Made by a program: the position numbers and the translations under genes
Notes under the pieces: model-generated
What the model was told of the DNA's origin: nothing
Databases searched by the model: none
The model's input: only the letters and a program-made list of their open reading frames with translations
In this document: positions 1-64,000 of the stretch, in pieces
Layout of the letters: each line of letters starts with the position of its first letter
How positions within the stretch are numbered: position 1 is the stretch's first letter
From: Ranitomeya imitator
Lineage: Eukaryota
Direction of reading: 5' to 3'
DNA: 64,000 bases
NCBI RefSeq assembly: GCF_032444005.1
Contig: NC_091283.1
Coordinates: 825,406,001-825,470,000 of the forward strand

Positions 1-980
1 ACAGTTCTAGAAAATAGGAAAAATCGAGAATACTTAGCACATAAATTGGCCAATTCATATGTACCTGACAGCCGTGATAAGGGAATTCTCTATGCTGGGA
101 ACCTAATCCTCTCCTAGGCTAAAGTCTTCATTTATGGGTGGGCAGGTAGGTCCCTGCTGCAATTAAAACCACCACAGGCTGGAGGATGCAGTGCTCGGTC
201 ACAAAAACCAATATTCAAAGAACAAATAACTGACTCACTTCCAAACAGAAAAACTGGTGTGTACAGGTTCAAACTTAAAGTAGCCATCGCTATGCATAAC
301 AAACAAATATAGCTGCATTCTGTAGAACTAAAGCATGTAAATTTGAAATATGAATTGCTTTACGGATCTAGATAATAAGAAAAAATGGAGATTCTTAGCA
401 CATAATTTGGCCAGTTCTTGTTTGTTCAACAGCCAACGGCAAGGCGTTCTCCGGTTGCTGGGAACCTATCTAATGTGACTCCTCTCCTAGGCTGAAGCCT
501 GCATTTATGTGTAGGTAGGTCACAGTTTTCCTGCTTGTAAGTGACAGTCTTCTGTTATTTGTATGTTATCTCTCTGACTGAGCACTCCACTCTCCAGCAT
601 GTGGTGGTTTTAATTGCAGCAGGGACCTACCTACCCATAAATGCAGGCTTCAGCCTAGGAGAAGATTCATAATAGATTGGTTCCCAGCAACTAGAGATCG
701 CCTTGTCGTTGGCTGCTGGGCATGTATGAATTTGCCAAATTATGTGCTAAGAATCTCCATTTTTTCTTATTATCTAGAGCAGTAATGCTATTCATATTTC
801 ATATGTTCCATATTTACATGCTTTATCACTACAGAATGCAGCTCTATTTGTTTGCTATGCATAGAGATGGCTACTCTTAGTTTGCACCTGTACGCACCAG
901 TTTTTCTATATGTAAGTGACAAACTGTCAGATTTCATATATTTTATGTTTACATGCTATAGCATTACAGAGTGCAACTTT
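1..980. repeat. ~365-375 bp repeat present as direct copies (1-~520) and inverted copies (~536-980)
   Basis: TCTAG..AAAAT.GAGA.T.CTTAGCACATAA.TTGGC occurs at ~6 and ~368. 601-780 is the reverse complement of these copies. GTAAGTGAC recurs at 537 and 912. The left side runs off the window. Confidence 0.8.
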
Positions 981-1590
981 ATTTGTTTAGTTTGTAAATA
1001 AGGCCCTTTTTTTTACGCTGTTCGTAAAGCAACATATAAAGAGGCATCCGTGATTCTTTTGAAGGTGAAAAAACGTGTAAATTGTTAAAATTTACAGAGA
1101 ATGCTGCACATGTCTTCATATCAGAATTATGAGCTGTAGACATGGATCACTGGTAATCATAATAATAATGATTTAGTGTGGTTTAACAAAGTGACTGTAA
1201 AAAATATTGACCGTCCTTGATTTTTTGATAAGCTGTCCTGAAAAAAAAAAGTCAAGTTGGCAATCCTGGCCCTGGCACTGTATTCAAGTCTATGACATTG
1301 ACGAGGCAGATGAATGCAGTGCAGAACGCGGCTATCTTCACACTTTGTAGGTATTTATGGAGCTGTATAGCGCGTCCATGATCTGCCGCAACAATCCGTT
1401 CCTCCAGGGAGGAACAGGATACACAATTATCCTGTTTGGGTGATCATTGGGGGTCACCAGTGGGTAGGTCATAACATGTTTAGGCTAGGATATCCTTTCA
1501 TGTTTGGACCCCACTTGACTTCATATCTCACATATGGAAGAAGAGGCTTTGGATGCCAGTGGTCCGCTCAACTGACGTCTATGGAGAGGC

Positions 1591-2458
1591 CAGGGCCGGC
1601 TCCAGGTTTTTAAGGGCCCCGGGCGAAAGAGTCTCAGTGGGCCCCCCCCTTTAACACATACCACGATTCATGATCACATATAACTCAGCCATGTAGTATA
1701 GAACAGCCCATGTAGCATATAACACAGCCACGTAGTATATAGCACAGCTCACGTAGCATATAACAGTCCATATAGTATAAAGCACAGCCACATATTATAT
1801 AACACAGCCCATGTAGTATATAACATGGCCCACGTAGTATATAGAACAGCCATGTAGTATATAGCACAGCCCACGTAGCATATAACAGCCCATATAGTAT
1901 GTAGCACAGCCTACGTAGTATATAACACAGCCATGTAGTATATAGCACAGACATGTAGTATACAGCACAGCCCCCCTCCCCCCAAGAATGGCCCCATAGT
2001 CCAGTACTCACTGTTATAGTTACAAAAAAAAAAACACTCCTCACCTCTCAATGTGCCCGCGCTACTCCCTGCTCCGGTCTCGGCGGCTGCCTGACACACA
2101 GCGAGTGCATGATGACGTCATCGCGCACCCACAGCGGCAGTGTCAGAGGCAGAGTCGGGAATGATGGGAGAGGGAGCATCAGGTGACGCTCTCTCCTCCA
2201 TTATTAGCTTTGAACTTTACCGGCAGACGCCGGTACAGTTCAATACTGCGGCGGGGCAGTTGGCGCTGGGGACAGGCGGGCCACCCTGCCTCACAGAGGC
2301 CCCATAGCGGCTGCGTGATCTGCCGCTAGCTGAGGGCCCCTGGGGGAGCAGAGGCCCTAGGCAGCTGCCTGCTCCTAACGCCAGCCCTGAATGGGCCCCC
2401 CTGTCTCGCCAGGGCCCCGGCACTTGCCCGGGTACGCCGGGTGCTGACCCCGGCCCTG
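1591..2458. mobile_element. Non-autonomous hAT element (MITE) with internal minisatellite
   Basis: Termini CAGGGCCGG...CCGGCCCTG. Perfect 8-bp TSD GGAGAGGC at 1583-1590 and 2459-2466. Confidence 0.9.
1685..1970. repeat. ~25-27 bp minisatellite (CACAGCCCATGTAGTATATAG-like) inside the hAT MITE
   Basis: About 10 degenerate tandem copies read directly. Explains ORFs 1685..2044 and 1911..2099. Confidence 0.85.
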
Positions 2459-2480
2459 GGAGAGGCAGCAACTCCCTTAA

Positions 2481-2971
2481 AGGGAATCTGTCAGCAGGAT
2501 CAACCCTTCTAAGCCTTTTCTATGGGCTTGTAGGTCATAGGAAGCTGAGTAAAATAACACCTTAATATATGTGATCTGATGTCTTATTCCAGAGAAATCC
2601 AGATTTTTCTTATTTTGTAAATGAGCTGTTAAGATATACGGGTGGGACCCAGATCTCTCTGAGAATCTGCCTTTAAAGGGGACATTATGAGTGTGAAACA
2701 TGTAGATCAGGAGAGCAGACTGTCAGTCATTAGTGTTTCAGACTGGTAATGCCCACTTTCATTTAAAAATAAGCTCTGGATGCAGATTATCTGCGAGATC
2801 TATGTCCGGCCCATAGGTCTTAACAGCTATTTACATATTAATAAAAATGTGGATGTCTCTGGACTGAGACATCGGATCACAGATATCAAGGTATCATTTT
2901 ATTCAGCTTCCTATGACCTATGTGCTCATAAAGACGACTTAAGAGGGTTTGATCCTACTGACAGATTCCCT
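2481..2971. mobile_element. Foldback MITE, TTAA-target (Kolobok/T2-MITE type)
   Basis: TTAA-AGGGAATCTGTCAGCAGGATCAA...TTGATCCTACTGACAGATTCCCT-TTAA, with long imperfect inverted arms. Confidence 0.85.
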
Positions 2972-4652
2972 TTAAATTTCACTGCACATGTGTAGCCGCC
3001 TCTCTTCTTTTTTTTTATCTGCTCACTAAATGGTTATCATGACTGGAGAAGACTACCCTCAATATCCAAAATTACCTAGAATCCTGTGATAGGAAACCTA
3101 GCAAAAAGTTTACAATTCCCTTTGGCGCACCACCAGTAGGGAGGTTGAATAATTGCACAATTTTTTTGTAGATGAATGTGTGCATGAGTGAACAATCCAA
3201 AAGAATAGGAAAGTGCATGATAAGAAGTGATAGAGCTCATTAAATCAGTGTAATCTTGAGTTTTGCAAAAGAAACGGGCTAATGGAAATCCGTACATCCA
3301 CGTGTTTTCCATAAAAGCAGGCAAATATTTGATAAGATATACATGATGCTGGCAACAAATTTGGAATCATTTGTGTATCCGGAAAAAGAACTCAATTCAC
3401 TACATCACAGTGTACTAATCCACAATATTTGATAATCCGGCAGCCGGCAGATCCTTTTAATGCCAGATCTTTATATAAATAACTTGGTCAAGAGTCAGCT
3501 TCCATGATGCCGCTTGTCAGTCTGGCCTGGTATTAAAGATCACAGTACCAACCCATACACAAATAAATAATTGGCACAAGGAATGTAAAATTAACAAAAT
3601 TTTTATTGATAAATCTTTAGTAAAACATACTTCATAATAACCTAGGCACCTCACACCACAACTAGACGCCACTAGGCATAGGGCACAAGTAAACACCGCT
3701 GCTATATTAATCACAGATACCAGAAAAAATCATAAGGTATAGGCCTGGTATTAAGACTAATAGGGAACAGATGGCGATGCCAATGCAGATTCTTAGACTC
3801 GTTACTACAATATGTTAATACTAATGAAATCTCTAGAAAGGAGGGAATCTTGAAAAAACAAATACAGAGGCATCACGGTGCTAGTCCCCGTAATTTATGA
3901 TTTTGTATTCAGTGTTGAATTGGGACTCCATGGGTCCACCAGTGACATTGACACCGGGGGCAGACTGTCTTGTTACATGCAAAAAAAGCTGCCTCTAATG
4001 CAAAAATTTACTTATGGCTTCTAAATAGTAATAAACTGGGTGGTTTGTCTAATAAATGATTAGACGCTGCCTATGTCTGTAAATGGTTAATCAAATGTAT
4101 TAGCACAGCGTCCTACCGGGGGATTTACCCTTTCTCCCATGGGCCAGTCCGAGCATGTTTGCATTCACTATAGATTTAGGACTCTCCAACCTTTAGCACT
4201 CTGGATGTGGCAAGCTACATCTTCCAGGATGGCTGTCAGTGTCAGGGCATGCTGAGACTTCTTTTTTGCAATAGCTGTAGAACCACATGTACTATACCAT
4301 ATGCGGGCCCTTGTGCCAAAGAGGAGACATCCTGTGGCAGGCAACGTTCAATCCTCCCAGCACTTCTGTAGAAAAATCCCAGACATTTAACCCACACACA
4401 ACTTCTTGAGAAAACCCCCAAACACTAGAGACCATCATCAAACCATCCAATTCTGGGTGACGTGTTAATGTCACACAATCGGGACTGATGGAAAGTGGTT
4501 ACTGGTACACAAAATCCCAAGTTACAAAGTGCTTTTTAATAGCCCATGTGGCCCTTTGTGTGGAGCTGTATTTGATGGGTCCTATTTTTGCTACTAGTGT
4601 GGATTATTGTGTCTATCAATGTGTTTGAGGTTCCTCATAGTATCATTGTTAA

Positions 4653-5370
4653 AGGGAACCTGTCAACCATTTCTTGCTACCATGGACAACATGAATCCTA
4701 GACCCCCTCATTACAGAGCACTATGTTAACTTTAAAACTTTGCGCCATTTCAGAGAAGACATAGTTTAGGAAATGAAAGTGACTTGGCGAGAAGGGTCCA
4801 GGCACAGTGTGAAGTGTCCATAGAATGTCTCCTTACAACTCCCAGCCCCCCAGATTGGTTTGTTTGACAGGTGTCCACCAATTTGTGCAAAGGGAGAGAA
4901 CTTGTCAATCAACCTTAGCCTGACATGGAGAAAAAGGAGGTAACCATCCAGCAGACATTTCTTCCTTTCACTTTTCATGCCAAAGACAGAGATGGAGGGA
5001 AGAATCCAGGAACGGTGTAAAGTGTCTATATGATGTCTCCCAGCAGCCTCCTCCCCTAGATTAGCTTGTTTGACATGTGTCTCCCATTTTGTGCAATAGG
5101 TGAGAACTTGTCCGGCACAGAGAACCCGGAGGTAACCACCCATTGGACACCTCCTCATTGCTCTTTTCATGCCAGATGCAGAGATGGAGAAAAGAATCCG
5201 GACACAGTGTTCAGTGTACATGGGGGTCTCCCTGAGGAACCCACTCAGCCTCAGCCTTGATTAATCAATCTCTCCCAATTTGTGTATAGGGAGGGATCTG
5301 TCAATCATGCTGAGCCTGGTGGGGAGAAGTCAGGGGTAGCCTCCAGTGGACCCTTCTTCCGTCCTGTCTC
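4653..5370. mobile_element. Degraded T2-type MITE left end followed by three diverged ~190-210 bp direct repeats
   Basis: TTAA-AGGGAACCTGTCA at 4649-4665. Repeated blocks near 4795, 5005 and 5195. Right end not found. Confidence 0.45.
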
Positions 5371-5683
5371 AGTACCAAGCTAGTTTTTTTTATGCTATAT
5401 TTTCTGCCTTTTCTCCACAACCTATCTGTATTGTGTTTGGCCTGTAGAACGATATTCGAGGGTCTTCTTGTTGTCACTGTTATGAGGTTATGTAGTTGAC
5501 ACTCTTACGGAGGGCAGCTGGAGTCTACATGGGAAAAATGTAAAACTTTTTTTTGTATTTTAAGTATTCTACTGAACCCATTTCTAAACTTATTGGTACC
5601 TTGGCATTTGTGCCTATTTCCCAGATAAATCATTGTGAGCACATTATCATCCATCGTGTGATACCAGCTTGAAACTCTTGGAC

Positions 5684-6143
5684 TAAAGATGAGCGAATCT
5701 TTTGAAATTCAAATTTACCGGATCCATCAAATTCAATTTGCATTGAAAATATTTGCCATAAACAAAAGGTTTTAATTGCCCTAAAAATTGTACACTATTC
5801 TGTTTTCCTAACACACTAGTTTCCACAAACTATCTATATAACTATTCAGTGTTTTATGACTTTTTCTACCTATCTCTATGGCTAAGCTGTGAGCTGTGAT
5901 GTCCCCTCACTATCCACAAACCCCACAAAATGGCTACTGCATTCCATGCCTCAGCTTTTATACTAGCTATGATAGTCCCACATAGCTGAGCTATGCTATC
6001 TGTTGTGACAGCTGTAAAGGATTATTTGGAAGTCCACCCAAGGTCATGTGATCCTACTCTGCACTAAGCAAATTGCCCGAATTCTCTGGATTCAGAAAAT
6101 TCCTAAAAATTGCATTTGCATTGAATTGATGCGCTCAGCTTTA
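5684..6143. mobile_element. Non-autonomous hAT element with TAAAGATGAGCG termini
   Basis: TIR TAAAGATGAGCG / CGCTCAGCTTTA (11 of 12 match). Perfect 8-bp TSD TCTTGGAC at 5676-5683 and 6144-6151. Confidence 0.85.
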
Positions 6144-6817
6144 TCTTGGACACTTATCCAAAACCTATGACTGGACCCTCCACCAACCATGTGCCCATAA
6201 TCATACTGGTGTCTTCATATATGGCAGAGGGATCTTTGAGCCCCATCAGACCCCAGGACCTGGGTGCGATTGCTGTCTCTGTACCCCTTCAGCTAAGCCC
6301 ATGAATTACAATCTGTTTCTTTCATTCCTACTAATGTGAATATCGGAGCTGCATTCCGCGGCTGTTTCTGTTCTTCTTTAAGAAATTAAACATTAAAAAA
6401 ACATATTGCGGATAGGTAGCCGGTAAGGCTCGTAAATTATTCACACTTCCTGATACAGATTGCATTTAAAATACATAACACGGAGCTTCTCAACACTTCT
6501 GTAGAAACCTTTTCTAATTATCCGCTATCAGTAAATGCAATAAGATAGTTCTTCATCCATTGCCTATAGTTAATTGATGATAAATATTGGAGCAGCTGTT
6601 GTCATGAGAAAATGGTCCAAATTACCCTGCACTTAGGAGATGAGGGAATTCAAATCATTGGCCCTTATCGAGAACAAGATGTTGGACTTCTTCATTCTTG
6701 CTTTTATCGTTACATTACTTGTTTAATGTATGTATACAGCATATACAGCGCTTTACAAATGTATTAACATCACTAAAAAGTCAATAGATTTATCTGGATT
6801 GCAAACAATACACTTTG

Positions 6818-7110
6818 GTTGTCCTATAAACACAAGATACATAACAAATGTCCAATCGCTGGGGGTCCGGCTGTTGAGAATGAAGGTCCTGAAGTCCCCT
6901 TTGTGAATGAAGCAGTAGAGAGCATGTGCGACCACCACTCCAGTAAATGGAGCAGTGGTCGCACATGCTCACTACTACTCCATTAACCATTCACACAGGA
7001 GTCTTTGGGACCCTGTTCTTGTGATCAGTGGGGGTGTCAGCAACTGGACCCTCGGTGATTAAACATCCTGTGATGTGGTGAGATATATTATAGGGCAGCA
7101 CCATTATGTA
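6818..7110. mobile_element. Degraded foldback MITE (T2-like)
   Basis: Central hairpin GAGCATGTGCGACCAC...GTGGTCGCACATGCTC at ~6921-6970. Termini eroded, so boundaries are approximate. Confidence 0.5.
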
Positions 7111-7523
7111 AAATTGTAAACTCACGTTCAAACACCTATTAACAGCTGACCCCAGATTGTTCCATAATTACTTGCGGTGTGCCAATGTGTGCCTCCACCT
7201 GTGGCAGTCCCCCAGCACACCATACCCAGTGAGGCCAAGTTTACTCACTTGAGGGTTTTTTTCCGGTGGTAAAATACAGCACCACCCAAGCCCATCTCTC
7301 CCACGCTTCAATCAGGATCAAAGAAGGTCCAACTTCTCCTCCCCTTCCTTACTATAGCCTATGTGGTCCTGAACAGGAAGGTTCTCTTTCACCACTAGGA
7401 ATATCCTCTTCTTCTAAGGAATGGAGTTGGAGGGGTAAGAAGCCCAGTGCCCTTCTGTTCCTGTATGTATTGTATTAGAGGCGATTAGGTGAGGGACATA
7501 TGAGTGTGGAGAAGGGAAGTCTT

Positions 7524-10500
7524 AGTACAGATGTGCCATGGAGTATTGATGTGCCATGGAGTACTGATGTGCCATGGAGTACTGATGTGCCATGGAGTAC
7601 TGATGTGCCATGGAGTACTGATGTGTCATAGAGTACTGATGTGTCATAGAGTATTGATGTGCTATGGAGTACAGATGTGCCATGGAGTACAGATGTGTCA
7701 TAGAGTATTGATGTGCCATGGAGTATTGATGTGTCATGGAGTACAGATGTGCCATGGAGTACTGATGTGCCATGGAGTACAGATGTGCCATGGAGTATTG
7801 ATGTGCCATGCAGTACAGATGTGCCATGCAGTACAGATGTGCCATGGAGTACAGATGTGCCGTGGAGTATTGATGTGCCATGGAGTACTGATGTGCCCTG
7901 TAGTATTGATGTGCCATGGAGTACTGATGTGCCATGGATTACTGATGTGCCATGGAGTACTGATGTGCCATGGAGTACTGATGTGCCATGGATTACTGAT
8001 GTGTCATGGAGTACTGATGTGTCATGGAGTATTGATGTGCCATGGAGTATTGATGTGCCATGCAGTACAGATGTGCCATGCAGTACAGATGTGCCATGGA
8101 GTACAGATGTGCCATGGAGTACTGATGTGCCATGGATTACTGATGTGCCATGGAGTACTGATGTGCCATGGAGTACTGATGTGCCATGGATTACTGATGT
8201 GTCATGGAGTACTGATGTGTCATGGAGTATTGATGTGCCATGGAGTACTGATGTGCCATGGAGTACTGATGTGCCATGGAGTACTGATGTGCCATGGATT
8301 ACTGATGTGTCATGGAGTACTGATGTGCCATGGAGTATTGATGTGCCATGGAGTACTGATGTGCCATGGAGTATTGATGTGCCATGGAGTACTGATGTGC
8401 CATGGAGTACTGATGTGCCATGGAGTATTGATGTGCCATGGAGTACTGATGTGCCATGGAGTACTGATGTGCCATGGAGTACTGATGTGCCATGGAGTAC
8501 TGATGTGCCATGGAGTATTGATGTGCCATGGAGTACTGATGTGCCATGGAGTACTGATGTGCCATGGATTACTGATGTGTCATGGAGTACTGATGTGCCA
8601 TGGAGTATTGATGTGCCATGGAGTACTGATGTGCCATGGAGTACTGATGTGCCATGGAGTACTGATGTGCCATGGAGTACTGATGTGCCCTGTAGTATTG
8701 ATGTGCCATGGAGTACTGATGTGCCATGGAGTATTGATGTGCCATGGATTACTGATGTGCCATGGAGTACTGATGTGCCCTGTAGTATTGATGTGCCATG
8801 GAGTACTGATGTGCCATGGATTACTGATGTGCCATGGAGTACTGATGTGCCATGGAGTACTGATGTGCCATGGAGTACAGATGTGTCATGGAGTACTGAT
8901 ATGCCATGGAGTACTGATGTGCCATGGAGTATTGATGTGCCATGGAGTACTGATATGCCATGGAGTACTGATGTGCCATGGAGTACTGATGTGCCATGGA
9001 GTACTGATGTGCCCTGTAGTATTGATGTGCCATGGAGTACTGATGTGCCATGGAGTACTGATGTGCCATGGAGTATTGATGTGCCATGGAGTACTAATGT
9101 GCCATGGAGTATTGATGTGCCATGGAGTACTGATGTGCCATGGAGTACTGATGTGCCATGGAGTACTGATGTGCCATGGAGTACAGATGTGCCATGGAGT
9201 ACTGATGTGCCATGGAGTACTGATGTGCCATGGAGTACAGATGTGCCATGGAGTACTGATGTGCCATGGAGTATTGATGTGCCATGGAGTACTGATGTGC
9301 CATGGAGTACTGATGTGCCATGGAGTACTGATGTGCCATGGAGTATTGATGTGCCATGGAGTACTGATGTGCCATGGAGTACTGATGTGCCATGGAGTAT
9401 TGATGTGCCATGGAGTATTGATGTGCCATGGAGTATTGATGTGCCATGGAATACTGATGTGTCATGGATTACTGATGTGCCATGGAGTACAGATGTGCCA
9501 TGGAGTACAGATGTGTCATGGAGTACTGATGTGCCATGGAGTACTGATGTGCCATGGAGTACAGATGTGCCATGGAGTACTGATGTGCCATGGAGTATTG
9601 ATGTGCCATGGAGTACTGATGTGCCATGGAGTACAGATGTGCCATGGAGTACTGATGTGCCATGGAGTATTGATGTGCCATGGAGTACTGATGTGCCATG
9701 GAGTACTGATGTGCCATGGAGTACTGATGTGCCATGGAGTATTGATGTGCCATGGAGTACTGATGTGCCCTGTAGTATTGATGTGTCATGGAGTACTGAT
9801 GTGCCCTGTAGTATTGATGTGTCATGGAGTACTGATGTGCCATGGAGTATTGATGTGCCATGGAGTACAGATGTGCCATGGAGTATTGATGTGCCATGGA
9901 GTACAGATGTGCCCTGTAGTATTGATGTGCCATGGAGTATTGATGTGCCATGGAGTACAGATGTGCCATGGAGTATTGATGTGCCATGGAGTACTGATGT
10001 GCCATGGAGTACTGATGTGCCATGGAGTATTGATGTGCCATGGAGTACAGATGTGCCATGGAGTATTGATGTGCCATGGAGTATTGATGTGCCATGGAGT
10101 ACAGATGTGCCATGGAGTATTGATGTGCCATGGAGTACTGATGTGCCATGGAGTACAGATGTGCCATGGAGTACTGATGTGCCATGGAGTACAGATGTGT
10201 CATGGAGTACTGATGTGCCATGGAGTATTGATGTGCCATGGAGTACTGATGTGCCATGGAGTACTGATGTGCCATGGAGTATTGATGTGCCATGGAGAAC
10301 TGATGTGCCATGGAGTATTGATGTGCCATGGAGTATTGATGTGCCATGGAGTACTGATGTGTCATGGATTACTGATGTGCCATGGAGTACAGATGTGCCA
10401 TGGAGTACAGATGTGTCATGGAGTATTGATGTGCCATGGAGTACTGATGTGCCATGGAGTATTGATGTGCCATGGAGTATTGATGTGCCATGGAGTATTG

Positions 10501-13500
10501 ATGTGCCATGGAGTACTGATGTGCCATGGAGTACTGATGTGCCATGGAGTACTGATGTGCCATGGAGTACTGATGTGCCATGGAGTATTGATGTGCCATG
10601 GAGTATTGATGTGCCATGGAGTATCGATGTGTCATGGATTACTGATGTGCCATGGAGTACAGATGTGCCATGGAGTACAGATGTTCCATGGAGTACTGAT
10701 GTGCCATGGAGTACTGATGTGCCATGGAGTACTGATGTGCCATGGAGTACAGATGTGCCATGGAGTACTGATGTGCCATGGAGTATTGATGTGCCATGGA
10801 GTACTGATGTGCCATGGAGTACAGATGTGCCATGGAGTACTGATGTGCCATGGAGTATTGATATGCCATGGAGTATTGATGTGCCATGGAGTACTGATGT
10901 GCCATGGAGTACTGATGTGCCATGGAGTATTGATGTGCCATGGAGTACTGATGTGCCCTGTAGTATTGATGTGTCATGGAGTACTGATGTGCCATGGAGT
11001 ACTGATGTGCCATGGAGTACTGATGTGCCATGGAGTACTGATGTGCCATGGAGTATTGATGTGCCATGGAGTACTGATGTGCCCTGTAGTATTGATGTGT
11101 CATGGAGTACTGATGTGCCATGGAGTATTGATGTGCCATGGAGTACAGATGTGCCATGGAGTACAGATGTGTCATAGAGTACAGATGTGCCATGGAGTAT
11201 TGATGTGCCATGGAGTACAGATGTGCCCTGTAGTATTGATGTGCCATGGAGTATTGATGTGCCATGGAGTACAGATGTGTCATGGAGTACAGATGTGCCA
11301 TGGAGTATTGATGTGCCATGGAGTACAGATGTGTCATGGAGTACAGATGTGCCATGGAGTATTGATGTGCCATGGAGTACAGATGTGTCATGGAGTACCG
11401 ATGTGCCATGGAGTACAGATGTGCCCTGTAGTATTGATGTGCCATGGAGTATTGATGTGCCATGGAGTACAGATGTGTCATGGAGTACAGATGTGCCATG
11501 GAGTATTGATGTGCCATGGAGTACAGATGTGTCATGGAGTACAGATGTGCCATGGAGTATTGATGTGCCATGGAGTATTGATGTGCCATGGAGTACAGAT
11601 GTGTCATGGAGTACCGATGTGCTATGGAGTACAGATGTGCCCTGTAGTATTGATGTGCCATGGAGTATTGATGTGCCATGGAGTACAGATGTGTCATGGA
11701 GTACAGATGTGCCATGGAGTATTGATGTGCCATGGAGTATTGATGTGCCATGGAGTACAGATGTGTCATGGAGTACAGATGTGCCATGGAGTATTGATGT
11801 GCCATGGAGTACAGATGTGTCATAGAGTACAGATGTGCCATGGAGTATTGATGTGCCATGGAGTATTGATGTGCCATGGAGTACAGATGTGTCATGGAGT
11901 ACAGATGTGCCATGGAGTATTGATGTGCCATGGAGTATTGATGTGCCATGGAGTATTGATGTGCCATGGAGTACAGATGTGCCATGGAGTATTGATGTGC
12001 CATGGAGTACAGATGTGCCCTGTAGTATTGATGTGCCATGGAGTATTGATGTGCCATGGAGTACAGATGTGCCATGGAGTATTGATGTGCCATGGAGTAC
12101 TGATGTGCCATGGAGTACTGATGTGCCATGGAGTATTGATGTGCCATGGAGTACAGATGTGCCATGGAGTATTGATGTGCCATGGAGTATTGATGTGCCA
12201 TGGAGTACAGATGTGCCATGGAGTATTGATGTGCCATGGAGTACTGATGTGCCATGGAGTACAGATGTGCCATGGAGTACTGATGTGCCATGGAGTACAG
12301 ATGTGTCATGGAGTACTGATGTGCCATGGAGTATTGATGTGCCATGGAGTACTGATGTGCCATGGAGTACTGATGTGCCATGGAGTATTGATGTGCCATG
12401 GAGAACTGATGTGCCATGGAGTACTGATGTGCCATGGAGTACTGATGTGCCATGGAGTATTGATGTGCCATGGAGTATTGATGTGCCATGGAGTACTGAT
12501 GTGTCATGGATTACTGATGTGCCATGGAGTACAGATGTGCCATGGAGTACAGATGTGTCATGGAGTATTGATGTGCCATGGAGTACTGATGTGCCATGGA
12601 GTATTGATGTGCCATGGAGTATTGATGTGCCATGGAGTATTGATGTGCCATGGAGTACTGATGTGCCATGGAGTACTGATGTGCCATGGAGTACTGATGT
12701 GCCATGGAGTACTGATGTGCCATGGAGTATTGATGTGCCATGGAGTATTGATGTGCCATGGAGTATTGATGTGTCATGGATTACTGATGTGCCATGGAGT
12801 ACAGATGTGCCATGGAGTACAGATGTTCCATGGAGTACTGATGTGCCATGGAGTACTGATGTGCCATGGAGTACTGATGTGCCATGGAGTACAGATGTGC
12901 CATGGAGTACTGATGTGCCATGGAGTATTGATGTGCCATGGAGTACTGATGTGCCATGGAGTACAGATGTGCCATGGAGTACTGATGTGCCATGGAGTAT
13001 TGATATGCCATGGAGTATTGATGTGCCATGGAGTACTGATGTGCCATGGAGTACTGATGTGCCATGGAGTATTGATGTGCCATGGAGTACTGATGTGCCC
13101 TGTAGTATTGATGTGTCATGGAGTACTGATGTGCCATGGAGTACTGATGTGCCATGGAGTACTGATGTGCCATGGAGTACTGATGTGCCATGGAGTATTG
13201 ATGTGCCATGGAGTACTGATGTGCCCTGTAGTATTGATGTGTCATGGAGTACTGATGTGCCATGGAGTATTGATGTGCCATGGAGTACAGATGTGCCATG
13301 GAGTACAGATGTGTCATAGAGTACAGATGTGCCATGGAGTATTGATGTGCCATGGAGTACAGATGTGCCCTGTAGTATTGATGTGCCATGGAGTATTGAT
13401 GTGCCATGGAGTACAGATGTGTCATGGAGTACAGATGTGCCATGGAGTATTGATGTGCCATGGAGTACAGATGTGTCATGGAGTACAGATGTGCCATGGA

Positions 13501-14488
13501 GTATTGATGTGCCATGGAGTACAGATGTGTCATGGAGTACCGATGTGCCATGGAGTACAGATGTGCCCTGTAGTATTGATGTGCCATGGAGTATTGATGT
13601 GCCATGGAGTACAGATGTGTCATGGAGTACAGATGTGCCATGGAGTATTGATGTGCCATGGAGTACAGATGTGTCATGGAGTACAGATGTGCCATGGAGT
13701 ATTGATGTGCCATGGAGTACAGATGTGTCATGGAGTACCGATGTGCTATGGAGTACAGATGTGCCCTGTAGTATTGATGTGCCATGGAGTATTGATGTGC
13801 CATGGAGTACAGATGTGTCATGGAGTACAGATGTGCCATGGAGTATTGATGTGCCATGGAGTATTGATGTGCCATGGAGTACAGATGTGTCATGGAGTAC
13901 AGATGTGCCATGGAGTATTGATGTGCCATGGAGTACAGATGTGTCATAGAGTACAGATGTGCCATGGAGTATTGATGTGCCATGGAGTATTGATGTGCCA
14001 TGGAGTACAGATGTGTCATGGAGTACAGATGTGCCATGGAGTATTGATGTGCCATGGAGTATTGATGTGCCATGGAGTATTGATGTGCCATGGAGTACAG
14101 ATGTGCCATGGAGTATTGATGTGCCATGGAGTACAGATGTGCCCTGTAGTATTGATGTGCCATGGAGTATTGATGTGCCATGGAGTACAGATGTGTCATA
14201 GAGTACAGATGTGCCATGGAGTATTGATGTGCCATGGAGTACAGATGTGTCATGGAGTACAGATGTGCCATGGAGTATTGATGTGCCATGGAGTATTGAT
14301 GTGCCATGGAGTACAGATGTGTCATGGAGTACAGATGTGCCATGGAGTATTGATGTGCCATGGAGTATTGATGTGCCATGGAGTACAGATGTGTCATGGA
14401 GTACAGATGTGCCATGGAGTATTGATGTGCCATGGAGTATTGATGTGCCATGGAGTATTGATGTGCCATGGAGTACAGATGTGCCATG
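7524..14488. repeat. 18-bp minisatellite (GATGTGCCATGGAGTACT)n, ~387 units, with a 2142-bp higher-order duplication
   Basis: Unit read directly, with register unbroken for ~7 kb. Rare variants recur exactly 2142 bp apart (10681/12823, 10861/13003, 11171/13313, 11396/13538). Confidence 0.98.
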
Positions 14489-15687
14489 CTCAACTCCACT
14501 TATTAAGAATCTGAATTTCATGTATTCCTAATATATCTGCCTGCATGAGGTCTATGGGTCAAATCTATTTCTAAGTTTTGCTATTAGATAATTGGTTGTA
14601 AGGAGCCTTTTTTCTTTGCGCACATTAATTGCCTGTCGAGATACATTCAGTCATTCTGCAAAAATAAAAATAAAAAAATATTAAAATAAAAAAAAACAAC
14701 CTTTCTTCTAAAAAGAAAAATGTGCCGTAAGAAGCTTATGTTAAATTTATGGTTTACATTCATCATCGGCAGGTATAGAAAACGAAGATCTGCTAAATAA
14801 AACATCATCCCTGCCATCTGCTGGTAATATACAGCATCTTGTTGTTTGCTGCTTCTTATAGACTGATAATTGTATCTCATCGCTTATAAAAGGTGATTGA
14901 TAAGAAATCTTTAGCATATTTAAAACTGGAGTTGTGTGAAGACACATGGATATCACCCAAAAAACATTATTTCCTTTTTTTTTTACACCTTAAAGGGAAC
15001 CTTAAATGAAAAATGCACTAATATATCTAAAGCCGTGAAAAGTACAGATAAATATCAAAGGCAGGGCTGTAATCACGACCACCGATGTTTGATTGATTTC
15101 CAATCAGTGTGTGAATGCACCAAGTGGGCTGTCAGTCAAAAATCAGTGGGTATGATTACAAGTTTCTTAGCTAAATAGGCTCAGCTCTCATGGCCCCTTT
15201 AAGGGATTATCTACTTTGCACAGTCCTTTTTACGTTAGAAGGTAATCCTGATTATAAGAATGATCAGATTCCTAAGTGAGTGACTAACTGTAATCTAAGA
15301 AAGCAGTGGGTAGAATATGTCCCTGCAGCGCCACCACAGGTGAAATTAAGTATTACACAGATCTTTTTGAATGGACTGTCAATATAGTGTAGAAAGCTTC
15401 CAGATCCTGCACAGCAAGAGGCTCTCTGTAACCATTTTCTGCCCTGGATAATAGAGGAGAGGCCAAAATAGCCCCCTCCCCTACTTATTTACCCCATTAG
15501 AGGAGGCCGTATTAGAAAATAGCTGTAGTAACCTTTCGTTGAGTCAAGTGTCCAGTTTTTGCTGTTATTTTGCTCCTCCGAGTATTAGGGTTTTTGCAAG
15601 GGGGCGTGGCTCACGGATCCTCTAGGGCGTGTATTACACCTGCTCTGCATAATTAAACTTTGAACACTTCCCTCTTGTTAAGAACAT

Positions 15688-16480
15688 TGTTGTGACTGAG
15701 CCCTAAAACACTCACGCAGGGTTGAACAAACTAGGGAAGATGTTAAACCTTCACACCTCAGGTTCATATACAGATTATGGAAATCCCTAACGTGACCGTG
15801 ATTTGTCGCTGCCTGACCGTGGAGGTTGGCACCCTGATATTATATAATGGTGCTCTCAGTCAATGTTGGCTGACCCTGAGTGTCCTTAACTGCACCCTCA
15901 AATATACACAGAGTGTAACCCAAAACAACAGCGACAGAACGTAGTGCACACAGACAGAGGGTGAGACACAGGCTAAAGACGTGTTCACTCAGTGATACAA
16001 GAAGAAAAAGAGGAACCCAGAAAGACCTTCAGTATACGTAAAGACCCCCACACCCTGAATTTAACAATGTAACAAAATGGGAAAGGTGCTGAGATGGGAA
16101 CATGCAAACAAACCACAGGAGAAGCAATAGAGAAAAGATAATCCTTGACTGGGGAGCTGGGACTCCAAACATCCATGTAACTTGGAATAAAGCCAGCAAT
16201 GACTGCATGTGCCAGGAGAGTATGAATAACCCCTGCCAAGATGTACTAAGACAAACCAAACAAGTAAGTGAAAACAACAAAGCAAAGACAATAGAATTAT
16301 CAGTAGTTGGACAGAGACAACACAGGCTGTGGTCCAACAGAGAGGGAAACCGACCACACAACCAGAGGTCATCAAATTGTTGAGCCACGACAACCATAAA
16401 AGTTAGCACTTAATAAAAAGGACCATATCTCTGGACCTGTATGGTGGATTTAAAAAGAAACAATAACACAATAGTCACAC
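15688..16480. mobile_element. Possible solo LTR (Gypsy-like), degraded
   Basis: Starts TGTTGTGAC, ends near GTCACA, strong A/C strand skew like the solo LTR at 33971. No TSD found. Confidence 0.35.
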
Positions 16481-17355
16481 GAGCAGCGGGAATAAAATAT
16501 GAGCAAAAACTGTCCACTTTTGACTTAGTGACAGGTCAACTTTAAACTTTATTCAGTGACTACATCACTGGTATTGAAAAGCAATTGTATGATCGAATTA
16601 GGAATCAATGACACTTTTGTGTGAGCTAAAAGCAATATTTCCATCTCAGCAAGTTACCACCTATCCACTGGATACAGGATAATCTTCTGTTTGCTTGGAG
16701 TCCTACTGCTTGGACCCTCATTAATCCCCAAAAATTTGGCTCTAAAATGAGAGTAGTATTTGGACCATTGCGCCTTTCATTTTCACTATTTATGGTACTG
16801 GCAATATCCAAGCTTTTTTTTAGAGACCCTTTCTTTGAATTGGTAGTAGTCCCCTACTGAACTTCTCACCCTGTGGAAAGTGATAACTTGCCAAAATGGA
16901 AATATCCCTTTAAAAGGTATTTTCTGCAATTATTATTTTTTTAATTAAAATGCATGAATTTGGAGCTAGAAATCATTTTGAAAAACTTTGTAACTGTTTC
17001 ACCTGCCTTTTTCTGAACTGCTCTCAGCTGATTTAGGTCCATAGACCACATCAAAGTTTAGTGCACAGTGAATAACAAAGAGCTTGTAAAACCCAAACTA
17101 TGCAAAATATTTAACCAAACCCAATAGCAAAAATGATTGTTAGCCCCAAATGCATACATTTAAGTAAAAAAACAAATATGGTGATCAACTCCTTTAGGCT
17201 ATGTGCACACGATGCGGATTTTGCTGCAGATCTGCAGCTGCGGGTCTGCAGCAGTTTCTTATGAGTTTACAGTACAATGGATACAATATAAAGTGACTAG
17301 CACACTCCAAGGTGTTGTGATGCAAAAAAGTGGGGATTTATTACATACAGTAAAT

Positions 17356-17394
17356 CACAAACGTTTCGGTCGATACTGGACCTTCATCAGTGTG
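17356..17394 (-). ncRNA. Minimal type I hammerhead ribozyme (intact core)
   Basis: Minus strand reads CACA-CUGAUGA-A-GGUC-cagUauc-GACC-GAAAC-GUU-UGUG: stem I CACA/UGUG, stem II GGUC/GACC, palindromic loopless stem III AACGUU. Confidence 0.75.
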
Positions 17395-17698
17395 CTAGGT
17401 ATAATTGTATACTTGTATGGCCCCAAAAACAATAGAATACTCGGATTTGCATCAACTGACGGTGAGTCACAATAATAGGTGGCGCTGAGGCTTAAAAGAG
17501 CTGTCAGTACGCCGGGACACTAGGGATAAATGCGGTATCCACCCCTAATAGAGTTGGATACCGCATTTATCCCTGTCCCGGCGTACTGACAGCTCTTTTA
17601 AGCCTCAGCGCCACCTATTATTGTGACTCACTGTCAGTTGATGCAAATCCGAGTATTCTATTGTTTTTGGGGCCATACAAGTATACAATTATACCTAG

Positions 17699-17737
17699 CA
17701 CACTGATGAATGTCCAGTATCGACCGAAATGTTTGTG
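17699..17737 (+). ncRNA. Hammerhead ribozyme copy with two substitutions (probably impaired)
   Basis: CACA-CUGAUGA-A-UGUC-cagUauc-GACC-GAAAU-GUU-UGUG. The first stem II pair G-C becomes U-C, and the stem III C-G pair becomes U.G. Confidence 0.6.
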
Positions 17738-20700
17738 ATTTACTGTATGTAATAAATCCCCACTTTTTTGCATCACAACACCCTGGAGTGTGCTAGTCAC
17801 TTTATATTGTATACGTTCAGGTTTGGGCACCTATGACTGTGCACCTCCCCTATTTAGGCTGTGCTTAGCATCTTCTATATTACAGTACAATGGAAACCTA
17901 TGGGAAACCGAAAACGCTGTGCACATGCTGTGGGAAAAAATGCTCGGAAATGCAGCGGTTTACATTCCGCAGCATGTCAATTCTTTGTGCGGAATCCGCA
18001 GCGGTTTTACACCTGTTCCATAATAGAAGACCGCAGTAGAATCCGCACAAAAACTATGGTAAATCCGCGGTAAATCCGCAGGAAAAACACGATGTATTTG
18101 CCCTGCGGCTTTATCAAATCCGCTGTGGAAAAATCCGCAGAGGACCATTCTACGTGTGCACATACCCTTACGGAAAGAACACAATTGCAGGCCATACCCA
18201 TAAGGTGGTATGCGCCACCATAAACAAAAGTTTGTTATGTATATTTTTGTTTTGGAGCTCTTATAGACACAATTTAAAAAGATGAAATAAAAAAAAAAAA
18301 AATTGCCTACATTTTATGATTATACCTGAATTTCTAATGCATTATTTTTTTTTTCCGCTGGATCAGCAGAACTGATTAATTGCCTCTATGATACCAGAGG
18401 TTCTCTGCATTTACTAGATTAGTCCTTTCAGTGGAGTTATTCAATCATTTGACCCATGCCCCAATATTCTTTGCTTTCATGATTAAACAGTTCGGCCGCT
18501 ACTGCACTGCAGCAACCTTGACTGCTACGGCCCCTCTCTTACCTGGTAAATATGGCTTTCTGCTATGAATTATCGGCATGTAATATCGCTTTCACGGTCA
18601 GGCAACGTCCTCAGTCGTAGACGTCTACAAGTATCTACAAGTAATGTAAAAACATCATGTTATGATTATTATATACAATGACCCCTATGGACCAAATCCA
18701 AGGGTCTTGCAGCTCAAAATATTTTTTTTTCTTTTTTTTTTTTGTTTCCTTTTTTTGTTTCCTTTCCTTGGATATTCTTAGCACCAAGATTGATTGAAAT
18801 CCTCACACTGGAAACATGTTCTGCTTCCTTCCCTTATTCTATTTTTTTCAACACTAAAGCATTGTAAAAGGAAAGATCTCAGATCTTTGCAGAGTTTTTA
18901 TCTGGCAGTATCTAATTTCTCCTCTATAAAAAAGTGCCATATTGTAAATACCTTATATCTTATATAACAGAAAGAAAATGCTCTTTTTTAACTTTTTTTT
19001 TGCCTTTTTTTATGTATTATTATAGTATTTTTAATCAATTAAAAAAGTGGCAAAAAAAGCCAAAAATGCTAAAAGAGTAAAACAGCTATATAGAATAGTA
19101 AACAATAAAAGACATGTTCCAAACAGCTATATAGAATAGTAAAAAAATAAAAGAAATGTTCCAAGTTGGTAAAAAAAAAGTAATAATAAGATCTAACATT
19201 TCAAAGAGAAATAGCAAATTGTCTATTATAGCAGGAGGAGAAAAAAAAAAGTTTTTGTGTCCAAAACCGTAAGCTCCTAGAGATAGTTGATAGCTAGCAT
19301 TGATCTTGGTCAGTTTATGTGACAATGAATAGAGAAGATTTCATTACGGCAGGGTAGGCTGATTCTTCCCCGCTGAGTGAATACAGGTTTTCATGATCCT
19401 CGTAGACATAAAAACACCCAAAAAAAGTTCATAAAAAAGAGAAAATAACTCTTCAAAAAAAAACCATGTACAGTGTATCGAATGAAGTTGCCTCGTTATT
19501 ATCACATTTTGTAAAGCGCTAAATACTATAATTACCCCTTTGAACCAGCGTAAAGAGTCAATCCATTCCCAAGGTCTGTGCCTACTGAAAGGGTCACACC
19601 GGCTTGAGATAAAGAGTTTCAGCAAAGCCGTACATCGGATTTATTAGAAATACTGCAGTGCAGAGATTAAGAGGACGATATAGATGTTCGTTGAGCAGGG
19701 AGTTCAGCAATTTATCTCTGCCGCGAGAACTGCGGATGCTGGAGACATTTTTTTTTATTAAGGATTAAAGTGCAAGCCTCCGGTGTCAACTTTTTGGAGT
19801 TTTTAGTAAACATCATCAAGTTGTTTAAAAGTATTATTATTTTTTTTATAAATATACAGCGCCTGCTATATACGTAAAATAGATTGTATTTTACTTCTAA
19901 AAGTCTTAGGGGAATGGAAACTTTAGCAAGCGGTGTGCATAGGCGGTATGTCTTCATTGACAAGCATCGCTAATTGATCTCTGTTGATAGATACTTACAT
20001 GCAACATTTATAGAGCGTTCAAGGTTTAGGTCTATAAAGGGATTTAAGCAACTCTCTCCGCTCTTGATAGAAGATTGAATGGAGTGGGGATTTTTGATCA
20101 TGATTGATTTTTTCTGAGTGTTGAAAAACATCTCAAATGAGGAAGAACCACAGGTTTTTCGCCAATTATAAGCTGGTGGTGCGATTATACTGCGCCATCT
20201 CATCCCAACAAGACTAATCCCACTGATTGCCTTCCCGGGGTTGAGCTCAGCACACCGATGCTATCTCCCAGGTTGTCTCAAGGCCAACATGATCCTCATA
20301 GCTTCAGTAGACTCTCCCGCCAGACTCAACCACACCCCGATTAGGGATGTTCTTGGCCTACACCGCTGCAGCTTTACTCTCAACAGTTCACATGCAATCC
20401 TCCTGCCTTTGATATTATCCTACCTAACTCACAGACAGAGTTCTTACCATCTGCTCCCTTGATGGCTTGGTCTACCTCAGGAGTACAGCAGCACCTCTTC
20501 CCACCTCTGTCCACCTTCACAGAGGTTTAAGCCTTGCAGTCTTTAAGGGGAATTTGACAGCTGGATCAACATCTGCATTGGTCTTTTGAGGCTGATACAG
20601 GCAACCCCTTTGTGTGGGGAAAGTTTACAGTATATAGTGACATTTTTTCAAACGTCTTTGGCTGCATGTTCAAAGGACCTTGACTAGTCGAAAAGGCGAA

Positions 20701-22863
20701 CACTATGGTTGAACTAGTCTTGCCCCTTCTGCTGATAGAACGCCTACTGAGACATGACTGATATCCCTGATCCGGGCTCACTCTTACCTTCCAGAACTTG
20801 GCATCCTGTGGCTTCTAATAAATGCTGCCACTTTGGGCATGAGTAGTGGACTTCTAACTAAATATCAGAGGCTTTAGGTCACACTGCACGAGCCAGAAGT
20901 TGCAACATTCACAAGCAGCCATAGGATGCAAAGTATGACTATATACTGTAAACTATGTCCAAACAATGAGATTTCCTTAAAAGACAGATGCAGCCATACA
21001 ATTGGTCTATAGGTGTTGATCCAGCTGTCAGGTTCCCTTCTTTATACACCATTCTTCTCACAAGTGGAATAGACCCCATACCCAATGGTCACACAGGTCT
21101 GAATTCCTAAACATAAATGGTCTCTTCTTATTGGGGTCAAATTCCCCTTTTCATCTCAACTACTGATTCCCTAATAATAGCGGCATTATGAAGCTCTTAA
21201 GCACCACTACACAAAACCTTCCCATGAGGACTAGGAACTGCTCCTACAAAGGCCACCCATCAGCTGCCTGGCAATAGTTTGGTGGTGCAGCCCATCGCCA
21301 CCACCATGCACAACCTTTCCAATAGGAACAGTCATCTTCTGAGCCAACTAACCATCTTTATTTCTGTTCTGTCTTCTTACACGTTCTCTGACATAAAGCA
21401 TAAACCTTCTGTCTTCCAACATATGCAAACTGTTCTATGTAGTCTAATTTGTTTATTAATCAACAGGTTGATGTATATTAGTTGAAATGTATGAATGTGG
21501 TAAAACTGCAAGAATACAAATAACATGTAGAAGTATTGAGCTAAGAATATCACAAAACTATGACTCTTACGATTAGCAGTGAAAGAATAAAGCTATATGG
21601 GGATTGTACATGTGAACATATGACTTAGTAACAATCACCATCTGCCTTAACAACAGTTCTGAATACACAATACCACAGAACAGAGATAGTTGCCTTACAA
21701 CATATGCTTTATCCAGAATAATGGAGTTTTAGTAACATAATGCAGGATAAAGTTTTATACAACTATTTTGCTAGACAGCTTCTTTCAAAATGTCTGCTTC
21801 ACCAGGACCTTCTTAACCAAAATGCATTGGTTTTTCCCACAATGCAACTAACAGTTTTACGGAAAAACAACTTGGAACATCACCAGGTGCTATTATCACA
21901 TTACACATCACTAACAGAGTATTTCAGCTTATTAAAGTGACAACAGTAATTTTAACCTCGCCTTTTGCATAATAAGCAGAACAATTTTTTTATCCTCAGT
22001 GTCTGACAGAGCATGGAGAGTCTCCAACCGGATGACCTGAAAAACAAGAACTTCCAAAACAATACATATACTGCCAATATGAGACGCACCAGTTTGTACT
22101 AGAATTTTACAGTAAAACTCTTTTAAATGTCACTCAGTATTTGCGCAAGCAATTAAACCAATTTATTAAGAAGTGGTCAGAGTTTAACAAATTCATAAAA
22201 ATTTATGCCACAAAATGGCTAAAATTTTGGCAGAAATTTCTAGTGAGGATGCACCAGCTTTATTAAGAGGTGCACATTTTTTTATGAATTTGGGGGATCC
22301 TACCTCAAGTCACCATTTATCAAGACTTGCGTGCAAAATGTGAATCTTGATAAATCTAGGCCATATGTCTAGAAACCAAGATCATAAATGGAACCACAGA
22401 ACCGGAAGTTGAAGGATGATGACCACTCTTATTCCCGAGGGGCTTTTGCAGTCGGTAAACTCTAAGGCTCATTATTCCAATGCATCAATATTTTTTCTGT
22501 CCAGTGACTACCAATTAAACACTTCCCTGATGATATCTGTAGATCCATTAGGCCCAAATTCCATTAAAGTTCCTAAAGTGGCGCAATGTTTTACGCTTCA
22601 AAGTAAAACAAGAAAAATACAGAATGAGAAGTGTCCAAAAAGAACCACAAACCAGTTCTGCATTTCATAAGTGTCTGAGTAGTAAAATCCTGGAGCGGAT
22701 TTCGTGGTGGGACAATCATGCTCACATCTGGCACTGAGCTCCGCGCTAATGAAGTTATTAGAGTAGTTAATTAATTACATATGGTAGCTCTGCTTTCCTG
22801 CTTGGTTTCATTACATTCGGAATGACAATCTTATTTTTCAGTGTTTGGACGCTCGGTAGTTTA

Positions 22864-24468
22864 CAGTGGGGCAAAAAAGTATTTAGTCAGTCAGCAATAG
22901 TGCAGGTTCCACCACTTAAAAAGATGAGAGGCGTCTGTAATTTACATCATTGGTAGACCTCAACTATGGGAGACAAACTGAGAAAAAAAAATCCAGAAAA
23001 TCACATTGTCTGTTTTTTAACATTTTATTTGCATATTATGGTGGAAAATAAGTATTTGGTCAGAAACAAAATTTCATCTCAATACTTTGTAATATATCCT
23101 TTGTTGGCAATGACAGAGGTCAAACGTTTTCTGTAAGTCTTCACAAGGTTGCCACACACTGTTGTTGGTATGTTGGCCCATTCCTCCATGCAGATCTCCT
23201 CTAGAGCAGTGATGTTTTTGGCTTTTCGCTTGGCAACACGGACTTTCAACTCCCTCCAAAGGTTTTCTATAGGGTTGAGATCTGGAGACTGGCTAGGCCA
23301 CTCCAGGACCTTGAAATGCTTCTTACGAAGCCACTTCTTCGTTGCCCTGGCAGTGTGCTTTGGATCATTGTCATGTTGAAAGACCCAGCCACGTTTCATC
23401 TTCAATGCCCTTGCTGATGGAAGGAGGTTTGCACTCAAAATCTCACGATACATGGCCCCATTCATTCTTTCATGTACCCGGATCAGTCATCCTGGCCCCT
23501 TTGCAGAGAAACAGCCCCAAAGCATGATGTTTCCACCACCATGCTTTACAGTAGGTATGGTGTTTGATGGATGCAACTCAGTATTCTTTTTCCTCCAAAC
23601 ACGACAAGTTGTGTTTCTACCAAACAGTTCCAGTTTGGTTTCATCAGACCATAGGACATTCTCCCAAAACTCCTCTGGATCATCCAAATGCTCTCTAGCA
23701 AACTTCAGACGGGCCCAGACATGTACTGACTTAAGCAGTGGGACACGTCTGGCACTGCAGGATCTGAGTCCATGGTGGCATAGTGTGTTACTTATGGTAG
23801 GCCTTGTTACATTGGTCCCAGCTCTCTGCAGTTCATTCACTAGGTCCCCCCGCGTGGTTCTGGGATTTTTGCTCACCGTTCTTGTGATCATTCTGACCCC
23901 ACGGGGTGGGATTATGTGTGGAGCCCCAGATCGAGGGAGATTATCAGTGGTCTTGTATGTCTTCCATTTTCTAATTATTGCTCCCACTGTTGATTTCTTC
24001 ACTCCAAGCTGGTTGGCTATTGCAGATTCAGTCTTCCCAGCCTGGTGCAGGGCTACAATTTTGTTTCTGGTGTCCTTTGACAGCTCTTTGGTCTTCACCA
24101 TAGTGGAGTTTGGAGTCAGACTGTTTGAGGGTGTGCACAGGTGTCTTTTTATACTGATAACAAGTTTAAACAGGTGCCATTACTACAGGTAATGAGTGGA
24201 GGAAAGAGGAGACTCTTAAAGAAGAAGTTACAGGTCTGTGAGAGCCAGAAATCTTGATTGTTTGTTTCTGACCAAATACTTATTTTCCACCATAATATGC
24301 AAATAAAATGTTAAAAAAACAGACAATGTGATTTTCTGGATTTTTTTTTCTCAGTTTGTCTCCCATAGTTGAGGTCTACCTATGATGTAAATTACAGACG
24401 CCTCTCATCTTTTTAAGTGGTGGAACTTGCACTATTGCTGACTGACTAAATACTTTTTTGCCCCACTG
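22864..24468 (-). mobile_element. Full-length Tc1 transposon (DD34E) with ~207-bp TIRs, 1605 bp
   Basis: TA-CAGTGGGGCAAAAAAGTATTTAGTCAG...CTGACTAAATACTTTTTTGCCCCACTG-TA. I see about 2 mismatches between the TIRs. Confidence 0.97.
23079..24101 (-). pseudogene. Tc1 transposase, 340 codons, one in-frame TGA
   Basis: ORFs 23487..24101 and 23079..23465 are in the same frame, joined by G*LIRVHER. Motifs [14 protein letters not shown] and PDLNPIE give 34 residues between D and E. Confidence 0.95.
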
Positions 24469-24803
24469 TATATCACAAACACAGCAAAACTATCGCACAA
24501 TAATGGACAACACGACTTGCGCCACATTTGATGTATTTTAGAAACTCTTGATGCCAACCTCAACATTTTTTGAGACCTCGTATCAGCTGACTTTTTCCAG
24601 ACCGGTAGATGTCTCCTAATTTTTGCGATACCATCTTTTGACTTTTAGACTATTTTCACACAAATCTGCAATTACCAACCAAGAGGAATGGACACATATT
24701 GTTCTCAGGTGTCGTCCTAGTTGGATCCTTTCTTGATCATCCTCCTTTTTTTTTTGTCACTGAAGCTGGTAGACTGAACTTTGTTTTACCCATTGACTCT
24801 TAA

Positions 24804-25284
24804 AGGGAACCTGTCACGTGAATTTGGCAGGTCCTTTTTTGGGTCATATGGGCGGTGTTTTCGGGTCTTTTATTAACCCCTTTTTTTCCCAAATTGACTT
24901 GCTGTTGATTCGCTTTCCTCCCTAGTTAACGCGTGTGCAAAGCAATCTTGCCTTGCGCACACGCAGTATGCTTTGCACAACTGCGAGCAAAGCCGCAAAC
25001 CATTAGTGCGCATGCGCCGGCGCACTATGTCCCGGAACACAGCAAAATACTTCCGGGACATAGTGCGCCGACGCATGCGCAATAATGGTCTCCGGCTTTG
25101 CCCGCAGTTGGGCAAAGCATACTGCTTTGCGCACGCGTTAACTAGGGAGGAAAGCGAATCAACAGCAAGTCAATTTCACAACCAGCGTGCGGCCAGCGGG
25201 AAAAAAAGGGGTTAATAAAAGACCCGAAAACACCGCCCATATGACCCAAAAATGGACCCGCCAAATTCAGGTGACAGGTTCCCT
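24804..25284. mobile_element. Foldback MITE, TTAA-target (Kolobok/T2 type)
   Basis: TTAA-AGGGAACCTGTCAC...GTGACAGGTTCCCT-TTAA. Near-perfect palindrome, which explains the mirror ORFs 24873..25115 and 24973..25215. Confidence 0.92.
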
Positions 25285-25377
25285 TTAATAATGTATCAGT
25301 TAAAACTGGATGATCATTTGTGGAAAATCTGCTGCGTTTTACAGTGCAACAGAAATCTATAAAAAAATATCCACAAA

Positions 25378-25643
25378 AGGATTCTCCGGTCAGGATTTTT
25401 TTGGTGACTGCAAGTATGTGATTTGCATGCATTTGGTCACATGCCGACTAGACGTGCATGGCATCTCTCAATGCAAACTGGGCACGTCTAGTCGGAATGT
25501 GGCCCGGAGTGTGCAAATTGCAGTCACATAAGTGCCTGTTACCGACTCTGGCACTGGAGAATCTACACAAGGCTGTGAAGATTCACAAGTCTGCAGTCAC
25601 ATAGAGCAACTGCAGACTTGCACTCCAAGCCTGGACAACCCCT
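25378..25643. mobile_element. Degraded T2-type foldback MITE
   Basis: Right end GGACAACCCCT-TTAA. Central hairpin CACATGCCGACTAGACGTGC...GCACGTCTAGTCGGAATGTG. Left end eroded. Confidence 0.65.
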
Positions 25644-27239
25644 TTAAAAACACAGACTGCGCGCAGATAAAAATAACTGACGCAAGAAAAGGTATCATCT
25701 GTCTTTTGTGTCAGAAGAATCTTATTTGCTGCACAGAAATGAACGTATAACAGAGATCTGACTTTTCCCAAGCAGACAATTACATTGATCATGTTTTATT
25801 CAGAACTATATATTTGCTTTTTAACAACAATAAAATATTGAATTTTCTAATCTTGGGCCGATCAAGCTGCAAAAGTGACTGGCAAGTCAAAACACACAGC
25901 ATTTAACGATCCATTAGCCGCGCGCTTTGTGTTTTGACTGCTGGCGGTTTACTGTTAATTATCTGGTGTAATGATGGAGAGTCGGTAATTACCTGGAGTC
26001 GGACGGAAAACACTGTCGTGTGTTTCTATGATGTAGAAAGAAAGGATTTTTCATGTAAAAGGATTGTAAATAATATTTATTTTAGATTTATAGAAATGTT
26101 ACTGAATGATAAAGGTCCCTGTGGCTTCAGATATAATGAGACCTTTAGCAAAACCGAGTCCCTTGATGCCATTTTTTTTGCCCCTGTTACTTATTGTTCA
26201 AAACCTGCACAAACAAAAAAAAATAATAATAAAAAGAAACTATTTTGTTTACATTACGGAGAGGTTAATTTTTCGATTTCTGGAGGTGTAAATTGGCGGA
26301 AAGGATAATAGGCGACCAGGACTAGGATTGGGATTATCTGGTAGATTAACACAGTGTAGGATTAATATTAAGGTCCTGGTGGTCTAGAGCGGTGAAAGGA
26401 AGAATTATCAAATTATTGGCGTTGCAAGCATTGAAGGGGTTAATATTAAGATCCCAAGTGAAAGGGGTGATATTTAGATGTCTGCTACTCTTTGGGAGCG
26501 AAAGGGTCTTTAATAACATGCCTGGTGATTTAGGGCACTAATCTGGCTAATTACTTAAATGCATGTATTATGAGCAGAAAAGTATTTTTTGCGGTTGGTT
26601 TCCATTAAAAATGTTGCACCGTTTGCCTCCTGCAGCCTCGGTGCTGCACCGCCTATTGCTGACTGTAGGATGAGATAACGAAGAATCTATCAGTGAGCTC
26701 ATTCATACAGGGAGTTTGTAAACTCTTTATCTGAACGAGCCGACTGACAGATTCCCAGTTTACTCGTTCTGCAGCAAGAGGCTATGGAAGGCAAAGAGTG
26801 AAAATGTTAATTGAAATACTATTGCAAAAATAAATATAAATCAATAAATAAATATTTATAGCCCAAACTACATACAGATAATAGCTGAAAAGGTCACATT
26901 ACCATGAAAATTATGTAATGTGCATCTTGTCCAGGATTAGCAAAAAGAATTTCTGTTTTAGTTTGTTTTTCTCGTTACACAAACAGCGCCACGCTCGTCC
27001 TCAGGCCGTATGTGGTATTGCAGCTCAGTTGCAGTCACTTGCATATTGCAATACCAAACACAGCCCAAACACAGCCCATTAACAGGGAAAAACAGGAAAG
27101 AAGAAAGGCAGAATCTCTCTTCTAATCGTGGACAAGCAGTGAACATAGAACAGAGGGGGCGCAGGAGAACCGATCAAAATAGACCTCTTTATAGTGTTGT
27201 GCTTCACCCCTCAGACTTATGATCGCTTTCTTTCCAACA

Positions 27240-27470
27240 CCTTCCACACCCCTTAGGACAGTTTCCAAAGTCTTGCTACTTCCCATTGTTTCTCCTCCTT
27301 CTCTATGTCCCTCTTTTTTCCTGTCTCCGCGTTCTCCTGTCTCTTCCCTCCTTTCCTCCTTTCCTCCTCTTCTCTGTATTTCTGTCCTCTCTCTTCTTGT
27401 CCTCTCTCCCTGGTCTCTTCGCCCCTCTCTCCTCCCCATGTTCCCCCTCTGTTCTCTCCTCCTCTCCAGC
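27240..27470. repeat. CT-rich low-complexity tract
   Basis: Polypyrimidine composition that generates several spurious ORFs. Confidence 0.8.
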
Positions 27471-27732
27471 TTTTATATTTACAGAGTAATGAGGAGAAAC
27501 ATTGCTGCAGCATAAAACAGAGAAATCTAGAAGATAATTCTATTTTTCCAGGTTTGTTCTGTGTGTATTCCCTCCCTGATGTTTACACCTGAGAAGCATT
27601 GATGAAATTATCAGCGGTTGAATCCGGCAGCATCTTTATTATTCTAAAAGAAAATATTATTAATATTTATTCTTCACATCGACGGACAGCTATAGACTGA
27701 GCAAAGAGGATGTTTGTATCCGAGGGAGAGGC

Positions 27733-28450
27733 NNNNNNNNNNNNNNNNNNNNNNNNNNNNNNNNNNNNNNNNNNNNNNNNNNNNNNNNNNNNNNNNNNNN
27801 NNNNNNNNNNNNNNNNNNNNNNNNNNNNNNNNNNNNNNNNNNNNNNNNNNNNNNNNNNNNNNNNNNNNNNNNNNNNNNNNNNNNNNNNNNNNNNNNNNNN
27901 NNNNNNNNNNNNNNNNNNNNNNNNNNNNNNNNNNNNNNNNNNNNNNNNNNNNNNNNNNNNNNNNNNNNNNNNNNNNNNNNNNNNNNNNNNNNNNNNNNNN
28001 NNNNNNNNNNNNNNNNNNNNNNNNNNNNNNNNNNNNNNNNNNNNNNNNNNNNNNNNNNNNNNNNNNNNNNNNNNNNNNNNNNNNNNNNNNNNNNNNNNNN
28101 NNNNNNNNNNNNNNNNNNNNNNNNNNNNNNNNNNNNNNNNNNNNNNNNNNNNNNNNNNNNNNNNNNNNNNNNNNNNNNNNNNNNNNNNNNNNNNNNNNNN
28201 NNNNNNNNNNNNNNNNNNNNNNNNNNNNNNNNNNNNNNNNNNNNNNNNNNNNNNNNNNNNNNNNNNNNNNNNNNNNNNNNNNNNNNNNNNNNNNNNNNNN
28301 NNNNNNNNNNNNNNNNNNNNNNNNNNNNNNNNNNNNNNNNNNNNNNNNNNNNNNNNNNNNNNNNNNNNNNNNNNNNNNNNNNNNNNNNNNNNNNNNNNNN
28401 NNNNNNNNNNNNNNNNNNNNNNNNNNNNNNNNNNNNNNNNNNNNNNNNNN
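27733..28450. other. Assembly gap (718 N)
   Basis: N run. Confidence 1.
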
Positions 28451-30065
28451 TATATTTGGACAGAGACAACATTTTTCTAATGTTGGTTATAGACATTACC
28501 ACAATGAATTTTAAACAAAACAATTCAGATGCAGTTGAAGTTCAGACTTTCAGCTTTCATTTGAGGGCATCCACATTAAAATTGGATGAAGGGTTTAGGA
28601 GTTTCAGCTCCTTAACATGTACCACCCTGTTTTTAAAGGGACCAAAAGTAATTGGATAGATTCAATAATTTTAAATAAAATGTTCATTTTTAGTACTTGG
28701 TTGAAAACCCTTTGTTGGCAATGACTGCCTGAAGTCTTGAACTCATGGACATCACCAGACGCTGTGTTTCCTCCTTTTTGATGCTCTGCCGGCCTTCACT
28801 GCGGTGGTTTTCAGTTGCTATTTGTTTGTGGGCCTTTCTGTCTGAAGTTTAGTCTTTAACAAGTGAAATGCTGCTCAATTGGGTTGAGATCAGGTGACTG
28901 ACTTGGCCATTCAAGAATATTCCACTTCTTTGCTTTAATAAACTCCTGGATTGCTTTGGCTTTATGTCTTGGGTCATTGTCCATCTGTAGTATGAAATGA
29001 CGACCAATCAGTTTTGCTGCATTTGGCTGGATCTGAGCACACAGTATGGCGGCTCTGAATACCTCAGAATTCATTCGGCTGCTTCTGTCCTGTGTCACAT
29101 CAGCAATAAACACTAGTGACCCAGTGCCACTGGCAGCCATGCATGCCCGCGCCATCACACTGCCTCCGCCGTGTTTTACAGATGATGTGGTATGCTTTGG
29201 ATCATGAGCTGTACCACGCCTTCACCATACTTTTCTCTGTCCATCATTCTGGTAGAGGTTGATCTTGGGTTCATCTGTCCATAGAATGTTCTTCCAGAAC
29301 TGTGCGGCTTTTTTAGATGTTTTTAGCAAAGTCCAGTCTAGCCTTTTTCTTCTTGATGCTTATGAGTGGCTGCACCGTGCAGTGAACCCTCTGTATTTAC
29401 TTTCATGCAGTCTTCTCTTTATGGTAGATTTGGATATTGATACGCCGACCTCCTGGAGAGTGTTGTTCACTTGGTCGGCTGTTGTGAAGGGGTTTCTCTT
29501 CACCATGGAGATTATTCTGCGATCATCCACCACTGTTGTTCCGTGGGCGCCCAGGTCTTTTTGCATTGATGAGTTCACCAGTGCTTTCTTTCTTTCTCAG
29601 GATGTACCAAACTGTAGATGTTGCCACTCCTAATATTGTAGCAATTTCTCGGATGGTTTTTTCTGTTTTCGCAGCTTAAGGATGGCTTGTTTCACCTGCA
29701 TGGAGAGCTCCTTTGACCGCATGTTTACTTCCCAGCAAAACCTTCCAAATGCAAGCACCACACCTCAAATCAACTCCAGGCCTTTTATCTGCTTAATTGA
29801 GAATGACATAATGAAGGGATTGCCTACACCTGTCCATGAAATAGCCTTGGAGTCAATTGTCCAATTACTTTTGGTCCCTTTAAAAACAGGGTGGCACATG
29901 TTAAGGAGCTGAAACTCCTAAACCCTTCATCCAATTTTAATGTGGATACCCTCAAATGAAAGCTAAAAGTCTCAACTTCAACTGCATCTGAATTGCTTTG
30001 TCTAAAATTCATTGTGGTAATGTCTATAACCAAAATTAGAAAAATGTTGTCTCTGTCCAAATATA
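28451..30065 (-). mobile_element. Second Tc1 family element, decayed transposase, both termini lost in gaps
   Basis: ~205-bp inverted repeats (TATATTTGGACAGAGACAAC... / ...GTTGTCTCTGTCCAAATATA). Transposase fragments QMDNDPRH...[12 protein letters not shown] (28856..29158) and PFTTADQVNNTLQEVG (29360..29578) with frameshifts. Confidence 0.92.
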
Positions 30066-30378
30066 NNNNNNNNNNNNNNNNNNNNNNNNNNNNNNNNNNN
30101 NNNNNNNNNNNNNNNNNNNNNNNNNNNNNNNNNNNNNNNNNNNNNNNNNNNNNNNNNNNNNNNNNNNNNNNNNNNNNNNNNNNNNNNNNNNNNNNNNNNN
30201 NNNNNNNNNNNNNNNNNNNNNNNNNNNNNNNNNNNNNNNNNNNNNNNNNNNNNNNNNNNNNNNNNNNNNNNNNNNNNNNNNNNNNNNNNNNNNNNNNNNN
30301 NNNNNNNNNNNNNNNNNNNNNNNNNNNNNNNNNNNNNNNNNNNNNNNNNNNNNNNNNNNNNNNNNNNNNNNNNNNNNN
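30066..30378. other. Assembly gap (313 N)
   Basis: N run. Confidence 1.
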
Positions 30379-30415
30379 TCTATCTATTATCTCTATCCCC
30401 ATATGTCCTATCTAT

Positions 30416-31830
30416 TAGTGATGAGTGAGCATGCGCTCCACTGTTCGTTATTTAATCGCACATCGGAGTGCTCAGGTACGCTTGTTACTCAATCAAGTAC
30501 CGTGAGTTCTCGAGCTCCATGGTCGAGTCCCTGCACCGCATTTTTTACGGCTGTTAGACGGCCAATAAACATGCGGGGATTACATACCATACACAGTAAC
30601 GCCATAGCCATAGCATTACTTTGACTGGCCAGCCGCATCTTGTCATGGGGTCTTTTATAAAGCAATGCTCGGCACACTGTCATCAGCCATGAAGTAGTTC
30701 ACGGAGAGTTGTTATAAAAGAGCGAGCATAGATTAGAGCAGGCTTATAGACAGGTTTTAATTGCCATTGCCGTATTTGTATACATCTGCACAATTAAAAC
30801 AAAAATCCTTTACAGGGCTACATACTGTACATTCTCCACCATATCAACAGGGTCGTCATGCGTTGCTTGCTCATAATTTTAGAGGGCCATCATGCAGAGT
30901 TATAAAAAGGACATGCACTGTGCATGCGTTTATGCAGGTATTTTTAGCCTGGTTTAATAAATTATTTAAAAAAATGACGTGAGGTCCCCCTTATTTTTGA
31001 TAACCAGCTAAGATAAAGCAGTCAGTTGTGTGCCGATATTATCAAGCTTGGAAGGTCCATGGTTATTGGACCTTTCCCAGCCTAAAAATACCAGCCCGCA
31101 GCCACCCCAGACATGGCGCATAAAATAAGATGCGCCATAAGATGTGTCAATTCTGGCACTTTGCCCCTTCTCTTCCTAATATCCTGGAGGCAATTGGGGT
31201 AATGGTAGTTGGGGTTTATGTCAGCTGTGATTTGGGAAAAATCACAGCTGCCATCAAGCCCTGGTGTTACTAATGGAGAGGTATCTATAAGACACCCCCA
31301 TTACTAATCCAGTAATCAAAAATGCACACAGAAAAAAAAACACTTTATTTTAATAAAAACTCCCCCATACTATCCCTTCCAATTTATTGAAAAAAAAAAA
31401 TTTAAAATTCCATGCACTTCTGAAGTAATCAAGAAAAGGATATCTGAAGGATATAAAAAGACAAAAATAACGATATTACCCAATAATGCTGCCACGCAGG
31501 TCCAATGTAGTCCATGTTCCACAAATCTGGCTCCTTCATCTGTTAATAGCAGTAAAGTGTCTGCTATTTGCAGGCGCCAGATAGTGACGCTCATTGTTGT
31601 CGTCGGGTCTCATTGCAGCTTGAATTTTTAGGCTGGGAAGGGCACAATAGCCAGAGACCTTCACAGGCTGATCACATAAGCCCATAGCTGTCTGCTTTAC
31701 CTTTGCTGGTGCACTCCACGTCGTTTTTTTCATTTATTTATTTAGCACATGTACAATAAACTACACATGCACAACATTAATTACCGGTGTATGTCTCACA
31801 GATATGCATCTATTACTTGGCTAACATCTA
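30416..31830. mobile_element. Probable old non-autonomous hAT (TAGTGATGAG terminus), right end uncertain
   Basis: Left end TAGTGATGAGTGAGC resembles 37476. Both flanks are TCTA-type repeats, so the TSD is ambiguous. Confidence 0.4.
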
Positions 31831-31849
31831 TCTATCTAGACAACCATAA

Positions 31850-32060
31850 AATGGAAGGCAGCACTCCATAAAATTCAAGGTGAAAAAAGGTGGACTTTTT
31901 TCAAACTCACATAGCATAGCGACGTTTCGGCTCACACTGAGCCTTTCTCAAGCTCAACCCTTTCATAGTTGTCTGGATTTGGGCAACTTTTGGATACATT
32001 GCTGAGGAGGCCTGAGCACCTGCCTATTTGCATTGTGCTGTTCAATTTTTTCACAATTTA
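31850..32060 (-). mobile_element. Penelope-like pseudo-LTR fragment
   Basis: Contains a hammerhead-type fold with palindromic stem III, and a GCAGCACTCCA motif similar to the 17281 insert. Boundaries approximate. Confidence 0.55.
31918..31954 (-). ncRNA. Minimal type I hammerhead ribozyme, U3-A8 core variant
   Basis: Minus strand reads AGC-UUGAGAA-A-GGCUCA-gug-UGAGCC-GAAAC-GUC-GCU: stem I AGC/GCU, 6-bp stem II, GUC cleavage triplet. Confidence 0.65.
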
Positions 32061-32225
32061 ATATATGCAATAGAAATAACAGCCTAACAAGCTTATAAAT
32101 ATATCTGGAATTTTTTTGGAACCCCAATAACACTTTTTGTAATGTTTATAAATAGGAAAAACAGGGTATTGTTAAAATAATCAGGAATACAATGTATTCA
32201 ACCTATCAACAATACACAATACTCT

Positions 32226-33790
32226 GTATTCAACCTATCGCTATCTTCTGGTACCTTCCCCTCTGCCTTCAAACATGCCACCATCACACACATCCTCAAA
32301 AAAACTAACCTTGACCCAACTGCTATGCCCATCTATCGCCCCATATCACTGCTCCCGTTTGCTTCAAAACTCCTTGAGCAGCATGTCCATGCTCAACTTT
32401 CCTCCCACTTCTCATCTGACTCTCTCCTTGACAACCTCCAATCTGGCTTCTGTCCCCACCACTCCACCAAAACTGCTACAGATTCTTTCTTCCCTTGGCA
32501 TCAAAGACCTTGCCCTGTCCTGGATCGCCTCATACCTTTCCGACCTCACATTTAGAGTTTCCCACTCCCACAACACCTCCTCATCCCACCCTCTCTCTGT
32601 TGGTGTCCCTCAAGGCTCTGTCCTGGGGCCCCTACTTTTTCCATCTATACCCTTGGCCTAGGACAACTCATAAAGTCCCATGGCTTCCATTAGCACCTGT
32701 ATGCGGAAGACACTCAGATCTACCTCTCTGGCCCAGATGTCACCTCTCTGCTGTCCAGAATCCCAGAGTGTCTATCAGCCATATCCTAGTTCTTCACCTC
32801 TCGCTTCCTAAACCTCAATATAGACAAAACCGAACACATAATCTTTCCCCCATCTCACGTATCCCTCCTTCCTGATCTATCTTTTATGGTAAACTGCATC
32901 ACGCTCTCTCCCGCACCTGAAATCCGCTGCCTCGGGGTAACTATTGACTCTGCCCTGTCCTTCAAACCGCACGTCCAAACTCTTGCCACCTCCTGTCGCC
33001 TCCAACTCAAAAATATTGCCAGTATCCGTCCCTTTCTCAGCCCACAATCTACTAAAACTCTTGTGCATGCCCTCATCATCTCCCGCCTCGTTTACTGCAA
33101 CACCCTCCTCTGTGGCCTCCCCTCTAACTCTGTTGCACCACTCCAGTCCGTCCTCAACTCTGCTGCCCGGCTAATCCACCTTTCTCCTCGCTACTCCCCT
33201 GCTTCTCCCCTCTGCAATTCCCTCCACTGGCTCCCAATTCCCCAACAAATCCAGTTCAAACTACTAACACTGACCTACAAAGCCATCCACAACCTGTCCC
33301 CTCCCTATATCTCTGAACTAATCTCCCAATATCTTCCCTCACGTAATCTCCGGTCCTCCCAAGACCTCCTACTCTCCTCCACACTTATTCATTCCTCACA
33401 CAACTGCCTCCAAGATTTCTCCCGAATATCCCCCATCCTCTGGAATTCCACGCCTCAACATGTCCGATTATCCACCACCCTCGGATCCTTCAGACGGAAC
33501 CTGAAAACCCATCTCTTCAAGACAGCCTACAGCCTGCAATAACCATTCTGCCGCCTCACCACAACTAGAGTTGCCGCCTCACCATCGCCAGAACTGCTGC
33601 ACCCCGACCTTCTGTCTCTCCCCATTATCCAGCAGTTGAGTGTAAGACCACAAGGACAGGGTCCTCTACCCTCTGTACTAGTCTGTTTACTGTAAATGAT
33701 ATCTATAACTCTGTACGTAACCCCTTTCTTATGTACAATACCATGGAATTAATGGTGCTATATAAATAAATAAATAATAATAATAATAAT
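32226..33790 (+). mobile_element. 5'-truncated L2-clade LINE (RT C-terminal part and 3' UTR), disrupted
   Basis: [17 protein letters not shown]...[55 protein letters not shown]. Internal deletion after HSTKTA. Ends in an (AAT)n tail. Confidence 0.9.
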
Positions 33791-33970
33791 GATCACCAAG
33801 AACAGGGAATTAATACACTTGTAGTACCACTTTTCACCACTATGAGCATCAGCCAATACATTCTCTATAAAACTGCCTAGGAACATATTAGTGCCGTGCC
33901 AGAGGGGGCACAGCCCCTATGTCAGCCATGAAAACCATGGCTGCCTACTTCCAGGAACAGCACCACATGG

Positions 33971-34895
33971 TGTCCCGGGACAGGGGCTCTTTCCCTGTCC
34001 CTAACACTAGGCACACCCTAGCTTACCCTTTTTCCTGGATTACTACTGATGGTGTAGATGTTGGGGCCACGTACCTTGTCTCAGCTACTGAATCTGCCAT
34101 TAGTCTGTACCCTTCCCCCACCCAGAGAAGAGGAGAGTAGTAGTGTACTGTGATACACCAACCAGACTAACAAGGTAATACGAACAGGGATAATGAAAAA
34201 TATCAAACATACGAATATACTCACGCATACAACAGAGGAATGCACCACGGAGTGGAGGATGGGGTTAAACCAAAGTAGGAGAACCCTTTTCCCTGGATTA
34301 CTACTGATGGTGTAGATGCTGGGGCCACGTACCTTGTCTCAGCTCCTGAATCTGTCATTAGTCTGTACCCTTCCCCCACCCAGAGAAGAGGAGAATAGTA
34401 GTGTACAGTGATACACCAATCAGACTAACAAAGTAATACGAACAGGGATAATGAAAAATATCAAACATACAAATATACTCACACAAACAACAGAGAAATG
34501 CACCACGGAATGGAGGATGGGGTTAAACCAAAGTAGGAGAAGAAATGGATTCATCACACACCTAAAACCTTTTAACAATCTGAGATAAATCCACCAAACA
34601 CCTTCTCCAATAATAACCACCAACAACCTCCAACCATGCCGCATAAGCTAGCTCTGATGAGTGCTTTCCAGGGCCCAGAATATAAAGGAGATGGGAGTGT
34701 CTAACAGTGAACAGCTGAGAGCCTTAATGCAGGAAAGCTTCCAGGATATCTCAACTGAGCAGATTAGCCCCTGCATTGCTAAAAGAAACCTGCATCATTT
34801 AAAATGAAAGTGAAGTTCTTCTAATCAGTACAGGAGTAGGAGAAATCAGATGCTGCGGTCTTCTGGCTCCTCTCGGTCGCAGTAAATCCGTGACA
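33971..34895. mobile_element. Solo LTR (Gypsy-like) with an internal 258-bp tandem duplication
   Basis: TGTCCCGGGA...TCCGTGACA termini. 5-bp TSD CATGG at 33966-33970 and 34896-34900. Duplicated block ~34026-34283 / 34284-34541. Confidence 0.8.
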
Positions 34896-36951
34896 CATGG
34901 GCTCTATCTGGAACTGCAATTCTAAAGTGAATGGGATGCAATAGCAGACACCACCATGAACAAAAGGGGCACTATATATATAAGAAAGCAGCCTTATCTT
35001 GCTAATCCCATTGGATTCCTTTGAGGTTTTCTGAAATTTGCTCTACCTCTAGTGCTCCTGGACCCAGATGACTTTATGCCTATTCTCAGACCTTAGTATA
35101 TATGCACATTATATACAGTATGTCCAAGAAAGCATTAATAAACTGCAGGGTATTAAATAAATTGGATTTTTTGCTTTTGTATGGGGTCATACCCGATGGG
35201 CAAGAATCCATAGACCCATTCGTTTGATGAGATTTTTACCTTGCAGGTAAGTAACTGCTACTTGCTATCCTCTCACTGATAGATAACAACGTTCCACTTT
35301 GTTTAGGAGGATGTCTCAATTAGATTCCCGTAGAAGCGGGATTGTCCGGCTTGTACGCTCAAGGAGGCAGTGACAGGCCGATGCTTTACGGTGGAGAGGC
35401 CCAAAGTTTTCGTCTCACAGATCAATACAGCTACACGAATTTACTGATCGGCTGTTAATCTGGGGCATCTAAGTGCTTGGATGACCGTGTCCAACAGATC
35501 TCAGCCTCCGAGGTCTACACTTAACCTTCTTTATCTTAAAGGGGTTTTCCACCTCTGAGGACAATTTATTTATTTATTTTACATGAATGCATGTATTTGG
35601 GGGCCAAAATTCATTTTTGCAGTTGGGTGTCATGAAACATTTCGCATTGTTTGTCTTTTACAAACGCCATGTTTTTCTGAACGTTCAACTTTGATGTGGT
35701 CTGTGGCCATAAATTTCCTGAAAAACTCTGATAAGAGTTAAAAATTTAACTATTGGGTTCACTGACAGATTCTTGGTTAACCCATTCTATAGACAGTGTA
35801 AGACAGCGGCTATAGAAGACAAATGGTGCAAAATTTGAATGACAAAAATTACTTTTAACCAAAAATTCATGCCTTTAGGCAAAAATAATAATAATGTTCA
35901 CAGAAGTGGAAAACTCTTTAAACATGAAATCCAATCAGATTCTAAACCCATCAAACTTTTCCTATATTATTTTTGTTTGTTTTTTAATTAAAATTGAACC
36001 ACATCTTTACCAGACAATTTTCCGTTTTTGTTTTTGTTTTTTTTCCCTAACATTCTTCCAAGACCCATATTTTTTTCATCATTCCCTCGACAGCGGTATG
36101 ACGACCTGCTTCTTGCAGGACAAGTTGTAGTTTTAAATGCCACCATTGACATTTTCCATATAATTTACTGAAAAATTGTGGAAATTCCAAGTGCTGCAAA
36201 ATGATTGGAAAAAAAAAACGCACAAGTCCGCTATTTTTTTTTTACATTTTTTTTAATTGTTCAGTAAACATGACATGGTAATATGATTCTTCAAGTAGTT
36301 ATAATTATGGCAATATCAAACTTTTATACATATATATATATTTTTTATTAACTTGTGATAAAAAAAAATCCAGAAATTTGTAAAAAAAACAGGAAAAAGT
36401 TTGTGTCACCTCACCATTTTCCCACATCTGTAACTTTTTACTGTACTGTTGATTTAGCTGTATGTGAGATTGGCTTTTGCGAGGCTTGCTGACATTTTTA
36501 TTGATACCATTTTGGGATACATACATCGTTTTGATCACTTTGTATTGCATTTTTTAGGAGAGGTCTGCAATGGGAAAACAGCAATTCTGGTGTTTCAATT
36601 TCTTCTCTTAATGGCATTTTTAATAAAAAAATGTTCAAATAACTTTTTTTTTTTTTTATTCTTTAGGGCACTTCCTCCTTGCTTGCCTTATCCACTGCAA
36701 TCCAAAAGTATTTTGGGAAAGTGTTGAAGTCCAACCTGTGACTTTTAGGCTACTTTCATACACACACTATTTGGCAGTATTTTTGCCCAGGTTTTTTTCA
36801 GTTTTCTTTATTGCATGTTTTTTTTTTAATTTTTTATGGCATTGATTCTTCTAAGCTAAATGCACCAAAATTCTGTCTTAGTTTGCACTAAGAAAAGAAT
36901 GCACCACATTCATTATGTGTTTTACTTTTTTTTTTTGTTGGTGTAACTTAA

Positions 36952-37415
36952 AATTATTTTTCCACTACTTGGACAACCTCTTCTTGATCTAAATGTTTGG
37001 CCCCAATAAAATAAATAAAAAAAATACTCATCTTCTGTGCTGGTGCCGTTACAGTGGTGTCGGCACTCGCTCTCACCGGGGCTCATGTGTGGTTGTTATG
37101 ACACGTGACCTCAGCGCCCAATCAGCGCCGGCATCACTGTCTCCGCCTTCGGACGAATTGAACATGAAGAGGAAGTCTGTAAAGATCTCTGACTTCCTCT
37201 TCATGTTCAATTCGACAGGAAGCGGAGACAGTGATGCCGGCGCTGATTGGGTGCCGGGGTCATGTGGCACAACAACGACATCGGAGCCCTGGGGAGAGCG
37301 AGGGTCGACACCGCGGGAATGGCGGCGGCACGGGAGGCGAGTGTAAGCTGTTTTTATTTTATCGGTCCGAAACGTGGGGTATGAGAAAGGGTTGTCCTAG
37401 TAGTGCACAACTTCG
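36952..37415. mobile_element. T2-type foldback MITE, eroded ends
   Basis: Central hairpin AATTGAACATGAAGAGGAAGTC...GACTTCCTCTTCATGTTCAATT. CCACTAC / GTAGTG subterminal motifs. Confidence 0.7.
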
Positions 37416-37475
37416 TTAATGGAGAAAAGTTATGGCTTTGCAGACAAAATAAGCCAACTAGCTTAGACTAGTAAA

Positions 37476-37787
37476 TAGTGATGAGCGAATATACTCGTTA
37501 CTCAAGATTTCTCGAGCACTTTTGGGGGGTCCTCCGAGTATTTTTTAGTGCTCGGGGATTTAGTTTTTCTTGCCGCAGCTGAATGATTTACATCTGTTAG
37601 CCAGCATAAGTACATGTGGGGATTTCCTAGCAACCAGGCAACCCCCACATGTACTTATGCTGGCTAACAGATGTAAATCATTCAGCTGTGGCAAGAAAAA
37701 CTAAATCTCCGAGCACTAAAAAATACTCGGAGGACCCCCGAGCGTGCACGAGAAATCTCGAGTGACGAGTATATTCGCTCATCACTA
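37476..37787. mobile_element. Young palindromic hAT MITE, 312 bp
   Basis: TIR TAGTGATGAGCGAATATACTCG / CGAGTATATTCGCTCATCACTA. Perfect 8-bp TSD CTAGTAAA at 37468-37475 and 37788-37795. Confidence 0.95.
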
Positions 37788-40343
37788 CTAGTAAAGTAAA
37801 ACTAGATACCCTACTCATTGAAGAAGTCGTAAAAAGTGTCTAAAACACTCTAATAAATGTGAAGCAAGAAATTCAGGACAGTTGTTTAGTGTAAACTAAG
37901 CCAGAATTCTGGTGCATTTAGCGTAATAAGTCTCTATTGTGTTTTAGTTTCTTGCTCTTTTTAACATTGCAAATTAGCATTTTAAGATTCCTCATAAAAG
38001 CATATTGTCTGACAAAAATGAAAGAAAAAGTTTATAAAATACACACTATACATAAAAAATGCGCTAAAAAATAGAAGCCTCTTGAAAAAAAAAGTGATCA
38101 AAAAATGACATGCTGGAAAAAAATCTCCAACATAAAAAATGCTAATAAAATGAAAAAAAAAAAAAAAACCTCCTTAAAATCCATACCAGTGTATGTATTT
38201 AACGTAATATTTTTATATCGACTCTCAGCAAACATGAGGAATCAGACTTTTTGTGTTGACAAAAATGGTGAGCAGATACTAAAAATACAGCTCTTTTACT
38301 CAAACGTTTTTCTGAGACGATACCGTTATAGCCATTTCTCTTTCCAAGAAAGATGGATTTGTCATGGATATATTTACTGCATGAACTGTGCTGTAGTTTA
38401 TTAAAGGGATGCTCTCTATTCTGGATCCTAATCTTTTGGCCAGAGTGAAGTGCAGTTACGAAGAGTTTCTCTCATTTTGGAGGACCAGTCCTATCCTGCT
38501 TTACTCAGACTACTCATTGATGCGAATGAACATTGTGTAATTATTCATTTCTCCTGTGGAGGCGCTGCAGGAAAATTGAACACTTAGTGCAGGCTTTATC
38601 CATAGACTACAACTAATCACCTGAGCAGGTCTCTAGGGTGACACTATGATCAGTTTATGCATGAGGCACCCTTCTAATAAGAACCATCAGGTTTTTTTAA
38701 TTCACCGTCCAGTTTAATATTTTTTTAAATTGTCTCTTAAAAAGCCAGAATAACAAGAACTATAAGTTTTTTTTTATTTGCCTTTCAGTTTAACCTCATG
38801 GCCAAATTTTTTTAAAATTGTGTCTTAAAAGCCAGAAACAAAAATAAAAACATATTACAGCAGGTCTTCTGTGGGCCCATGTTCCCCTCATATTACACTC
38901 TGCAGACCATGTACGCTATCGATATGTCGGAAATTGTTCCCTGATATGTCTCAGTATGCGCATTGTTACGTGTTACGGAACCACTCAGCACCCAGAATAT
39001 GTTGTGCAGTTATATGTATGTATAATAGGTTCCATGTGAGACGCATGTCCCTAATGCATCAGCCCACAGGCTGCGCCCCTGGGCAGAGGGGACACGATAT
39101 TCCCCTTTTGTCCTCCCCCCACCTTTGTAATTCCCACAGTAAATATCGGCAGGCTCCGGCCACCTGCGGCTATTGTAATGTATGTCTGGCCTGCCGCTTT
39201 TCTATTGGCCTGCCCTCTGTATCTGTGTTATATATTCTGTGTCCAGTGAGTAAAGTGTTGTTAGACTGGAAATACGTGGAGAAGCAGTGATATTTTATAT
39301 GCGCCCATGTAACCAAGCAATTCCAGCCAGTGTCCTTCATTCAGACTCCAGCCAAAGCAGAGTGGACCTCCTGAAACACGGGGTGGTACTGAAAGAGGTA
39401 CCCCAGCTTGGTAGACCCCGTTACAAGCATATAAAGCAAGACACATTTTCAGGACACCTTTTGATGCCCCAGTTATTTTTCTACCATGATCAAAAAATTT
39501 AAAACAGGACCCATTGCAAAAACAAAATTGTGATGCTGCCATTACAAATAATAATTATTGTGACCACAGGGGTGCAGCCAGAACCACACTCCATACAGTC
39601 AATGGTCTGAGCTTGTGCAACATCCGTCAACCTCATTCATGTAAAAAGATACGAACCAATTCTCCCGGAATGTCATGAAAGCTCTTGGGGGGAAAAAAGA
39701 AACTTCTGAACTCCTGGAGGAGTTGACAAATCTCCCAACACTGCCGAATGCCCCCAAAACGTAAATTCGGAGGTCATGTACGTGGCGTAGAGGGGAATTT
39801 TCGGGGTATGGAGGTTGTTGGTGAAAAATATGTGGCTCTATGGAAAAAATGTCAGGACTGCAGTCTTTCAACTCCCAGCCGGCAATTCTAAAAAGTTGGC
39901 AAGTGCAATAACTGTTACTGGTAGGTGGTAAGATGGCGGTTTAAAGGAGAACATTTGCTTTTTAAAGACCTCCATACACAATAGACTGAAGTTGGCTTTC
40001 CCCAAAAAGATAATGTGAGCAAAAGATCGTCAGCACATTGGAATTCCATTGATCAATCTTCCTATAAAGAGTAACACTTCATCCTGGGGCATAGTTGAGT
40101 ATATGGGGGCTTTCTGGTAGGGCTTGTGCCTTGGAAGCTGGGTGTCTAGGGTCACCAGCAATAAGATGCATGTGGGTCTCGAGGCATTTATGACATATCC
40201 TGCCCAGACCACAAGATAGGCATGGGACCTCAAGGGCGCTTGCTTTGGTTGGGAGATATTGTGTACTGTTTTGAAGAATATGATGGAGAGAACCCCAGCT
40301 GACCACTCTGCTCATTGCCAACTTGTTTTTTGTTATCTTACAG

Positions 40344-40480
40344 GTATGGCCACATATTCCGACAAGCTGTTTAAGTTTCGTAATGGCCGGTGGGAAGATA
40401 TACTGAGCGATGACATCAATATCCGCAGGGGAGTTGCCAATCGGTTTGCTGGGCGCTCAGTGGCCTGCATTGATAGAAAG
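40344..40480 (+). CDS. crtac1: Internal coding exon of cartilage acidic protein 1 (corresponds to human exon 4 as I recall it)
   Basis: Polypyrimidine acceptor ttgttttttgttatcttacag and donor AAG|gtaaga, 137 nt, phase 1 to phase 0. Translation GMATYSDKLFKFRNGRWEDILSDDINIRRGVANRFAGRSVACIDRK matches the CRTAC1 segment I recall (GVATYTDKLFKFRNNRWEDILSDEVNVARGVASLFAGRSVACVDRK). Confidence 0.93.
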
Positions 40481-40854
40481 GTAAGATGGGGACCACATTG
40501 TTCTGGAGTTCCTGGACCTTGGATTGGTAGAAGTTTAGTAACTTATTGTATACAATAAATAATACCGCACCTCACCCACCCACGCTCCACACTTTCCTTC
40601 TGGCATCAGTTGTCCTGAGAATAATGTTTTATATGGCTTCCTCAGGGGTTTACTGTTATTCGCTTTACTTTGTTGCCATATTTTATGTTATCTTTTTCTT
40701 GAAATTTAAATGTATTAGTGGAAATGAAGGAACAAAGTGTCACCCTCCAAAATGAAAAATTATTTAGCTTTTTAGGGGAGTCATTTTTTTGTTTGTGTGA
40801 ATACAGTATATATGTTTTTCTAAAGCCAAGTTCATGAAAGCTAGAGTAGGATAA

Positions 40855-41170
40855 CAGGCGGGAATTATAATATTACATGGGAGGGAAAAGTTGTCTTTTT
40901 CAGCGTTAAAGAAAAAAGACGTCTCAGAGAAGATCTCATTAGTATGTATGAATCCACGTAGTCAATACAGAGGACAGGCACAAGGTGTATTCTTTCCATT
41001 TACCTTATAAAGAACTAGGGGCTTTAATTATGTGTAGAGGAAAGGAAATTCTGGCATCTAAATAGGAAAGGGTTCTTTACAGTTAGAGCAGTAGTAATGG
41101 CTGACACTATAACAGCTTTTATAAAACATCTGGATGCTTTTCTGAAAACAAATAGTATTATGAGTTATAA
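40855..41170 (+). mobile_element. CR1 LINE 3' fragment, decayed
   Basis: Remnants of the CR1 ORF2 C-terminus: KRRL..DLI.MY, RTRG, RKGFFTVRAV, LDAFL. Confidence 0.65.
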
Positions 41171-41329
41171 ATAATCAATCATCACTACAACGCGCCGGCA
41201 TAAAGTCTGTCGTGAAGAATGAACCTATCACCCCTTGGCGTGTTAGCGGGGTGAAGGGATTATTTGTTTCTTTTTATCTCCTTTTGTAGGCAAAAGGGAT
41301 GCCCGATGGAGAGTGATTTTTAAGAAGAG

Positions 41330-42185
41330 ACACAATGGGGAATAACTATTATTAGGAGGCACAAAGGGGGTCATTATTATTAGTTATCAGGAGACATGAT
41401 GGGGGTCATTATTATAAGATGGCACAATGGGGGGTCACTATTATAAGAAGGCACAATGGGAGGTCATTATTATAAGATGGCACAATGGGGGGTCATTATT
41501 ATCAGTTATCAGGAGGCACGATGGAGGCCATTATTATAAGATGGCACAATGGTGGGTCATTATTATAAGAAGGCACAATGGGGGGTCATTATTATAAGGA
41601 GACGCAATGGGGGGGTCATTATTATAAAAAGGCACAATGGGAGGCCATTATTATCAGTTATCAGGAAGCACAGTGGGGGTCATTATTATAAGGAGACGCA
41701 ATGGGGGGTCATTATTATAAGGAGACGCAATGGGGGGTCATTATTATAAGAAGGCACAATGGGAGGCCATTATTATCAGTTATCAGGAAGCACAGTGGGG
41801 GTCATTATAAGGAGACGCAATGGGGGGTCATTATTATAAGAAGGCACAATAGGGTGTCATTATTATAAGGGAACACCATGGGGGGGTCATTATTATAAGG
41901 GAACACCATGGGGGGGTCGTTATTATAAGGAGGCGCAATGGGGGGTCGTTATTATAAGAAGGCACAATAGGGTGTCATTATTATAAGGAGACACCTTGGG
42001 GGGTGATTATTGTAAGGAGACACCTTGGGGGGTGATTATTATAAGAAGGCACAATGGGGGTCATTATTATAAGAAGGCACAATGGGGGTCATTATTGGTC
42101 ATTATTATAAGGAGACACCATGAGGGGGTCATTATTATAACAAGGCATTGTCAAGGGATCATAAGTATAAGGAGGCACACTAGAG
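41330..42185. repeat. ~29-bp minisatellite (GGGGGGTCATTATTATAAGGAGGCACAAT) with 37-38 bp variants
   Basis: About 28 degenerate tandem units read directly, ending at the hAT terminus. Confidence 0.92.
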
Positions 42186-42192
42186 TCATAAC

Positions 42193-42325
42193 TAGTGTTG
42201 AGCGATACCTTCCGATATCGGAAAGTATCGGTATCGGTTTGGATCGGCCGATATTCAAAAAATATCGGATATCGCCGATACCGATACCCGATCCCAATGC
42301 AAGTCAATGGGACCAAAATATCGGA
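42193..42325. promoter_or_regulatory. hAT terminal inverted repeat and subterminal motif cluster
   Basis: About ten (T)ATCGG/CCGAT(A) motifs in both orientations within 135 bp. Short subterminal repeats are the known transposase-binding sites in hAT elements such as Ac, Tol2 and Hermes. Confidence 0.75.
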
Positions 42326-43254
42326 ATTAAAATAAACCCTTTCTTTCCTTGTAGGTTCATTCTACCTGAAGGAAAACAACTAAGAATAATGTAGGATGTA
42401 TGGGGGAGGTGGCGGAGACATTAAAGGCAATGAGGATTAGTCCAATCAAATAGAATAGCATGTTTTTTTTTTTTTTTTAAAGAAGTTCGGATTGAAAAAG
42501 ATATTGAGTATGTAAATTTTTTTTATTTTGTCAGATATTGATGTTTCACTATTCCACGCCCTTCCCCTTCTTTTTTTTCTTTTTTTTTTTTTTCTTTTCC
42601 CACACTTTCATCTTCATCATCATCAGCATCCTTGACATCAACTTCTTCACCTTATTCATCTTCTTCTTCATCTTCTACCTATTTTTTTTTTTATTACATT
42701 CTTCATATTCATTTTCTTCAACTATTATTATTCTTCCTATTCTACATATTCTTTTTATTCCACTGTTATTATTCTTCCTATTCTACTTCTTCATCATATT
42801 CTCATTTGTGACAGGCATTCCCGTAGTTGTTATCTATAAAAGTTGGAAGATTACACCTTCCGTTCTGCCAGTCACAAAAGTTACATTTGTCCGCGTTCAG
42901 TTTGGCCTGCAGCATCAGGCTTTATCCAGGGGCACCACGAGGAGGAACGGACTCACCCCCATACACTGCTTAGTCTTCTTCTGCATATAATTTAGATAAT
43001 ATCTTTTGCTCTGATATTAAGTCTTATGCTTAATGTTCTTCTGCTCTTTGTTCTGCAGCCTCTTGTTCTTCTGCTTCTCGGTCTTCCATGTTGTCGTCTC
43101 CAGGGTCTTCGTCTCCAGTGTCGTCATCTCCGCCGTCGTCGTCTCAGCCGTCGTCGTCTCCGCCGTCGTCGTCGTCGTCGTCATCGGGGTGGTCTTCCGG
43201 GTCGTCGTCATCGGGGTGGTCTTCCGGGTTGTCGACGTTAGGGTCTTCAACTTG

Positions 43255-43860
43255 GAAATGTAGCAGAAGGTACAAGAAGGCTGAGAAAATGCCAAGAACC
43301 AGCTGATGGAACTGGAACTCGGATGGCTACCCGAAGGTTCAAGAGCCTATGGAACTACCGAGGACCAGCTGACGTTACTGGAACCCGGTTACTAAGCAGG
43401 AGGTACCCGTGCTAAAAAGCACTACCAAGGACCGCCTGACGTTGGCGGAACTCGGATACCCAGAAGGAGGCACCTAAGCCAAAGGCTCTGCCCGGAACCA
43501 GATGACGTTACTGGAACCAGGATGGGGAGCAGAAGGTACAAGAGCAAAAGACACTGCCGAGAACCAGCTGACGGTACTGGAACCCGGATGGGTAGCCGAA
43601 TGTCCAAGAGCCAATGGAACTACCAAGGACCAGCTGACGTTACTGGAACCCGGTTACTAAGCAGGAGGTACCCGTGCCTGAAAGCACTACCAAGGACCAC
43701 CTGACATTGGTGGAACTTGGATACCCAGAAGGAGGCACCTAAGCCAAAGGCTCTGCCCGGAACCAGCTGACGGTACTGGAACCAGGATGGGGAGCAGAAG
43801 GTACAAGAGCAAAAGACACTGCCGAGAACCAGCTGACGGTGCTGGAACCAGGTGGTGGAC
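43255..43860. repeat. ~66-bp monomer array arranged as a ~265-bp tetramer
   Basis: Motif GAACCAGCTGACG(G/T)TRCTGGAACC every 65-68 bp. Spacers 1-4 recur as spacers 5-8 (43296 vs 43561). Confidence 0.9.
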
Positions 43861-46800
43861 CCGAAGGCCCACAGGAGAGGAGAGAACAGCTAGGCCGCGA
43901 GGCAGCCGCAGTTACCGAACCCCAACAGTCCTACAGGGGGAGCTGGGCCTACTGGCACTACAGAACCAGCCTTGACTACCAGTTCACGCAGCCCACATAG
44001 GAAGCTCCTAAACTGGAGGCACCCTGGAGTTGGCTAACTCGACCGCCCCACGACGGGGCAAGCATAGGCGTCTCAGTGAAGTTGACACAACCCGGAAACA
44101 GCTGACGGTGCTGAAACCAGGCTTGGCACGAGGGAGTACCTGTGACAAGAACACTGCCGAGAACCAGCTGGCGGTGCTGGAACCCGGATGCGTTGCCCCA
44201 GTGTGCAAGAGCCAATGGCACGACCGAGGACCAGCTGACGGTGCTGGAACCCGGTTACTAAGCTGTAGGTGCCCGCGCTTAAAAGCACTACCAAGGACCG
44301 CCTGGCGTTGGCGGAACTCGGATACCCAGGAGGAGGCACCTAAGCCAAAGGCTCGGCCCGGAACCAGCTGACGGTGCTGGAACCAGGTGGTGGACCCCAA
44401 GGCCCACAGGAGAGGAGAGAACAGCTAGGCCGCGAGGCAGCCGCAGTTACCGAACCCCAACAGTCCTACAGGGGGAGCTGGGCCTACTGGCACTACAGAA
44501 CCAGCCTTGACTACCAGTTCACGCAGCCCACATAGGAAGCTCCTAAACTGGAGGCACCCTGGAGTTGGCTAACTCGACCGCCCCACGACGGGGCAAGCAT
44601 AGGCGTCTCAGTGAAGTTGACACAACCCGGAAACAGCTGACGGTGCTGAAACCAGGCTTGGCACGAGGGAGTACCTGTGACAAGAACACTGCCGAGAACC
44701 AGCTGGCGGTGCTGGAACCCGGATGCGTTGCCCCAGTGTGCAAGAGCCAATGGCACGACCGAGGACCAGCTGACGGTGCTGGAACCCGGTTACTAAGCTG
44801 TAGGTGCCCGCGCTTAAAAGCACTACCAAGGACCGCCTGGCGTTGGCGGAACTCGGATACCCAGGAGGAGGCACCTTAGCCAAAGGCTCGGCCCGGAACC
44901 AGCTGACGGTGCTGGAACCAGGTGGTGGACCCGAAGGCCCACAGGAGAGGAGAGAACAGCTAGGCCGCGAGGCAGCCGCAGTTACCGAACCCCAACAGTC
45001 CTACAGGGGGAGCTGGGCCTACTGGCACTACAGAACCAGCCTTGACTACCAGTTCACGCAGCCCACATAGGAAGCTCCTAAACTGGAGGCACCCTGGAGT
45101 TGGCTAACTCGACCGCCCCACGACGGGGCAAGCATAGGCGTCTCAGTGAAGTTGACACAACCCGGAAACAGCTGACGGTGCTGAAACCAGGCTTGGCACG
45201 AGGGAGTACCTGTGACAAGAACACTGCCGAGAACCAGCTGGCGGTGCTGGAACCCGGATGCGTTGCCCCAGTGTGCAAGAGCCAATGGCACGACCGAGGA
45301 CCAGCTGACGGTGCTGGAACCCGGTTACTAAGCTGTAGGTGCCCGCGCTTAAAAGCACTACCAAGGACCGCCTGGCGTTGGCGGAACTCGGATACCCAGG
45401 AGGAGGCACCTAAGCCAAAGGCTCGGCCCGGAACCAGCTGACGGTGCTGGAACCAGGTGGTGGACCCCAAGGCCCACAGGAGAGGAGAGAACAGCTAGGC
45501 CGCGAGGCAGCCGCAGTTACCGAACCCCAACAGTCCTACAGGGGGAGCTGGGCCTACTGGCACTACAGAACCAGCCTTGACTACCAGTTCACGCAGCCCA
45601 CATAGGAAGCTCCTAAACTGGAGGCACCCTGGAGTTGGCTAACTCGACCGCCCCACGACGGGGCAAGCATAGGCGTCTCAGTGAAGTTGACACAACCCGG
45701 AAACAGCTGACGGTGCTGAAACCAGGCTTGGCACGAGGGAGTACCTGTGACAAGAACACTGCCGAGAACCAGCTGGCGGTGCTGGAACCCGGATGTGTTG
45801 CCCCAGTGTGCAAGAGCCAATGGCACGACCGAGGACCAGCTGACGGTGCTGGAACCCGGTTACTAAGCTGTAGGTGCCCGCGCTTAAAAGCACTACCAAG
45901 GACCGCCTGGCGTTGGCGGAACTCGGATACCCAGGAGGAGGCACCTTAGCCAAAGGCTCGGCCCGGAACCAGCTGACGGTGCTGGAACCAGGTGGTGGAC
46001 CCCAAGGCCCACAGGAGAGGAGAGAACAGCTAGGCCGCGAGGCAGCCGCAGTTACCGAACCCCAACAGTCCTACAGGGGGAGCTGGGCCTACTGGCACTA
46101 CAGAACCAGCCTTGACTACCAGTTCACGCAGCCCACATAGGAAGCTCCTAAACTGGAGGCACCCTGGAGTTGGCTAACTCGACCGCCCCACGACGGGGCA
46201 AGCATAGGCGTCTCAGTGAAGTTGACACAACCCGGAAACAGCTGACGGTGCTGAAACCAGGCTTGGCACGAGGGAGTACCTGTGACAAGAACACTGCCGA
46301 GAACCAGCTGGCGGTGCTGGAACCCGGATGCGTTGCCCCAGTGTGCAAGAGCCAATGGCACGACCGAGGACCAGCTGACGGTGCTGGAACCCGGTTACTA
46401 AGCTGTAGGTGCCCGCGCTTAAAAGCACTACCAAGGACCGCCTGGCGTTGGCGGAACTCGGATACCCAGGAGGAGGCACCTTAGCCAAAGGCTCGGCCCG
46501 GAACCAGCTGACGGTGCTGGAACCAGGTGGTGGACCCCAAGGCCCACAGGAGAGGAGAGAACAGCTAGGCCGCGAGGCAGCCGCAGTTACCGAACCCCAA
46601 CAGTCCTACAGGGGGAGCTGGGCCTACTGGCACTACAGAACCAGCCTTGACTACCAGTTCACGCAGCCCACATAGGAAGCTCCTAAACTGGAGGCACCCT
46701 GGAGTTGGCTAACTCGACCGCCCCACGACGGGGCAAGCATAGGCGTCTCAGTGAAGTTGACACAACCCGGAAACAGCTGACGGTGCTGAAACCAGGCTTG

Positions 46801-49547
46801 GCACGAGGGAGTACCTGTGACAAGAACACTGCCGAGAACCAGCTGGCGGTGCTGGAACCCGGATGCGTTGCCCCAGTGTGCAAGAGCCAATGGCACGACC
46901 GAGGACCAGCTGACGGTGCTGGAACCCGGTTACTAAGCTGTAGGTGCCCGCGCTTAAAAGCACTACCAAGGACCGCCTGGCGTTGGCGGAACTCGGATAC
47001 CCAGGAGGAGGCACCTTAGCCAAAGGCTCGGCCCGGAACCAGCTGACGGTGCTGGAACCAGGTGGTGGACCCCAAGGCCCACAGGAGAGGAGAGAACAGC
47101 TAGGCCGCGAGGCAGCCGCAGTTACCGAACCCCAACAGTCCTACAGGGGGAGCTGGGCCTACTGGCACTACAGAACCAGCCTTGACTACCAGTTCACGCA
47201 GCCCACATAGGAAGCTCCTAAACTGGAGGCACCCTGGAGTTGGCTAACTCGACCGCCCCACGACGGGGCAAGCATAGGCGTCTCAGTGAAGTTGACACAA
47301 CCCGGAAACAGCTGACGGTGCTGAAACCAGGCTTGGCACGAGGGAGTACCTGTGACAAGAACACTGCCGAGAACCAGCTGGCGGTGCTGGAACCCGGATG
47401 CGTTGCCCCAGTGTGCAAGAGCCAATGGCACGACCGAGGACCAGCTGACGGTGCTGGAACCCGGTTACTAAGCTGTAGGTGCCCGCGCTTAAAAGCACTA
47501 CCAAGGACCGCCTGGCGTTGGCGGAACTCGGATACCCAGGAGGAGGCACCTAAGCCAAAGGCTCGGCCCGGAACCAGCTGACGGTGCTGGAACCAGGTGG
47601 TGGACCCGAAGGCCCACAGGAGAGGAGAGAACAGCTAGGCCGCGAGGCAGCCGCAGTTACCGAACCCCAACAGTCCTACAGGGGGAGCTGGGCCTACTGG
47701 CACTACAGAACCAGCCTTGACTACCAGTTCACGCAGCCCACATAGGAAGCTCCTAAACTGGAGGCACCCTGGAGTTGGCTAACTCGACCGCCCCACGACG
47801 GGGCAAGCATAGGCGTCTCAGTGAAGTTGACACAACCCGGAAACAGCTGACGGTGCTGAAACCAGGCTTGGCACGAGGGAGTACCTGTGACAAGAACACT
47901 GCCGAGAACCAGCTGGCGGTGCTGGAACCCGGATGCGTTGCCCCAGTGTGCAAGAGCCAATGGCACGACCGAGGACCAGCTGACGGTGCTGGAACCCGGT
48001 TACTAAGCTGTAGGTGCCCGCGCTTAAAAGCACTACCAAGGACCGCCTGGCGTTGGCGGAACTCGGATACCCAGGAGGAGGCACCTTAGCCAAAGGCTCG
48101 GCCCGGAACCAGCTGACGGTGCTGGAACCAGGTGGTGGACCCGAAGGCCCACAGGAGAGGAGAGAACAGCTAGGCCGCGAGGCAGCCGCAGTTACCGAAC
48201 CCCAACAGTCCTACAGGGGGAGCTGGGCCTACTGGCACTACAGAACCAGCCTTGACTACCAGTTCACGCAGCCCACATAGGAAGCTCCTAAACTGGAGGC
48301 ACCCTGGAGTTGGCTAACTCGACCGCCCCACGACGGGGCAAGCATAGGCGTCTCAGTGAAGTTGACACAACCCGGAAACAGCTGACGGTGCTGAAACCAG
48401 GCTTGGCACGAGGGAGTACCTGTGACAAGAACACTGCCGAGAACCAGCTGGCGGTGCTGGAACCCGGATGCGTTGCCCCAGTGTGCAAGAGCCAATGGCA
48501 CGACCGAGGACCAGCTGACGGTGCTGGAACCCGGTTACTAAGCTGTAGGTGCCCGCGCTTAAAAGCACTACCAAGGACCGCCTGGCGTTGGCGGAACTCG
48601 GATACCCAGGAGGAGGCACCTTAGCCAAAGGCTCGGCCCGGAACCAGCTGACGGTGCTGGAACCAGGTGGTGGACCCCAAGGCCCACAGGAGAGGAGAGA
48701 ACAGCTAGGCCGCGAGGCAGCCGCAGTTACCGAACCCCAACAGTCCTACAGGGGGAGCTGGGCCTACTGGCACTACAGAACCAGCCTTGACTACCAGTTC
48801 ACGCAGCCCACATAGGAAGCTCCTAAACTGGAGGCACCCTGGAGTTGGCTAACTCGACCGCCCCACGACGGGGCAAGCATAGGCGTCTCAGTGAAGTTGA
48901 CACAACCCGGAAACAGCTGACGGTGCTGAAACCAGGCTTGGCACGAGGGAGTACCTGTGACAAGAACACTGCCGAGAACCAGCTGGCGGTGCTGGAACCC
49001 GGATGCGTTGCCCCAGTGTGCAAGAGCCAATGGCACGACCGAGGACCAGCTGACGGTGCTGGAACCCGGTTACTAAGCTGTAGGTGCCCGCGCTTAAAAG
49101 CACTACCAAGGACCGCCTGGCGTTGGCGGAACTCGGATACCCAGGAGGAGGCACCTAAGCCAAAGGCTCGGCCCGGAACCAGCTGACGGTGCTGGAACCA
49201 GCTGGTGGACCCGAAGGCCCACAGGAGAGGAGAGAACAGCTAGGCCGCGAGGCAGCCGCAGTTACCGAACCCCAACAGTCCTACAGGGGGAGCTGGGCCT
49301 ACTGGCACTACAGAACCAGCCTTGACTACCAGTTCACGCAGCCCACATAGGAAGCTCCTAAACTGGAGGCACCCTGGAGTTGGCTAACTCGACCGCCCCA
49401 CGACGGGGCAAGCATAGGCGTCTCAGTGAAGTTGACACAACCCGGAAACAGCTGACGGTGCTGAAACCAGGCTTGGCACGAGGGAGTACCTGTGACAAGA
49501 ACACTGCCGAGAACCAGCTGGCGGTGCTGGAACCCGGATGCGTTGCC
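43830..49547. repeat. 535-bp tandem array, ~10.7 copies, >99% identical
   Basis: Identical ORF calls recur at 44030, 44565 ... 49380 (period exactly 535). Confidence 0.98.
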
Positions 49548-49549
49548 TT

Positions 49550-52500
49550 GCCTATTAAAGATTGTCTTCCTAGAGCCCCAACTAGCGGTGTTGGAGCAAA
49601 GGGTAAGCAGGGGGAGATGAGTGTAGGCCGAAGCCTGCACTGGAGGCAGCTTTGTGTCTGCGTTGCGTTTGCAGGACACTTTGCCGGCTACACACTGGGG
49701 GAACAGCTGGCGTTGCTGAACCCCACTAACACAATGGCGTGTGTTTTTATCTGTGCAGCTAGCACTTGCGGGCAAAAACTTGCGATGTTAGAGCCCGTGT
49801 TGAAGCAGGAGGAGGAGGAGAGGAGCAGAGTGTAGACCGAAGCCTAGTTGAACCAATTTCAAAGGAAACCTTTAACCCCCCCCTCAGGTGTTACAAAGTA
49901 CAAGAGACACACCTTGTGCAGTATTAATGCTGCACAAGTGAAAGGTTGCTCTATTAATTTGTCTACTTGCACACGCTGAATGAAAGACATACACAATTTA
50001 CCCCATTCTACAGTCAAACTGTCATGTTGGCCGGTGCGGTGCTGATCCCTTCTCGCATGCCGCGGCCATGAGGCTGCACAGTCTGAAGAAGGCGGAAGGA
50101 GATGAGTTAAGACAGGCGAAGATATGCACTGCTCGTGCCCATCAATCACACCCTCGCAGTCAAAATAATTAAGACAACGAGGAGCATTTTATTCAGGCAG
50201 GGCGGACGAACAGGCGCAAGTAGCCAACCAATGATGTCAGAAGACGGGAAGCGCTACCAAGGGGGGTGCTGCGTATCATTAGAAAGGAAAGTCACACCTC
50301 AGGGACAGTGGAATGGTCTCAAAGAGACACATTTTGTACGTGTTGAGTTCCACGTGGGCAAGGAGAAAACGTCAGCCACCTTGTACAAATGCAGCAGTAC
50401 TGCTGTACAAGGTGGCTGTTATACATAGAAACACCTGGGGGTGGTGGCCAGGCTCCCTTCAATTTCAGTTCATGTGCCTGCGTGGCGTTTGCAGGTCACG
50501 TTGCAAGCTGCACAGCAGGGGAACAGCTGGCGGTGCTGAACCCCACTAACACATTGGCTGGTGTTTTTCTCTGTGCAGCTAGCATGTCCGGGCAGAAACT
50601 GGCGTTGTTTGAGCCCAGGGTCAGCAGGAGGAGGAGAGGAGCAAAGTGTAGGCCGAAGCCTGCACTGGTGGCAGCTTTTGTTCTGTTGTGCCAGCGTGGC
50701 TTGTGCTGGACACGTTGCCGACTACACAGCAGGGGAACAGCTGGCGGTGCTGAACCCCACTAACACATTGGCTGGTGTTTTTCTCTGTGCAGCTAGCATT
50801 TCCGGGCAAAAACTAGCGGTGTTTGAGCCCAGGGTCAGCAGGAGGAGTAGAGGAGCAGAGTGTTGGCCAAAGCCTAGTTGAACCAATTTCAAAGGTTACC
50901 TTTAACCCCCCCCTCAGGTGTTGCAAGGTACAAGAGCCACACCTTGAACAGCATTATTGATGCACAAGTCAAAGGTTGCTCTATTTAATTTTGCTCCTTG
51001 CACACGCTGAATTAAACACGTACACTATTTAGCCCATTATACTGTCAAACAGTAGTGGAGGCGTGACTACTAGTCTTTTTAAGGAGACGCAGCACAGGTG
51101 TACAAATTTACACCTAGGTGCTGTGCGCAGATTCCTTACCGTTGTTATTTGCAGTACAGGAAACTGCGCTCTTGTGTTATCCCTTGGCAATACCCTGTTA
51201 GTGCAGGCCGTCTCATGACCTCATTTCATGTTGGCCGGTGCGGTTAACGATGGCCATAAATCCCAGACCCACAGTGGCTTTTCCTAAAGTCACACTGCGG
51301 TGCTGGGATTCGTGGCCTTGTGCAGTAAATATGTTCGCCGCTCACACATGTCCTTACACCTGCTTCAGACTGGGCGGCCTCAGCTGATCCCTTATCGCAT
51401 GCCGCGGCCATGAGGCCGCACAGTCAGAAGAAGGCGGAAGGAGGGGAGTGAAAACAGGGGAACATATGCACTGCTCGTGCCCATCAATCACACCCTCGCA
51501 GTCAAAATATATGAGACAACGGGGGGCGTTGTGTCGGGCAGGGGGGACGCACAGGCACAGCCAGCCAACCAATGATGTCAGGAGACGGGCAGCGCTAACA
51601 ATGGGGGTGCTGCGTGTCATTAAAAAGGAAAGTCACACCTCAGGGACATTGTAATGGTCTGTAATGAGACACATTTTGTACTTGTTGAGTTCCACGTGTG
51701 CAAGGAGAAAAAGTCAGCCACCTTGTACAAATGCAGCAGTACTGCTGTACAAGGTGGCTGTTATACATAGAAACACCTGGGGGGGTGGGGGGCAGGCTCC
51801 CTTCAATTTCAGTTCATGTGCCTGCGTGGCGTTTGCAGGTCACGTTGCAAGCTACACAGCAGGGGAACAGCTGGCGTTGCTGAACCCCACTGACACATTG
51901 ACTGGTGTTTTTCTCTGTGCAGATTGCATGTCCGGGCAAAAACTAGCGGTGTTAGAGCCCAGGGTCAGCAGGAGGAGGAGGAGAGGAGCAAAGTGTAGGC
52001 CGAAGCCTGCACTGGTGGCAGCTTTTGGTCGGTTGTGCCAGCGTGGCTTGTGCTGGACACGATGCCGGCTACACAGCGGGGGAACAGCTGGCGGTGCTGA
52101 ACCACACTAACACATTGGCTGGTGTTTTTCTCTGTGCAGCTAGCATGTCCGGGCAGAAACTGGCGTTGTTTGAGCCCAGGGTCAGCAGGAGGAGGAGAGG
52201 AGCAAAGTGTAGGCCGAAGCCTGCACTGGTGGCAGCTTTTGTTCTGTTGTGCCAGCGTGGCTTGTGCTGGACACGTTGCCGACTACACAGCAGGGGAACA
52301 GCTGGCGGTGCTGAACCCCACTAACACATTGGCTGGTGTTTTTCTCTGTGCAGCTAGCATTTCCGGGCAAAAAATAGCGGTGTTTGAGCCCAGGGTCAGC
52401 AGGAGGAGTAGAGGAGCAGAGTGTAGGCCGAAGCCTAGTTGAACCAATTTCAAAGGTTACCTTTAACCCCCCCCTCAGGTGTTGCAAGGTACAAGAGCCA

Positions 52501-55500
52501 CACCTTGAACAGCATTAATGATGCACAAGTCAAAGGTTGCTCTATTTAATTTTGCTCCTTGCACACGCTGAATTAAACACGTACACTATTTAGCCCATTA
52601 TACTGTCAAACAGTTGTGGAGGCGTGACTTGTCTTTTTAACGAGACGCAGCACAGGTGTCAAAATTTGCACCTAGGTACTGGGCGCAGATTCCTGAGCGT
52701 TGTTATTTGCTGTACAGGAGTCTGCGCTCTTGTGTTATCCCTTGGCAATACCCTGTTAGTGCAGGCCGTCTCATGACCTCATTTCATGTTGGCCGGTGCG
52801 GTTAACGATGGCCATAAATCCCAGACCCACAGTGGCTTTTCCTAAAGTCACACTGCGGTGCTGGGATTCGTGGCCTTGTGCAGTAAATATGTTCGCCGCT
52901 CACACATGTCCTTACACCTGCTTCAGACTGGGCGGCCTCTGCTGATCCCTTATCGCATGCCGCGGCCATGAGGCCGCACAGTCAGAAGAAGGCGGAAGGA
53001 GGGGAGTGAAAACAGGGGAACATATGCACTGCTCGTGCCCATCAATCACACCCTCGCAGTCAAAATATATGAGACAACGGGGGGCGTTGTGTCGGGCAGG
53101 GGGGACGCACAGGCACAGCCAGCCAACCAATGATGTCAGGAGACGGGCAGCGCTAACAATGGGGGTGCTGCGTGTCATTACAAAGGAAAGTCACACCTCA
53201 GGGACATTGTAATGGTCTCTAATGAGACACATTTTGTACGTGTTGAGTTCCACGTGGGCAAGGAGAAAAAGTCAGCCACCTCGTACAAATGCAGCAGTAC
53301 TGCTGTACAAGGTGGCTGATATACATAGAAACACCTGTGGGTGGGGGGCAGGCTCCCTTCAATTTCAGTTCATGTGCCTGCGTGGCGTTTGCAGGTCACG
53401 TTGCAAGCTACACAGCAGGGGAACAGCTGGCGTTGCTGAACCCCACTAACACATTGGCTGGTGTTTTTCTCTGTGCAGCTAGCATGTCCGGGCAGAAACT
53501 GGCGTTGTTTGAGCCCAGGGTCAGCAGGAGGAGGAGAGGAGCAAAGTGTAGGCCGAAGCCTGCACTGGTGGCAGCTTTTGGTCGGTTGTGCCAGCGTGGC
53601 TTGTGCTGGACACGTTGCCGACTACACAGCAGGGGAACAGCTGGCGGTGCTGAACCCCACTAACACATTGGCTGGTGTTTTTCTCTGTGCAGCTAGCATT
53701 TCCGGGCAAAAACTAGCGGTGTTTGAGCCCAGGGTCAGCAGGAGGAGTAGAGGAGCAGAGTGTAGGCCGAAGCCTAGTTGAACCAATTTCAAAGGTTACC
53801 TTTAACCCCCCCCTCAGGTGTTGCAAGGTACAAGAGCCACACCTTGTGCAGCATTAATGCTGCACAAGTAAAAGGTTGCTCTATTTGTTTTGCTCCTTGC
53901 ACACGCTGACTAAAACACGTACACTATTTAGCCCATTATACTGTCAAACAGTTGTGGAGGCGTGACTTGTCTTTTTAACGAGACGCAGCACAGGTGTCAA
54001 AATTTGCACCTAGGTACTGGGCGCAGATTCCTGAGCGTTGTTATTTGCTGTACAGGAGTCTGCGCTATTGTGATCCCTTGGCCATGCGCTGTGAGCGCTT
54101 CCTGTCTTCTGACCTCATTTCATGTCGGCCGTTGCGGTTAGCGATGGACATGAATCCCAGACCCACAGTGTGTTTTTAAAAAATCACACTGCGGTGCTGG
54201 GATTCGTGCCCTGGTGCACTAAATATGTTTGCCGCTCACACATGTCCTTACACCTGCTTCAGACTGGGCGGCCTCATCTGATCCCTTATCGCCTGCCGCG
54301 GCCATGAGGACACCCAGTCTGAAGAAGGCGGAAGGAGATGAGTGAACACAGGCAAACATATGCACTGCACATGCCCATCAATCACACCCTCGCTGTCCAA
54401 AAAAATAAGACACCGAGGGCCGTTGTTTCGAGCAGGGGAGATGCACAGGCGCAGCCAGCTAACCAATGATGTCAAAAGACGGGCAGCGCTAACAAGGGTG
54501 GTGCTGCGTGTCATTACAAAGGAAAGTCACACCTCAGGGACATTGTAATGGTCTCTAATGAGACACATTTTGTACGTGTTGAGTTCCACGTGGGCAAGGA
54601 GAAAAAGTCAGCCACCTCGTACAAATGCAGCAGTACTGCTGTACAAGGTGGCTGATATACATAGAAACACCTGTGGGTGGGGGGCAGGCTCCCTTCAATT
54701 TCAGTTCATGTGCCTGCGTGGCGTTTGCAGGTCACGTTGCAAGCTACACAGCAGGGGAACAGCTGGCGTTGCTGAACCCCACTGACACATTGACTGGTGT
54801 TTTTCTCTGTGCAGATTGCATGTCCGGGCAAAAACTAGCGGTGTTAGAGCCCAGGGTCAGCAGGAGGAGGAGGAGAGGAGCAAAGTGTAGGCCGAAGCCT
54901 GCACTGGTGGCAGCTTTTGGTCGGTTGTGCCAGCGTGGCTTGTGCTGGACACGATGCCGGCTACACAGCGGGGGAACAGCAGGCGTTGCTGAACCCCACT
55001 AACACATTGGCTGGTGTTTTTCTCTGTGCAGCTAGCATGTCCGGGCAGAAACTGGCGTTGTTTGAGCCCAGGGTCAGCAGGAGGAGGAGAGGAGCAAAGT
55101 GTAGGCCGAAGCCTGCACTGGTGGCAGCTTTTGGTCGGTTGTGCCAGCGTGGCTTGTGCTGGACACGTTGCCGACTACACAGCAGGGGAACAGCTGGCGG
55201 TGCTGAACCCCACTAACACATTGGCTGGTGTTTTTCTCTGTGCAGCTAGCATTTCCGGGCAAAAACTAGCGGTGTTTGAGCCCAGGGTCAGCAGGAGGAG
55301 TAGAGGAGCAGAGTGTAGGCCGAAGCCTAGTTGAACCAATTTCAAAGGTTACCTTTAACCCCCCCCTCAGGTGTTGCAAGGTACAAGAGCCACACCTTGT
55401 GCAGCATTAATGCTGCACAAGTAAAAGGTTGCTCTATTTGTTTTGCTCCTTGCACACGCTGACTAAAACACGTACACTATTTAGCCCATTATACTGTCAA

Positions 55501-58500
55501 ACAGTTGTGGAGGCGTGACTTGTCTTTTTAACGAGACGCAGCACAGGTGTCAAAATTTGCACCTAGGTACTGGGCGCAGATTCCTGAGCGTTGTTATTTG
55601 CTGTACAGGAGTCTGCGCTATTGTGATCCCTTGGCCATGCGCTGTGAGCGCTTCCTGTCTTCTGACCTCATTTCATGTCGGCCGTTGCGGTTAGCGATGG
55701 ACATGAATCCCAGACCCACAGTGTGTTTTTAAAAAATCACACTGCGGTGCTGGGATTCGTGCCCTGGTGCACTAAATATGTTTGCCGCTCACACATGTCC
55801 TTACACCTGCTTCAGACTGGGCGGCCTCATCTGATCCCTTATCGCCTGCCGCGGCCATGAGGACACCCAGTCTGAAGAAGGCGGAAGGAGATGAGTGAAC
55901 ACAGGCAAACATATGCACTGCACATGCCCATCAATCACACCCTCGCTGTCCAAAAAAATAAGACACCGAGGGCCGTTGTTTCGAGCAGGGGAGATGCACA
56001 GGCGCAGCCAGCTAACCAATGATGTCAAAAGACGGGCAGCGCTAACAAGGGTGGTGCTGCGTGTCATTACAAAGGAAAGTCACACCTCAGGGACATTGTA
56101 ATGGTCTCTAATGAGACACATTTTGTACGTGTTGAGTTCCACGTGGGCAAGGAGAAAAAGTCAGCCACCTCGTACAAATGCAGCAGTACTGCTGTACAAG
56201 GTGGCTGATATACATAGAAACACCTGTGGGTGGGGGGCAGGCTCCCTTCAATTTCAGTTCATGTGCCTGCGTGGCGTTTGCAGGTCACGTTGCAAGCTAC
56301 ACAGCAGGGGAACAGCTGGCGTTGCTGAACCCCACTGACACATTGACTGGTGTTTTTCTCTGTGCAGATTGCATGTCCGGGCAAAAACTAGCGGTGTTAG
56401 AGCCCAGGGTCAGCAGGAGGAGGAGGAGAGGAGCAAAGTGTAGGCCGAAGCCTGCACTGGTGGCAGCTTTTGGTCGGTTGTGCCAGCGTGGCTTGTGCTG
56501 GACACGATGCCGGCTACACAGCGGGGGAACAGCAGGCGGTGCTGAACCCCACTAACACATTGGCTGGTGTTTTTCTCTGTGCAGCTAGCATGTCCGGGCA
56601 GAAACTGGCGTTGTTTGAGCCCAGGGTCAGCAGGAGGAGGAGAGGAGCAAAGTGTAGGCCGAAGCCTGCACTGGTGGCAGCTTTTGGTCGGTTGTGCCAG
56701 CGTGGCTTGTGCTGGACACGTTGCCGACTACACAGCAGGGGAACAGCTGGCGGTGCTGAACCCCACTAACACATTGGCTGGTGTTTTTCTCTGTGCAGCT
56801 AGCATTTCCGGGCAAAAACTAGCGGTGTTTGAGCCCAGGGTCAGCAGGAGGAGTAGAGGAGCAGAGTGTAGGCCGAAGCCTAGTTGAACCAATTTCAAAG
56901 GTTACCTTTAACCCCCCCCTCAGGTGTTGCAAGGTACAAGAGCCACACCTTGTGCAGCATTAATGCTGCACAAGTAAAAGGTTGCTCTATTTGTTTTGCT
57001 CCTTGCACACGCTGACTAAAACACGTACACTATTTAGCCCATTATACTGTCAAACAGTTGTGGAGGCGTGACTTGTCTTTTTAACGAGACGCAGCACAGG
57101 TGTCAAAATTTGCACCTAGGTACTGGGCGCAGATTCCTGAGCGTTGTTATTTGCTGTACAGGAGTCTGCGCTATTGTGATCCCTTGGCCATGCGCTGTGA
57201 GCGCTTCCTGTCTTCTGACCTCATTTCATGTCGGCCGTTGCGGTTAGCGATGGACATGAATCCCAGACCCACAGTGTGTTTTCAAAAAATCACACTGCGT
57301 GGCTGGGATTCGTGGCCTTGTGCAGTAAATAGGTTTGCCGCTTACACATGTCCTTACACCTGCTCCAGACTGGGCGGCCTCAGCTGATCCCTTATCGCCT
57401 ACCACGGCCAGGAGGCCGCACAGTCTGAAGAAGGCGGAAGGAGATGAGTTAAGACAGGCGAACATATGCACTGCTCGTGCCCATAAACCACACCCTCGCT
57501 GACAAAATAAATATGACAACGAGGGGCGTTGTTTCTAGCAGGGCGGATGCACAGGCGCAGCCAGCTAACCATGATGACAAAAGACGGGAAACGCTACCAA
57601 GGGGGGTGCTGCGTATCATTACAAAGGAAAGTCACACCTCAGGGACAGTGGAATGGTCTCAATGAGACACATTTTGTACGTGTTGAGTTCCACGTGGGCA
57701 AGGAGAAAAAGTCAGCCACCTTGTACAAATGCAGCAGTACTGCTGTACTAGGTGGCTGTTATACATAGAAACACCTGGGGGGGTGGGGCCAGGTTCCCTT
57801 TTAATTTCAGTTCCTGTGCCTGCATGGCGTTTGCAGGTCACGTTGCCGGCTACACAGCAGGGGAACAGCTGGCGTTGCTGAACCCCACTAACACATTGGC
57901 TGGTGTTTTTCTCTGTGCAGCTAGCACTTCCGGGCAAAAACTAGCGGTGTTTGAGCCCAGGGTCAGCAGGAGGAGGAGAGGAGCAGAGTGTAGGCCGAAG
58001 CCTGCACTGGTGGCAGCTTTTGTTCTGTTGTGCCAGCGTGGCTTGTGCTGGACACGTTGCCGACTACACAGCAGGGGAACAGCTGGCGGTGCTGAACCCC
58101 ACTGACACATCACCTAGTGTTTTTTTCTGTGTAGACAACACTTCCAGGTGGCAACTGACAGTGTTGAAACCCAGGGAATCAAAGAGGAGCAGAGTGTAGG
58201 CCGAAGCCTGCAGTGGAGCAAGTTGAAAGGGAACCTTTAACCCCCCCCCCAGGCATTTGTTGCTGAAAGAGCCATCTTGTACAGCAGTAATACTGCACAT
58301 GGAAAATGGTGGCTCCGAAAATTATGCTCCTTGCAAACGCTGAAGTACACACTCATATAATGTGTCCCCTCACACCGTCAAACCATCCCGGAAGTGGGAC
58401 TTTCCTTTGTAATGTGACACAGCACAGCCGTCATTCCAACCCCCTTGGTGCCGGGCACCACCTCCTCAACGTTGTTTGGTTCTGTCACGGAGCCCGCACT

Positions 58501-60960
58501 GTAATGTTATCCCTTGGCCATGCACAGTTAGCGGTGCCCGTCTTCTGACATCATGTAGGTGTCAGGCTGGCAGTGCCTGTGCGTCCAAGCTGCCCGAGAT
58601 CCAACCTTGCAGTGTCATCTAATGTAGTCCCACTGCGGGCCAGGGATCCATGGGCATGCGCAGTGCATATCATCGCCTCTCACTCACCTCCTTCCTGCTT
58701 CTTCAGACTGTGCGGCGTCACGGCCGTGGCATGCTATTAGGGATCAGCTGACGCCGCCTAGTCTGAAGAAGCGTGAAGAAGGGGAGTGAGAGGCTAGTAT
58801 ATGCACTGCGCATGGCCATGGATACCAGGCCCACTGTGGGATCACATTAGACGACACTGCGAGGTGTGATTTCGGGCAGCGTGGACGCACAGGCGCAGCC
58901 AGGACGACAACAAATGATGTCAGAGGACGGGCAGCGCAAACTGTGCATGGCCAAGGGATAACATAACAGCGCAGGGTCCATGACGGAATCAAACAACGCT
59001 AAGGAGGCAGCGCACGGTGCCAAGGGGGTAGCAATGACGGCTGTGCTGCGTCACATTACAAAGGAAAGTCCCACCTCCGGGACGGTTGGACGGTGTGAGG
59101 GGACACATTACATGAGTGTGTAGTTCAGCGTTTGCAAGGAGCATAATTTCAAGAGCGACCTTTCCCTTGTGCAGTATTAGTGCTGCACATGGTGGCTCTT
59201 TCAGTAACAAACGCCTAGGGGGGGGGGGGACAGGTCCCCTTACATTTTAGTTGTGCCAGCGTGGCGGTCGCATGACACGTTGCCGGATACACAGCTGGGG
59301 ATCAGCTGACGTTACTGAACCCCAATAACAGAGGAGCGACTGTTGACTGTGCACACAGCACTTCCAGGCACCAACTGGCGGTGTTAGAGCCCAGGGACAG
59401 CAGGAGGAGCAGATTGGAGGTATTGCCGCACACACAGCTGGGGATCAGCTGACGTTACTGAACCCCAATAACAGAGGAGCGACTGTTGACTGTGCACACA
59501 GCACTTCCAGGCACCAACTGGCGGTGTTAGAGCCCAGGGACAGCAGGAGGAGCAGATTGGAGGTATTGCCGCACACACAGCTGGGGATCAGCTGACGTTA
59601 CTGAACCCCAATAACAGAGGAGCGACTGTTGACTGTGCACACAGCACTTCCAGGCACCAACTGGCGGTGTTAGAGCCCAGGGACAGCAGGAGGAGCAGAG
59701 GAACAGAGTGTAGGCCGAAGCCTGATTGGAGCAAGTTGAAAGGAAACCTTTAACCCCCCCCCCAAGACGTTTGTAGCTGAAAGAGCCATGTTGTGCAGCA
59801 CTAAGGATGCAAAAGGAAAAGGTTGCTCTTTTAATTATGCTCCTTGCAAACACCGAAGTAAACACTAAAAATGTGTCCCTTTATACCGTTAAACCGTTCC
59901 GGAGGTGCGAATTTCCTTCGTAATGGGACACAGCACAGCTGTCATTCCTATCCCCTTGATGCCGTGCGCTGCCTCCTCAGCGTTGTTTTAAGCTGCCACG
60001 GAGCCTGCGCTGTTCTGTTAGCCCTTGGCCATGCCCAATTAGCGCTGCCTGTCTTCTGACATAATTTGGTGTCAGGCTGTCAGTGCCTGTGCGTCCACGC
60101 TGCTCCAGATCCCACCTCGCAGTCTCATCTAACGTAATCCCACTGCGGGCCTTGGAACCATGGGCATGCACAGTGCATAACCTCGACTCTCACTCCCCTC
60201 CTTCCCTCTTCTTCAGACTGTGCGGTGTCACGGCCGTGGCATGCTAGGGATCAGCTGACGGCGCACAGTCTAAAGAAGGCGGAGGGAAATGAGCGAGAGC
60301 CCGAGGGGAAGATATGCACTGCGCATGCCCATGGATCCCAGGCCCGCAGTGTGACTCAATCAGAAGACACTGCGAGGCGGGATCTCGGGCACCGCGGCCG
60401 CACAGGCGCAGCCAGCCTGACACCAAATTATGTCAGAAGACAGGCAGCGCAAATAGGGCATGCCCAAGGGATAACAGAACAGCGCAGGCTCCGTGACAGC
60501 TTAAAACAACGCTGAGGAGGCAGCGCATGGCACCAAGGGGGTAGGAATGACGGCTGTGCTGCGTCACATTACGAAGGAAAGTCCCAGCTCCGGGACGGTA
60601 TAACGGTATCAGTGAACACATTTTATAAGTGTTAAGTTCTGCGTGTGCAAAGAGCTAAAAAAAAAGAGCTACCTTTTCCTTGTGCAGCATTACTGCTGCA
60701 CAAGATGGCTCTTTCAGTAACAAACGACGGGGGGGGGGGGGGGACAGGTTCCCTTACATTTAGGTTGTTGTGCCAGCGTGGCGGTCGCAGGACACATTGC
60801 CGGCTACACAGCTGGGGATCAGCTGACGTTACTGAAACCCAATAACACTGGGTCGTATGTTTTTACTGTGCAGCCTGCACTTCTGAGCCGCAACTGGCGG
60901 TGTTGGAGCCCAGGAATAGCAGTTCAGGTGGTAGAAAGATGAACACAGCAGGAGACCTGG
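49550..60960. repeat. Composite array of eight ~0.6-1.0 kb foldback cassettes separated by 1-3 copies of ~215-bp or 143-bp motif subunits
   Basis: Cassette left ends AGG(T/G/A)(T/A)ACCTTTAACCCCCC at 49862, 50892, 52453, 53792, 55345, 56898, 58228 and 59741 (intervals 1030-1561 bp). Confidence 0.9.
59289..59700. repeat. 143-bp unit x3, essentially identical
   Basis: ACAGCTGGGGATCAGCTGACGTTACTGAACCCC at 59291, 59434 and 59577. Confidence 0.95.
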
Positions 60961-60975
60961 ATGACACCCAATTAC

Positions 60976-63900
60976 TTAATCAGGCAGAGGAGTGGCAAAT
61001 TCCTGCGAGATCCAGGCCTGGTTCATTTTCAGGAAAGTAAGCCGGTCAACGTTATCGGAGGATAGTCGCATGCGACGGTCTGTTAGTACACCACCTGCGG
61101 CACTAAAGACACGTTCCGATAAGACACTAGCCGCAGGGCAAGCCAGCACCTCCAATGCATACTGGCTTAGCTCTGGCCATGTATCCAGCTTAGAGACCCA
61201 AAACTTGAACGGGGAAGAGCCGTCTGGGAGTACAGTAAGAGGGCAAGCCATGTAGTCTGTCACCATCTGACGGAACCGTTGCCTCCTGCTGACTGGAGCC
61301 GCCGGTGATGGTGTAGACATTTGGGGCGGGCACACAAAAGTGTGCCAGAGTTGTGCCATACTGGGCTTGCCTTGGGCAGAGGCACTGCTTCTGCTCCCTC
61401 TTTGGGCAGAGCCTCCCCCACTGCCTCGACGCACTGAGCTGCTTTGTAAAGCACTAGCAGCACTCCTCTCAGTTGGACAGGAGAAGATGATGGAATTCAC
61501 CAGTGTGTCGTGGTACTCCCGCAATTTACGCTCCCGGGTCAACGCAGGGATGAGGTTTTGGACGTTGTCCCGGTAGCGAGGATCGAGGAGGGTGAACACC
61601 CAATAATCAGGCATGTTGAGAATGTGGTCGATGCGGCGGTCGTTTCTCAGGCACTGCAGCATGAAATCCACCATGTGCTGCAGAGTGCCAACCGGCCCAG
61701 AAACGCTGTCCCCTGCTTGAGACATGATCTCTGCCCGCTCGTCATCACCCCACCCTCGCTGTACACACTGACCACTGGACAATTGTGTCGCTCCCTCCTC
61801 TGGACGGAGCTCTTCCTCCTCCATTGACTCCTCCTCATCCTCCTCACAAATTGGCCCCTGCGTACCCCTTTGTGAGGAACCACGTGGCGCTGACTCTCCA
61901 GAAGCTGATGGAAAAGGTGACTCCTCATCCTCCACCTCTTCCACCACATCATCCCTTAACCCTTGCAAAGTTTGCTGAAGCAGGCAGATAAGGGGGACAG
62001 TCATGCTGACTAGTGCATCATCTGCACTTGCCATCCGCGTGGAATAATCAAAAGGACGCAAAACCTGGCAGACGTCCTTCATAGTGGCCCACTCTGTGGT
62101 TGTGAAGTCTGATCGGCGCTGACTGCGACTTCTTTGCGCCTGATGCAGCTGGTACTCCATAACTGCTTGCTGCTGCTCACACAACCGCTCCAACATATGT
62201 AACGTGGAATTCCACCGGGTAGGTAGGTCACATATGATGCGGTGTTCCGGAAGGCGGAATCGGCGCTGCAGAGCAGCAATGCGGGATCTGGCCAAGCTGG
62301 AACGCCGCAAGTGAGCACACTCTAGGCGGACCTTGTGCAGCAGGGCATCAAGATCCGGATAGTCCCTCAGAAAACTCTGCACAACCAAATTGAGCACATG
62401 TGCCAGACATGGGATGTGAGTGAGGTTGCCAAGGGCCAAAGCTGCCACCAGATTTCGGCCATTGTCACACACTACCATGCCTGGCTGGAGATTCGCTGGC
62501 AGTAACCACACATCGCTCTCCTGCTTTATGGCATTCCAGAGCTCCTGCGCTGTGTGGCTTCGATGCCCCAATGAAACTAGTTTCAAGACGGCCTGCTGAC
62601 GTTTGGCCACGGCTGTGCTCATGTCGGTCATAGGTAAACGTTCACGGGTCCATGTGGGGGTGGACTGTGACGGATCCTGCAGAGAGGAATCAGAGGAACT
62701 GGTGTAAGAGGAGGAGTCGATGCGTACAGACTGGATTCCTGCAATCCTTGGAGTGGGCAGGACACGTCCTGCGCCACTCGCACGATCTGTACCTGGCTCA
62801 ACAACATTAACCCAATGGGCAGTGAGGGAAACATATCGCCCCTGTCCATGCTGACTGGTCCACGCATCGGTGGTGAGGTGGACCTTGCTACTGACGGCGT
62901 TCAGTAGCGCATGTTTTATGTTTGCCTCAACATGCCTGTGCAGGGCAGGGACAGCCTGCCTGCTGAAGTAAAAGCGGCTGGGCACCTTGTACTGTGGGAC
63001 TGCCAATGCCATCAAGTCACGGAAGCTGTCAGTCTCCACCAGCCTGAACGAGAGCATTTCCAGGGACAACAGTTTGGCAATGCCTGCATTCAGAGCCTGT
63101 GCTCGGGGGTGGTTGGCCGAGAATGCCCGCCTTTTCTCCCATGCCTGTACTACCGATGGCTGTAGAGTAGACTGGGAGTGTGAGGATGACTGGGAAGGTG
63201 GTGCTGTGGGTGGAATTACACAAGGTCTCTGGGAGGAAGCCAAACCAGCTGTGCGTGAGCTGGAGGAAGAGGCAACACGAGCTGAAGAGGTGGTAGCTGC
63301 CGCTGTTGGTTGGCCTACATCTTCAGTGTGTTTCTGTAACTCCACCGCGTGCCTGGTCCGCACATGTTTCCACATATTTGTGGTATTGAGGTTGCTGACA
63401 TTTTTCCCTCTTTTTACTTTATGATGACACAGCTTGCATTTGACAAAACAAATGTCATCTGCAACTGTGTCAAAAAAGGACCAGGCACTGCAAGTCTTGG
63501 GAGCGCCCTTTTTGGCTTTGGAAAGAGACAGGCTCCTAACGGGTGCCAAAGTGGAGGCTACAGGCTCCGCAGTCTTCCCCCTCCCTCTCCCTCTTTGGCC
63601 CGTAAGAGGAAGCTCTTCCTCTGAGCTGCTCCCACCACCTTCCTGTTCCTCACGCCACGATGGGTCAAGGACCTCATCATCTCCACTACCCTCTGCCACC
63701 AACTGCTCCTCCTGGGTAGTCTCAGCAGCACAGTACGCACGAGAAAGCGGCACCTGAGTTTCATCATCAGATGCGTACTGCGCTGTGGTCACCGGAGGCA
63801 CTGGCCCACCTGCCTCTTCAGAGTCAGAGAGAAAAAGGTGTTGGGCATCACTGCACACTGCCTCTTCTTCCATTTCTCCAATGCTGCTTGGCTGGCCCCC

Positions 63901-64000
63901 TGTTTCCAAGCCAAGAGATTCAGAGAACAGAAGTAGAGACGGCTCCTGTCCTGGGCTCTCTGACTGCCTGGCCAATTTGGCAGGTGGTGAAGAGACAGAT
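60976..64000 (-). CDS. hAT transposase (BED finger, DDE, C-terminal dimerisation domain), ZBED4/ZBED6-like, 5' incomplete
   Basis: Stop-free for >1000 codons, and the frame stays open to the window edge. BED finger AWSFF...CKLC...TTNMWKHVRTRH. Catalytic motifs TTDAWT, VCDNG, CLAH, PTRWNST and SVLSERVFS. Confidence 0.95.
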   Translation of the reverse strand, partial: SVSSPPAKLARQSESPGQEPSLLLFSESLGLETGGQPSSIGEMEEEAVCSDAQHLFLSDSEEAGGPVPPVTTAQYASDDETQVPLSRAYCAAETTQEEQLVAEGSGDDEVLDPSWREEQEGGGSSSEEELPLTGQRGRGRGKTAEPVASTLAPVRSLSLSKAKKGAPKTCSAWSFFDTVADDICFVKCKLCHHKVKRGKNVSNLNTTNMWKHVRTRHAVELQKHTEDVGQPTAAATTSSARVASSSSSRTAGLASSQRPCVIPPTAPPSQSSSHSQSTLQPSVVQAWEKRRAFSANHPRAQALNAGIAKLLSLEMLSFRLVETDSFRDLMALAVPQYKVPSRFYFSRQAVPALHRHVEANIKHALLNAVSSKVHLTTDAWTSQHGQGRYVSLTAHWVNVVEPGTDRASGAGRVLPTPRIAGIQSVRIDSSSYTSSSDSSLQDPSQSTPTWTRERLPMTDMSTAVAKRQQAVLKLVSLGHRSHTAQELWNAIKQESDVWLLPANLQPGMVVCDNGRNLVAALALGNLTHIPCLAHVLNLVVQSFLRDYPDLDALLHKVRLECAHLRRSSLARSRIAALQRRFRLPEHRIICDLPTRWNSTLHMLERLCEQQQAVMEYQLHQAQRSRSQRRSDFTTTEWATMKDVCQVLRPFDYSTRMASADDALVSMTVPLICLLQQTLQGLRDDVVEEVEDEESPFPSASGESAPRGSSQRGTQGPICEEDEEESMEEEELRPEEGATQLSSGQCVQRGWGDDERAEIMSQAGDSVSGPVGTLQHMVDFMLQCLRNDRRIDHILNMPDYWVFTLLDPRYRDNVQNLIPALTRERKLREYHDTLVNSIIFSCPTERSAASALQSSSVRRGSGGGSAQRGSRSSASAQGKPSMAQLWHTFVCPPQMSTPSPAAPVSRRQRFRQMVTDYMACPLTVLPDGSSPFKFWVSKLDTWPELSQYALEVLACPAASVLSERVFSAAGGVLTDRRMRLSSDNVDRLTFLKMNQAWISQEFATPLPD

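Follow-up and report, generated by a model that had tools for sequence, protein, structure and literature searches.

We have examined a 64,000-nucleotide stretch of the genome of the poison frog Ranitomeya imitator (the window). Positions 42193 to 64000 of this window are probably at least the 3' four-fifths of a single young hAT copy that belongs to an autonomous, Ac-like family of dendrobatid poison frogs; the family is very abundant, and the copy has a 3' region inflated by tandem arrays. We give this reading a probability of about 65%. Position 42193 would then be the end of the same element copy that encodes the visible transposase. The element is likely to be larger than 21.8 kb, but its other end, with the matching TIR and the second TSD copy, would lie past position 64000. 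The features on which this reading is based are collected in Table 1.

Table 1. Features of the proposed hAT element copy and its left flank, in window coordinates
Feature	Position	Strand	Evidence or remark
Candidate TSD copy GTCATAAC, adjoining the element end	42185..42192		Read directly; only the left copy lies within the window
TIR TAGTGTTGAGCG, YARNG-type hAT end; 3' end relative to the transposase	42193..42204	+	Sequence, depth step, organism B contig
Subterminal TATCGG/CCGATA cluster, 9 copies and 2 GATCGG variants	42205..42330		Hexamer count
Non-array end-proximal segment: AT-rich low complexity and a GTC/GAC-rich minisatellite (43093-43244)	42331..43261		Very high copy, four runs
66-bp repeats in tandem, 8.9 copies, with a 265-bp higher-order unit; carry the shared motif	43262..43871	+	Repeat analysis, motif search
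535-bp tandem array, 10.7 units, 0-5 bases apart	43822..49547	+	Unit comparison
Higher-order array, ~1.34-1.56 kb units, ~5.5 copies, 91-96% alike	49548..58056	+	Repeat analysis, motif search
A pair of ~1.5-kb units, 82% alike, both containing a 1-kb foldback	58057..60922	+	Foldbacks 58226-59244, 59737-60755
143-bp x 2.9 array	59280-59699	+	Inside the 58057..60922 block
Reading frame of the hAT transposase: 1007 uninterrupted codons, stop codon at 60976-60978	60976..64000	-	N-terminus beyond the window

The element end at position 42193

An earlier reading of this DNA from its letters alone (the sequence-only reading) had placed a hAT-type TIR at 42193. The 12-mer in question, TAGTGTTGAGCG at 42193-42204, occurs as an exact copy only once within the 64-kb window, and taken alone it is not significant: 7 matches with up to 2 mismatches are found in the window against 3.4 expected. 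The boundary is validated instead by a step in contig depth, by the start of a contig and by a cluster of hexamers. In public frog runs the summed contig depth, which is not a copy number and for which the two read comparisons used likeness cut-offs of 90 and 85, rises about thousand-fold in the bin containing 42193, from ~10-400 to 1e5-1e6. A contig from organism B begins to match exactly at 42193 and is preceded there by 28 unlike letters, that is, by a different flank. Nine of the 16 matches to the TATCGG/CCGATA hexamers in the whole window fall in 42212-42324; by analogy with the subterminal repeats of Ac and Hermes, these hexamers are presumed to be transposase-binding sites. Thus the proposed TIR was borne out, and the evidence supports 42193 as a true terminus of a mobile element with a very high copy number.

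A MITE in the same window, at 37476-37787, has a TIR, TAGTGATGAGCG, that is one mismatch from TAGTGTTGAGCG, and is flanked by a perfect 8-bp TSD, CTAGTAAA. The target pattern of Ac-group hATs is nTnnnnAn. In both GTCATAAC and CTAGTAAA position 2 is T and position 7 is A, while TA is missing from positions 4-5, so that on these two sites, the only ones compared, the targets fit the Ac group and not the Buster group (nnnTAnnn). No second TIR-like 12-mer (up to 2 mismatches) occurs in 42193-64000, and a complete nested element bounded by ends of this kind is therefore absent from the interval. A scan with a 17-base end pattern returned 120 loci, none of which has blastn similarity to the element; these are accordingly regarded as chance matches.

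The transposase

The transposase frame points toward the TIR, and its stop codon lies 18,783 bp from it. Matches to Pfam were found for zf-BED (PF02892) at ~63349-63486, with E = 1.4e-7 and a score of 31.8 bits (cut-off 20.6), and for Dimer_Tnp_hAT (PF05699) at ~61027-61221, with E = 1.7e-14 and a score of 53.8 bits (cut-off 21.4). The hAT dimerisation region aligns with Hermes residues 435-506, and the Hermes alignment contains VCDNG (second D), CLAH (CxxH), PTRWNST (RW) and SERVFS (E); the first D of the DDE core, which lies outside the Hermes-aligned block, was put at TTDAWT by motif only. The frame thus combines the features of the hAT superfamily, namely the dimerisation domain, a DDE core with CxxH and RW, and an N-terminal BED zinc finger, and judged by its sequence it encodes an apparently functional hAT transposase. 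Related proteins align from the very first transposase codon in the window, which indicates that at least ~100 codons of the N-terminus are located past 64000. An intact transposase 18.8 kb away from the TIR, as the sequence-only reading described it, is therefore seen for the visible 1007 codons, which are open and carry the catalytic motifs, and the word intact does not extend beyond them; the TTG start given at 63975 was an artefact of the ORF listing, the frame continuing past the edge of the window.

The protein is 86% identical to a 'ZBED6-like' protein model of Ranitomeya variabilis. Contigs from organism D tile the ORF with 0-7 differences per contig; if these are read as the family consensus, the transposase in the window would be identical to it, or nearly so. 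An exact look-up of the transposase gave no record, and scans of metagenome and viral contigs with it found no relative. In small public runs of uncertain type (none on record as RNA), 84-99% of the transposase words are present. A domesticated ZBED host gene was ruled out by copy number and by the TIR-bounded context. The ORF is represented by tens of thousands of variant contigs, with a summed depth of ~6e5 compared with ~10 for flanking unique contigs (run X1). This matters for annotation, where such frog transposases are now named as ZBED4/6-like host genes (NCBI).

Relatives at 49% and 35% identity likewise have tandem repeats adjoining the ORF. In the latter (L122), TAGTGATGA is found 640 bp after the stop codon, where it serves only as a lead to a possible element end; such 8-mers are expected ~1.6 times per contig by chance.

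Arrays and foldbacks between the transposase and the TIR

Most of the distance between the stop codon and the TIR is filled by nested tandem arrays and foldbacks (~17.7 kb), and this block ends 54 bp from the transposase stop codon. A shared 21-bp motif, CAGCTGRCGKTRCTGRAACCC, has 71 matches, all on the + strand and all between 43.2 and 60.9 kb, with none elsewhere in the window. The sequence-only reading had seen nothing but arrays and foldbacks here, linked by one shared motif; the arrays, the foldbacks and the motif are all present, but the first 1.07 kb (42193-43261) is not array. This end-proximal kilobase contains only broken frames and no intact ORF. Within the units of the array at 49548..58056 lie subrepeats of 214 bp, together with one half of the foldback in diverged form. 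Identity between units falls in steps, from 99.7% in the 535-bp array to 91-96% in the 1.55-kb array and 82% in the proximal units.

Eight ORFs from the arrays or the end-proximal segment gave nothing above the Pfam cut-off, and the arrays are therefore taken as non-coding. Exact look-ups of two array ORFs gave no record, and no Rfam family was found in 41000-64000. When the element was compared with the first 42 kb of the window, no similarity was detected at E < 1e-10; thus the window holds no second copy for comparison.

Recurrence and abundance in public frog runs

The end-proximal kilobase is about as abundant as the transposase in four runs, across four orders of magnitude: the median summed depths of the two (again, not copy numbers) are ~8.6e5 and 6e5 in X1, 4.1e5 and 6e5 in X15, 7.6e3 and 1.2e4 in X3, and 39 and 40 in X14. 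The joints between the parts of the element also recur. A contig from organism D covers 60807-61464 with 0 differences and joins the stop codon to the array, and contigs from organisms B and D cross 43261, from the end-proximal segment into the 66-bp array. Contig joints show that the number of 66-bp repeats differs between copies, and 6 contigs with the joint 59724>60764 represent copies in organism A that are without the foldback.

The 535-bp unit is abundant in organisms A, B and D and is depleted ~100-fold or more in organism F. Relative to the transposase its depth is ~19x in organism B and ~0.004x in organism F; in organism D it is ~5.5 times that of the transposase, compared with 10.7 units in the window copy. 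It also has the behaviour of an independent satellite. Its near absence from organism F implies that part of the element's size is lineage- or locus-specific, and together with the differences in array length from copy to copy it suggests that much of the size may stem from growth after insertion or be peculiar to certain lineages. On the left flank, a 1505-bp contig of X1 fits 42067-42194 and a 125-bp contig of X15 fits as far as 42191; both then continue in sequence unlike the element, and they hint at empty alleles, free of the insertion.

A single unit and its alternatives

We infer the mechanism of array growth, as well as present-day mobility, along the following lines. A BED-finger DDE transposase would bind the subterminal TATCGG repeats as well as the short TIR itself, excise the element, and insert it by cut-and-paste at nTnnnnAn targets with an 8-bp duplication. 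The 3' non-coding region, from the stop codon to the 3' subterminal kilobase, would have been inflated to ~17.7 kb by nested arrays and foldbacks that all descend from one ~21-bp motif. The arrays would be non-coding passengers, their size changing through unequal exchange, slippage and template switching in post-excision gap repair; array length would vary by copy and composition by species, and every transposition would seed arrays at a new site.

The same observations can be arranged differently. What inserted may have been a single element of ordinary or moderate size, to which later array growth in place added most of the 17.7 kb; the jumping unit would then be much smaller, and the present copy may be too large or unstable to move. 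The 535-bp units, only 0-5 bases apart, do point to a very recent expansion; many joints mark other copies with fewer 66-bp repeats or without the 1-kb foldback, and the 535-bp depth in organism D, ~5.5 times that of the transposase, contrasts with the 10.7 units here. We nevertheless think this somewhat unlikely, as the possible insertion-free alleles suggest a recent insertion, with little time for growth. The extreme abundance of the family and its near-identical arrays (99.7% alike) would also favour ectopic exchange and misassembly, and hence a composite or chimeric locus, in which the end at 42193, its 1 kb and the distal arrays come from a second, non-autonomous or truncated family member and the 21.8 kb never moved as a whole. 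Such a locus could arise by ectopic recombination between arrays, by insertion into the array of another copy, or by a misjoin in the assembly. The stepwise identities (99.7%, 91-96%, 82%) are compatible with parts of different history, and the abundance of the 535-bp unit is decoupled from that of the transposase. The region, however, has no second TIR inside it, all 71 motif copies share a single polarity, and the abundance of the end-proximal segment follows that of the transposase in four runs; moreover, a recombinant of two copies in the same orientation would still be a bona fide two-ended element. A composite origin is thus, in our judgment, improbable.

It is more improbable by far that a hAT end and a transposase copy are embedded by chance in an unrelated block of host satellite. 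A spacer of 54 bp lies between the stop codon and the start of the array, the consensus-like contigs of organism D have the identical junction of stop codon and array, transposase abundance is matched by that of the proximal foldback region in 4 of 4 runs, and the shared motif is found nowhere else in the window; all this speaks against such a block, even though in organism B the 535-bp unit and the 66-bp unit are each 10-20 times commoner than the transposase, as would be expected of a free-standing satellite.

If, as we prefer, the two ends belong to one array-bearing element, that element would be an autonomous transposon of the cut-and-paste type, with four to six times the length usual for a hAT, the bulk of it satellite DNA of its own making, from a family that is extremely abundant in several poison frogs. 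It would provide a concrete, testable mechanism for the dispersal of satellite families to many loci, and would bear on what makes up the large share of dendrobatid genomes classed as 'unclassified repeat', ~25% in Ranitomeya imitator (PMC8457190, a paper marked as retracted). Given the abundance of the family, the carriage of arrays by a hAT element is a plausible route to genome expansion. A bolder version is possible rather than probable: the family would routinely move as 12-25 kb units made mostly of self-derived satellite DNA, would be active now (this insertion being polymorphic and its empty allele occurring within the species), and would have tens of thousands of copies, or several percent of a poison-frog genome of ~6-7 Gb. 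Were this true, a cut-and-paste transposon would be a main vehicle for satellite spread and genome growth.

Comparison with known elements

The autonomous Ac-group hATs Ac, hobo, Hermes and Tol2 are ~3-5 kb in size. The frog element resembles these and ZBED-type elements in its BED zinc finger, its RNase-H-like DDE core with CxxH and RW, and its C-terminal hAT dimerisation domain, and it resembles the Ac group in the short YARNG-type TIR of its one visible end, subterminal hexamer repeats and nTnnnnAn target. It differs from Ac, hobo, Hermes and Tol2 in the 18.8 kb that separate the stop codon from the proposed 3' end and consist mostly of tandem arrays, and from Ac-group elements in its long transposase, of 1007 or more codons with low-complexity inserts.

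Tandem repeats internal to transposons are found in the foldback element Tetris of Drosophila virilis, a DNA transposon whose repeats seed satellites (PMC4079207), and also in a MITE of Xenopus tropicalis, miDNA4, and in arrays carried by Helitrons (both reviewed in PMC9659126). As in the frog element, the repeats are born in the transposon, are amplified in tandem, vary in number by copy and may become abundant satellites, and foldback structures are present. Those elements, however, are either non-autonomous, foldback or Helitron elements and a few kb in size, whereas the frog hAT is apparently autonomous and carries several nested array types over ~17.7 kb. At more than 20 kb, if its ends pair as proposed, it would compare in size with the giant eukaryotic transposons, among them Teratorn, the Mavericks/Polintons and giant LTR elements, in a review of which hAT is not mentioned (PMC6431247); these are large through extra genes, while the frog hAT has no extra coding capacity. 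The hAT superfamily also makes up a large share of the big genome of another amphibian, Pleurodeles waltl (PMC11872487), where the bulk is of the short, non-autonomous MITE type, while in the frogs the long, array-bearing copies with transposase are also very abundant.

The end at 42193

A hAT-type TIR had been placed at 42193 in the sequence-only reading, and this position is borne out by an adjoining cluster of hexamers, a step in contig depth and a different flank in a contig from organism B (organisms A, B, D and F are the coded sources of public frog runs X1, X3, X14 and X15, respectively). On the + strand, the letters at 42193-42204 were read directly as TAGTGTTGAGCG, immediately preceded by GTCATAAC. 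This 12-mer has only one exact match in the window, but with up to two mismatches there are 7 matches against 3.4 expected, so the word by itself is no proof of an end. No second TIR-like 12-mer (up to two mismatches) was found between 42193 and the stop codon of the transposase. Nine of the 16 TATCGG/CCGATA hexamers in the window lie within 130 bases to the right of the TIR, together with two GATCGG variants. In Ac and Hermes, subterminal repeats are transposase-binding sites; the cluster is laid out like them and by analogy presumably binds the transposase. The target pattern of Ac-group hATs, nTnnnnAn, fits both GTCATAAC and the duplication flanking a MITE five kb to the left, whose TIR differs from the end of the giant element by 1 mismatch and whose interior is unrelated to it. 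The insertion site of the hAT end is a 29-bp satellite, with few copies in the runs examined.

Contigs from the four runs were aligned to 41200-44000 and 59500-64000. Summed contig depth in organisms A and F is about 10-400 to the left of 42193 versus 1e5-1e6 to the right, and the step is also present in organisms B and D. In one organism B contig, 28 unlike letters precede a match whose first base is exactly 42193; thus the same end is present at another site. In organism A, a 1505-bp contig agrees with the left flank at every base as far as 42194, and its next 1377 letters are unlike the element; in organism F, another contig follows the flank up to 42191 and departs from it thereafter. These two contigs hint at an insertion-free allele or orthologue.

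Features of the window
Feature	Position	Description
18-bp-unit satellite	7524-14488	AGTACTGATGTGCCATGG; 7 kb; ~387 copies, 92% matches; strong GC skew
N runs	27733-28450; 30066-30378	718 and 313 bases
GC-skewed segment	32000-34000	strongly negative, -0.43 to -0.45
258-bp x 2 repeat	34025-34541	
Foldback MITE	37476-37787	312 bp; TIR TAGTGATGAGCG at both ends; perfect 8-bp TSD CTAGTAAA
29-bp satellite	41306-42136	ATGGGGAGTCATTATTATAAGAAGGCACA; higher-order periods 58 and 122 bp; ~77% matches
Non-array segment	42193-43261	subterminal repeats, AT-rich low complexity, GTC-rich minisatellite
66-bp repeats	43262-43871	
535-bp units	43822-49547	10.7 units; 0-5 base differences between units
Higher-order units	49548-58056	~5.5 units of 1.34-1.56 kb, 91-96% alike; contain 214-bp subrepeats
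Two ~1.5-kb units	58057-60922	82% alike; 1-kb foldback in each (58226-59244, 59725-60763); block edge 54 bp from stop codon
Transposase stop codon	60976-60978	minus strand

The arrays

The interval between TIR and transposase had been described as holding only arrays and foldbacks, linked by one motif. The description is correct for 43262-60922 and fails for the end-proximal kilobase, which is not an array. The shared motif is confirmed: CAGCTGRCGKTRCTGRAACCC, with up to three mismatches, occurs 71 times, always on the + strand and always at 43.2-60.9 kb, with zero copies in the remaining 42 kb of the window. Pfam returned nothing above the cut-off for the array ORFs, and Rfam gave no match in the element. 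The observed/expected CpG ratio is 0.25-0.46 in the flanks and 0.5-0.6 in the element, reaching 1.13 in its end-proximal kilobase; these values mildly favour a young element.

The arrays vary between copies, as many contig joints lack some 66-bp repeats or a 1-kb foldback. Six contigs of organism A have the joint 59724>60764, so some copies there lack the foldback, which may be an insertion, with no TSD evident, or a deletion-prone hairpin. The depth of the 535-bp unit (43832-44000) relative to the transposase is ~19x in organism B and ~0.004x in organism F. This unit acts as a lineage-specific satellite and may occur outside the transposon too.

The transposase and its relatives

A minus-strand frame of 1007 codons, with zf-BED and hAT dimerisation domains, is open from the last base of the window to its stop. 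Alignment to Hermes locates the second aspartate (VCDNG), CxxH (CLAH), PTRWNST and the glutamate (SERVFS); the first catalytic aspartate is putatively TTDAWT, judged by motif. Protein relatives align from the first visible codon and a relative at 49% identity extends 106 residues further upstream, so the N-terminus lies outside the window and the transposase can be called intact for its visible part only. The best protein matches are models named 'ZBED4/6-like', from Ranitomeya variabilis (85-86%) and other dendrobatids, so the genome is that of a poison frog, probably Ranitomeya. On two short public contigs, the ORFs of more distant hAT relatives are immediately preceded by tandem duplications, of 307 bp in L121 (1-608; 49% identity) and 135 bp in L122 (1-270; 35%), so an abundance of repeats in the flanks may be an old trait of the clade. 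In L122, TAGTGATGA also occurs 640 bp past the stop codon and may mark where a relative of normal size ends; such 8-mers are expected ~1.6 times by chance in a contig of this kind.

In organism D the transposase is spanned by few, long, clean contigs with 0-7 differences, one of which (60807-61464, 0 differences) joins array to ORF across the stop codon. If, as we take it, these contigs represent the consensus sequence of the commonest subfamily, sampled at low coverage, the copy in the window is almost undiverged.

Median summed contig depth in two regions of the element
Run (organism)	End-proximal kilobase	Transposase
X1 (A)	~8.6e5	~6e5
X3 (B)	7.6e3	1.2e4
X14 (D)	39	40
X15 (F)	4.1e5	6e5

One element or several parts

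The junction of the end-proximal kilobase with the 66-bp array is bridged by contigs of organisms B and D. The depth ratio of that kilobase to the transposase is 0.6-1.4 over four orders of magnitude, where summed depth is not copy number and likeness limits differed between the two alignments; that the two regions track in abundance is suggestive only. The order TIR, 1-kb subterminal segment, motif arrays, transposase is supported link by link, here and in further copies. Most simply, this is read as a single element from an abundant hAT family with recent activity, its 3' non-coding region swollen by self-derived arrays, and we give a probability of roughly two in three that 42193 marks the 3' end belonging to this same transposase copy. 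What was noticed in the sequence is confirmed, and the proposed single mobile unit of >21.8 kb is supported in part, by this stepwise linkage; given the fluid array content, the exact 21.8+ kb belongs to the copy in the window and not to the family. That giant units are moving now and form a sizeable share of the genome seems somewhat improbable. By analogy with Tol1 and Tol2 vectors, which can carry 10-20 kb or more of inserted DNA, a mobile unit this large would be mechanistically possible.

Our literature search turned up no account of an autonomous hAT whose arrays reach kilobase scale, and hAT is absent from a review of giant eukaryotic transposons (PMC6431247). Satellites seeded by transposon-borne tandem repeats are already known (Tetris, PMC4079207; review PMC9659126). 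A newt genome is swollen by hATs, mostly as MITEs (PMC11872487), and RepeatMasker assigns ~1.4-3.9% of dendrobatid assemblies to hATs (PMC8457190, marked retracted; PMC11152451).

Elsewhere in the window, the 18-bp-unit satellite gives spurious ORFs of >2300 codons on both strands.

What the first reader, a model, noticed from the sequence alone, without database searches (positions are those of the whole stretch)
43296..60910. One CAGCTG-core motif, always on the same strand, links all the internal arrays
Seen: GAACCAGCTGACGGTGCTGGAACC in the 265/535-bp arrays, GAACAGCTGGCGGTGCTGAACCCC and AACTRGCG(G/T)TGTT(T/A)GAGCCC in the 215-bp subunits, and GATCAGCTGACGTTACTGAACCCC in the 143-bp units and 140 bp past the transposase stop. 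I count roughly 100 copies in the same orientation. Unit sizes fit multiples of one monomer: 143 = 2x72, 215 = 3x72, 265 = 4x66, 535 = 8x67. Inferred: the motif is far more conserved than its surroundings, suggesting a phased protein-binding array. Candidate binders are the element's own BED finger or host bHLH factors, since CAGCTG is an E-box.
Basis: partly seen in the sequence, partly recalled or inferred. Interest (0 to 1): 0.8.

Follow-up and report, generated by a model that had tools for sequence, protein, structure and literature searches.

The report
Hairpin repeats filling a frog transposon
The roughly 100 same-direction repeats inside this giant poison-frog jumping gene share a small two-step hairpin, not a CAGCTG box, and it folds best on the strand that encodes the element's own enzyme, which suggests an RNA signal rather than a DNA docking site.

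Summary
A profile search finds 111 related monomers and a covariance model finds 102. All are on one strand and all lie in 43274-60929. None occurs elsewhere in the window.

- Only 66 of 111 carry CAGCTG.
- What is conserved is a 7-nt loop, T-R-R-C-G-K-T. The CpG is kept in 107 of 111.
- The loop is closed by a 4-5 bp inner helix, an invariant A.A internal loop and a 4-6 bp outer helix.
- Both helices change sequence between monomer types but stay complementary. Covariation is far above shuffled and slid controls.
- Between monomer types the flanks are near random: 0.34-0.39 identity against 0.62-0.77 in the core.

Most mismatches are A.C on the + strand, which is G.U on the - strand, the transposase-sense strand. 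As RNA the - strand folds well beyond shuffles (z -4.9, -2.0, -4.3). The + strand does not (0.0, -0.9, -1.3).

The arrays lie between the transposase stop codon and the 3' end region. That region carries a different subterminal repeat, ATCGG.

Best reading, confidence about 0.4: a multimerised RNA stem-loop in the transposase 3' UTR. Neutral palindrome maintenance and a dsDNA binding array remain open. The E-box reading is weak.

The scan had already noted a hairpin-bearing 66-bp unit in other copies of this element in the same genome.

The parts
42193..42320 (-). 3' end of the hAT element with its subterminal repeats ATCGG/CCGAT. This is the class of site that hAT transposases usually bind.
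Evidence: Sequence. There are 10 copies in 128 bp, against 0.6 per kb outside and 0 in the arrays. The other end is off the window.
42321..43261 (-). Non-array 3' region. It holds the only minus-sense AATAAA signals that lie outside the cassettes, at 42522, 42690 and 42754. It also holds a GTC/GAC-rich low-complexity stretch at 43093-43244.
43262..43870 (-). Older array A: nine 66-67-bp monomers (265-bp unit x 2.3), each with the hairpin. It includes CCGCC/GGCGG and CCACC/GGTGG stem variants and variants with an A.C innermost pair.
43871..49540 (-). Array A: a 535-bp higher-order unit repeated about 10.6 times. Each unit holds five hairpin monomers plus a 203-bp degenerate stretch. The copies are nearly identical.
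   Evidence: Example hairpin 44155-44189, best model score 50.6 bits.
49541..58220 (-). Array B: 214-bp units, each B1 + B2 + B3 hairpins spaced 45, 72 and 97 bp. They are interrupted by about 1-kb foldback cassettes. The stems are CAGC/GCTG, AAAC/GTTT, CAAC/GTTG and CCTGC/GCAGG.
59232..59700 (-). Array C: a B1-type hairpin followed by a 143-bp unit x 3. Each unit is C1 + C2, spaced 69 and 74 bp.
60749..60929 (-). Terminal unit next to the gene: hairpins B1-type, T1 and T2. T2 (60881-60915) lies 61-95 nt past the stop codon.
   Evidence: Contigs from RNA-like runs cover the ORF and continue to 60807-60834 with 0 differences.
60976..63975 (-). Intact hAT transposase reading frame. The first Met codon is at 63873. 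The frame carries a BED zinc finger and the hAT dimerisation domain.
   Evidence: It is 86% identical to a Ranitomeya variabilis ZBED6-like gene model.

Best explanation
The arrays are tandem copies of one 66-72-nt unit. Its constrained part is a 29-31-nt two-tier stem-loop, best formed by the minus strand, which is the sense strand of the transposase gene.

In that sense each unit reads:
- an outer helix of 4-6 bp;
- a small symmetric internal loop with an invariant U.U;
- an inner helix of 4-5 bp;
- a conserved apical heptaloop A-(C/A)-C-G-(C/U)-(C/U)-A.

The arrays lie between the stop codon and the 3' end region that holds the poly(A) signals. The most likely reading is therefore a multimerised cis-acting RNA stem-loop in a long transposase 3' UTR. 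It would be a multivalent platform for an RNA-binding protein that sets the fate of the transposase message (stability, export, localisation or translation).

Shown: the hairpin, its covariation, the strand asymmetry, its position, and its presence in RNA-like assemblies.
Inferred: that the RNA is the selected form, that a protein reads the loop, and what the effect is.
For: - Covariation, inner helix, 31 distinct cores: pairs 8-20 (AU 24, GC 7) and 9-19 (GC 14, AU 9, CG 8) are never unpaired. The score is 0.527 against 0.153 +/- 0.026 in shuffles (0 of 500), and slid registers reach at most 0.139.
- Two-tier structure on 31 variants: the minus strand has 85.2% of cells paired and the plus strand 75.8%. 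There are 31 G.U cells on minus against 2 on plus. Nine (plus) and eight (minus) of the 11 pairs change on both sides.
- A series with its intermediate is preserved: CCAGC..GCTGG (50697), CCAGC..GCAGG with a mismatch (60779), CCTGC..GCAGG (50483).
- Non-Watson-Crick cells in helix positions: A.C 33, G.T 2.
- RNA folding against dinucleotide shuffles: array A minus z -4.85 (0 of 100), plus z 0.00. Array B -2.03 against -0.89. Array C -4.34 against -1.30. On the minus strand every monomer forms the two-tier hairpin in the minimum-energy fold.
- 35-nt cores: mean -14.2 kcal/mol on minus, -11.35 on plus, about -7 for shuffles. Minus is better in 27 of 31.
- Consensus fold energy: -8.6 on minus against -0.04 on plus.
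- The loop CpG is kept in 107 of 111 monomers, while the flanks between types are near random.
- There is no minus-sense AATAAA or ATTAAA in the arrays themselves. These occur only in the inserted cassettes and at 42522-42754.
- Contigs from four RNA-like runs in four studies cover the arrays. They join the ORF to the first hairpins without a single difference. Their A>G/T>C-dominated differences look like RNA editing, which argues that the runs really are RNA.
Against: - The strand of transcription is not shown. Contigs carry no strand, and the runs are only guessed to be RNA.
- The G.U asymmetry rests on about 9 against 2 independent events.
- The plus-strand arms hold only 7.5% T.
- Singleton substitutions in three cassette-bearing units show a mild bias of the same sign, 22:12. 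Part of the asymmetry may therefore be mutational.
- The nine B1-type hairpins fold better on the plus strand, with G.T there.
- The fold z-scores and the G.U counts are not independent of each other, and tandem copies inflate z-scores.
- No Rfam family matches and no binder is known.
- Contigs stop at the first repeated 31-mer (60806-36), so a long 3' UTR is not demonstrated.
- Relatives at 53-54% protein identity show no such motif in the 150-280 nt of 3' flank available.
Confidence: 0.4

Rival explanations
1. Selfish or neutral satellite. The unit has no function for the element or the host. The short palindrome is created and repaired by replication template switching or gene conversion between monomers. 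Monomers that keep it are amplified preferentially, for example through hairpin-promoted slippage or unequal exchange. Complementarity and the loop therefore persist without selection on a product.
For: - Template switching is documented to give multi-base 'compensatory' changes and to mend stems in one event (PMC8794818).
- Most copies are very young duplicates: 4 variable sites in ten 535-bp copies.
- Three slots in each 535-bp unit have lost the motif without the unit ceasing to amplify.
- There is a mild mutational strand bias of the right sign.
- Short dyad symmetries are common in satellites generally (PMC5889037).
Against: - Template switching does not explain why the 7-nt loop and the A.A internal loop stay constant while the flanks randomise.
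- It does not explain why tolerated mismatches are almost all of the one kind that pairs as G.U on the gene's sense strand.
- A 4-5 bp stem with a 7-nt loop is a poor cruciform or slippage structure in duplex DNA (general knowledge, not tested here).
Confidence: 0.3
2. One reading: a phased array of duplex-DNA binding sites. The binder would be the element's own transposase (BED finger), a domesticated relative, or a host factor such as a bHLH protein at CAGCTG. The array would concentrate protein on the element or organise its chromatin, in the way CENP-B boxes do in alpha satellite.
For: - The core is conserved, regularly spaced and holds a retained CpG.
- hAT transposases use many short repeated sites bound by BED domains, well inside the ends (PMC10368747).
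- The loop core RCGG shares CGG with the element's ATCGG subterminal repeat.
Against: - The arms change sequence in concert, which a sequence-reading dimer would not tolerate.
- CAGCTG is absent from 41% of monomers.
- The subterminal motif ATCGG is absent from the arrays.
- The arrays have one orientation and lie 1-19 kb from the end, unlike subterminal repeats.
- The strand asymmetry of the mismatches has no meaning for duplex DNA.
Confidence: 0.2
3. A single-stranded DNA hairpin used at the DNA level, for example a replication pause or origin-like element. The minus strand would be the folding strand.
For: The structural evidence is the same as for the RNA reading. G.T is the least harmful DNA mismatch.
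Against: - hAT transposition has no single-stranded intermediate (established mechanism; the Hermes work is in PMC10368747).
- Element copies sit in both orientations relative to replication, so a fixed folding strand is hard to explain.
- The stems are very short for DNA.
Confidence: 0.05

Closest known systems
Satellite DNA carried and spread by DNA transposons, e.g. Tetris in Drosophila virilis (PMC4079207) and Helentron-borne satellite-like arrays in oyster (PMC7492417)
   Same: Tandem head-to-tail monomers with higher-order units lie inside a mobile element, and the arrays travel with the element.
   Different: Here the carrier is an autonomous 20-kb-class hAT with an intact transposase. 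The arrays lie in the transcribed 3' part in one orientation. The monomers of three different arrays share a covarying stem-loop, a feature I did not check for in those papers.
hAT subterminal repeats bound by the BED domain (Hermes, PMC10368747)
   Same: A short motif is repeated many times inside a hAT element that encodes a BED finger.
   Different: Subterminal repeats are 4-6 bp, lie within about 100-300 bp of both ends and occur in both orientations. This element has such a set (ATCGG) elsewhere. The hairpin units are 29-31 nt, have one orientation, lie up to 19 kb from the end and covary.
Short dyad symmetries in satellite monomers (non-B-form DNA at centromeres, PMC5889037)
   Same: A dyad of less than 10 bp recurs once per satellite monomer.
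   Different: Those are read as DNA cruciforms at centromeres. Here the arrays are dispersed with a transposon, the loop sequence is conserved, and the mismatch spectrum points to one strand.
Multimerised cis-acting RNA stem-loops in untranslated regions, e.g. the retroviral constitutive transport element and the repeated 79-81-nt units of Xenopus Xlsirt RNAs (from my own knowledge; sequences not compared here)
   Same: Tandem short structured units in a non-coding part of a transcript, with a conserved loop or internal loop presented on a variable stem.
   Different: No sequence or family relationship was tested or found. Rfam gives no match. Function, binder and even the transcribed strand are not shown here.

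Membership tests
E-box (CANNTG / CAGCTG) bHLH site cluster | The hexamer itself is the conserved unit in all copies. | tested here: not met
   CAGCTG is at the junction in 66 of 111 monomers. The others read CGCCTG 11, AAACTA 8, AAACTG 5, CAACTG 5, TGCGTG 5 and so on.
hAT subterminal transposase-binding repeats | A short motif concentrated within a few hundred bp of the element ends, in both orientations. | tested here: not met
   The hairpin units lie 1.07-18.7 kb from the 3' end and all have one orientation. The end-proximal repeat is a different motif, ATCGG/CCGAT: 10 in 128 bp and 0 in the arrays.
hAT subterminal transposase-binding repeats | Bound by the element's BED domain. | not testable with these tools
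   This needs EMSA, SELEX or CUT&RUN. The complex-prediction tool does not take DNA.
Transposon-borne satellite DNA | Head-to-tail monomers with higher-order periodicity. | tested here: met
   Periods of 66/67, 265, 535, 214 and 143 bp.
Transposon-borne satellite DNA | The arrays lie inside the element's terminal repeats and move with it. | tested here: inconclusive
   The arrays start 47 bp after the stop codon and end 1.07 kb before the 3' end at 42193. The 5' end is beyond the window. Mobility of whole copies is known only from earlier scan notes, which I did not check.
Structured cis-acting RNA element | Base pairs are kept through compensatory changes above controls. | tested here: met
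   0 of 500 shuffles reach the observed covariation, and slid registers score far lower.
Structured cis-acting RNA element | Strand-specific signature: G.U tolerated on one strand, and that strand more stable than its shuffles. | tested here: met
   31 G.U cells on minus against 2 on plus. Z-scores are -4.85, -2.03 and -4.34 on minus against 0.00, -0.89 and -1.30 on plus. Caveats: few independent events, a T-poor plus strand, and a mild mutational bias.
Structured cis-acting RNA element | Transcribed in the folding sense. | tested here: inconclusive
   RNA-like runs hold the arrays and the ORF-to-hairpin junction. The contigs carry no strand, and the runs are only guessed to be RNA.
Any Rfam family or tRNA | A match to a curated covariance model or a tRNA fold. 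| tested here: not met
   Rfam at E up to 1 gives only sub-threshold miRNA-like hits in the foldback cassettes. ARAGORN finds nothing.
Centromere-type satellite with dyad symmetry (non-B DNA) | A short dyad once per monomer. | tested here: met
Centromere-type satellite with dyad symmetry (non-B DNA) | Centromeric location or CENP-A occupancy. | not testable with these tools
   No chromosome position or chromatin data are available.

The most novel reading that the evidence does not exclude
A DNA transposon has built, from one stem-loop, an array of about 100 RNA hairpins in its own 3' UTR. The array works as a multivalent RNA zip-code or export element. It could, for example, take the transposase message to the germ plasm or out of the nucleus despite the gene having no introns. 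That would give this giant hAT its success in poison-frog genomes. It would be an RNA-level adaptation in a cut-and-paste element, and satellite DNA would be its by-product.
Probability: 0.08. Interest if true: 0.85.

Novelty: new variant of a known kind. Interest (0 to 1): 0.55.

Why it matters
Satellites carried by transposons are known, but they are usually treated as passive cargo. Here three different arrays in one active-looking element share a small stem-loop. Its loop is fixed, its stems covary and its mismatches favour the gene's sense strand. If that holds on independent copies, the cargo is a selected RNA element of a cut-and-paste transposon. The element would then be a natural system for asking how multivalent RNA hairpins act, and how a functional motif can seed kilobases of satellite DNA in a giant amphibian genome. 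If it does not hold, the case is a clean example of how palindrome-preserving mutation mimics RNA selection.

Tried and rejected
- E-box or bHLH reading: rejected as the unifying feature.
- tRNA or other known RNA origin: ARAGORN finds 0 genes and no Rfam family matches. By eye, the resemblances to a hammerhead core, a pol III B box, NF-I, CRE and Maf half-sites are partial and are not conserved across monomer types.
- Recent-substitution test inside array A: no power, with 4 variable sites.
- Homologous elements in other frogs: the protein search found relatives in Ranitomeya, Dendrobates, Phyllobates, Anomaloglossus and others. The NCBI genome loci return no DNA. The exact window protein is not on record. 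Two 53-54% relatives on short contigs (L001, L002) show no motif in the short 3' flank.
- Reads: all runs are Logan contigs, so no strand, ends or expression level could be read. Contig ends at 60807-60834 coincide with a 31-mer shared with array C (60806-36, seen by eye), so they are assembly breaks, not poly(A) sites.
- Literature: no paper on hAT-borne satellites in frogs was found in the searched library. The Xlsirt papers found were not opened, so no repeat sequence was available to compare.
- CpG decay as the cause of the A>G/T>C differences in the RNA-like runs: only 7 of 24 listed sites fit that context.
Full report
**What is there**

The window is frog DNA. Earlier scan notes call it a poison-frog genome, and the closest proteins are dendrobatid.

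On the minus strand lies an uninterrupted reading frame at 60976-63975 with a BED zinc finger and the hAT dimerisation domain. From 47 bp after its stop codon down to 43262, the sequence is almost all tandem arrays:
- a terminal unit at 60749-60929;
- a 143-bp array at 59232-59700;
- 214-bp units at 49541-58220, interrupted by about 1-kb foldback cassettes;
- a 535-bp higher-order array at 43871-49540;
- an older 265-bp array at 43262-43870.

The element ends near 42193. The last 128 bp there carry ten copies of ATCGG/CCGAT. That motif occurs 0.6 times per kb in the rest of the window and never in the arrays.

**Checking the observation**

The quoted motif versions are all present.
- A profile of the 66-nt monomer finds 111 copies, all on the + strand and all within 43274-60929. 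Nothing else in the 64 kb matches apart from one hit at E=9.7.
- A covariance model scored at every position finds 102 copies, in one orientation only.

So 'about 100 copies on one strand' is right. Three details are not.
- CAGCTG is present in only 66 of the 111 monomers.
- The 214-bp unit has hairpins 45, 72 and 97 bp apart, rather than three equal 72-bp monomers.
- Each 535-bp unit has five recognisable monomers and a 203-bp stretch without detectable monomer homology.

The large copy number is also mostly very recent duplication. Ten 535-bp copies differ at four sites. The informative sample is therefore about 30 distinct variants in about ten monomer types. Uniform orientation and phasing follow from tandem duplication and need no further explanation.

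**What the motif really is**

Between monomer types the flanks are close to random, at 0.34-0.39 identity. The loop is 0.77 identical, the stems 0.62-0.66 and the tail 0.64.

The conserved object is a hairpin. Its 7-nt loop T-R-R-C-G-K-T keeps its CpG in 107 of 111 copies. The loop is closed by 4-5 bp whose sequence differs between types but stays complementary: CCAGC/GCTGG, CCGCC/GGCGG, CCACC/GGTGG, CAGC/GCTG, AAAC/GTTT, CAAC/GTTG, CCTGC/GCAGG and TCAG/CTGA. CAGCTG is just the stem CAGC followed by the loop's TG.

On 31 distinct cores two pairs are never unpaired, although they take two or three different pair types. Covariation is 0.527 against 0.153 +/- 0.026 in shuffles (0 of 500) and at most 0.139 in slid registers. 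One lineage keeps its intermediate: CCAGC..GCTGG at 50697, CCAGC..GCAGG with a mismatch at 60779, and CCTGC..GCAGG at 50483.

Extending the comparison shows a second, outer helix of 4-6 bp. It is separated from the inner helix by a small symmetric internal loop whose central A.A is invariant. The full unit is 29-31 nt.

**Which strand**

With the two-tier structure, 75.8% of cells pair on the + strand and 85.2% on the - strand. Nearly all tolerated mismatches are A.C on +, which is G.U on -: 33 against 2 G.T.

| Sequence folded as RNA | - strand | + strand |
|---|---|---|
| Array A, z-score against dinucleotide shuffles | -4.85 | 0.00 |
| Array B, z-score | -2.03 | -0.89 |
| Array C, z-score | -4.34 | -1.30 |
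| 31 distinct 35-nt cores, mean kcal/mol | -14.2 | -11.35 |
| Consensus fold energy, kcal/mol | -8.6 | -0.04 |

On the - strand every monomer forms the two-tier hairpin in the minimum-energy fold. Shuffled cores average about -7 kcal/mol, and the - strand is the better of the two in 27 of 31 cores. The - strand is the sense strand of the transposase.

The caveats are real.
- The asymmetry rests on about nine against two independent events.
- The + arms contain only 7.5% T.
- Singleton substitutions in three cassette-bearing units show a mild bias of the same sign, 22:12.
- The nine B1-type hairpins go the other way.
- The fold z-scores and the G.U counts are two views of one fact.

**Transcription**

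There were no strand-aware data. Four runs guessed to be RNA, from four studies, hold the arrays. Their contigs cover the last 1.2-1.4 kb of the ORF and continue 142-169 nt past the stop codon, through hairpin T2, without a single difference. They stop where a 31-mer (60806-36) is shared with array C, which is an assembly break.

In three of the four runs the differences from the window are dominated by A>G and T>C: 89 of 125, 79 of 117 and 86 of 111. They cluster in the foldback cassettes and are mostly outside CpG-decay context. This looks like A-to-I editing and argues that the runs are indeed RNA.

In the minus sense there is no AATAAA or ATTAAA in the arrays themselves. These signals occur only in the inserted cassettes and at 42522-42754 near the element's end. 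In an A-poor strand that absence is weak evidence.

**Interpretation**

The best reading is a multimerised RNA stem-loop in a long transposase 3' UTR that presents a fixed heptaloop and a U.U internal loop to some RNA-binding protein. I give it confidence 0.4. The structure, its covariation, its strand bias and its position are shown. RNA-level selection, the binder and the effect are inferred.

The main rival (0.3) is that nothing is selected. Replication template switching can create and mend stems in one step (PMC8794818), and hairpin-bearing monomers may simply amplify better. This leaves the fixed loop, the invariant internal loop and the one-sided mismatch spectrum unexplained.

It fits poorly with arms that change in concert, with the missing E-box in 41% of copies, and with the different end-proximal repeat ATCGG. 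Hermes-type BED binding sites are short, end-proximal and bidirectional (PMC10368747).

**Comparison and novelty**

Satellites carried by DNA transposons are known (PMC4079207, PMC7492417), as are short dyads in satellite monomers (PMC5889037). No Rfam family and no tRNA fold matches.

Relatives of the transposase exist in several dendrobatids and other frogs, but their genomic DNA could not be fetched. Two 53-54% relatives show no motif in their short 3' flanks.

Earlier notes of this scan had already described other copies of the giant hAT and a '66-bp hairpin-bearing unit'. This report adds the two-tier structure, the quantified covariation, the strand asymmetry, the rejection of the E-box and the distinct ATCGG end repeats. 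I class the finding as a new variant of a known kind, with interest 0.55.

Noticed in passing
window 59744-59824, 60127-60170, 60454-60502 (foldback cassettes): In three of the four RNA-like runs the differences from the window are mostly A>G and T>C: 89 of 125, 79 of 117 and 86 of 111. They are clustered, and only 7 of 24 listed sites fit CpG decay. For the T>C sites the minus-sense 5' neighbour is never G (0 of 16). This looks like ADAR hyper-editing of cassette double-stranded RNA. A matched DNA run is needed to confirm it.
   Followed up: partly
window 42193-42320: Ten ATCGG/CCGAT motifs in both orientations lie in the last 128 bp of the element, after a TAGTGTTGAGCG-type terminus. They are probably the real transposase-binding subterminal repeats.
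   Followed up: partly
window 44406-44608 and the same stretch of each 535-bp unit: The 203-bp hairpin-less stretch holds remnants seen by eye. One is a B2-like GAACAGCT...GAACCCC split by about 16 extra bases. Another is an ACCAGC remnant without a partner arm. A third is a different small hairpin, GCCCC-acgac-GGGGC. Their spacing fits three decayed monomers.
   Followed up: partly
window 58562-58586 and about 60070-60095 (inside two cassettes): A 5-bp-stem hairpin, CAGGC-TGGCAGT-GCCTG (TGTCAGT in the second cassette), resembles the array hairpin with a decayed loop CpG. This may be chance or may indicate shared origin.
   Followed up: no
window 43093-43244: A GTC/GAC-rich 15- and 27-bp low-complexity tract lies between array A and the 3' end region. 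In the minus sense it would read as an Asp-rich run.
   Followed up: no
window 41306-42136: A 29/58/122-bp tandem array lies just outside the element's 3' end.
   Followed up: no
protein P0001 (Ranitomeya variabilis gene model): The closest relative of the transposase (86% over the C-terminal half) is annotated as a ZBED6-like isoform that also carries a KRAB box. Overlapping KRAB zinc-finger gene models lie at the same place. This is probably a gene-model fusion, but it could be a real chimera.
   Followed up: no
window 54142-54213, 55695-55766: Sub-threshold miRNA-like Rfam hits on both strands, 25-33 bits against gathering scores of 53-84. They lie in array B's cassette-bearing span.
   Followed up: no
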